DNA of 54,914 bases, filler included, from Sluysia triapertura (Eukaryota), in the NCBI GenBank assembly GCA_046118255.1. It is 4 parts of 4 records of this genome, joined end to end, with 100 filler letters (N's around TTAATTAATTAA, not from the genome) between each part and the next. Parts side by side here need not be neighbours in the genome. Positions count along the whole stretch, not along the records: positions 16,288 to 29,579 come from JBJNIA010048122.1; 3 more parts are not named here. The stretch is one strand, 5' to 3'. Shown here in pieces: positions 1-54,914 of this stretch (within the stretch, counting starts at the first letter, position 1; each line of letters begins with the position of its first letter). The notes below the pieces were generated by a model that had not been told where the DNA came from, did not search any database, and saw nothing but the letters and a program-made list of their open reading frames with translations. A program made the translations under genes and the position numbers.

Positions 1-460
1 ATATTGAATTAAATCAAGAGTGATATTATGCTTTGACCAACTCCCATAATATCAAAACCTTTTTAATACCATTCAAAATACCAGGGTTATGTAGTTTTAA
101 ACTTATAAAATACACCGATTTTGTAAATCTTTTCAGGACGGTTTAAATACAACGATAAAATCTTATTTTTCGTCTTAGTTTAAAACTGACTCGAATATAT
201 TATTTAAAATTAAATTAGCTGAAGCTAGTTAATCAATTCTAAAGAGATGATTTACAATCCACAGAGAAAACTACATAACATTAGCAAGGCTTATAAGATT
301 ATTGCCTTACGAGTGTTACACATTCTTTATAAAGTTATAGGACTACTACACTCAAGAATTCGACCTCACTTGACTATTATACATTTAAATCCTCTGGACA
401 AGCACTTAACTCTCAAATTATTAAAAAAAGTAATAGTGAACTCAAGATCAAAACAATAAA
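1..460 (+). mobile_element. Decayed CR1/L2-like LINE reverse-transcriptase C-terminal fragment; homologous copy on the minus strand at about 3780-4320
   Basis: 121-210 aligns by eye with the reverse complement of 4075-4170 (cggtttaaatac..c.ataaaat...ctagtttaaaa..gactcgaatatat). The translation RIRPHLTIIHLNPLDK resembles the CR1 motif VRPHLEY...WNP..K. Confidence 0.5.
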
Positions 461-1841
461 TTGTAAACACAATCATAAACAAGCATCCACACAAACTAAT
501 ACACTCTTTATAAATAAAATCTTAAACAAACTTCAACACAATCTTACACAAAACATCAAATCGTCAAAAAATATACATAAAACACAAACTCAATTTTTAA
601 ATACTACACACTTTAAAATCGTGTAATTTTGTGCACTCACTTAATCTTTCATAATTAAACTTTTTTGTCGTTATATCGTTGTTCTTTAAAATCATTAACT
701 GTACTTTTTTATCTTTTTGTCTAAACCATTTCTATGTTGAAAAGGATTTTGTTTTAGCACTGTAACTCAATTTTTGATCATATATTATGTGCTAATTATA
801 ATTCTCCCCCAAAGCCAAATCAATGTATATAAGTGCTCGAAACACATGAAGATTGAATTAATTATTGAAAAGTTAAAACTCCAAATCTTAAAGAAACAAT
901 GCGATGAAGATCACATGTTAAAAAATATTGAGATGGAAGGACAAGATATAACTAAATTACAAATTAATCCTTATACGAAAATTTCTTTAATGATGAATAG
1001 TAAACGATTAAAAAGAAAATTACTATGAGGGAATGTACCTTGAATCCACATTACAATGAATCATTTTCATTCAAGTTTCATTTGATAATCAACACGAAAT
1101 TTCTATAAAACCGTTAATTCTTGAATCAAATACGTACATATACCTAAATCATATTAGAAGTGTTTTATTTGTCATGATGTAAATTTACAATATGTTTTTA
1201 ATTTTTGTTTTAATATGTTTTATTATTTTTGCATATCTTAATTTTTTGTAATCTCGTATATTTGACATTATTTTTATTGATATTGTTATTTAAATTTATA
1301 TATTATAATTTTATCATTTTATTATAGTTAAAATAATTTAATTAAGAAAATCAAAAAATTTTGTTTCACTGTTTAAAAATTTTAATAATAATCTTAATTT
1401 CTATAAATAACTTCAAAGGTTAACCAAGGTAAAGTTAAACGGTATAAATAGTAGTTTGGAAAACTACTAATTTCATCACTAGTTAATCACAAAGTCTAAT
1501 TTCAAAAATTATCACAGAATAATATTTATTATACGAAAATAATTAGATACTGCTTTCATATACGAACACTTTTATTATAACGACGGAATTACATATTAGC
1601 TCTTAACTCTTGCGATAATAATCGTTAGTTAATTTTTTATAAATGCACCTTTAAAAGTGCTTTTTTAAAATTTACTTAAATTCATTTTAGTTAAAGTTTG
1701 ATAAGTTCCCTTTATTGGTCTGTATTAAAAAATTCTAAGTATTCATTTGGTAAAGATTATAATACTCGCGATTATAATCCTGTAAATTATTTATTATACA
1801 TTTCATATTGTAAATTATCAGTGTAACTCTAGATTAATAAC

Positions 1842-1941
1842 ATGCTGTGGCTTTTCTAATACTTAACATACGGCAAAATATTTTTGAGCAAGGTCCAGTT
1901 ACAGTAAACGTCTTTCGTCGTAAAGACGGCGCTACTGTAAC
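1842..1941 (+). repeat. Repeat family B, copy 1 (hairpin-ended; Helentron/HINE-like non-autonomous element end)
   Basis: atgctgtgg.tttt.taat.ct.aac.tacggcaaaat...tgagca.ggtcc.gttaca.taa..gtctt is shared with 26978-27050 and, inverted, with 25090-25180. Terminal hairpin gttacagta/tactgtaac plus cgtcttt/aaagacg at 1898-1941. Confidence 0.7.
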
Positions 1942-2099
1942 TATATAATCCAATAGCAATGCTCCTTAATTAGGTTCTTATGAAATTCTCAATGAACAAA
2001 TTAACTACGTATTTAATTATTTCTAAAAATTTATTAATTTAACCTATAATTTTCAGTTAAACTTTTATTTAATAAATGAAATATTATAACTTTGTTGAG

Positions 2100-2608
2100 C
2101 ACGAAAACGAATAATTAAACTTGATAATAATAAGAATTAAAGGTAAAATATAGAAGGAAATAATTTAAAATTAAAGCTCCGAGCGCGTTTAATTTTATAA
2201 CTCTTATATGTTAGTGGAGTTAATAATTGAAATAAATAAGATTTTTATATTTTATAATTTCAGCTTACAGAGTTGAAATTTAACTTAACAATACATATTT
2301 ACCAAAACAAGGAAAGCAGGAATCCAAGAATAATCTCGATTTATTGTTGATCTGTAAGTGACATCAAACTGCATAGTTGTTGAATCGACTAATAACTGCG
2401 AATGAGTCAACTAAAAAATTCCAAGAAATTTCTAATATAGCGAATAACAATAATATTGCAAAAATCATGATGGTGATTTTCACTAAACTGATACTAATTT
2501 ATATACTTGTCATCAGCCAATAGGAATGGATGAAGTAAATTTTCTTTTTCCGAATTAATTACTTTTTTAATTAAGATTTTTTAAATGATTTTAAAAGGCA
2601 ATCTAACA
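2100..2608 (-). repeat. Repeat family A, copy 1 (solo-LTR-like)
   Basis: 2470-2525 (tggtgattttcactaaactgatac..tttatatact.gtcatcagccaat) matches 27574-27625. Its terminus ggcaatctaaca matches ggcaacctaaca at 27840-27851. Confidence 0.7.
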
Positions 2609-2691
2609 AACAGAATTTCTAACATTTTCATATTATTCACCTATCGTTGTACTTTTAGCATACATTTTATAATCAACTTTGATATTTTACC

Positions 2692-3038
2692 TCTAACACT
2701 ATAAATAATTTGAAAATTAACAAATTAATTATATTCGTTTAAGTTCGAAAGATTGTCGTATTTAACTAAAGCGCATAAACCTACAATTTTTCTTGATCCT
2801 TTTAAATCGGATCAAAAGTAAAATATACCCAAATGGCATGGTTTTAACTTCTTTTTAAAATCTTTACTGTTGAGTATTTTTCGGTGCATACAACCGAATA
2901 AAAAAATCTTCACTTTTACACGTTCTGTTTAAATAAGAACCATGTATAAAATCCGTTTTTTGTAACTAATCTCGCTGTAAATCCACCGATTAAGTTAGGA
3001 CCATAAATTAAATTTAATCTCGCGCAAAGCGGATCTAG
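2692..3038 (+). mobile_element. Possible non-autonomous Helitron (3' end supported, 5' end tentative)
   Basis: A GC-rich short hairpin-like cgcgcaaagcg followed by CTAG|T at 3035-3039 and then an AT-rich flank is the canonical Helitron 3' signature. A TC-starting tctaacactataaata occurs at 2692. Confidence 0.4.
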
Positions 3039-3390
3039 TATATTATATACAACTAATATTCAAACATAATTAACCTCCATTGTTACTAATTTTTGGAAAT
3101 ACTACGGACTAGCCGCAACTCGTAAGTATAGGATATAGGTAAAGTAGATTTAAAGTCACAATTTTTTCGTAAGCTCTCTATAATTAGGAAACCACATCAT
3201 AATTATTGCAAACAAAATGAAATTTTTTAAATTTCAAAATAGCAGATGCCATAATACGAATAATAATTGAATTGGCAGAAATTCTTTAATTGCTACAAAG
3301 TAAAATTGAAAATTGTGATTGTGGTTGAAAATAAATAAGTATATATCTACATATTATCATACACAATCATTAAATTTGTTTTTTAATTAA

Positions 3391-3610
3391 CCCTTAAATG
3401 CATGACATTTTCTTTACACATTATATAGGATTTTCGATAGCCTTCCATTTATCAATGTCAAGTTCACATTTGACAGTCTGGAAAGAAAAGCATGTGCTGG
3501 CACTCGATAAAATATATCATATAGATAGTGATAATTCTACAACAGTATGCAGTGATTTTCAGGCCGTTTGAATGGTATGTTGTAGTATTACAACGATATT
3601 CATTTAAGGG
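3391..3610. mobile_element. piggyBac-type MITE (220 bp)
   Basis: TIRs cccttaaatg / catttaaggg (10 bp perfect, 13 bp with 1 mismatch), flanked on both sides by TTAA (3387-3390, 3611-3614). Confidence 0.85.
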
Positions 3611-3779
3611 TTAATTACTCAATTACTTTCATAAGTAAGTATTTTTCTTTAAAATTTAATTTAAAAAATTATTATTATACTATTATAATCATTTTTATAA
3701 TTATAATTATTTTTATTAATATTTCCCCAAACGGGGTTACGAAGTATAAACATAACAATATAATTGAAATAGTGGAACA

Positions 3780-4320
3780 TCTAATGAAAAATTTCATCGA
3801 TTGATTTCCTTTGGAATGAGGTGGTTTCCTAAGAAAAGCCTACAATCACGATTGTTTTTAATAATTTGGAGTTTGCCTGTGATCTGAATCTTACACAATT
3901 AAGGGCTCATCTATAGGATTAAAATATGGAATAGTCAAGTAGGGTCGAGCAACAAAAATGAAAGAGTCTTAAAACTGTTTCTGTAATAAATTTTTAAATG
4001 AATATGAAATGCGACTTATAGATTTCGGATAAGTTATCTGAACATTTTAGGATTAAATTTCTAGCCTCAACTTGGTTATTTTAAAGTGATATATTCGAGT
4101 CCTTTTTAAACTAGGATGAAAATGGTATTTTATTGTCGTATTTAAACCGACGTGAAAAATTTTACAAATTAAATTGATTTTACAAAGTTAAAAATATACA
4201 GTTACACCCTTTTATTTTGTATCCTATTTAAACATGATTTACAAAAATGGTCCACTTAATTTAATTGTTTGGCGGATTGATCAAAATTGAATAATTCTTC
4301 CCAAATTATATTAATATTGT
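3780..4320 (-). mobile_element. Decayed CR1/L2-like LINE fragment, same family as 1-460
   Basis: Nucleotide similarity to 1-400. Minus-strand translation remnant FVARPYLTIPYFNPIDE. Confidence 0.5.
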
Positions 4321-4969
4321 GACAGTGATAAACAAATTTGGTAACAATATAATAAGAATTTATTGCAGCAGTAGTAAAACATATATGGATATTACAAATT
4401 TAAAGTTTAGGAACTTTAAAAGTTAATAATGTAAATTTAGGAACTTTTAAAACAAGATTTAAAGTAATGATTTGTCTAAATTAAAGTAAATTAGTCAAAA
4501 TTGGACGTAATAAAAATCAAGTCTAATGAATATTGCAAAAAGGATTTTGGCAAAATTATGTGATTCGATTATATTATCACTGAGATTTCTTTATTGAATT
4601 TTGTCGGTTACTTTTGTAATTTCTTTGTCTTTATTATTGGAACTTGATAATAAAAAGTTAGTATCTCTAATATATTGTAAAAACAAAACAAAATTTATTA
4701 TTGTCTGCACATTACAGCACTACTTACATTAATCAACATTAATATGACCTTATAAAGTTGATAAAATTGAATGATTACTTTAAGTACTCTTATTCAAAAT
4801 AATAATAATTATTATTACATTATTAATATTAAATTATATTTTTTTATACTATTTAATATTGTTATTACTTGTTTACATATTATTATCATTGTTATAATTA
4901 TAATTATTTTATTTTAGTTTTAAATCTTGATGCAACTTTCCCTTTCACGAAAATTAGTCCCTAATTTTT

Positions 4970-5510
4970 AACACATTATTGTATCAATATCGAAATAATT
5001 CACAGTCATAAAAATTTAAATATGCAAATATATAAATATACAAGTAAAACATCACTAAATAGATGGGATCATCAATTAATAGAATCATCAATTAATGTTA
5101 GATCTAAACAATCATTATGGTCACATGTTAGTCATTCTTCTCCTTATGATGTTCTCAGACTGGTTCTTGATAAATATATTTAGCGACCAAGTCCACTGAT
5201 TAGCTCAATGTGAAGTCCATATATTTTTCCTTCTGGCGTTTTTATTCAGATATTGGGGATGTATTACCAATATGTTTTTATGTGGTAATGTAGAAGAATT
5301 AGAATTTGTATGTGTTGGTTGAAGAAGTGAACATTTAGGCTCAGTTTTTAGACTTTTTAAAATGAATAAGTATGTCAGAAATATAAGTCAAAGATTGTGG
5401 AGAAGCTAGAGGAGACGAATTAATAGGAGAGTAAGAGGTGTTATGCATAGGTGGTATTTCCATTATTTCAGGTAAAAATGACTCATCACTGAATTTCAAC
5501 TTATCCAAAA
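4970..5510 (-). mobile_element. Possible 3' end of an LTR retrotransposon (Ser/Pro-rich pol tail, polypurine tract, start of 3' LTR)
   Basis: Broken minus-strand frames are S/P/T-rich (EIPPMHNTSYSPINSSPLASPQ...). The purine run aaggagaagaa near 5135-5145 is immediately followed by TG. Confidence 0.3.
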
Positions 5511-5564
5511 GAGAAATTAAGTCATAACTTGGCGATCAAAGATCAGCTTTTTTAAGATAAATAA

Positions 5565-6878
5565 ATGTATTTCAAAATGGAAAATTATGAAGAAAAATTG
5601 ATAAACTTAAAAAGAAGAGATGCCAAATATAAACAATTGACCGAAGACATCATGATAACAGCTTACAAGACGGTGCAATCAATGAAGTTGCATACAGCAC
5701 AAACTCATTACAGAGAAGGTAAAATATGTGCCGAGGTTTCTTCAAAAAAGAAAACTAAATACAGAAGAAAAAGAAAAGATTATTATGACAATTTAGCTCA
5801 AATAAAAAATACATCATTAAATCGTCGAGTAACGATTCGCTGTCATTCTGTCGCAATTAATATTCCTAAGTCAAATTTGTTTGACATATTTAAACAGCTC
5901 AACTATCTTAAGCGAATATCTTCTACAGTTAAATCTACTTTGGAAAGATTCATTTTTGCTTGTAAAAGGTAAATCGTACCAATAACGGAGGTTTTCTTTG
6001 TGATGATTTATATGACTAAGTTCATATTGACGAAAAATTAAAATTAGTAAAATTTTAGTTAAATCTTAGTAAAATTAAACGCTATTATTACTAAATGTTA
6101 GACGAAGAAGAAACTTCAAAAGCAAAAGATTTATCACTAAAGTGTTGTTCATGGTTGCAGTGACTCGATCCCTCTATGAAGCACGTCGAAAGCATTATTT
6201 TGACGGTAAAATTGGAATATCAAGAACCGGCTGGAAGAAATTCTAAGAACAGACCTAAAGGAACGATAATAACGAAAAATCTGGAATATGTTATAGCTGT
6301 GCATTGTAAAAAAATGATTATAGAAAATGTTATTCTATAAAACAAAGCAATTTAAGTACAGCAAGATAATGCAAAACCCCATTTCTCTGTTGATGAAGAT
6401 ATTGTTGCTGTAGGTTCTGCTGATGGTTTGAATATTAATTTTAAGTCCCAACTTCCAAATAGAACTTATTCAAATGTATTGATTTGGTTTTTTAACTCAA
6501 TATATGAAGATTCGTCAAACACAATTGATTAATTGATTGTTTGTATCCAAAATTCATTTAATAAATTAAAAAGAAATACTCTTGATGACGTTTTAACCAC
6601 ATTAAAATCATGTAGGGAATCAATTATGTTAATGGGTGTGGGAAATTCTTATAAATTTCCTTATATAAATAAAGCAAAACTCGATTTAGTTGAAAAATAT
6701 TTATGTTCCAAAGAAGCTTACTGCAATGCCAAATCTTATTTTAATTAAATTTGTATTATAATAAATTTATTTGTATTTAATTATATTTTGTTTAAAAAGT
6801 GCATATAATAAAAATTTTAAATTTTAATTTAATTTTATTTTTTTCGCAAATGCATACCATATTTCCGAACAGAGGGAG
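5565..6878 (+). mobile_element. Decayed DD39D-like (Soymar/Stowaway-type) mariner transposon with right TIR
   Basis: Frameshifted motifs occur in order: RKRKDY..IKNTSLNRRVTIR..AINIPKS, DDLYD*VHIDEK (about 6002-6036), KVLFMVAV, FDGKIGI, RNSKNRPKGT, VQQDNAKPH (6356), QLPN....NVL/DL, TLDDVLTTLKSC..GNSYKFPYINKAKL. The 3' end gaacagagggag|TA (6867-6880) is the Stowaway-type TIR with TA target site. Confidence 0.9.
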
Positions 6879-7310
6879 TATTAATTACTATTTATTAATG
6901 GAAAATTAAGATTTATAACAGTGTTACTAATGATTGATTTTCTCACTCACGGAATGTGTAAAAGCATTTTGAAATTTTGAAAATAAAATGAAGCAAATGT
7001 GTCTCAGAAACTGCAATTTAAGATTATTTTTAAATATTTTCGAAGCTTAACGTATTTGTTAATAATCTAATTAATTTTACAAAATGTTATAAAAGTTTTA
7101 TAAAGTTATAAATATTATTTTAGAAATAATGCTATAAAATAATAATGCAAAAAATGAATTTTTATATAATTGACCTTAATACATTGAATCATATATTTTA
7201 ATTGGAATAGAATTATTAAACGACAATTAAATTAAGTAATTATTTTATATGTAACTAAAATAATGGAAAATATAAAATTAATTATTATTTTCAACAATAA
7301 TGAATCATAC

Positions 7311-10300
7311 TTATTAAATATTCTTCCAATTTTTTTGGAATGACATATAAATGTGTGGAATAACCATGAACATGACATACATAGTACAGCACCAGAGAAA
7401 AAACACAAAAATACAACTTTATCCATTACACTTAAAGTATTATAAGGATCTATCAAGTAGCATATAGTTATTGTTAAATACATAATTGAACCTTAATAAA
7501 AAATAAATTAATTTTTATACTTTGATAAAGTTGTTTCGTAGAAATAAAATCATAAAGAAACAAAAAAACTTCAAAACACTTAAAAACTATTTTTAGCAAA
7601 TCAATTAACAAAATATAAAAATTCATATATTAAAAAAATATCAAAATATAAAATTACAATTGTGAAATTTTATTTTCATATTGAATTTTATCATAATGAA
7701 TATCATATTAGTGAAAATATATAATCTTAGTTTTTTTCCATACAGTTATTTAATTTCAAAATGACTTAAATTGTTCAGAACATTTTGGTGACATATCCAC
7801 TAGGTTGAAATTACAATCCCTTGAAATTTTAATGTAATAATATTCAAGATTAATATAATAACAATGTTAATGAAAAAGAAATTTAAAAGAAAAATTTTGA
7901 TTGGAGAAAACTACTTGAATTTTAAGTACATAGGCAGTTACTTCGATTGTTATTCTGCATTGTTTTGCCAGTTATTTTTTGAAATTACAAACAATTGCTA
8001 CATAATCTTTTTTGGATATAATCATTTAATAATTTTTGGACTCGACTATTATTATTGAACATCAGCGATTTTCGAAGATAATATCAGTTTACAGTTGTAA
8101 GTTCCGCGGTTTACCTGATAAACCTTAAATTCCGATTTATTGAGAAGTAAATTCAATTCTAAAATAATATTGTTCTTTGTTTTATCTTGTATTATTAATT
8201 GGATAAAAATTTTAATTATTAACTTGGATTTTTGCATTTGTTATTTGCCTATATTAATATGTAAAATAAATACGTTTACAGTTCAAACCTAACATATTTA
8301 CACAATTTAAGGTTATACAGATTTCTGAGCATAAAATACTGACTATCCGTTAATTTGTTTGATTTGTAGCTGCAGATGCACCTACTTAACATCATAAAAC
8401 GTAGATTGTAGCTGAATACATTTAAACTTTTTTTCAAACCAAGTTCACTAAAAACTACACTATGTCCATATTTATTTTGATAAATAAATACATTTGAAAC
8501 ATTGAATTAAGAATACCATTTATAGATACATCAGCTGGTTTCGTAAATGAAAAAATATTTTTTTTCAAAAAATTATATTTCCTGCACTAAAATACTTTCG
8601 CTTTATTTTATTTTTATTTTGCTTTTCATCATGAATTGAAGAAATCGTCGACTTTTTGTCTAAGTTTTATTTTGATAACGATAATTATAACAATGATTTA
8701 CATTATTTTAAAATAACATATTTTTCTAATGTGTGTGTGTGTGTGTTGATGGCATCAGAAAGGTGTGTAGGCCAAGGGAAATAGTAATCATTAGAAAAAG
8801 CTGAATTTTTAAGAATTACAATTAATAGGCTAAAATGGTATAATAAAGTTGGCATTACTATTTTTGATGTACTAAAATTTCACCGAGTGGATTTAATACA
8901 ATGTGGATAAATGTTGTTTAAAAAACTAATGAGAAATATACTCTGTGATAGTAGTTTACAAAAGTTGGATTGACTGTGGTTTACTAGGTGGAAGACTGCT
9001 ATACTTGAATAATTTACCGTTGGACATGCATCTATTTTAATTAATTTTGATGTACAGATGTAAAATTTAAATTTAATCGACGTTATAAACCTAATACACT
9101 GAAATTATTTATGAATGGAAGTGTTTATTTCAACCGCACTGTCTAGATGCCGCTTATAGCTAAGAATTTATTTCGATTCTTATAGCCAATGAAGCTTTTG
9201 TTTCGATACACATATAAAGAAAACTTATATCAAAACTGATGTTAGACAATTTGTTTTATAGGTCCATTATTGTGCATAACGTATATTTTATTTATGATCA
9301 ATTTATACAAACATTTATAACTAAGTTTTACAAACGTAAAAATCACAAGCACTGTAAAAGCCCCTTTCCCTTCGCACTGATATTAAGTATGAGGTGTGAC
9401 CGCTTTATGATAAGCTATACCATGTGGTCAGAAGTTCTTAAGCTATGGTTAAAATCGCTGCATACTATCCTACTAACTGATATATAGGATAAAAGGTTGA
9501 GGATTACAAGAAGAGATTTAAGAACTATGTCTGAAATTGAGGATAAGCTTTTGTATAGGCTAGTTTAATAGAAAATTTGCAAGTGACAAATTTAAAACAA
9601 CGTTTTCATGAGTAACGCCATGTAAAGAATGTAAAGTGAAATAATGAATGATCCATAAACATAGAGTTACAAGGTGAGTTTGTTGAATTGAGTTGTACTT
9701 TAAAATAATTACAAAATAATAATAAAAAATAATTTCGTTATTTTTATGATTTATGGAGTAATTGTGTGATGTAAAATTAATAAAACTATGTTATGAGTTG
9801 AGCCACCACACATATGATGGTACATTTCGAACCGCATTTGATGATGTTTTTGGAAAACTTTGTTAGGTTTTTAATAATTAATTTAACTTTAAAAACAAAA
9901 TAATTTTAAATAATTTACTTGCTGACAAAAGTAAGTATTAAAAAGCCAATTGTTTTCTAATAACTAAGAAATAGAATGTATTGGATGAAAACTGATATGT
10001 AAACCAGTGAAATATCAATCACATTCGCGATTCACAATTTAATTACCATAATAAAGTTTAAGTTTCAAGTTCAGCACAAATTTATTTAATTGTACTACAA
10101 TTTTTCGTGCCTAAAAGATAGTCATTTTGAAAAAATTAGTAGGTTTTTTAAATTTTAAGGTTGTTTTACTCGTAAGTATAAAATATTAAAATAGTCTTAG
10201 TCTGTTTTAAAATTTTATACCCTGATTTGATGAGTGCAAAAATATATTTTAAAATGAAAAGTTTCCGAATTAAATACCTAAAAGGTTTTAATTCTAAAAC

Positions 10301-12016
10301 TCAATTGCTTTCTATATTATACTAAATTGTTCTCTATATCTTGACTGGACTATATCTCGATTGTATTATGCTTGTTATATTATATCAATTTTAGTGCGAT
10401 TTAATATTTAATAAACACTTATAAAAGACATTTATTATGAACTAATTGTTGCAAATTAATTTAAAACTTATTCATTATCTAAGATATAACATTTGAACCA
10501 CATGATTTGAACATTCATTAATTAAAAGAATATATCCTCTGTTAAGCATATGGACTTCCTATTAAATTAGTTTAACATAAATTATAATTCGTTGCACGGA
10601 TTTATTTAATAAGACAATTATAAGATTAAGAGATTAAAAGTTAGGAATTATCACTTTTAGTTGCAAGAATTTATTTTGCCAGGGTTAATATTAAGAAAAA
10701 CCACAGTACGTTGGTATTTGATTCTTCGATTTTAAATTTATAATTGAAAATTGCTTCAGCTTAAAAAATAACTTGCTTTTTGATAAAGCCTGTGGAAGTA
10801 TAAAAGTGTATTTATTCTACTAATCACATACATATATAAATACCAATAAAAATTAATTTAGTCATTATTATGTAGACAAATAAAACTGCAAAGTCCACAT
10901 AGTAGATGACTTTAATCATTTAAAGTTAATTAATGGAAACCGAAACAGTTTGTATGCGGATTAAAAGATTATTCATTGATTATTTTTGCAAATAGTAAAT
11001 GCATAGTCACGAAGTAGAAGAAACCAATTTCAATTGCAACTCAACCAATAAGAATTCAATTTTATCACATACGTGTACTTTCATATATAAAATGGATTAT
11101 TCAATAAATTTATATAAGTTATCGAATAAACTCTGCGACCAATGATTGTTTGAAGCTGAAAATTTTTACATTAATTGAAAGAAAATCCTTTATGTCATAC
11201 AGTTGTAATAAATTTGTTGGGTTAGAATAAAAGACCTAAAATTCACTAAACTGGTTCAAAATATTTAAAAAGATGTGATGCGTTATTTCTGATTGAATTA
11301 TTTCAAATCAAAGTTTTAATGAAAATTAGTGTAATTATAAACCAAAATAGTGTAAGAGTTGAGTTTTTATCATTTCATTACAATTACAGACTGAATTAAC
11401 TTCATGGTACGAGCATTTATACTAAGAAATAAAAATTGTGTTTTTGTTTTTATTAGAGATGTAACGATTGAATGGATTGAAGCAACTCAAAGAACTAAAG
11501 TATAGGCCAAAGTGGTCGAAGAAAACATTTTGTAAGGAAAATGCTACAATGTAATAAGCTTAAAAGTAAATTAAAGAAACTACGTTATTATAATGCAACG
11601 AGATTATAATTTGATAAATTTGCATAAAATTAAAAAGAATTCAGCGTTCTTAATTACTTGCACTATATTTTATTTAAAAATTCATGTTTAAATATAAAAT
11701 TTCAATTCTAACCTAATAAATGAGTCCATATGTTAAAAGTTTCTGAATGAAGTCGAAAAATAGATGTAAAGCACTTCCATACCGATTTTAATGGAGGTCT
11801 ATGTTGATTCAATATATATTGATTATCAGATAACCATACTGGTAAACTTGAAAACTCTACTAATTCATGAAGAACTTCAATTTTTTGATAACTGCTCACA
11901 TCATTTTCCTTAAGTAAATTTAGCATCAGACAGCTATTATTCTGAAATTAAAATTCCTTTTAGACATAAATTCATACCTTATAAGGTGGTAAAGTTTCAT
12001 TTTTAGTGCTTTCCAT
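7311..12016 (-). CDS. AdipoR: Adiponectin receptor / PAQR (HlyIII) family protein, 5' three exons: 12016-11978, 11941-11713, 7491-7311. The remaining exons were not found in the window and are presumably below position 1
   Basis: Spliced translation MESTKNETLPPYK|NNSCLMLNLL...LPVWLSDNQYILNQHRPPLKSVWKCFTSIFRLHSETFNIWTHLL G|SIMYL...DKVVFLCFFSGAVLCMSCSWLFHTFICHSKKIGRIFNK| contains the PAQR motifs LPxWLxDN, HRPP, H-x-ETxNIWTH and SWLFHTxxCHS. Introns are GT-AG: 11977-11942 (36 nt, phase 0) and 11712-7492 (phase 1). A further donor at 7310 falls where the conserved K|LDY junction is expected. Confidence 0.92.
8730..8746. repeat. (GT)n microsatellite
   Basis: tgtgtgtgtgtgtgtgt. Confidence 0.9.
9560..9810 (-). 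repeat. Repeat family D terminus (TGTGGTGG.CAAC start on the minus strand, LTR-like); other copies end at 31221, 38301 and 43330
   Basis: Shared ...(c/a)caccaca terminus preceded by G/T-skewed sequence. The left boundary is approximate. Confidence 0.45.
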
Positions 12017-12244
12017 ACACCTCAAAATAAAAGCGATATTTAATTGATTTTTTAAATTAAATATTTGTTATTAAAATTCGGCCAAATTTATAAATTAAAT
12101 AAAAATCAAAAAATATGATTCAATATGAAATTATAATCACACTAATTCTTTAATAAATTATATCTTAACTTAGTTTCATGGTAGTGACAGAGGTTTAAAT
12201 TATTAATTTATGTGCATAATAGATCATTTGAGTTCTGAAAAAGA

Positions 12245-12559
12245 TGTTGTGAACATAACCTTTTGTACGCTTTTTGGGGAATTGGTATTTTGTTTCCGCT
12301 ACACAAAGTAGTGACGTTTACCATATAAAAATTACCCAAAATTACAGCAATTATATTTTTTCGAATTTTTCTTAGGGCATAACGACTATTTTTTGTGGAA
12401 TTAAATTTACTTCATAAAACCCGGCACCTTCTCACTTCACAGCTGTGCAGTTCGAGGCCCTGACCACTAATCTATCATCAACCCCGCCTAACAATTTCGT
12501 TTTATTATAGTCAATTATAATATCATTATTTTGTGGCACTTTAGGCCTGTACCCCAACA
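12245..12559 (-). mobile_element. Repeat family T, copy 1: LTR-like element with internal tRNA-like module
   Basis: The minus strand starts TGTTGGGGTAcaGGCCTAAAGTGCCA...GAAATTGTTAGgCGG then a degenerate tRNA (gatagattagtggtcagggcctcgaactgcaca), matching 54776-54885. TGTTG...CAACA termini at 12245/12559; no TSD seen. Confidence 0.65.
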
Positions 12560-13104
12560 CTATTATTGTGATGCGCCTCACTTTCATCTTGTCGATTGCG
12601 CTAAATATTTTATTTATTGCTTAATGAGTTATAGTAGATTATGAAGCAGTATTTTCTTAGAATCTGAAGTTATATTTGATCTAAAAACATCTATAAATGA
12701 AATCAAAACATTATTTCTGAATAACACATCAATTTTATAATGATGATATTTGTTATAGTTCGGAATTAGAACGATAAAATATTAATTAAATTTATTACAC
12801 TTATTAATTTTATTAATTTAATTATTATTAAACTCTAAAATAATGATAATTTCACGGAAGAAAAACCATTTTCTAAAACGTTGCTGTTTAATCATAAATA
12901 ACACAAGTTAACATATAATTTATTCAGTTTAATCTCCATCAAAGGAAATAATATTTATTCCAAAATTTTGGATGTAACAACGATTTTGTTAAACAATTTA
13001 CCAAATTTCGTTTGGTTGCAAAAATTTTATTTGGATACTATTGAATATTGAATATGGATCACAGCTTAAGAATTCTTGATTTTATTCTACTAATGTTTTA
13101 TTAT

Positions 13105-13630
13105 TGTGAGAAAAAGTAAACGCAAACAGAATAAAATAAGTTAAAGATGTAAGTCCACTAATGTACTGGACTTACCTGCTGGGGCCAGCCGTTGGATTTT
13201 TATAAGATAATTTAAAAGAAAAGTAAGTTAATTGAGGGCCTTTCTATATGAAGGTGAATATTCTTGTTATTTTAGAAGATTTTAATTTGAATTGCAAAAA
13301 TCAAAAAATTTAAATAAATAAAATTTAATTGTATATTTTACAGAAGATTTCTTTATACGGAATCGTAAACAAGATTTTACTTACTAGAATTAAATTCTAG
13401 TTAAAATTAATGCATGACTTTAATCGATTTTAAAACTATGTTTAATAAATTACAAGGAAAAATATTTTATTTTCGTACAAGGAATACAACGAATAAATAT
13501 TATTAATAATAGTAATAAAATTTACATTAACTATCTCTAGTTAGTTATAATCAAATATATTTTATAAAATGATTTTTCTTAAGATCGTTATATGATCTAA
13601 AATATTATTAATAAATTTAAGTCAAATTTT
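13105..13630. repeat. Repeat family C, copy 1 (solo-LTR-like); second copy at 43940-44480
   Basis: Shared blocks tactggacttacc...gggccagccgttggatttt, agattttact.actagaattaa.ttctagt and ttttataaaat..ttttct..agatc. Confidence 0.8.
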
Positions 13631-13647
13631 ACTAGTGATATATAATA

Positions 13648-13770
13648 CATCTATCCCCCGATTTACACGGTAGATACGTTCCTGAGAAAAACGTAAAAAA
13701 ACTTATTTGGAAAAACGATAAAAACAAAAAAACTTATTTGGAAAACCGTGCAAATCGGGGGATAAGTGTG
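13648..13770. mobile_element. Tc1/pogo (Tigger-like) MITE, about 123 bp
   Basis: TIRs tatcccccgatttacacgg / ccgtgcaaatcgggggata (1 mismatch), TA flanks, and an internal direct repeat aaaaaaacttatttggaaaa x2. Confidence 0.85.
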
Positions 13771-16187
13771 TATTGTTCTTAAAAATATTAAACTAACGTT
13801 ACTTTATCAGAAAGATAATCAATCTTCTTGGTAACTACTGGAATGAAACTTTTAAAACAAAATTTTTTTTAAAATTCTCGTGTTGCGTTAAAAATCTTGT
13901 GTGTTGAATGTTAAAAATTTGTCTGTTTATATTTAAAAATTTAAAAATTAATAAGTTTTAAAAATTAAATTAGTGATGTTAGTTTTAATACAATTCTAAT
14001 AAAATTAAAATAGGTTAAAAATTAAAATAAATAAAAAATTCTTAGGGTATAAAATTAATATTTTGTAATTCCAATTAAAACAAAATTTATATAAAATTAA
14101 TCATAAAATTCACAAAATAAAATTTGTACTAATCGAATATATAAAATATCAATGTTATTATTATAGTGCTAATGAGTCACCAAGATATTTAAGTATGTCA
14201 ATGTTATTAAATCATCACTTAGTGAATCTAATTAATCACCACATTTTGAATATTAAATTAACGAGTTTGTAATTTCATGTCTGTAAAATGACAATGAAAC
14301 AGAAGCATTTTAATGTTAACATTTTATTTGCATTACATATAAAGTTTCATTGGTCACAGTACATTTTACCTGTCTGGAATGCATGAAATTTTGAATTGTG
14401 TATTTATTAAAAAGTATTAAAAATATTGTAGAAGTGATTTTTAAAATAAAAACTATTACTTCCGAATATACATTTTAAAATAATTTTATAGTTTTTACTT
14501 ATATATGTTTATTATTATTCAATTTTTTGAATTTAAATGCCATTTGATACTAACAAAATTTCATTTAATTAATCTTTTTATTTTGGAATTCAAAATCTGA
14601 ATTAGTCACTAAGTATTTTTCCGTACTAATTAATGAAGTATGCGCACATTGTTCAATTAGTGACTATTCCATACGGTACTGTATTAAGGAAAATTTATTT
14701 ACCCTAATCTAAAATATATTTAAGGATTTTGATATATAACATATTTTAAGCCATTGCATATTTATGTATTGTAATAGTTATATTTAAACTACTAAACAAT
14801 CTGCACATATTTTTAAACGCATTGTAAGTATTTAATGACAATGAAAGTCATGTATTTTCATCAAAATAATTTAAAATAAAATTTAATAACTGATTAGTGC
14901 CCCCCACCACTCTATCATTCATTTAGCTCACCAAAGAGAACTTTAATTACATTTAATTTTATACTTAAACGTTTTCATTCTGATTATTTCTTTAATTACA
15001 ATAATTTCTTGATCATTTATTTATTCTTTTGTAAGGATTTTAAATTCAAGTTACAAAATAAGGCTTTCAAATTTTCTTTTAGGTTTTTTTTCCTATGTAG
15101 AATTAAAATTTAAGTATTATTCTGAAGTAGTTGCAAAAATAATTTAGTCCTTGAAATATATGCGGAATGGTTTGAATGAAGTGAAAACTGTTTGTCGATA
15201 ATATCGAAGGTAATGTAAAAATATAAGAATTATCTGAATGTATAGCTCCATGAAGTTGTTTTCATAAAACAAAATCAAATTGTATTATTGAGTTCCTTAA
15301 TTATGAAACTCGTTAATATAAGTCTATTATCTTAAAGTGTATATTCTTGTCAAATGTTAGCTATTTTATATCACTTGTTCAGTATAAAGACTCCAAATTA
15401 ATATAAAATTATTTTTGATCTCTATTATTCTTTAATTTATTTTCTCGATATCGGTCTCTAACTAACAAAGAACTTTGCTTAATGATAATCTATATCTAAC
15501 AAATATTTATATATGATAACGCGAACCCTATACTAGTCTCAGCCGTTCGAGATGGAAGTGCTTTAACAAGTAAAATAACGCTTTGCGACACAAGGTTTTA
15601 TTTTATTCAAATTTTATTTCTAAGAATTTCCGCCCTTACTCACGTTTTAACATTCTTTATTCTGGAAGATCCAATTTATTCAACTTTTATTTTATAGACG
15701 TTAATTGATTAAACTTTATATTATCAATCCCCTTAGATTTTCTGTTGATATAAAGCAAAACCTATAAAAATAATAAGTTTTATTTAGATATTACAATCAA
15801 TTTTATTACAAAAATTTGAATTAAATTTAGAATAAAAAATAAGAATTTATAATCCTGTATAAATTTTGTACATGTAACGCTAAGTAAACTCAATGATTTT
15901 ATTTTTAATCACCATTCGAATCTAATTAGAGTACCACACAGTATTTTCAGACATTCAGTTACGTAAAATTTTATTTACAATGTTTTTATAAGTATTTTAA
16001 AATATTTTATGCATATTGTGTCGATATTCTGCAGTAATATTAATTTAGTTTCTACATAGATTTGTACTTAGATAAGTTTTAATTTACTTTTGATTATTTA
16101 AGATATTAAACATTTTTAATTTCATAACTTTCTAATTTGTGTGCAGATTTATAATTAGGTTATTTACTTTTTTTCGTTTTTAGAAGT

Positions 16188-16287
16188 NNNNNNNNNNNNN
16201 NNNNNNNNNNNNNNNNNNNNNNNNNNNNNNNTTAATTAATTAANNNNNNNNNNNNNNNNNNNNNNNNNNNNNNNNNNNNNNNNNNNN
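16188..16287. other. Assembly gap (100 bp) with TTAATTAATTAA six-frame-stop spacer
   Basis: N44-TTAATTAATTAA-N44; identical constructs at 29580-29679 and 42903-43002. Confidence 0.97.
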
Positions 16288-16539
16288 GCTAAAGTTTGAA
16301 TAAGTTGTGTCACCCCTGGTTATAATTTGTTTTTAAAAGAATAATTCATTTTTATAAAGAATAGCTTGTATATTCATTTTTATAAAGACAATTCGTATTG
16401 TTATAATTTATATACTCTAATTGTAGTTTTGATAATCTAACAAATATATTGAGGTTTTGAGTTTATTTAATTATTGAGCTTTGATTTAATAATTTGGGAA
16501 TATAAAAGTATAGAGACACAACAATTTCAAAGACGCAAC

Positions 16540-17270
16540 ATATGGATAGAATATCGAGGAGATTGGCGAAACCTGATTAAGCAAAAAGATAAATAAACTT
16601 CCATATGTTCACATATATATTAACAAATAAGGACTTACTTAGTAGTGTTATATCTAGACTAGGAGATTCGACTAATATTATTCTCTTCGTAATAATTTTA
16701 CTTGATATGTTTAGTGTAAATAAAACAAACAGATATGAAATTTTCTTTAATGGACACAGAAGATTGCTCCGAACAATTAAAAATTAAATGTTTAGTAACT
16801 GCACTGGTAAAAGTGTGTTCTCTAAAACGATCAGGTGCAAAATAGTATTGTGGATGTCACAGTAACTATTCAATAATCGATGTTTCAAATATTTTGAAAT
16901 CTTTTAAAATATTACTTAACAATTGCAAGGATTCTTTTTAAAATCGGTTACATAAATCTATATAAGGGAGAAAACTCATAATAATGAATAATGAAAAGGT
17001 AATTTATAATATTAGGACTGCAGATAATGTACGTCTAGATAGAACGTGTGAAAGATGCACTATAGAATATGAAGAAAAATTTATCATAACTTAGTAGACC
17101 AAGAAACATACTAGTAAGTTTAAAAACATTTAACAAAAGCTTTGATGTAGAAAAAGCCACTAAGATATTATGCTGATTTGTAGGATTGATAAAACTAGTT
17201 GTGATACAGGAGAATCGATTTTAATTTACAAATTAAATAAGAACATACCCATTAATATTCTTAAAACAAA
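16540..17270 (+). mobile_element. Possible decayed 3' end of a LINE ORF2 (C-terminal Cys motif)
   Basis: Remnant NIRTADNVRLDRTCERCTIEYEEKFII near 17010-17090 resembles the R.C..C..IEDE.H.I..C tail of non-LTR ORF2. Confidence 0.3.
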
Positions 17271-18311
17271 TGAAGTTTATTTATATCAGGATTTAAAGAT
17301 TTGAATAATTCATAAAGAGTTAAAATATATAAGGAAAATTTAGAAAGGAAAAGCCTACAAAAATAGGAAGAAGGTGGTTTAACATTTATGTTAAATAAAG
17401 AAGTAACCGAAACTATCGCGGAACATATTATTACACAAGCTATGAAAGACATTAAATTAAATACATATTAAATACATATTTTAATACATATTTTAAATAC
17501 ATATTTTAAATATAAAATTGGTTTATACTACGACGTAAGACTAATGTCACTGGGGAAAGTTTACGGAGCTATTATCGCAAGAGACTGTCAATTAAATAAT
17601 GAAATTTAACGCACTAAATTAGCTGTTGTAATTCAAATCCCGATCTAGTAGAATCAATATTAGCATTTGAAGAAAGCTTTTTCGGTAGATTATTTGGATA
17701 TATCTTATATACCTATTAATGCAAATGAGTTAAAATGCAATTATGGGGATTTGAGTGCATAAATGAATTTCCAGTAACTTACGGGAAAATTACATACATA
17801 TCTTGAACCTGTTACCAAACAATAAATTTAAACCTAAAGACATACATTGTTCAAATATCGTGGCACCAGAATGTAGAATAGACGATAATTTGTGGATTTC
17901 CTTACCCCACAGAAGTCACATTAAGGCACCGGAAGTTATAAGCTTAACTGAATTATGAAGTAAATTAAAAATTTTTAGCAACTAAAAAATTCCGCATTCA
18001 GGTATTTATAGTAATGATGACATGCAAACAATTTGGCATGAAATATTATTTCCTATTAAAAGATCAAAAGTTCTAACCGATACTGTAAATAAGGCTCTCT
18101 TAGAGAAAGACGATGGAGTAAATTTTTAATTCTTTTTAGGACAAGATTATTTTAAGAAAGCCCAAGATTCATTAAAACAAATTAGGGATAGTTTCTTTGT
18201 TTTAGAGAAGTTTTCCTAAGTTTAATAGGCATATATATGGCGTTAATTATTTTTCAGGTGTTTTCTGTTCTAGGAATCTATATGATGTCAGGACTGACAT
18301 GGACACAATCT

Positions 18312-20278
18312 TTAGAGATCACAAAGTAATATTTCATGATCAATTGCATGAAAAGCAGCAGACAGGTCTAGCAAAATCATCAAAACACATTTATTGTGTT
18401 TAAAACAATTTAAATCTTCACAATTTATTCTTAAAATAGCCGCTTCTGTTGAGTGATAGGCCCTATAGGCTGATTGATACATTGTAAGAAGTTTATTTAC
18501 ATCTAAGAACTTTGACAATTGTTGCAAAACTGCTTTTTCAATCAATTATTTTTGATACATGTCTGTAATTATTTAAAAGATGAGATACTATAGCGGATAC
18601 TTTTTCACTTGAAGGGAATTTTAGACTATTAATAATTTTCAATAAAATCGGAATAATTTTAGTCAAAATTGAATTATTTTTGATAAGTTTGGTTGTTTTT
18701 GGGTAGGGTTAGGGTTAGAAAAATAATCATCATCACTATTTTTCTTTAATTCAAATTCGTTTGTTTTTCTTCTTTTGAATTTCTAATTTAATATTTGATC
18801 TATTAATGCTATTTCGTATGTTTTCAATTTTCGATACAAAAAATTTTAAAAGTCGTAAGATGTAATTTTATCATTTTCAAAATGATTTTCATTTTTTACC
18901 AAATAATTTATTTAATAATTTATAAATATTCGATTTATTGGCTTTAAACGGATTATTATAAAATCCACTGTTTTACTTTTAACAGCAAACAATTGTAAAT
19001 TTAAATTTATGCATCATTTTTTGTTTCATCAGATTTTTTAATTTTCCATTTTCTTTCTTTGCAGCGATTTATTCTTCGTAGCTTAATAATCTCAGAATCA
19101 AACCAAAGTTTTCATTAACACTATATTTTACAGCAAAAGGTTCATGATTGTTTAAATAAAAGGATAGTGTTCTATTGTATAAATTGCTTAGTGTATCTTC
19201 TGTAAGATTTATTTCTTTTTCAAACTTGATCGATAAGCCTGTGCTCAACTCTTCAATATCAATTTTTGATAAGTTCCTATATTCAATCTTTTTATACCAA
19301 ACACAATTCGTAATCTTAAATTCTACTTTAAAAGTAAATAAATAATGATCAGATATATTTAATAGTTTATTCACTTTTATATGAGTAACGATATTACTAT
19401 CAATATTGATTATTAGTAAATATAATATATTTCCACATTTATGAGTTTAAAATGTTACACGGTTTGTTAAAATGAATATATTAAGTAATTTGATGAATGT
19501 TGTATTTGTTTTACATTCTTCTTTCATGAATTAAATATTTTATCATTTTGAACAGACCTAACATTATGAATATCAAATTTAATATAGTCTTTTGGTGCTT
19601 TTTCAGACTCTATACAATCTTAGTTTTTCGATTTAAATTCATAATTTTCTTATTTTTTAAAATTTCCATGTACTTTGGACATTTATGTGAATTAGCTGCA
19701 TGATTAGTCATTATGACATTTACACAATTTATACACTTGTAGAACTGTTCGTTTTCTTTATTCGGACAAGTTTCTCCTCTATGTTTTTTTTAGGGAAGTA
19801 TAAACATATTGGATCATTTAACTTATACCTGCAATTATGAGAAGTGTGACCAAAAGCTTGGCAGTGATAACATTATATAATATGGTAATGACTCTACAAT
19901 TTTGAAAACCTATATATACCTTACCATTCAAATCAAAATAGTTCTTGATTTTGCATCCGACTTTAATTTAAACTTTTTTAAGTATACCTTTTTAGCTAAT
20001 CTTTCAATTTCTATATTTTTATCAATAATATCAGTGATTATATCACTATTACCAATATCATTACTTACATCATTAATTACAATTTTAGGTAGGACTACAT
20101 TTGGGTTTTCCAACTTGCATTTAAAATGAGATTGGTTAATGCCATCATTAGCTGATTTAATACTTTCCTTATTAGCAAAGTCAATTAATAAATTGCCATT
20201 TGTAGGGAATTCATCACATTTCATCACATAAAAACACTCCACATATACACAAACTATTAAACAAACTACTAAACTCAT
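18312..20278 (-). mobile_element. Decayed L2/CR1-group LINE: ORF1 with three CCHC knuckles, APE endonuclease end, RT N-terminal part (3' truncated)
   Basis: ORF1: PKIVINDV, CYHCQAFGHTSHNC (about 19830-19872), ICLY..KHRGETC, KCINC...HAANSHKCPKY. Endonuclease end: ISDHYL..F....KKIEYRNLSKID. RT: EKAVLQQL..LLTMYQSAYRAYHSTEAAILRI...LLDLSAAFHAIDHEILL. Confidence 0.9.
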
Positions 20279-20520
20279 TTAAAAATAAACACGACCATCA
20301 CATCTAACTATCATGAACTATCGTTATTATTACGATTCATATCATATTAAAATATGTGTAACAATTTAGTCATTATTGTTATATAATAAATATCAAATAG
20401 TAACTTCTATAATAACCTTTGTAATGATTTTCATGATAAAATTTCATAATAAATTTCATAATAAAATCTCAACAATTCTGTACTAAAAAACATAACTGCA
20501 TCATTGTTATCATTATTATT

Positions 20521-21198
20521 ATTTCTTTTTATCCTTATTATAATATATCTTCATTATCTATTGAAAAGGTTTTAAGCAAAAAAAACAAAAACGCTTGTTC
20601 AAATGAAAACAGTAATGAACGTCAAAAGAAAGTACAAGAAGCAATTGTCAAATTGCAACAGAAAATCGAAGAGCATGATACAGTAGAAAAACCTAAGGTA
20701 ATTCCAAGAACTATCGAAGATTTAGGTGAAAAAGATGTAGTTCCGGAAAGATTAGAACAAATAAAATTAGAAAGAAGGCAAAATCAAATTCGTCGAAGAC
20801 TTGAAGATGAAATGGAACGTTTTCAAAAATCGGAAATCAGACAATATCAAGCTACGATCTGGAAACAAAATAAAAGACAAGCCAGAGATATGTTACTTGA
20901 AAAAGTGCAGAATTTAAAACAGGCTGTAAACCCAGAATTAGAAGCTAAAGTTCCTGTTACTACATTAACGGATTCGTTGAAATTGATCGAAAAAGAATTG
21001 AATTTCTTCGACAACAACTACTAGCTCGTGAAAAAGATCGTAAAGAACGTGATGAAGCAGCATTAAATATGTTGAAAACATTGAGGATGCTCAGCGTTTA
21101 CGACACAATTTAAGATGGAGTGAAGCGCAAGATCGAATGTTGCATATGTCTCGCTGAACTGAATGAACTGGATATTTTCATTATTCCTAAAAATTAAT
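20521..21198 (+). pseudogene. Charged coiled-coil protein followed, after a frameshift and stop, by a truncated RING-finger start
   Basis: The frame is open from at least 20521 through the 123-aa E/K/R/Q-rich ORF. It continues in a shifted frame as RQQLLAREKDRKERDEAALNML, then KIECCICLAELNELDIFIIP, and breaks where the RING CxH would follow. Confidence 0.45.
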
Positions 21199-24100
21199 AA
21201 TCAAATTTATTAATATTTATATACTCACTACTGAAAGTAGATAAATTTATATTAATAACTATACTTAATGATAAAACGCTATTCAATGATCCAATGCTAC
21301 AAAATAATGTTGAGTATATTGTCAGATTTAAAAGATTATCATACAGATGAACTGCATTCTACTGAAGCTACACTTACCGATTCATACTGATAATAATTAA
21401 TCAATTTGAATATTTTTTAATGGAAATATATATTTATTGAACTATATATTACCAATTTAGTCTAAACTTTAAAAGTTACAACGTAAAATAGATTTATTAT
21501 AAACTGCTTCATAAATGTACCATTTTTGTTGATTTATTATGCCTTTTCTAAATAGCATTTACTGTGATGATATAAAAAATTATCTATTTGAATAAATACT
21601 TTCATAGATTATTTTATTTACAAAATAAAATCAAATATTTATACCGCATATTTTATTAACAAAATATTTTTAGTAACAAAAGTAAAAAACTAAAAAATTT
21701 CCGACGTTAAATTAACTACTGCAGATGTTAAATTATAATATGCGTTTTAGCAATGAAATAATGAATAATAATAGTTTATCATTTGCTAATGTAGTCTGTA
21801 TACTCACTGAACAAATTCTACATAAGAAATCAATACATATTATCTTAATTAACATTATATATGTATCAATATTAGTATTACTATTAAGACTATTATTATT
21901 ATTATCATTATTAATAATATTATCATTTTTATTGTCATTATTATTATCATTATTATGTTTTATATGAAATCATTGTTTTTGTCTCATTCTTAGCAAATTA
22001 AGAAACTAATTTGAAAAATAATCTTCTTATCATTATTAGTATTATATAACTAAAATAGCTTATTATTTATACAAAACATTTTAATTTACGTCTCGTACGT
22101 TTTTTCATAAAATTATGATTAAATTATTTGTACAAAAGTGACATATATATGTATATATATACTCAATTATTATTCAAACTTTTCACAAAGTTTGTAATAA
22201 ATGGTGCTCAAATAAATCAACATTTTATAGATAAATAAATGCATTTAAATGTTATAAAATATTATAAATTTATTTAAATAATAACAATAATCTAATATCG
22301 AAAATTTACTCAAGAATTACAATATGACCACAACAAGTAACAACGAATTATAAATTTCAGTTATAACATAATTAGAATTAAAGTTTTAATTTAAAATTCG
22401 GTATATATTGATACCTGTTTCAAAGTACAAATCAGTCGACATTATTAACGGTTTAAATCTAATACTTGATTGTTGATTATAGCAATAATTGAGAAACAAT
22501 TTTCTAATTTTCCAATATTTTATTGTTGCCATTTAAATTTATTGGTAATGTTTTGTATAAAAGTTATAAAAGTTATTCAATTAATTAAGTTTTAGTTTCG
22601 TTATTTTTGAAAGTTAATTGCCGATCAGTACTCAGTTCTGTCCAGATGATAATTCTAGTTTTACCTTTAATGACAGGTTAAAAATTTCTTTGAAAATGTA
22701 AAATAAATGGTTATCGAATAATAGTTATGTAATAATAATTATTATTATTATTTGATATAAATAATTTAATAATTTATAATAATAATTTATTATAATAATA
22801 ATACTTTTTTGTGCAATAACCTAAAAATATTGACAAATGAAATTTATAGTAAAGGAACAGTAAATTCGTTTTATTCTCTCATTTAAAGAAACATTAAAAG
22901 AAGAAACTTCTTAAAATTTCTTAAATTTTGTTTTGATCAAAGGGGTTTGAAAATGTAGTCAAATTCTGAGAGTCAAGTATTGATCATAAATTTGTTTCTA
23001 TGAATAATTTTAAAAATGTTTCATTTTTATATTTTTATTTTGTTTCTTTATCAAATCTCAAAGCTTTTGTTACTATAATGTATAATTAATTATTAATTAT
23101 ATTAATGTTAGAAGGCATTTTCAGAACTAACGTCTGTAACAAACTAACATCAATGAATAATAATGAAATAATAATAATACTAATTATTAAATATTAATAG
23201 TAATCGTGAAAATATCAAGATCAAGAATCAAGTCATCAAATATGTGTGGTACTATTAAGTGGTACTACGAGCTAGAATAAGCTATGTCAGTAATCACTCG
23301 AAATGCATATTACTTAATTAAATGCATAATTAAATCCAACAAATATTTGGCACAGTTTACAAAAGTTAATTCCATAGTGATATAAACATTTTGACTTAAT
23401 TAGTTTAACAATTAATTTTAATTCAACTAAATTTAGTGGTCATTGTTGTTATTCAGAGCATAACACTAATTTGCACGTGCAACTTTGGCATACATTTTGA
23501 CATACAAAATATCACTTCTATTAATTTTTTGATAGCTGTTAATTCCAAATCAGACGACAACAATTTACTTATAAGTTTATCACATTTAGTGTAATTTTTA
23601 AATCTTAGGTAAAATCATATTAAAATTTTTCAGGGCATTTTAAACAATGGTCAATAATATTTTCAAAAAATTATTACTAAATATTTAAATATTACTACGT
23701 TAATAATTCTGCATTACAATTACATATTGCACTAAATTTTTTAATTTGACTTAGTAGCTATAGATTCTTCTCTTCAAAACATTAATTAAAGATTAATTTT
23801 TTTTATTTTGTTGATAAAACGTTCATAAAAATTTACTTAAAATATCATTACGATTATTTTCACTACATTTTAAAACCTTAACAAAAATCGTAATATATAT
23901 CAAAGAAAAGATAAAGTTTATAATTTCAAATTTCTTACTGCTAACATAAATGTTACACTCAATTTTATTATAAAAACAACAATTGACCAAGTTCTTTCTT
24001 ACAACACAACAAACTAAATCTTAGATTGCAATCACACGAATCTTAAACATTTTCCAGTTTCCATTACATTTAATGTCTCAAAACTGTTAATGCAATAAAA

Positions 24101-24321
24101 GTAACAGCGACGTCAGAGTAATAACAGTAACATAAATGACAATGCGTCATCTACAAATACTTTCCATGACAATTTAATCACTCTTCATGATCACTTTATT
24201 TTCCACCAAACAATGATTTGCTTCAACTACTCCCTTATTTTCAGGACGTTTTCAAATATTGATTTTTCTAAAAACAAAAAGAAAACTAGTTGAACATATC
24301 GCAGAGACTCACTAGTAGTAC

Positions 24322-24980
24322 TGTTAGGTTATCGTCACAACCTTTTTAAAATTACAAAACAACAAAAAAGCAAAAAAAAACTACTTACAACATTAATATA
24401 AGCTATTTTCTAATAAAGAAACTTATTTTCTTAATTTCTAAAAAGAAAATTCCTTACTAAAAATAGAAAAGAAGGTTCTAAATGTTCTAGAATATTCTAG
24501 AATTATACTCGCCCATGATTGGCTGCTGGTTTATATAAGTAGCTGTAGTTAATCATAAAGAAAACACAATTTTAGGCGCTATTTTGGATTTAACTATTAT
24601 TATTAAACTCCAATAATTTAGTCCTCATTTTGGAGTTTACTGTAAATTTTTAAACTCTAATTATTGAGTCTGGATTTCGATCATCATAGTCAATTGTCAT
24701 ACGTCTCAAACAGAATCATTACCTCTCCTTCGCTTCAATTGAATATCAATCTAATTACCATGAGTGTGGAAAATTGCTTTTGTTAAGATGCTTTTTATCT
24801 TCCCAGAGAAGGTAAAAATATTAAAATTAAACGATTTTTATTTACCCCGATGTAACGAGGGGAATATTTTTAATTTAAACTTAAATAGCTAAACAATTAA
24901 ATATACATGATGATTTTAATTTTAAATTTAATTATTTTGTCTTCGATCTTATATAAACCTTTAATATTTGCCTGTTTGAT
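24322..24980 (+). repeat. Repeat family A, copy 2 (solo-LTR-like; TG start, ATTGG and TATATAA boxes)
   Basis: TGTTAGGTT..cgtcacaacc start; ttctagaat.ttctagaa; attggctg; tatataa; tttttatcttc/gaaggtaaaaa hairpin; cgatgtaa. All are mirrored at 27280-27851. Confidence 0.75.
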
Positions 24981-25089
24981 TGTTACTAATAAAAATTATT
25001 TTTTTAATTGTTGTCATTGACAAAGTACATTGAGATTAAAGACACTCACTAGTAGACATTTTTTATTAAATTTGTATTTGCTTAAGAAT

Positions 25090-25215
25090 AATTACAGGAA
25101 CACATTCTATACGATATAAGACGTTTACTGTAACAGGACCCTGTTTAGTTTTCATTTTTTCTCTAGGTTAGGGTTAGGGTTACTAATAAAGATTACTAAT
25201 AATCTTTATTAGTAA
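25090..25215 (-). repeat. Repeat family B, copy 2, with adjacent (TTAGGG)n-like repeats and a perfect 16-bp hairpin
   Basis: Minus strand cagggtcctgttacagtaaacgtctt; taggttagggttagggtta at 25164-25182; ttactaataaagatta-ctaa-taatctttattagtaa at 25180-25215. Confidence 0.7.
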
Positions 25216-25560
25216 TAATTATACAAATCACTAGGTAATTCACTTAATGCACTTTCTGATAATTATTTTGAAAATAACTGAAAAAATTTAATGACAAGAG
25301 ATTTTAATATAAAAATAAATGAAGAATACAAGTAAAAAATTCGTAGAATTATTAAATATACTAATTTAATGACTCGCGAATGTGGAAGTATATTAAATGT
25401 ATTAATAATGTATTGGCAATATTTTTACTGATATCAAAGTGAATGATGTCATAAACCCCTAACACATACAACACAAACATCCACTACACTTTATACCAAC
25501 ACATAATAACTTAAATAAAATATGATATTTTTAACTTGAATAATATATAATATACTGTAA

Positions 25561-26859
25561 TTTAAACAGATTATAATATACTTAAATTACAATAACTTAT
25601 TATATAATGTTACTTTTGAATTTCATAAACAATATTTTAAAATCGATCTTAATAATGCATCGGTACACATGTACCCTGTTACTTTTGAATTTCATAAAGA
25701 TTATTTTAACTTCTGTAAACATAAGATAGAATATTTTAAAGTTGATCATAATAATGTATCAGTATATGTGTACCCTGATATTTTCGAATCTTATAAGAAT
25801 CATGATGATGTTATTAAACATAAGACTAAACACTACGTTAAAGTTTCTGATTATAGTATACCAGTACAGTTGTATTCTGGCACGTTTAAGTTTTTCGGAA
25901 ATGATGGTACTCCTGTCCAAACCCATCCGGCAACTCTATCAAAGTCAACACAGCACCAACAACAAACCAGAAAATCTATCACAATTAATAGCGGCTTCGA
26001 ATGCAACGACTGCAATGACGCCATAGTCATCAACATAAAATGCGTCGCGTGCTCCCTTAACGTAACCAGAAAAATCTGCTCTAGGGTTCAGGTTAAGACC
26101 CTATATGATATTACTGATCATAAGGATGTTTGGTTCTCATATAAGACCAAACCACTACGGGATAACTTAACCCTATGCGATTATAGCATTTTTGACGGGG
26201 CTATAATCGCGATCACACACAAGTTAACCGGCGGTTCTGATGTTGACGCCGATGACCCACTCGCAGACAATAAGGCCCAAAAGAGAACCCCATCTTGTGA
26301 CACACCCTTCTTCACAGATGAAAACGGGTCCCCAAATACTTGGTTTTTGGTGGTCGAGTCACACTTTAAAAGGAATTTAGTGCGAAGACAGACCGCCAAA
26401 TTCCATCAATTACTGCCACTCTTACCACAACCCCTTCTAACCAAATTAAGTAATAAAATCCCAATTTGCCTGTAGTCCGCCAATGCATATGACGACCTAA
26501 AAGAAGTCATACTGCAGCATTACCGCCCAGACACGCGAAAGGTCTTCCAAGACTATTTCAAGAAACAATCACTTGGAAACCTCTCACCATCAGAATTCCT
26601 GTCCAAGATCAAAACTGATCTACGCCCATTCGGATGCGACAAGGACGAAAATCACGACGTCCTTAAGAGGTTATTCCTTGACGCAATGCCAGACATAGTC
26701 AAGGTAGTTCTGGCTGTCAGTCGCACCACGGATATTGACGATCTGGCCCTCTTAGCAGACAGTATCCTAATTCAATGGCGTACCGATCACCCAGACAAAG
26801 TCAATCTGATACAGGGCGCAACAAGCACACATACTTCACCAGTGGCCAAAATGATATAA
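25561..26859 (+). mobile_element. gag: Gypsy (CsRn1-like) gag ORF with N-terminal extension and ubiquitin-like domain; one in-frame TAG at 26473-26475; pol absent
   Basis: The frame is open from 25561 (first ATG 25669). UBL C-terminus KPLRDNLTLCDYSIFDGAIIAITHKLTGG ends at 26235. Gag follows: PFF...PNTWFLVVESHF...QTAKFHQLLPLLP...*SANAYDDLKEVILQHY...QSLGNLSPSEFLSKI...LKRLFLDAMPDIVKVVLAV...IDDLALLADSIL, to TAA at 26857-26859. GC content is visibly higher than in the flanks. Confidence 0.85.
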
Positions 26860-26977
26860 AACTAAATGGAATTTCTTTTAATATCTTTAACTTCATTAAT
26901 TCTCCTTTACAACTCTCTTTCATATTTCTTTTACATTATTATAATGAACAATATTTTCCATCAACAAACGTTTCGTA

Positions 26978-27050
26978 ATGCTGTGGTTTTCTTAATGCTA
27001 AACCTACGGCAAAATAAAATTGAGCAGGGTCCGGTTACAATAAGAGTCTT
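26978..27050 (+). repeat. Repeat family B, copy 3
   Basis: atgctgtggttttcttaatgctaaacctacggcaaaataaaattgagcagggtccggttacaataagagtctt matches 1842-1915. Confidence 0.75.
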
Positions 27051-27189
27051 ACAACTAATAGTTGACATCTCTGTAGCTTATAAGTGAAAAAAGGTCGTAC
27101 TTAACATATTTAATATTACTTTTAATACTTTAGAGTGTCTCAAATCTATTTATCGATTAACAATTAACAAAAGTCAAATTTTATTATTA

Positions 27190-27851
27190 AAAATACAAAG
27201 GAATTAAGTACGATAATAATAGTAGTAATAGTATAATTTATAATCAAAATTTTTTACAAATCTTTGATTTTAATTTATAATTTTAATGAAAAATTCCTCT
27301 AATTACATCGAGGATATAAAAAAATTTAATTAAATGAAATATTGTAAATGGATTTTAATATTTTTATCTTCTCCTGGAAGATAAAAATACCTTACAAAAA
27401 ACGAATTACCGTTAGCATGGAAAATAGAGTATCCAGAATTTCCAAATTATATAGCTGTTCCAAATGATGCTGTAACAAAGATTTGAATTGGTAAGTCACC
27501 TGACAAAAATTGATACCAAAATAGCGTGAAGCAATTAACTAAAAATATGGCGATAAGCAACTAACTAATAAAATGGCGATTTTCATTAAACTGATGCTGG
27601 TTTATATACTGGTCATCAGCCAATGAAAATCAATGGAATGTTCTAGAACATTCTAGAAGTTTCTGTTCTATTTATAGAAGCAAAGTTTCCTTTTTAGAAT
27701 TTCTATTTTCTTTTTTTGAAAATAAAATTTCTTTTTTGGAAAATAAATGTTTTTTGGGTATTTGGAAACTCTAAAATATTTGTTAAATGATTTAAATGAA
27801 ATTTTAATAATATTTTTGATAATTTTAGGGGGTTGTGATGGCAACCTAACA
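27190..27851 (-). repeat. Repeat family A, copy 3 (inverted relative to copy 2)
   Basis: The reverse complement starts TGTTAGGTTgccatcacaacc. It contains ttctagaatgttctagaa, attggctg, tatataa and a perfect 13-bp hairpin at 27359-27389. Confidence 0.75.
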
Positions 27852-27907
27852 GTAACATAAGTTTCAAGGAGAATGTATAGAAAGATATTCAATTAAATGA
27901 AAGTTGT

Positions 27908-28061
27908 NNNNNNNNNNNNNNNNNNNNNNNNNNNNNNNNNNNNNNNNNNNNNNNNNNNNNNNNNNNNNNNNNNNNNNNNNNNNNNNNNNNNNNNNNNNNN
28001 NNNNNNNNNNNNNNNNNNNNNNNNNNNNNNNNNNNNNNNNNNNNNNNNNNNNNNNNNNNNN
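27908..28061. other. Assembly gap (N run)
   Basis: Run of n. Confidence 0.99.
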
Positions 28062-29504
28062 TTATTGTTACTAATTATTTTACTGTCAACTTTGACAGTT
28101 TTCTACTTACCAGTTAATTTAGTTACTGTTAATTATTGACAGCTTTTAATTTGTTTTTCAATTTCTTTGATGTCATCATTGGACATTCTTTTGTTGGTGA
28201 TAAAGATCTGTTTTCATTGGTTACTAAAAATTGTTCTTCATGAATACGAGATGGTATTGGTCGTTTAAATTATGTACATTCAATTTAGTGCAGTATTTTA
28301 TTCACAAGTGCAATTTACAAATTTGCTTACAATTCGAGAATCATTTTTCTTTAGAATGAATTTAAAATTAACAAAAATTAAAGTACACAGATCATAAGAA
28401 TCACTAAATTTATCTAATTATGCAGACAGATAATATTGAAGATAATGTAAATATACAAAGCCAATTTATATTGTTTATACTTTCATTTACGTTAAATAAT
28501 GAACAACAACCTACTTATTTTAGCTTTCATAGTAATCACGCTCAAGTAGAACTGTCAATAAATACATAGTTTTTAACGCGAGAACGTTTCAGAATACACT
28601 TTTACCTACAAGTTCTATGTCAGAAAAATTAAATTGATGATTAAAAATTATTTTGATGATAATATGTTAACAACGTCAACGACGATAAAAACTCAGCATT
28701 TTGACTTCGATCAGTTTGATATTAATAAAATAGATACTGACAATAATGACAATTTATTTAATTTAACTATTTAATTTATTCGACACTCCTTTTAAGTTTT
28801 GGTGATAATAATGATGACGATACCGAATTAGACATTGAACCAGATTTATTAGATGCAGAAAAATTATGGCAAAATGATACTCCAAATACACTTTGTAATA
28901 ATATTTCTACGTGTGAAACAACGTGTAATTTCATTGAAACCGAATTAGCTTGTCGAATAGTATCGTGTTTTTTTAAATATCGTACTCAAACAAATGAACC
29001 TTTAGTTTTTATAACTATCTCAATTAAATTTCAACTCTTGAAGACTTAATTCGTTCAAAAAACTATTTAAATGTCGATTTACTTAGTCTAACAGGATGAT
29101 TTAATACCTTTATTTTATTTAAGTATCGTTATCAAAATTAACACCTTAGTATGGTTTTATTCGATCTTTTGTAATCTTCAAAATTATGCTTGGGTTATAT
29201 TTCGTGGACAAATATTTTAATATCTTCTTTTCTTTATTTGGGATAGCTTTATTATCTAATTTTCTTTTCTTGATTCTTCGATTCTTGATATCAAATTTTA
29301 ATTCTTAATAATATTTGTCTTAAACTCTTTTTCAATTATTATTGAAAGTCTGCTATTTTCTTTATTATCTTTAATCGCTTTAGTTATTAGGACAAACTTA
29401 AATTTAACAAAATTTTCTAAACAAATACGACTATTTTTTTCGTAAAATTTTAACTTTAACTATTTTTTAAAATCTTTCAATAATTAGTAAAACAATACAA
29501 AACT

Positions 29505-29579
29505 TTAACCCCTTAACGCGCGTTTTTTATTAAAGAAAAAGGTTATAAATAATCGTTTTTTTTATTTCACATAATTAAT
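29505..29579 (+). mobile_element. Probable piggyBac-type left end running into a gap
   Basis: TTAA followed by ccccttaacgcgcg. Confidence 0.35.
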
Positions 29580-29679
29580 NNNNNNNNNNNNNNNNNNNNN
29601 NNNNNNNNNNNNNNNNNNNNNNNTTAATTAATTAANNNNNNNNNNNNNNNNNNNNNNNNNNNNNNNNNNNNNNNNNNNN
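29580..29679. other. Assembly gap with TTAATTAATTAA spacer
   Basis: N44-TTAATTAATTAA-N44. Confidence 0.97.
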
Positions 29680-30307
29680 TTTTGACAAGCTTTAAAATCC
29701 TACGTGAACGTCCTTATAGGTAAGATAAATCGTTTAGCGTAGGCGGACCCAGCTTCCAAAATTTATTTTATAATTGTTCGAGTAGATAGAAACCGAACAA
29801 ATGCATTGTTGTTGATAAGATATGCTTATGCATTCGTATTCTATTCAATTACTATCATTGACTTTTAATTCACGTAATGTTGGTATAAACAAATACAAAA
29901 TAAAATCTTTATAAGCTTGATTACGAGTACTTATCAAACAAGTCCATAAAATAGACGATAGTTTTAAACTATTTTTGTAAATTTTTGAATAAACTTAAAT
30001 ATTACGATTGAAAATGAATTATCATTTTGAGATTTACAAAATACTCAAATTTAACATCGTTCAGTGATGATGATGACTTTAATCGATTATACATAAACAA
30101 ATCAGCCGCATTAACTTTTTTATCATTAAATTGTGAATAATTCTTATTTTTTAACTAATTAATTTTTGGTTTTATTTTGACTTGCTTTCTAAGTTATTAA
30201 AATAGTGAGTTTAGTCTCGTTTTGGTTTGCAATTAAAATTTTTTGTTTGTAACTTCTCTATTTTTAGCTTTTTTATTTTCTGACGAGTATGTTATTAATC
30301 AATAATC

Positions 30308-30371
30308 ATTGGACGTCCAATAACAACAATTATATTGAGACACAAAATAGTACTGATTGGACGTCCAATCA
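30308..30371. promoter_or_regulatory. Two copies of the palindrome ATTGGACGTCCAAT (divergent CCAAT boxes around ACGT)
   Basis: 14-bp perfect palindrome at 30308-30321 and an 18-bp version at 30354-30371. Confidence 0.45.
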
Positions 30372-31999
30372 ATGTTAGATAATTTACAACGTTGAGAATT
30401 TGTTGTGTGTAAATATGCAATTGAGTAACAACAAATTAACGCGCTAAGCAACTGTTATCAGTCGACAGTTAATAAGGTATGTTGAAATATTTAAAATTAA
30501 ACTTCATACTGTTGTGACAGACTGATTAAAAATGATAATTGTGTAATGATAATGATAATAGTGATAAAATTAATTTTAATAATAATAAATTTTATAAAAT
30601 AATAATAATAATAATTAAAATAAAATAATAATATACACTTAAGAAATAAATACATAAATCTTTCTTTCTTAACATAATTTCTTAATAAAATGACAAATGT
30701 AATGAAATAGTAATGATATATATATATATATATATCAAAATGCATAAACTGATTCTTCCAATTCTTTGTATATTAAATTCTTTACTCTCATTACTTAAGT
30801 TCTTATTATTTATTTTCTTCTAGAGTTCTTTACAAAAAATGATTTAAATGAAGTTCTTTTTGGATTAAAATAACTTTAACGTATGAGTTTAATGTTTTTC
30901 GATGATATAAAAGATTGAGTATTGAATGATGGTAAACTTGAAATGTTTGGATTATTTTTAAAATGGATATTTGATAGTTTAAGATGATTCTAATGTTGTA
31001 AAAAGTTATGAGTTAAAATGTTTTAAATGATATTTGAAATGTACATTGATGGTTTGAATGAAATTATAGTTTCGATGTTGTAGGGTTTTGAATTTAAAAT
31101 ATTTTGAAATGTGAAAAGTTTTTTATGGGCCTAAGAAAATTAGAATGTGAAATGTAAGAAATTGTGATGTTCTTTGTAAAATAATGATTTTGAATTTTAA
31201 ATTAAAAGGTTGGCCACCACAATTATTATGCCTCAATGAAATATTCATCTTAGTTTCCAAATTTTTATTATTTCTCAGAGATATTCAGGACTCTCCTAAT
31301 GTAAGCATTTGTAAATTATTGTCATGATTTTGAATTCTACCCTTCCTTTTATTGGTAACCAATGTAATTCCTTGTGATCTTCCCACTAGAAGAATTAGTC
31401 TTGCTGCTTTATTAATTGTATTTTTTCCATTTTTCTATATTATTAATATGAGTAATATGTTGTTAAAAGAAGTAACTTTCCATCGACGAATATTTCTTGA
31501 AAGCTTCCTGAATAAATCGAAAATAAACTAACACATCTTTCTTAAATAGTATCTTCCCAATAAATCGTTGAACAGTTATAGAATTGTAAATTTCCGTTTA
31601 AAATGAATCGTTTTTAAATAATCAATCAATTATTATACTTTCGAATTGAAATTACGAGACTATCGTATCAATTTTGATTTTTTACAAAATTCTATGATGT
31701 TGAAGTTAAATAATTTATAATGGGCACTGTCTACAAATGTGTTTTTATGCTGATTCAGCTTATATTATCAAAATCACATACTTCTATGGCGTATCGTAAA
31801 GCTTAAAGCCCCATTTTAATATTATATTTTTATTGTCATAAGAACACAGTATTCTTCAATAATATTAGATTAAATGTTAAATAAAATGTTTATTAAATTA
31901 TGTTTGAATGCTTTTTAAGTGTTTGATTACACTCGAATATTATAATAATTATTGAATGTTTGAAATACTGAAAACAGTATGTGAACAAGATCATTTTAA

Positions 32000-32260
32000 A
32001 TTGAGATTACATGGAAATAGTATGAAACCCAAATTTATAGTAATAGTTTTGCTGATAATGTATCAGACGAGTCACTAAAGTGCAGATTTTTGAATGGAAA
32101 ACGGAAATTTTTGTATAGAGTCGAACAAGAACCAAAATCAATAGAAATGCCAGGCATCGGAGAAGTGTTTTAATGTTACGGAGCTTAACTGTTACAGTTA
32201 AATAATGCAAACAGTAGATGTTGGATTTCTGTTATTCTTTAGGCACTTAATTTAAAAATT
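32000..32260 (-). mobile_element. Decayed CR1-like RT C-terminal fragment
   Basis: Similar to 3900-3990 (g.gtcga.caa..a..aaaat). Translation LVLVRLYTKISVF...VTRLIHYQQ occupies the position of the VRP.LEY...LE.VQ motif. Confidence 0.3.
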
Positions 32261-34169
32261 TGCTTAATAAACATTGTTTTTATTTAAAAAACTGTTGAAA
32301 AAAAATTTCATAAGTACTTGATCATCACGGAAAACTTTGGAAACTTCGAGTAATTTATAATGTTTGCCTTAACACTTTAAGCATCTCAATGTATTCAGCA
32401 TACAAGCTTTTGTATAGGTCATTATATTTTGAACCTTTGAAGACGTGATCTTAATCAAGATTTAAATTTAAATTTAGTTTTTGGATCTGCAATTACTTGA
32501 ATTACTTTTTAATCAAAACATTTGAGCAAATGCACAGTTATTGTCGAGTACTGTTCAAAAAAATTGTTGGAGTTCTTAAGAGTTAAGAAATATAAAATAT
32601 TTTGTTAGAAATATCTTCGGTGAATTCAAAACTTAATTAACAATTTAAATTTAGTGGCATGTCAATAAAAATAACTTTGCATCAGAATCCTTTAACAATG
32701 TCACAGAAAATATCGATGTTATGTCATCTAATGTTGTTTTACTTAAGTGTGATTAACCTACTATTATTAATAAATAGTTTCATAATATACAATCTGAATA
32801 ATAAAAATAACGTATTATAAAATAATAATAGAAATCTAAAAATAAAATAATAAAAAGTAAAATAAATTAATTTTCTTTGCATTGCTTCTCGTTCTAAAAA
32901 ATAAAATATTTATTACTGGATGTTAATTACTTGGAAATTTGTATTATTTATGTGAAAAGTAGCCAGGAAAATTTAATATAATACCGAACAAAATTAAAAA
33001 GAGTTACAGATCGCTCATTTGGAACTCATCAAATACAACGTCGAATTATTTCATTGATATTCACGTTATGTAGCTGTTACTTCCTATTGCTCAAGTATTT
33101 GCTTGTGCTATTCAATCACTAAATCAATTGTAAAAATTCGTAAACTTTACCTACGTGTAAAGGATAAAACCCACTTTCCGTTATTTCAGTTATGAAAATG
33201 ATAAAATCATTTTAAATTCAGTTTTTCACAATTTAAACTTCAAATCTAAATCTAACTTGATTTACACTTTTAAGATGATAATAACAAAATCAATTTTTTT
33301 GAAGTTAAGTTATACACTCATTTGAAGGAGTCAATTAATATTAGTGAATTTTTGATTACGTATTATTAGTTTTTATATTTTGTGATATTATTTTGATAGT
33401 CTTACCTGTGATTTAACCAGTCATTGTAGATAATGCATTCCCGTCAATACATTATAAACTAGGTTAATATTTAACATAGTCTTAAATAAATTGTGTTAGT
33501 GATTTTTTAAACTCGAATTAAGACATTAACCAAATTAACGTTTTACGTAATAATTTAATTTAAACCCACTTGGTTAAGTTAATAAAAATCCTACAAGTGC
33601 GTCTTTCTAAAGAATATTAAACGTTTGCTGAAGACAGACCCGTAATATATTAATTATTTTTTCAAGAGTAAGAAAATACTAACATAAGGCTTGTCCACGA
33701 GGTTTTTAGTCAAGGACTGAAATGTCAAAGTTCAATGTGTAATTTTGTTACAAATAAATTTTATTTATTCCATTTCAACGGTTTTTTTCTGTTTTGGTTG
33801 ATCTAATATTTTCTTAATCTTTTCCATTTGCTCTTTATCTTTTCGCTTCTTTTGTTCTCTTTTTTATTTATCTTTTATATATATTTTCTAGCTTAAAATC
33901 TCATTAAATGCGCCATTCGTATAATTACTCCAACAAATGCGCGGTGGCCGAGATCATTACTCGAGATTTATGATTGCATCTATGATTGCACAACAACTGC
34001 TACATATCTCTAAACCTTCTACGAAACATTTCATAAATCTTGCATCTCATCGCTTTAATCCCAATGTAAAATTGTATGACTTAACCGATTTTAACATCAT
34101 TGTTGTTATTACTGTCATAGCGCGATTATTATTAGTGTTATTATCATAGTTATTTTTCACTTATTATTT

Positions 34170-34790
34170 GTCGTGAAGCGTGATCCAAATTATAATTATC
34201 TTGAAGATCGAAATAAGTTAATTGTGATACTATTCCGCAGAAACTAATTAGAAAGGACAGCCTATTTTAGCTAAAATTGTGAACGAACATGTAAGGAATC
34301 GCTATTTGAATGCATTCATATATATACAATAATAAATAAATAAACATTGCCCAAAAGTATTTAAAGAAGTTGGAAATGAAACAATAAAATGTGCTGAAAA
34401 TCTCAAGGAAAAACGAAATGACTTAAGAGTAGAAATTCCTAATATTTGACATCCTGATGTTACAATTGGTCAAGACGAAGAGGAAATGGTTGATACAAAT
34501 ACTACGGTGTTACAAATACTACTAACATTTGATCTAAAGTTGATGGTTTCAACTTTAAAAAAGAACTTAACTCTGGAAATAGATGTTATTATTCATTTGA
34601 ATTATTACTTGACTTAAACCGTTCATGAATGAATCTGGATATGCACGTGCCTCTCCATCTTGTACGTGAATAAAGATGCCGTAAAATATGCTGCACAATT
34701 AAGTCAATAACTGTACGAACCTGTATGTCGACCACTGAAATCCAGAACGATGAGCGTGGAGAAGAAGAGTCTTATAGCATGAATAGTTCA
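34170..34790 (+). pseudogene. SARS1: Seryl-tRNA synthetase (cytosolic type) pseudogene fragment
   Basis: Collinear remnants across frameshifts: ETIKCAENLKEKRNDLRVEIPNI*HPDVTIGQDEEE (cf. EIGNLLHPSVPISNDED), DGFNFKK..SGNRCYY (cf. DGFEGEKG..AGSRGYF), KDAVKYAAQLSQ*LYE (cf. KEVMQEVAQLSQFDEELY), EKKSLIA (cf. EKYLIATSE). Confidence 0.75.
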
Positions 34791-34903
34791 TAACTTAAGA
34801 AAGGTTGGTAATATTAATAAAGAAAATGTGTAAACTATTAATGTGCTACGTGGTTTTTTGAAAGTAAAAATTGTTTCACAAAGAAATTATATTTTATTTT
34901 GTG

Positions 34904-34904
<1 letters not shown>

Positions 34905-34943
<39 letters not shown>
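34905..34943. repeat. (TTA)n microsatellite
   Basis: Direct reading. Confidence 0.95.
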
Positions 34944-34946
<3 letters not shown>

Positions 34947-35244
34947 TATCTCTTAACTGGAAATATTCCAGTTCTCTAAAATTTCGATTAATTCAAATAA
35001 TATTGCGCTTCTTTTTAATTTTCGAGTGATATTTGTAGTAAAAACATACGAGGAAATATGCATTAAATGTTTTATTATAAATTTATTATCGGTTAGATAT
35101 AATTTCAGTACGTTAGATATATTTTATAAATTAATATTATATGCCCTTTATTTCTATTTTAACATTAAATGCATTTTATAGAAGTAAATATTATACATTT
35201 TATTGCGGTTTTATTACTCTTCGAATATAAAATATTCTATAAAA

Positions 35245-35307
<63 letters not shown>
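35245..35307. repeat. (ATT)n microsatellite
   Basis: Direct reading; it produces the spurious poly-Ile ORF. Confidence 0.95.
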
Positions 35308-35399
35308 TGGCAAATAAAATTTGACTTTTATTGTTTTCGTCAAATCATACTTTTCCATAAGGGCTTTGACATCTTTGTTGTCGAGAATGTCTCATCTCA

Positions 35400-35580
35400 G
35401 TAAAATTTTGATTAAATATATTTTGTTTTAATTTTTCAGTTTCTTGCATAATGTCCACACTTACCACAGTTGTCGCAAATTATTTCTTTTGTTTATGCCT
35501 TATACATACTGTCGTATTTTAGGGGTGTTGCTTCTATTTCTATAAATGTTTTGGTTATTAATATTGGAGTTAAATGGTCT
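35400..35580 (-). mobile_element. Retrotransposon Gag zinc-knuckle remnant
   Basis: Minus strand EIICDNCGKCGHYARN*K is CX2CX4HX4C with the last Cys mutated to TGA. Confidence 0.6.
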
Positions 35581-35639
35581 GTGGCGGACTAACCCATAAA
35601 TCATGAATTTCCTAACTTCAAAACCTCAAATGGTACCTT

Positions 35640-36300
35640 AAAATTTCACTATCTTCGTTGTCATCCTAGTGATAAAATTCCATGTTCCGTTTGTGTATTG
35701 AATTTATAACTGAAAAAGAACGATAAAATGTCGAAACGTGAAATAATTCACGAATCAGTGATGGGTAAAGATATAGAAATAAAACGACACACACTAAAAC
35801 AAAACGTGTCAAATGTTGTGAAATATTTTAATAATGGTATTTTAAAGGCGGACTTTTTATGAACTAAAGATGTGTTATTTACATATCTTCTGAACATTGT
35901 GATTTCCGGAGAAGTTTGAAAACATTTTTGAAAAGAATATCATCAGAATATAGTTCAGTTGCGATGAATTCGAAAAAAGTTTTTTACGTTCTAAAAATTC
36001 GAATTTTGAAAAGATCTGTCGATCCATTTCAAAGTCCATTCTGTTGAAATTCTAATGAGATTGGTCATCTTCGTGTGAAAGAACATATTGTGATATTGAT
36101 ATTAATGTTCCAGTCAATATTAAAGATTAATACTATGAGATGAAATCGGAGTTTGTTCAAGGTTTTTACTGAAAGATCTTTAAATGAATGTTGAAATATT
36201 TTAAAATTATCTTTATGAAACTTCTATTCATACTTAATTATATATTAATTGACATTTTCCCGACACCTCCAAAGCAATCAGATATCTGCCAATATTACAA
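35640..36300 (-). mobile_element. Possible decayed Penelope-like RT
   Basis: Remnants EFQQNG..GS (cf. QxxGxxMGS) and PEITMFRRYVNNTSL (cf. W.RYVDDTF). Confidence 0.35.
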
Positions 36301-36315
36301 GGATTTTTATTCAAA

Positions 36316-36316
<1 letters not shown>

Positions 36317-36385
<69 letters not shown>

Positions 36386-37300
36386 TATTAACTTAACTAA
36401 AATCTCTAATTTTATTAAACTTTAATAAATTAAATATATTTTTAAAAAATTTTCTTTTTAATTTCTTGTTATGTATTCTTAAGGATGTTCCATAAGCAAA
36501 TGGCTATACGGTGATTTTTTGAGAATGTGATTTTGCTAAGTTCTCTGCGAACTAAAAAATGTAAATTATTTTGAATCCTTTCGTATTACATTGGGAATTT
36601 AAGTATACTCTTTGTATTTGATCTTTGATTTCTTATTGCACGGCCTTTCCACAATTTAACTACCGTTTGATATATGTGCATCGGTGTGAATGTCCCATTT
36701 ATTATGTGCTGATTTTGTTATATATCAGAAATCATGAGTTGATCTAGCTCACTCTATATGTAAAATGAAATAATTATTTTTGAGTGATCAATCACGAACC
36801 GAGGAAACATTTTAGAAGGAATAACGTATTTTCCGAAACGAATTATGGAAGTCATGACGTGTTTGTTCCTGATTTGAAAGTGAGTTTTGCTATACGTTTT
36901 TCTTTTGAATTTGATATCTCAATGACATCGCTTTTATCGTACGGTTTCGAGTCACGGTCTACTACATTTCCGAAGCTGGCCCAAAATCGTCATTGGTTTT
37001 ACTTATTTTTATGAATTTAATATGGCGTTTTAAATTATTTGACTTCTTTTTTTATAAGGGTAATTATCATTTGAAATTTTTTAATAGAATGTTTTTAAAG
37101 TACGTTTCACTAATTTTTAAATTTGCAATGGTCATTTATGAGTTTGTTAGATTCTTTAGAAAAACTACTAACACTACGTATTACATGAATGTCATTCCAT
37201 ACAACATTTTCATTTACCATCAATTTACAATCATTGATAAACATATTTCTTAAATAGAGTAGTATCGATAAAATAGCAGTAATTTTTTTACTAATTATCA
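36317..37300 (-). mobile_element. Decayed CR1-like LINE 3' end with (TAA)n tail
   Basis: Minus-strand remnants KPYDKSDVIEI and HRIAICLWNIL (cf. RVVNLWNSLP), followed by the (TTA)n tract at 36317-36383 in tail position. Confidence 0.5.
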
Positions 37301-38959
37301 TAATTTGAAAATTCGATAAGCATTTAGTAAAGGTTTCATGCAAATAAATATTATGGAGATCATACTTCAATGTTTGAAAAATAATAAACTATTGCGTAAA
37401 TCAATGACATGATTCAAAGAAAATCGGCTAATTTCAACATACCACAGTAAAATTTACTATGTTCTTCTGTAATTCTATCAAAACTTTTAAGGATAAGCTA
37501 TAACATACTGCACAGATTTCGTATCATAATTTTCTAACTTAATTTCATTGACTGGTACCATTTTTCCATTATTTTCAAAAATTTTTCTCTTTGAAAGCAA
37601 GATATAATTTCATAACCAGATCTTTCTTTTTTGTTAACTTTAAAAATTTTAAACAGTTTTAAAAAACCATAATTACAATCATGTTAAAATTATAATACAC
37701 ACTAAAAAATCTTACTTTACTTTTACTTAATGCATTTTTACTTTACATGCTTTAACTAAATTTATCACAAGTCTTGTAGCATTAATTTTCTGGAAATAAA
37801 GCATAATATTTAATACATATGTCAAAGGTTCTGATCTTATCCCAAGGTAACAGAAGTTTGCACTCGTATTTTTTCAAGAAAATATGTAGGTTTTAATGAA
37901 CATGTAAGCATGATAACATCCACCACAACTAATGAATTGTACAGTTAATCTTCGGAGGATAACTGCTTTACTATACATAGTTAACAGGATCAAACATGTA
38001 AGAAGCATAAAAGGTTCTGCTTAAACATTTTTAATAATACATACATCTACATAACAAATTATAGGCGAAATTAGAATTTACGGCGATATCAACAAAAACA
38101 TCTGAATCATTTATAATCAATATAATTTGCATATTACTATGATTTTATATATTAATGATTCAGTTATTTTGAATTTTGTAAGTTGAGTGAAATGTGATGA
38201 AGTTATGAGATGGATGAAATGTTTAAAAATGAAGTTGAAGTGAGTTATATTTATGGGGTGTATCTAAGAACAAAAATGAGGTGTATAGCATTGACACCAC
38301 AAATGTCAGAAGAAATGATTCTAAATATTTGAGTTAAGGAAAAATAAATTATAATACTTTTATTACAAAATTCATGCAGTGATGGCACAAGAAAAGTTAC
38401 AAATCAAATATCAGTATAAAGAAGTTATCATGATCGTTATACTAAATTATAATTGATGAAAAGTCGTTAACCATTAATTTCTTACAAAGGATAAGTGAAT
38501 TAAATTTAATAATACCCCATAAAGTATTGTAATTTTTACAGATAATTATTGTATTTTGATGTTATTTATGCGATACATTATTTACATAATTAAATGTTAT
38601 AGCTCAAATTAGAATATTAAAGATAACTCATTAATAACACCCATCCGGAAAAATTTGATAGAAAAAAAACCATGTCATATTTTACAATATTAATTTGTAT
38701 CGTGAAAATATTTGTAATATTTTAAAACGTACATTATTAAATGCAGCTTTTAACTGATGCAACTGATCTTGATACTCCAAGATTTTCTGTTCCAAATTAT
38801 CATTGAATTCCTAAATAGAAATACTTTTGATATTATATGTCAAACAAATTCAGAACCCTTGAAGTTATGCTATACCTAGATTTTTAAACCAGTTCGAAAT
38901 AGTATTACTTAAAATTTATAAGTTTGAAAATATAATTTTTTGACTTAAGATAAAAATAA

Positions 38960-39200
38960 TCTTTATTCATTTTACAAAAGACAAGATTTAGTCAATCACA
39001 ATGCTTAAATGAGCAATTAATTTTCAAAAATTGCAGATGCAACAATCATAGATTATGTTAGACTTCATACAATGAACGGGATTGGGGTTCGAACCCTGGA
39101 ACAGCTCGTTGCACATTCCGATGCTACAATTACTGAGTAAATAGCTCATTGTTTTCATTAGTCTACATACAATTGCTTTAAGTGGCACGTTTTAGGTCTA
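38960..39200 (-). mobile_element. Repeat family T, copy 2 (more diverged), tRNA-like module at 39079-39148
   Basis: Minus strand gacctaaaacgtgccac leader, then gagctatttactcagtaattgtagc (A-box-like) and cagggttcgaacccc (B-box), then tatgaagt...aattgct as in copy 1, and a downstream AATAAA. Confidence 0.55.
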
Positions 39201-39731
39201 TATAATAATGTCTGTCATAAGTATGCGATAATATTTGTATTTATTCTTGTCTAAAAATGTCTAAAAATGAATGAGACCTTAAAGATATGTTGTAAGATGA
39301 AACGATGTCTAAGAATCATACAACAGAATATTACTTATGCAGGATTTTATTTGAAAATTAAAGTGAAAATGTTTTACCTTTATAAAATAACTTATAAAAT
39401 TTAAATCTTAAAATTCACTAACCTCGTTTTCCATGTCAGTTAATTTATCCCACAATACAGTACACATTCGCGCCATTTCACTGAAAGACCAATTTTCATT
39501 TAATGATTGATAATGCTCATGTTTCATGCGAGCGAATAACAAAAATTTGGAAGGATTAGATCTGAAATCAAGTGTTTAAAAAATGGCAATAAATTAAAAT
39601 ATATTCATTTTAATAACATGAAATATGTTCTCTTATCTACTCAAAGATAACCGCATTTCATTATAACATGTCGAAAACAGAACAGTGACTTCATAAATGT
39701 TTCACAATCTTAGAGTGATTTAGCATTTCTA

Positions 39732-40480
39732 TTCGGTTGGTGCATAAATTCGTGCGGCTTTATTTGTTGCAAAGAAAACACATCAACTTCTTGTTATAAC
39801 TGATTTGAGTTATTCATTCAGCTAAATTATCTATTTAAATCATTTAGACTGACTTTCACTTTTATTAGCCTCATTAAAATGGAGTGTCATGTAGATAAAA
39901 ATGAACATTTCCTGCATTTACTCCTTTTCTATTTTAATAAACATTTAAACTCAAAAACTTATGCGTTTGGTGGGATTAAGTTGGTGTTATTCATTTTACC
40001 AATCAATTAATGCCGAACTTTATTGTATACAACTCAAGCGAGTATAAACTGCAATCAAAACGAAGCAGATAGTTTTACAGCGTGACAATGCTCAACCTCA
40101 TGCTGCCACAATTACAAAATTGGCTATTGAAGAGCGTGCCTGACTTATTCGCCCGACTTAGCCCCAACGGATTTTCATCTTTTCTGCTCCATGTCGAACC
40201 ATCTTTCTGGTCTCACATTTGAAAACAAATAAGTAATAACAACGTGGATTGAAGAATTTTTCCACCAAAAATCACCAAACTTCTTCAAATGAGGGATTGA
40301 CAAAGTGATAGAACGGTTGAGGGAAGTGATCGATTGTGGCGGAGAATATCTCACCGATTGAGACTGCGATATTTATTTTTCCTAATAATGTAATAAATTT
40401 ATTTTGTTATCTGAAAATTTTTGCATGGTTCATTCTTGGTCAGTATGGATTTTTCATAATTGTAAAAAACCGCATGAAGT
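39732..40480 (+). mobile_element. DD34D mariner deletion derivative
   Basis: TA + TIR ttcggttggtgcataaattcgtgcgg (Hsmar1-like). MECHVDKNEHF starts at 39879; also CVWWD-like, QRDNAQPH, YSPDLAPTDFHLF and GIDKVIERLREVIDCGGEYLTD* (stop 40359-40361). Partial right TIR aaaaccgcatgaa. Confidence 0.92.
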
Positions 40481-41094
40481 TACATTTTTTGAAGCATAAG
40501 GATGTAACCTAGCACATATATCACTATCACAGTCGATTCTGTATAAATTGTCATATCTTTATTTAAATTCTCATACATATTTTTAGTACCACCAAGAGAT
40601 ATTCAGCACTTTGAATTAAACTTTCTTTTACTACTAACCAGTGCCATTATTTTAGATAAGGTGTTACATGAAATCTCCTTTTATATTTAAAAATTATTGC
40701 TGATTCATTCAATAATTATAACTTTCGCACTTTTTGATTTAGCTATATTTTTCTTTACTAACATTGAACAATTAGTTTTACCGCATCACATTAATTACTT
40801 TTCTAATATTTTCTTCAGTGGTATATACTTTTCTTCCATTTTCATCCATGTAGCGTCGTACATTTCCTCAATGTATGTTATAAATTTTGTGGGAAAACTT
40901 CACAAAATTCAATACATTAAAATACATAATTACAAACATTTTCCAACCCATACTTATTCAATGTGAATCATTATTAAATAATCTTCATTTTACGCTACAC
41001 TTACTTTATAAATGATATAATGCAAACCAGTAACAACAATTTGTGATTGTTTATTATCAAAAAAATTAACGCACATTTTTACTGTGACTAAAAA

Positions 41095-41692
41095 TTAACA
41101 TTTAAATAACCTAAAATTTAAAATGTACAAATAAAGAACTCACTTTTTTCTTTTATTTCTAATACCATTACGAAACTTCTGTCGATTATCTCTAATTTGA
41201 TTGTATATCTAAATGTTTAATTTAGGTATCCATAATTTTAAAACCTACGTTAAGTATCGATTGTTTTTCGTCGATTTGAAAAGACTCATCTTCACTACTA
41301 ATGTCACCAAGAGGCTCTAAAGATCCATCTGAACGAACTCTTGGAGTTCGTTTTCCATTTTTATTTATCGTACCGTTTATGTTCTTAACAAATTCTTTAT
41401 AAAATCAATAACTATTATACTTGTTGATTTTTCTTCCATTCGGCATACTAAAATAAAATAAATTTACTTACAGTAATTTAAATCAAACATTTAAAGGTAC
41501 TGAAGAATGAAAAGGTTCGACATCTTCTTGATCTAAATCAACATTGTCATACTGTTCAACATTGTCATTATATTGTTCACCTTCGTCATCAGATTCTGAT
41601 AAATACGTAGTTATTACAGGCATTCGTTTTTTATTATCTATCTATTATAAAAGAAAAGTATTTTAAGCATGATTTATTAATTTTACTTCCAT
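41095..41692 (-). CDS. Putative 133-aa orphan protein (acidic N-half, basic C-terminus), six exons: 41692-41687, 41641-41489, 41447-41421, 41383-41249, 41208-41144, 41110-41095
   Basis: Five GT-AG introns of 45, 41, 37, 40 and 33 nt give a stop-free frame: ME|IDNKKRMPVITTYLSESDDEGEQYNDNVEQYDNVDLDQEDVEPFHSSVPLN|YAEWKKNQQ|NINGTINKNGKRTPRVRSDGSLEPLGDISSEDESFQIDEKQSILN|IYNQIRDNRQKFRNGIRNKRKK|LFKC*. The intron sizes match the 36-nt AdipoR intron. Confidence 0.55.
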
Positions 41693-42902
41693 ATTTAACA
41701 AAATTCAAAAATATTTACATGGCAATTTACATAAAAATAACTACTTATTAAAAAAATCACTAAAAATAAAAATTACATAATGAATTCTTCAAAGTTAAAA
41801 TAAGATGTAGCACGAAATATATGGAATAAAAATTAAATGTATTTTGTTAAATATTCACAAATTTAAGTCAACAATTATTATGAATACTTTTACTTAAAAT
41901 GGATTCTTAGATAGTTAGTAAAACAAATATATTTTGGATAAATACTTTTTAATAAAAGAATAAAATTGTTAAATAGCTTTTGTTTTTAATAAATTACTTT
42001 AAAAATGTGTATGTAATTTTTTGTTTCTTAAGTTTTTATGTAATATAATCTAATTTACAGAAAAATAAAATAATATAGTTTTTAAAGAATTTAAAGCAGC
42101 TTTTTTAATATAAAAACCAATTATTTTTAGAGCTGTTTTAATGAAACTCATTTTAAATTCTGTTTTCATATAAATCTTTAGTTTTCTGGAATAGTTACTC
42201 TTGGAGAACAAATAAATTTTCAATCAAAATTACTAATTAAAAAATAAATTTTATTCTTTTGCACGATATAATATTCCAAAGTATTTACAAAAGTAGGATT
42301 AAGTGTTTTTGAGCCTTTTATTACAAAATTTGGAACTTAATGGATTAAATAATTGTATTTTTTAAATTATGTTTTTTAATTAGATTTTATAATTTAAAAT
42401 TAAATATGTTTCAGTGTTTAAGCATTAATAAAGTATGTATAAAATTGATGCTTCAAATTCAAATATATAGTTGAACTTGGCATGCAACGTACCGCTGACA
42501 CACAACGTATCTCTATTTCATTAATATTATCCTTAATTTAAGTTAATAAGTTGCATTAGTGATGGAGTATTCATGCAATAATGTTATTAAATTTCGATTT
42601 AATTATGTTGAAAAGATAAAGGCGTTATCTTTGTTAATTATAAAAGAAATTGGCCACAGGCGGAAATTACTACTGGAATTTAATCATTAAAACTGGTCTG
42701 CCTATGACCCACTAATAAGAATGAATAGTTTAATTTCCGTCTTGTCCAATTTACAATTTCCTAAACCATAGTCCAACTACTATATAAACATTTGGATTTA
42801 TGTAGAAAACGCACAAAAGAAAGACAAAGGAAAAATTGAAAAATTTTTGCGTGAAGTAGGCTGCCTCAATCCATTTGTGCAAAACAGTAAGAATGAGGTT
42901 TA

Positions 42903-43002
42903 NNNNNNNNNNNNNNNNNNNNNNNNNNNNNNNNNNNNNNNNNNNNTTAATTAATTAANNNNNNNNNNNNNNNNNNNNNNNNNNNNNNNNNNNNNNNNNN
43001 NN
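42903..43002. other. Assembly gap with TTAATTAATTAA spacer
   Basis: N44-TTAATTAATTAA-N44. Confidence 0.97.
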
Positions 43003-43385
43003 TATAATTAAATTAATTAACAAATGTACTTTAATATTTTAACAGATAAAACCTTGTAAAGGGTTATTTCTTCGTATTTCTCATTATTTTATCTTGATTT
43101 AAATATTTTATATGCTTATCCTACTATTACAGTTCATCATAATACCTTATCTTAGTTATTTAATAACGTTCACCTTATTCTGTTATCCTAAGTTTTGACC
43201 CTTATATCAACTCTTATCCTTCACTAATCCCAACAAGTATATAGAAGATAGATTTGTGAATGTTAAAGTGTTTAAAGAAATACATTAATTTTTAATAAAA
43301 CTTTAATGGTTGTGCAGGTTGACCACCACAAATATCTACGAAGCGCCACTAGAATTACAATTACAAAATATTATATAAATTAAAA

Positions 43386-43745
43386 ATGCAAATTAAAATC
43401 AGTTATCAAAAGACAAATCAAATTAAGATCTTGCAAAACTTCTGTACTCCGACCAATATTAAAGCCTACATCACAACTTACAATAGTAATAATCTTTTTA
43501 CGAATTCTGAAAGTTCCATAAATAAAATTATGTTCATGCAACATCATAGTGTTTACCGAAAAAACTAATACTAGCTGCGGTAGAATATTCAATTACTTTG
43601 CATGTAAGCTTTAATTATTAAAAGTTTACAACTAACACTTCTTTTAATAACATAAACATTAATACGTTTATACACAATTCGCACAACAATTCCAATTGGT
43701 TATAGCCGACCATTCTATGTTAAACACATATTAAACAAATTCTGT
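43386..43745 (+). mobile_element. Possible decayed Penelope-like RT thumb region
   Basis: SVYRK..NT..GRIFNY (cf. VYRKPTxTGxYLN) and IGYSRPFYVKHILNKF (cf. NGYPxxFI). Confidence 0.4.
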
Positions 43746-43939
43746 GTCACTTGTAAAATATAATAGACGTTAGTAAAATTTATAATAAGTTTTTTGGCGT
43801 TAATGACGTTTCTATTGGCATCAGTCATAATGAAAAGACGACTCATATCTGGGAATCGTAAAATATAGAAGTTCATAAGTTTTTTCTTTAAATTCTAAAA
43901 ATGTTTTATACTTCTATAGATTCGCATATATATATATAT

Positions 43940-44480
43940 TGTAAGAAACGAGTTAGAATAAATATATATTAACAAAATTAACGTGAGTTCACCAACTTAC
44001 TGGACTTACCAACGAGGGCCAGCCGTTGGATTTTAACGTAAGAAAAATGATACTTAACTGTAAACTATGAGGATTTTATTAACTCCCTAGTTCTGGAGGT
44101 AAATTCTTGAAAATTTAGTTATGTAACAAATTTAATCAATTGAATTATAAGGTTACGTGGATTCCGTTATATGGAATCAGAAAAAAATAGATTTTACTAA
44201 CTAGAATTAACTTCTAGTATGGGAAAACTTCTAAGCAATTAATTTTAAGATTTTGAAACTACAATAATGAAAATTGAACAAAAATTGAACACTTTATTAG
44301 CAAAATTAACGTATATAATAGATAAAAGAGTAATTAATATAATAGTAAGTATAAAATTTACGTATAACTAAATATAATTAGTTTGTTCACAATCGTAATA
44401 AGATTTTATAAAATATTTTTCTCTAGATCTTTATTAGATCCCAATTATTAGCAATGATTTTAATTGTATTTTGCTTACGA
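43940..44480. repeat. Repeat family C, copy 2 (solo LTR-like, TGTAAG...CTTACG termini)
   Basis: Blocks shared with 13105-13630; near-inverted termini tgtaag / cttacga. Confidence 0.8.
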
Positions 44481-44599
44481 TATTCAGTGAATATCTTGCC
44501 TTATAAAAAATTAAGCTAACATGATCCTAAACGAATTGAATGATCCGTGCAATGTCTTGAACAAAATCGATTCTCGAACAAAATTAAAATTTACAAACA

Positions 44600-45760
44600 A
44601 GTTTTATTGTGTTTGATACATTTTCATTGAGGTATTTATAGTTGTTTTAATCTGACCTTAGAAGCTGACGTTTTGTACGATTTTGTCCTGATAGATAGTG
44701 ATGATCTGACTTTGCCAAACTGGCACAGATCTGTATATAATCCAAAAGAAAGTTCATTCTCTTATAACTTCATAAAATTAAGATCAAGTTCATGTTACTT
44801 ATCAAAATGTGTAAGATCAATTGAGAAATTTTAATTGAGAATTATTTAGATTGCGGTTTCGTTCAACCAAATGAAGACTTACAAAATAGGTTTATTTTAT
44901 CCGAGAGTTCGTCATTATATGTGCCATTCAAATTTGTCAACGGAGTTAATGTGTCCGACCCTCAGATAGAATATAACTTACAATTTAGCTATACATGTTC
45001 TATCGATAAAGGCACGTTAATAAAATATAATGAATCCAAGTTTGGAATTGATGTATTCTTGTGTCTCAAAATGTTAAACACTTATTCAACAAATAATCAT
45101 ACGAAACATAATACGTATTATGGATTTCGCACAGCGTTGGCGATTGATTAAAATTCTACAAATGATAAAGCGGATGAAGTATGCGTCAATTTCATATCCG
45201 AACAAAACTTTAGTTCTAAAAGTTTAAAATAAATTCTAAATTGAATGAATCTTGTATGATCACGTACAAATTAATACAGCGACAGATTTATAGCGATAAA
45301 TGAGAACCTAATTATACCGATTCCCATTAATCTATTACTATCATCATACTTAATAATCGATATTGATTTATTCTCCATGACAAGTAAAGCCCATGCTTCA
45401 CGACCCAATAGTATTATCAAATATTATATTAACAATAATATCTTAAGAACAAAGTTTTTCGAGCTATATTCAATTAAAATAAAATATTTTAATTAGGAGT
45501 TTATGATTATCTTAAGGCCAGCCTTGAACATTTGATCAATTTACGTATATTTTGTTGCTCCAACAAAAAAGGAGAATATAACTTAACATAAACAAACTTA
45601 CTGTTTAATCTAATAACAATTATTCGAGTTTATTGTCTGTATTTGTTGTGCTCGAATATTGGAATATTTTGTTTATCGTCGATTTCAATGTACAAAATGT
45701 GGAAAAATCAAATAACGACTTGGATTTAATATCATCGTGACCAAAACTTTAATAAATGAT
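44600..45760 (+). mobile_element. Highly decayed CR1-like RT region
   Basis: Collinear remnants LPNWHRSV..P, FSYTCSIDKGTLIKY...FGID..L..LNTY.TN (cf. FSKAFDSVDH..LL.KL..YGI.G.LL.W..SYL.NR) and RILEY. Confidence 0.35.
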
Positions 45761-48449
45761 TTTGAATGATTTTTTGTCTTGACTTTTATACTATTAATAT
45801 TTCCATTAACTCATACATTAATTTAATAGATTCATAACTTCAATTTTTTAACAAAATGTATTAATTCTTTTAACAAAATACATTAGTCTCTAATGGATAC
45901 ATTAACTTTTTTAAAACAAAATATTCCATCCATTAGCAAAATATAATTTTATTTATTCAATAAGGGAATTTTTTAATTTCATTATTAGATTTAATAATTT
46001 TGTAATAATTTGTAATTTTTAAATAAATTAAATAAGTTATATTGAAATATACACAATTAATATTCGTAATAAATAAATAAAGTGTAATAAGATACATAAA
46101 ATTAGTAATAAATAAATAGGAAATATACAATTAGTCTCTCACAAAATTTATCTTTAATATTGGCAACAATGACATTATTTCACAAATATTTTAAAGATTT
46201 CAACCACTGTGTAAGGTTACTCAAAAGTTTTAATTGCTTATCAAGGTCTCAAAGATTCTTAAACTTTACTGAGATCTTAGGTGATCTAAGGTTCACAAGT
46301 TCAAGGGCCTCTAAATGCTTCTAGAGGTTCTCCAAACCCACCTCAAGCGTCCACAAGGTCTAAATTCCTTACAAAGGTCTTTGAAACTCTAAGCTATTAT
46401 TCAATACCTAGAAGTTTTCATCTTCATCATTCTTACTTCAACAATATCTAATCAGTCTCCCTTCATTTTATATTAATTATTCCTACATTTTCAATTCCAC
46501 ATTCTCCTTGTTTATTTCTTATTCAACGATTGGATAATCCCAACATCTCAGGTATAATTACTGCAACATTGATCGAACAGCTGGCACAATTTGATCCGAA
46601 AAGCTGTAATCAACTGAAATCCATTAACAAAATCAATTCACCAAAAAAGATGAAGTTTCATCCAACATTTCATTTTTATATTGGTTATCCAGGATATACA
46701 AGAAAATTAGACTTTATAACATTATCCACAAATACTTACATCACAAAAAATCCCAATACTTATAAATAGCAAAAGATTCGGAAATCAAAATGAATACTAT
46801 TAAGACAAAAAAGCACTTTACGAAGAAACTGGATGATGGTATACGCATTTCAATCAAAAGTAAACTACCAGATTCCGCAGAATATCAGATCACCAAAATG
46901 ATATGAAATAGTTAAATTCCTTTATCAATAAAATTATGAATGTTCTTAATGCTGCATAATATAAAATTAATTTAATTGCTTTTGGTATAACTTTGTCCAA
47001 TTTTATATATTTGTTCAATAAAATATAAAACAAATACTACTGTAACCTTCAAAAAGTCCTTTGTCTATAAGTTGACAATAAAAATCATTAAAATTGCGAA
47101 GATAATATTTATTACGATAATGAATAATTTATTAAACCACATTTGTAAACGATTCTAATACTTTACTAAAATTTGGTCAAAATGATGTCAATGTTCTCAG
47201 AAAGATTGGGTAGTATGGGGCATTTTAGAAAGTGCTTGTTTATGTATCAATAGTTGAAAGAAAGAAAAGAGACAACGCTCATAATATCTTCAAATCGACC
47301 AGGTTATTTGTTTTCATTTGAGATGAGAATGTATCATGTTAAATTATGAAAAAAACCAATCCGAACTTATAAGAGAGAAAATTTCAAAAATCAAAATGAC
47401 AAAAATTAGTATGACATGTCACAGAAATCCAATAACATTGATGATAGATTTACTTTAAGAAGTCATAAGAATTCTCTGGTAAATTGTTGTGTTTTTTGAA
47501 ATTAGTAAGTGTTCCAGGTATTGCGATACACATTTAAACAAATGAATACCAGTTGATGTTAGACTCTGAAATTAATATCGGAATGTATATAAATCAGTTT
47601 AGTGTATTGAAATTAATGTGAGTTGGATCGATGGAGATTATTACGATGAAAAGTTAAGGAATAACTGATATACCGCATATTGAAGTGGCGAAATAAAAAT
47701 AACGCATTATGTAGAGTAACTGTATGTGCTGATTTGTTAGATCAAAGTTTAAAAGGAAGAATTAGTACTGCCTAAAGAATTAAATAATGTGAGTGTAATC
47801 TTCAATGTGAATGTTATAGATGCTATTGTTTTCTTATACTTTAATAATTAATTATTTAATTCTAAAGGTCCGCTTACGATGTACTCTTTAATCCTATGTA
47901 AACGCACTCGTAAGTCACAGCACGTAGACCTATAAACTAAACTAAAAAACTTTCCTTATATTTAAAATATATGCAAAAGAAATAACAAAATTATGAGAAC
48001 TTTGAAATGTTTTTTGAACAAATTACTTAGAAATTTTATGCTATGCAAGTATGACTTTCTTTTCTTTAATTTCTAAAAGATGATCTTCAATACTACACGA
48101 ATTGATATTTCTCTGTCTAATTCTTCTTCTATTTATTTATTATCAAATCTGATCCCTTAACAACTTCTTACTATCTCAACTTAAATATTATAACTTCAAC
48201 TTTATTATTACGACAAGTGTATACTCTTTACAAACATTTACTTCTTAACTACGTCTATTTTATTCTTCAATTATACAACTTAATAATATCTTTAAATTAA
48301 TCAATTCAAGCAATAAGATGTTAAAAAACTAATAAATATATTATTAAAAGAAAAATACCAATTATAGAAAATAATAAAAGTAAAATAAATTATTATTATA
48401 ATTAGAAATATATTTCTAAAGCAATAATGCAGTATTTTAAGACTATTTT

Positions 48450-48780
48450 ATGTTTAGTGGAAAACCAAACGTGTACTTTAAGTGGTAATATTTTATCTCC
48501 TAACAGAGATTAACCTTAACATAAAAAGCTTACTCATATTTTGATAAATTTAAATGAGGTTTTTGTATTCGCTCAGGAAATCGGTTACTCAATAGCTCCA
48601 ATTATCTCTGATGAAATCGCGTTAGAAAATTATAATTAAACTACCAAGTTAACTAATCTGCCAAGTAGAAATTCTAATTATCGCCGACGGGATTGCTTTA
48701 CCAAATTACCATTAATCAAATTACAATTATCTCCTAAAATCTGCGAAGTAAACTCTTTTTATTATTCAGACAATGAATCG
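48450..48780 (+). mobile_element. Possible BEL/Pao gag remnant
   Basis: MFSGKPNVYFKW (cf. FxGxPxxYxxW) and IAPIISDEIALENYN (cf. I....NY..A). Confidence 0.3.
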
Positions 48781-48999
48781 TGATTATCCCCAGTAAGTAA
48801 TGATTACTAATATTATTAATATTTATTTAGATTTTTAGGTTACCAATTAATAAAAAAGAATGTATCAAGTAAGCTTGTTATTAATATTTATTTTTAGAAA
48901 TCTAAGGTTAAATAAGGTTAGTCTGATTAATTATTTTTATTATTATTATTTTATTTATATTTTAAAATTTAGAATTTTGTGTCCTGACACAGAAAAGTT

Positions 49000-49400
49000 A
49001 TTGGTTTGGAAGTAAATGAATATAGTAATATTAAAAGGAAATGACAATTATAAACATTAGACAGATGATGACAATTTAGACTGGAAAATGATAAATGAAT
49101 AGTGATATGAAAATTATAAGATAAATTTTCAACAAGACAAATTACGAATTATTGAGAACTGATAAGATATTAGTGGTTGACATAAGACCGCTAAATCAAT
49201 TCCAAAATCACATGTGAACAAAATTTCCGAGAATGATAAATGAAATCAGATAATTGCTTAATAGCTGAACTAAAAGATGAGTAAAGGCAACTTAATGTTA
49301 CAGAAATATCAATAAGCAGTTAATGGATGAAAGCGGTATTATATTAAAGGGTGCACCAAGAAATACATCAAAAATTGTTAAATGAGATTTAAAAAATCAG
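49000..49400 (+). mobile_element. Possible Gypsy pol remnant upstream of the integrase Zn finger
   Basis: DESGIILKG / QEIHQKLLNEI (cf. DGxLLKGxRxVIPxxLxxxILxxLH). Confidence 0.3.
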
Positions 49401-50444
49401 TAACTACTAAGGAACTAGTAATATTATGCTTCCCATTTTAGCTAAATTCTTAATTTATAATAAAGGGTAAATAATGGATAATAAAATAACATTAAAAATA
49501 GTAGTAATAATGATAACAATAAAGTTAATATAATAATAATAATGTAATTATAATAATGTTAATAATAATTATTATTGTGTAAATGCAATAATAATATTAA
49601 TACAATAATAAAGTACCCAAGGTCATTAACTTAAAAAAATTGTCATTTCTAAAAGACTTTTAAGGTCAAATGTGAATACCTGGTTACATAATTGTACCAT
49701 TCTTCAAACATTTGACATAAAAATGCTCATAATAATAATAACCTTTTTAAAAAAGAATTAAACATTTTAAGAAGTTTCCAAAATTGTTAAAATAATCATT
49801 TTCACGTTTGGCAATGAATTTATAATTTGGTATTGAAAAGAACTTACCCATTTAGGACATAGTTGAGATTAATTTTGAGTTTTTATGATACGTTTTGACG
49901 CAGTTTAAAGGGCGTCATAAAATAAAACTTAAAATCATTTTGTAATTATGAATTTTTAAATTTCTTCTTTAAATAAGCAAATTATAATATAACTATATCA
50001 TCTTGGTATATTCTTCAGGTTTATTATAAAAATATTAATTTATCATTATTGAATCCCTTTAAAATTACACACCTTTACGTTCTCATTTTAAATAAAGGTG
50101 CAAACTTTCACGTTAACCCAATATCAAACAACATTAAAGTATGTTTCCGTTGAATTAATATAAATCTAAAATTTTGAGCATTACAAACTAACTTCGAACT
50201 AGATTTATTATTACAGCATCATTGCATAAAATTATTTGATCTCCATTTTCTTTATAAAATTGTTATAAATCCTGTGGGCTAGCTATTTAATATAAAACTT
50301 TGATTACATGCGAACTCATTAGGTTAAATTTGTCATTTAAAATCATAGGTTTCTTTCATTATATTAAAATCAATAGAACCTCCTTTAATACTGTTATGAA
50401 AGTATTAATAATATATTAAATAATATTAAATAAATAATAATATT

Positions 50445-50815
50445 ATTAAATGTCCAACAAACTGATAAAATAAGTGTTAGCACTCAAAGTTGTGTTAGTT
50501 ACAAAATATTTACAAAAAACCGAAAGTAGTAAGAAACAAAGTAAATTTAGATTAAGTGATGAATCTGGTAACAACGTTTTATTTATAGAAATTATGTGAA
50601 ACAATCGAGTAATGAAAGCATTCGAAGGTACTGAATCAACGGTTTTTGGACTTGTTTATCTGAAGATGATAAAAATAAATTACAAAGTGTTAATTATGTA
50701 GCTACGGGTGCGAATAATGTAATCATTGATATTATAAGTATCGTAGATAGTAACATTACTATAAATAGGGAAATACTGAGCTTAAATATTCCTGTATATC
50801 ATCAGAGCATGTTTT
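50445..50815 (+). mobile_element. LTR-retrotransposon aspartic protease remnant
   Basis: LFIEIM*NNRVMKAFEGTESTV (degenerate ALxDTG) and LQSVNYVATGANNVIIDIISIVDSNITIN (retropepsin flap GAN...I.G.V). Confidence 0.45.
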
Positions 50816-51791
50816 ACTCCATGGATTTCACATGTAGTTTTTGTTTTAAGATTTTTCATCCTCTCTAAGATGTTAAGTGTTACAACAAATAAATGACATT
50901 TTAGACTAATTAAAAAAGTGTAATAGAATGGTCTATAGATTAATTTTCATAGCGCTATTTTCAGTATTTTGCGGAAATTCATCTAAATTACAAAGATTTT
51001 TGCACAACAATAGTAAATCTATAAAATGTGATTATACAAAATCGAAAGTTATATTTCTTGAATATGAAATGTATACTAAGTAAGTCTTACATAGACTAAA
51101 AATAATTTAAAATTTCTAACATAGATAAACATTTATATTTGTGTATGCGTGTACTATGAAATTAAATTTAGGTCTTACTTTTAACGAAATGAATCGACTT
51201 GATGAATTCAAATATCAGAAAAACAGACATTAAAATGAAAATACGGCAAATACTATGAATAAAGTTTTTTATCCATTTATTTATTTCATATCATAATGAC
51301 ATTTTATCTGATCGAATTTGCAGTGGAAATAAATTAAAATTTTTTTTCTGATTTATTTGTTAGAAATTTTGGTTGAATATTCAGCATAATATATATATTA
51401 ATTTATTAATATTCTCCACGATTTTTGATTTTATGAAATTTGTAAAAAGTTTTGGAAAACTAAATAAAATAAATAAATATTTATTTATATTTAAATAATC
51501 ATTTGTATTTAAAAAATTTCAAAATAAAATTAAGATAAATAGGCGTTGATATATTATAAAATTAAGTTATCAATCATCAGTAATAAGATACTATCGAAGT
51601 TTAAATCTGAAAATTTGAGTTTAATGAAAATAAATTATTTGATTAGTGATTAAAACATTATACTGTTCAACAAGAACACCTTGGCTTAGAGTTCTTGTCA
51701 GTCCAATTTAAAGATATATAAAGACCAATATTAATTTATATTAATAATAAAATTATAACAGACAAATAATATACAACTACAAAATAATAAA

Positions 51792-51832
<41 letters not shown>
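51792..51832. repeat. (ATT)n microsatellite
   Basis: Direct reading. Confidence 0.95.
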
Positions 51833-54775
51833 CATAAGTTTATTTTATTATTTATTATAGGTAATTTATCATTTATATTATTTATTTATACTATGATATT
51901 TGCAAGTCATACATAAAATTATTTCAAACTATACATAATGTTTCACATTTTCAAGTTAAAATGCAAGATAACGTTTTAAAATGTGATTGGTCAATTTTTA
52001 ACAAATACTCTTTTTTAATAAATATTTATTGAAATTATAACAAATATGTCGAATCTAAAGGTTTCAAAAATTATACTAGCATTTTAAAGGTAATAGAAAC
52101 TAAAGAATGTTAGTTATGTATTTTTATTTGTGCTATTGAATTTTTATTTTTAAAATGAATTCTACTTTTACTATTTATAATATAATATATTTTTAGTGTC
52201 TTATTTATTTTTCTACTTAATTTAATTTAATTTTAGAACACTTAATTGACATTATTGATCAAAAGTGACAAAATAAGCTAGTAAAAATTTGTATCGTTAA
52301 AATTACTAATTTTGATATTCAAATTTGAAAAATTTACTTCATACATTAATATATTTTAATATTTGATAAATTAATAATAATAAAATAATAATATTATCAG
52401 ATAAAAACAAAATATATCTATTTGCTATTTTAATACAACTTATAAGCATAAAAAATATGAAAATATGAAAAAGAAACAAAATTTAAAAATGCCTTTAAAG
52501 TAAGAATAAGCAATAATGATGTATTGAAAGTAACAACTACGACAAATTCTATGATTATAAATTTATAATGTTTATTTGAATTGATTCAGAACGTTATATC
52601 GATTCTTTTAGTTAACGTTGTGTTCCATTATCTTACAATGACTGGTGTCTTATAAATTCGCATTCCAAAAAGTCGTAATATAATAATAAATTTGCATCTG
52701 TTATTTTTGTAAGAAACTATTCTCTACTCTTGACAAAAACCAATAAATATATCTTTTTGTATAACTTATTTTTTTAATCTATTGTCAAGTTTTGTAAACA
52801 AACTACTTCATCTATCCGATCGCAGCTTGCCAATCACGTTACACGAAACCATAAAATACAGAAAACCCATACAGAATCGTAAAACATTTTTCATTATAAA
52901 TTGCTCCTTGTAACAAAATATTGAATAAATTCTAAAATCTAATGTTAAAATCACTATTTTAAAATATACAATTAATAGTCAAATAATTTAAAGAAAAGTA
53001 GATCGTGTTTCTTACTTGCTGTTTCGTTTTTTATACTGATTAAATATATTTGAAATAATTCTTTTTGAAACTCAGAGCTTTTTAATATTACAGGTAATTA
53101 CAAATATAATAAAATATTTCTTCAAATTAAAATCATTAATTATAATATTTTTTGAAGTTAAATTTTTTCTGAATAAACAATCTTATTTATTATTTTATTA
53201 TTAAAAATCAAAAGTAATTTAATTTAATTTTTTTATTTAATCTTTCACAAATATAATTTTAAATTTGCAATATAAATGTGACTTTAAACTTTTAAATGTT
53301 GTGAATTTAATAGTTTATAGTAATGTATCTAAAAAATATAATTTGCAATTAGATATTCATATTTTATTATTTTATAAGTTAGGTAATGTTTACGTAATTC
53401 ATATTCCCATTTTAACATATTATAAGCAAGCGGATTTTTCAAACAATATTAATACATTATTTATTTATAGTATATGATTATAAAGCATGATTAAATTATT
53501 ATTATAGACTAAATAAAATTACACAAACACAATTTTTTGTACAATAAATTATCAATATTAGATTATACTAAGTTCTATTCAAAAATTTTTTAATTTTCGT
53601 GCTTTTTAAATAAAACATTGAAAAAACTGTTTTTTGAAAATTAAAAATTAATAATGACAACGTAATTATATGAAGAATATTCACTACATTTAACATACGT
53701 GACAAATAAAATTAATAATTATAGATTTATATTTGTTTCTGTACTTAAATTTAGTACTTAAAATTTATATTATATATTGGAGATTTATTTGATAATAAAT
53801 TTTAAAATTATTGTACATATTTCTTGAAAGTGCTACATCGGCTTTTCTTGATGGCGTGATTGAATTACAGTCATTGTTATTACAAACAACAAATTATGAT
53901 TGATAAATTTATGACTTATTTTTATAACTTTAAAGGCAACTTTGTATCTTCTCTATTTACTAATCTTTAATTAAGTTAATTAATTTAAATTAAAAATGTA
54001 TTAAACCTCATAAAATAGATCGATTAGGATTCGAACATTTTTCTTTAAGTAGCCATTTGAAATATATTATTAATATTGACCCATTAATTGCCATTTAGAG
54101 ACTTTGGAATTTTACATGTACCGCTTTGCGCAAAGAATTTATGATTTGATACATATCAGTCATATACATACATCTGACGGTGTTTATTTTATTTCTTTTC
54201 AACAAGTAAACAATTTTGGAAATCCTAAGTAAGTTGAACACAACAAATATCACATTTGAAACATGATATTTTTAGTTTCATTTAAATATATCATAAAGTA
54301 CCAAATATAAATATGTAATACAAAGGTTATAGTAAATATGCTTTACTTGCTGAGTTTTTTCTAAAAGAAATGATTTTATTGTGCATGTATATATCTGTTC
54401 TGGTCAAACATTTGGCATTTAATGGTTTACATAAAAAAGAAGTGTTTTTTATTGTTTGTCTCTGGTCTAAAGGTAATTGAAAGATAATTCAATTGGTTTT
54501 TAAGAATTTTCTAACATTTCTGTATATTTTCTTTCAATTCTCGCTAAGTATGATTTAATTAACATAGTAAAAATATATCTAATGATACATAACATTTAAG
54601 AATTTGACAAATCTGCACATTTTTCTTTTGTATATTTTATACATTTTCCACCTTGTAAATAAGTGAATTTCCAATAACTAGTTTTCCACTCCTCTCTATG
54701 TATTATCTTTTACTGTATCACTTAGGCATTTCTGGATTGTCTTGACATATTATTCAGATAAATTCATTGTGAAAA

Positions 54776-54914
54776 TGTTGGGGTAAAAGGCCTATAAAGT
54801 GCCAAGTAGTATAATTGAGTATATTGAAAATGAAATTGTTAGACGGAGCTGATAGCTCAGTGGTAGAGCAGTCGAACTGCGCATCAATAGTCCCGGGTTC
54901 GATCCCCGGTCAGT
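54776..54914 (+). mobile_element. Repeat family T, copy 3 (best preserved; truncated by window end)
   Basis: TGTTGGGGTAaaaGGCCTAtAAAGTGCCA...GAAATTGTTAGaCGG leader shared with 12480-12559 (minus strand), followed by the tRNA-like module. Confidence 0.7.
54846..54914 (+). tRNA. tRNA-like sequence (pseudo-tRNA / element-borne Pol III promoter)
   Basis: Intact A box TAGCTCAGTGGTAGAGC with D stem GCTC/GAGC, T arm CCGGG-TTCGATC-CCCGG, and acceptor pairing ctga/tcag. The anticodon arm is irregular (GTCGA-ACTGCGCA-TCAAT, 8-nt loop). Confidence 0.6.

Follow-up and report, generated by a model that had tools for sequence, protein, structure and literature searches.

The stretch of DNA analysed here, termed the window, comprises 54,914 nucleotides (filler included) of the Sluysia triapertura genome (GCA_046118255.1) in four joined parts; it is AT-rich animal DNA with a GC content of approximately 25%. 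On its plus strand lies a dead fragment of a Ty3/gypsy LTR retrotransposon lineage, in which a leader, a ubiquitin-like domain (UBL) ending in di-glycine (GG) and a Gag protein follow one another in a single frame. This frame comprises 304 open codons (25561-26475), which run from the leader through the UBL with its GG and the acidic linker into the capsid, of which they cover the first half, and it continues past the stop at 26473-26475 as far as 26859. The features of the locus and of its immediate surroundings are:

24318..25160, plus strand: left arm of a degenerate inverted repeat of about 850 bp that brackets the locus (local alignment)
25200..25445, plus strand: decayed non-LTR (LINE) endonuclease-like fragment, upstream of the leader and outside the element (79% over 71 nt to 19369-19439)
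25561..25971, plus strand: AT-rich leader, in frame with UBL and Gag, 137 codons without a stop, about three imperfect internal repeats
25972..26235, plus strand: diverged ubiquitin-like domain, start uncertain (25972-26023); profile, fold and Pfam matches
26230..26235, plus strand: di-glycine, predicted deubiquitinase cut site; tail K-L-T-G-G, next residue Ser
26236..26280, plus strand: acidic linker, predicted N-terminus of mature Gag; low pLDDT, position matching the N-terminal tail of plain Gags
26281..26778, plus strand: two-lobed retroviral/Arc-type capsid domain (DUF7041, CsRn1-like Gag); profile and fold
26473..26475, plus strand: premature stop within the capsid, private to the window copy as far as seen
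26779..26859, plus strand: truncated end of gag, where GC drops from 0.50 to 0.28
27010..27854, minus strand: right arm of the same inverted repeat as 24318..25160

The fusion of a UBL with intact GG to Gag, as given in a preliminary description of this DNA, was confirmed, since frame, GG codons, linker and Gag are all present. Of the roughly 71 residues said to align with ubiquitin without gaps, the last 32 do so, whereas the N-terminal half requires a gap. Two analyses place the start of the UBL differently, with 25972 and 26023 as bounds, and the pLDDT of the structural model is 56-68 in this region. Two CxxC pairs nine residues apart lie at the same place (26002-26052); they are not seen in relatives, yield a weak C1-domain match (E=0.084) and represent either a possible zinc site or chance. 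The copy is regarded as dead because it contains an internal stop, because its gag ends before the nucleocapsid, and because pol, a recognizable primer-binding site (PBS) and LTRs were not found for it. Relatives have a coiled coil, a double CHCC knuckle, a frameshift site and pol beyond the point at which this copy breaks off. At the stop codon 19 contigs of sequencing run X1, corresponding to 592 of the 615 depth units there, differ from the window.

Sequence profiles and structure prediction agree on the nature of the two domains. Taken alone, the window UBL matches the Pfam ubiquitin family with E=9e-4 and 19.3 bits, below the cut-off of 25.4, and it is 25% identical to a ubiquitin-like reference unit. 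A profile built from the UBLs of 48 relatives, the window excluded, was run against 1067 six-frame pieces of the window and picks out the UBL with E=2.7e-9, the next piece following at E=0.15. An AlphaFold model computed with a 37-row alignment reaches a mean pLDDT of 83.8, compared to 33.6 without the alignment. Residues 3-71 of the model resemble ISG15 (Z 7.9, 2.1 A, 66 residues aligned), ubiquitin (Z 7.7, 2.1 A, 65 aligned) and Fubi bound to USP36 (Z 7.4). Residues 87-252 superpose on the dArc1 capsid (Z 9.2, 6.9 A, 160 aligned) and on the C-domain of the MLV capsid (Z 9.1, 2.5 A, 80 aligned), and overall the dArc1, MLV, PEG10 and Copia capsids are found at Z 8.1-9.2, which indicates a two-lobed fold of the retroviral type. 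These Z values are middling by the tool's own scale and gain their weight from the agreement with the sequence profiles; Foldseek returned the same two fold classes, ubiquitin-like and capsid, with no match at E<=0.001. Similarly, the window Gag matches DUF7041 with E=6e-5, below the family cut-off. The window UBL is thus predicted to be a beta-grasp domain with profile homology to ubiquitin, and the model bears out the earlier assignment to this fold (Z 7.7-7.9 for ubiquitin and ISG15). When ten diverged UBLs are combined into a profile, it matches ubiquitin over residues 4-76 with an E of about 1e-6 per unit, and SUMO is absent from the best 60 of its 385 matches, which points to a derivation from ubiquitin rather than from a SUMO-like protein. 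Cleavage by ULP/SENP proteases, which the preliminary description had offered along with deubiquitinases, is less likely, because the domain appears ubiquitin-derived and not SUMO-like.

The UBL-GG fusion is not a one-off, but the mark of a CsRn1-like Ty3/gypsy lineage. A protein search of 1.84 billion representatives returned 1358 matches at E<=0.001, the best 150 of which were examined; this set contains duplicates and is biased toward UBL proteins, the query itself having contained the UBL. In a quick Gag-only tree of 164 rows, which are not independent, the window sits in a clade of 61 rows (SH-aLRT 96), and the lineage falls among the DUF7041 Gags. Ten rows of this clade are too short upstream; among the 51 with at least 60 aa there, the GG is strict in 50 and the 51st reads A-Y-G-G. 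A neighbouring group of 17 rows contributes five further UBL-GG rows, and a UBL score was obtained in 0 of the 79 rows in the other half of the tree. An unbiased set is provided by 21 metagenome loci, from one subfamily and four assemblies, which were found through two C-terminal Gag patterns alone. All 18 of these loci that cover the junction carry the GG, 16 in frame and two in frameshifted copies. The expectation that other copies possess the UBL and conserve its GG therefore held in the clade as well as in the pattern-found loci. For all 20 clusters of relatives that were looked up, the source is a metagenome or a run assembly, and the fusion may have been overlooked for this reason. Further searches yielded little: word-indexed protein searches gave 0, 6 and 1 matches and added nothing, the piece from the window had no usable match in the Atlas, where protein P0008 matched only DUF7041 clusters (at 0.85), a broad alignment was nowhere conserved enough to support a locus scan, and scanning found no relatives in viral contigs.

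Sequencing runs give a second view of the family. From run X1, 13779 contigs were placed on 24200-27900, and their summed depth, which is not a copy number, amounts to 10680-20375 over the UBL and 18080-29272 over the capsid, compared to 35-155 in the lowest bins. This shows that a family with both UBL and capsid parts is abundant in run X1. Among the 40 copy differences listed of 529, none falls within the GG codons; synonymous changes account for 5 of the 7 in the UBL and for 17 of the 24 in gag. A chance chimera or a gene-prediction artefact might be suspected at a locus that is a decayed nest of repeats, in particular since several of the relatives in the databases are spliced gene models joined to host exons. 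This explanation is extremely improbable in view of the junction in 18 of 18 DNA loci, a run X2 contig that covers 26174-26324 and hence crosses the GG junction, and the largely synonymous nature of the best-supported UBL differences among copies.

The relatives reveal the structure of the complete element. In 15 of 15 relatives gag terminates at AAAAAAC plus a stop, pol follows in the -1 frame, and the order reverse transcriptase (RT), RNase H, integrase was found in all five relatives scanned. A purine tract and then TGT follow pol, and 14 loci contain the PBS TGGTGTCAGAAG, a type assigned to tRNA-Leu in an excerpt of PMC8905726 and to tRNA-Leu(CAA) in an excerpt of PMC7997516. In the loci L003, L006 and L015 the LTR start (TG) is joined to host flank, and these are therefore true 5' LTRs; the contigs of the relatives are collapsed, such that two LTRs with a target duplication are not visible. 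In Gag, the window copy is approximately 30-36% identical to the relatives on which the proposed start of the gag frame in the LTR is based. In L004 (1-8349) a unit of 4965 bp is repeated head-to-tail with 99.9% identity and one shared LTR, reflecting a tandem array, a circle or an assembly artefact. The last 40 codons of pol encode a basic-x-V-x-F...W motif in 11 of 11 loci (L001, L004, L005, L007, L008, L010, L011, L012, L014, L017, L020). We take this motif of the integrase tail to resemble the PP1 phosphatase docking motif RVxF, in which case it might be a second contact with a host enzyme.

The lineage shares with the CsRn1 clade (CsRn1, PwRn1, AgCR, Kabuki, Boudicca) the DUF7041 capsid, the CX2HX9CX3C knuckle, the RT-RNase H-integrase order and, according to the parts of PMC2582038 consulted, a gag that overlaps pol through a -1 frameshift. 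The knuckle occurs in 34 of 40 lineage proteins and is doubled in 28 of them, whereas 71 of 111 others have a single one; the window copy ends before it. Unlike the CsRn1 clade, the lineage carries an in-frame UBL-GG ahead of Gag, its gag frame opens inside the LTR, and its primer site is of the tRNA-Leu type instead of the tRNA-Trp type of the clade (PMC2582038, same parts). The lineage hence appears CsRn1-like by Gag tree and features, and membership of the clade is not claimed, since its primer site is not of the tRNA-Trp type. In the parts of PMC2582038 and PMC8220671 consulted, the word “ubiquitin” occurs 0 times.

In the relatives the leader is the LTR and the primer-binding site read in frame, a point absent from the earlier reading. 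Twelve loci, from one subfamily and four assemblies, contain both PBS and UBL. In ten of them the stretch from PBS to UBL (45-166 codons) is stop-free in the gag frame, with shuffle P values of 0-0.032 each, which overstate the significance, as the loci form one subfamily and tree rows are not independent. All ten possess an in-frame ATG within the LTR and ahead of the PBS, so that their leaders measure 77-247 codons, while the other two frames usually contain many stops; in the remaining loci, L015 and L020, the LTR-started frame is shifted once against gag. In 9 of 12 loci the first ATG after a shared TTGTTT-AT-rich LTR motif is the in-frame one and lies 30-80 nt past the motif; in L010 the first ATG is out of frame. 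The motif, chosen after looking at the sequences, may be the promoter. At the protein level, 13 of 27 predicted proteins (some of them spliced models), including the best hits of the window, P0002 and P0003, contain the peptide encoded by the PBS ahead of their UBL, and it occurs 0 times in 10643 residues downstream of the UBL. Which frame the PBS is read in varies between families.

The frame of the leader thus seems to be kept while its peptide is largely free. For the pair L001/L002 dN/dS amounts to 0.90 in the LTR part of the leader, 0.37 in the part after the PBS, 0.48 in the UBL and 0.13 in Gag. The corresponding ranges are 0.41-0.95, 0.23-0.97, 0.25-0.50 (like-for-like UBL pairs) and 0.05-0.14, where saturated pairs have no value and leader alignments are noisy. 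The leader is possibly not pure junk, as the part after the PBS is partly constrained and the window leader contains peptide-level repeats. In the window copy, none of 20000 shuffles left the leader frame open, the other frames contain 3 and 29 stops, and the sole in-frame ATG of the leader lies at 25669, 189 codons upstream of the end of the GG. The window copy has lost its 5' end, and from its relatives we infer that its own family shares the LTR start. A candidate splice acceptor is recognized in the sequence at 25570, and in-frame tandem duplications are present within the leaders of the window (25609-25890), L003 (472-637), L010 (2315-2488) and L012 (1306-1473).

The UBLs of the lineage differ widely in age. 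Seven distinct rows (P0005, P0088, P0105, L008, L012, L017 and L020) carry a UBL that is 47-61% like a ubiquitin-type unit, while the remaining rows reach at most 32%. All seven fresh UBLs are without Lys63, five are without Val70 and all retain Lys48; the signalling surface seems to go first in fresh copies of ubiquitin. Five of the seven belong to a subfamily whose other members share the diverged form, and the other two are found in the other Gag group. In the Gag tree the fresh L020 groups with the old L010 and L014 (95/98), a grouping rejected by the UBL data (AU p=5e-5; the groups were named after seeing the trees). The data do not reject a tree in which the five fresh-ubiquitin Gags of the subfamily form a single clade (AU p=0.096). 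These results are most simply read as one old capture and at least two later replacements by fresh ubiquitin, together with module swapping; long conservation with repeated independent decay would be an alternative history. The long residence of the UBL proposed earlier applies to the window copy, whereas other branches carry much fresher ubiquitin.

What is conserved in the diverged UBLs is the core and an R-L-x-G-G tail. Among 39 of them, the GG and an aliphatic residue at position 73 are invariant (39/39 each), Arg72 is kept in 29, and the core residues Leu43 and Leu50 in 29 and 30, respectively. On the surface, Arg42 and Val70 persist in 2 of 39 each, Ile44 is not among the five commonest residues at its position, and the Ile44 patch is gone. 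Of the traits of type I ubiquitin-like modifiers, the window UBL shows the C-terminal di-glycine, but it has Ser at 44 and Thr at 70 and hence does not possess the Ile44/Leu8/Val70 binding patch; its tail also departs from ubiquitin, with Lys at 72 and Thr at 74. Proline blocks deubiquitinases, and Ser, Ala, Gly, Thr, Val and Met are stabilizing residues under the N-end rule. One of these six follows the GG in 43 of 52 cases, as against 35% of linker residues, whereas Pro, which makes up 8.8% of the linker, follows it in none of the 52. Ser occurs in 23 of 52, and the defined Ser N-terminus of Gag envisaged in the preliminary description is therefore frequent and not general, a small residue or Met being the rule. 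The GG lies at a median of 26 aa from the capsid, and plain Gags start about 29 aa ahead of the same point; the GG thus sits where plain Gags have their start Met, and in six rows a Met is still there. Taken together, this pattern of conservation reads as that of a “cut tag” and not of a signal.

The GG and Arg72 also serve activation by E1. Their retention, along with Lys48 in 19 of 39 diverged UBLs and in all fresh ones, would suit a freed leader-UBL that acts as an effector, either as a conjugatable modifier or as a decoy for host E1, deubiquitinases or ubiquitin receptors in the service of counter-defence. Transposons do engage the ubiquitin pathway, as Ginger1 transposases with OTU and Ulp1 domains illustrate (excerpt of PMC2836005). 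We consider such an effector rather unlikely: the Ile44/Val70/Arg42 surface is lost in the diverged UBLs, Lys63 and mostly Val70 are missing even from the fresh ones, and the piece would bear a long leader that differs between families. The loss of this surface likewise makes a signalling or conjugation role doubtful, and with it the conjugatable leader-UBL-GG module that had been proposed for this locus. Alternatively, Gag could retain the UBL for a matrix-like or targeting function. In favour of this are the window tail, which deviates at positions 72 and 74, and the comparable divergence of many integral UBL domains. This role is improbable, since the GG is invariant although identity elsewhere in the UBL falls as low as 20%, since the position after the GG never holds Pro and favours small residues or Met, and since without a cut the variable leader would likewise stay on the capsid.

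Cleavage of the fusion by a host deubiquitinase after the GG, taken by itself, is highly probable from the sequences compared here. For the whole proposal, in which the leader starts in the LTR, the UBL folds and the cut frees Gag, we put the probability at about 0.7. The transcript would begin in the LTR, and ribosomes would initiate at its first AUG and read U5, PBS and the packaging region into a peptide of little sequence importance. The UBL would then fold, and a host deubiquitinase would cut after Gly-Gly. Gag and Gag-Pol, the latter made by way of the -1 slippery site that follows Gag, would in this manner gain a fixed, stable N-terminus at the position of the plain-Gag start Met, whatever the length of the leader, and the leader-UBL piece would be thrown away. 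A deubiquitinase domain was found in none of the five pol frames scanned. A point against the proposed cut is that the UBLs, as putative substrates of host enzymes, are only 20-30% like ubiquitin. With odds a little better than even, the lineage has more broadly swapped the start codon of Gag for a captured ubiquitin cut tag, turns its LTR, primer site and packaging RNA into a leader peptide that is thrown away, relies on a host deubiquitinase for its first maturation cleavage and restores the worn tag from host ubiquitin mRNA.

Ubiquitin has a chaperone role in fusions with ribosomal proteins, and the UBL might be cut off and yet have the yield or folding of Gag as its main job, the open leader being a by-product. 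Purifying selection on the UBL fold (dN/dS as above) and the replacement of old UBLs by fresh ubiquitin in some branches are compatible with this explanation. It is unlikely, as it leaves unexplained why long AT-rich leaders are free of stops from an ATG in the LTR in 10 of 12 loci, which release of Gag from an LTR-started leader would account for.

Several known systems share single features with this arrangement. Ubiquitin- and FUBI-ribosomal protein precursors are cut such that UBL-GG comes off the mature protein, and FUBI is itself a diverged UBL that retains only fold and tail. In these host genes the UBL forms the very N-terminus, whereas here it is internal, follows a variable leader and resides in a mobile element. 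Translation of the yeast Ty1 GAG starts at an AUG in the LTR and runs across the PBS; in this copia element the LTR/PBS stretch is part of Gag, and there is no ubiquitin tag. Cytopathic pestiviruses (BVDV Osloss, CP1, CP Rit) have likewise captured ubiquitin inside a polyprotein, and cellular hydrolases generate the N-terminus of NS3 even with foreign residues in front (excerpt of PMC8310069). The pestiviral inserts were captured recently, are still near-canonical and occur in single strains of an RNA virus; the tag described here is fixed across its lineage, is down to about 20-30% identity and serves a capsid. The gypsy-related Ginger1 DNA transposons carry a protease (OTU or Ulp1) on the transposase (excerpt of PMC2836005), in contrast to the lineage, which carries a predicted substrate and in whose five scanned pol frames no such protease was found. 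Among the literature matches listed, to which most subscription journals, Repbase and GyDB do not contribute, no paper describes a UBL-Gag fusion.

If the proposal is true, a retrotransposon requires a host deubiquitinase for its maturation, which would offer the host a new means of control. Next to scanning and internal entry, the tag would represent a third way for a retroelement to translate Gag when the 5' region ahead of it is long, structured and rich in AUGs. A minimal recognition code for deubiquitinases might then be disclosed by the dozens of natural UBLs that keep only what cleavage needs. For annotation, gag frames would start in the LTR, where gene callers cut at an internal Met or fuse the frame to host exons.

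The DNA around the locus contains decayed repeats. The inverted-repeat arms align with a local score of 333, compared to 47-182 for 44 random pairs from the window; a third copy of the arm is located at 1726-2735, and the repeat cores are very abundant in run X1. The arms were considered as termini of the element itself and rejected, given that the relatives are LTR elements and the third arm copy lies elsewhere without gag. The family of about 850 bp is old and abundant and possibly represents a non-autonomous DNA transposon that received LINE and LTR insertions. The stretch at 19369-19439, to which the fragment upstream of the leader is similar, adjoins an RVT_1 match at 18315-18545; we presume an endonuclease for the fragment from motif likeness. 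A decayed LINE occupies 18315-20278 on the minus strand, with RVT_1 (E=5.5e-8) and an endonuclease-like frame, and a second inverted pair is found at 61-243 and 4046-4232. Contig joins, at which N runs surround a 12-base linker with stops in all frames, lie at 16188-16287, 29580-29679 and 42903-43002, and the long-range order is unsure. On the minus strand, an adiponectin-receptor-like PAQR gene is represented by exons at 7235-7492 (HlyIII, E=2e-9) and 11711-11947 (recognized by eye), and 5344-5535 gives a weak Homer-binding match (E=1e-4).
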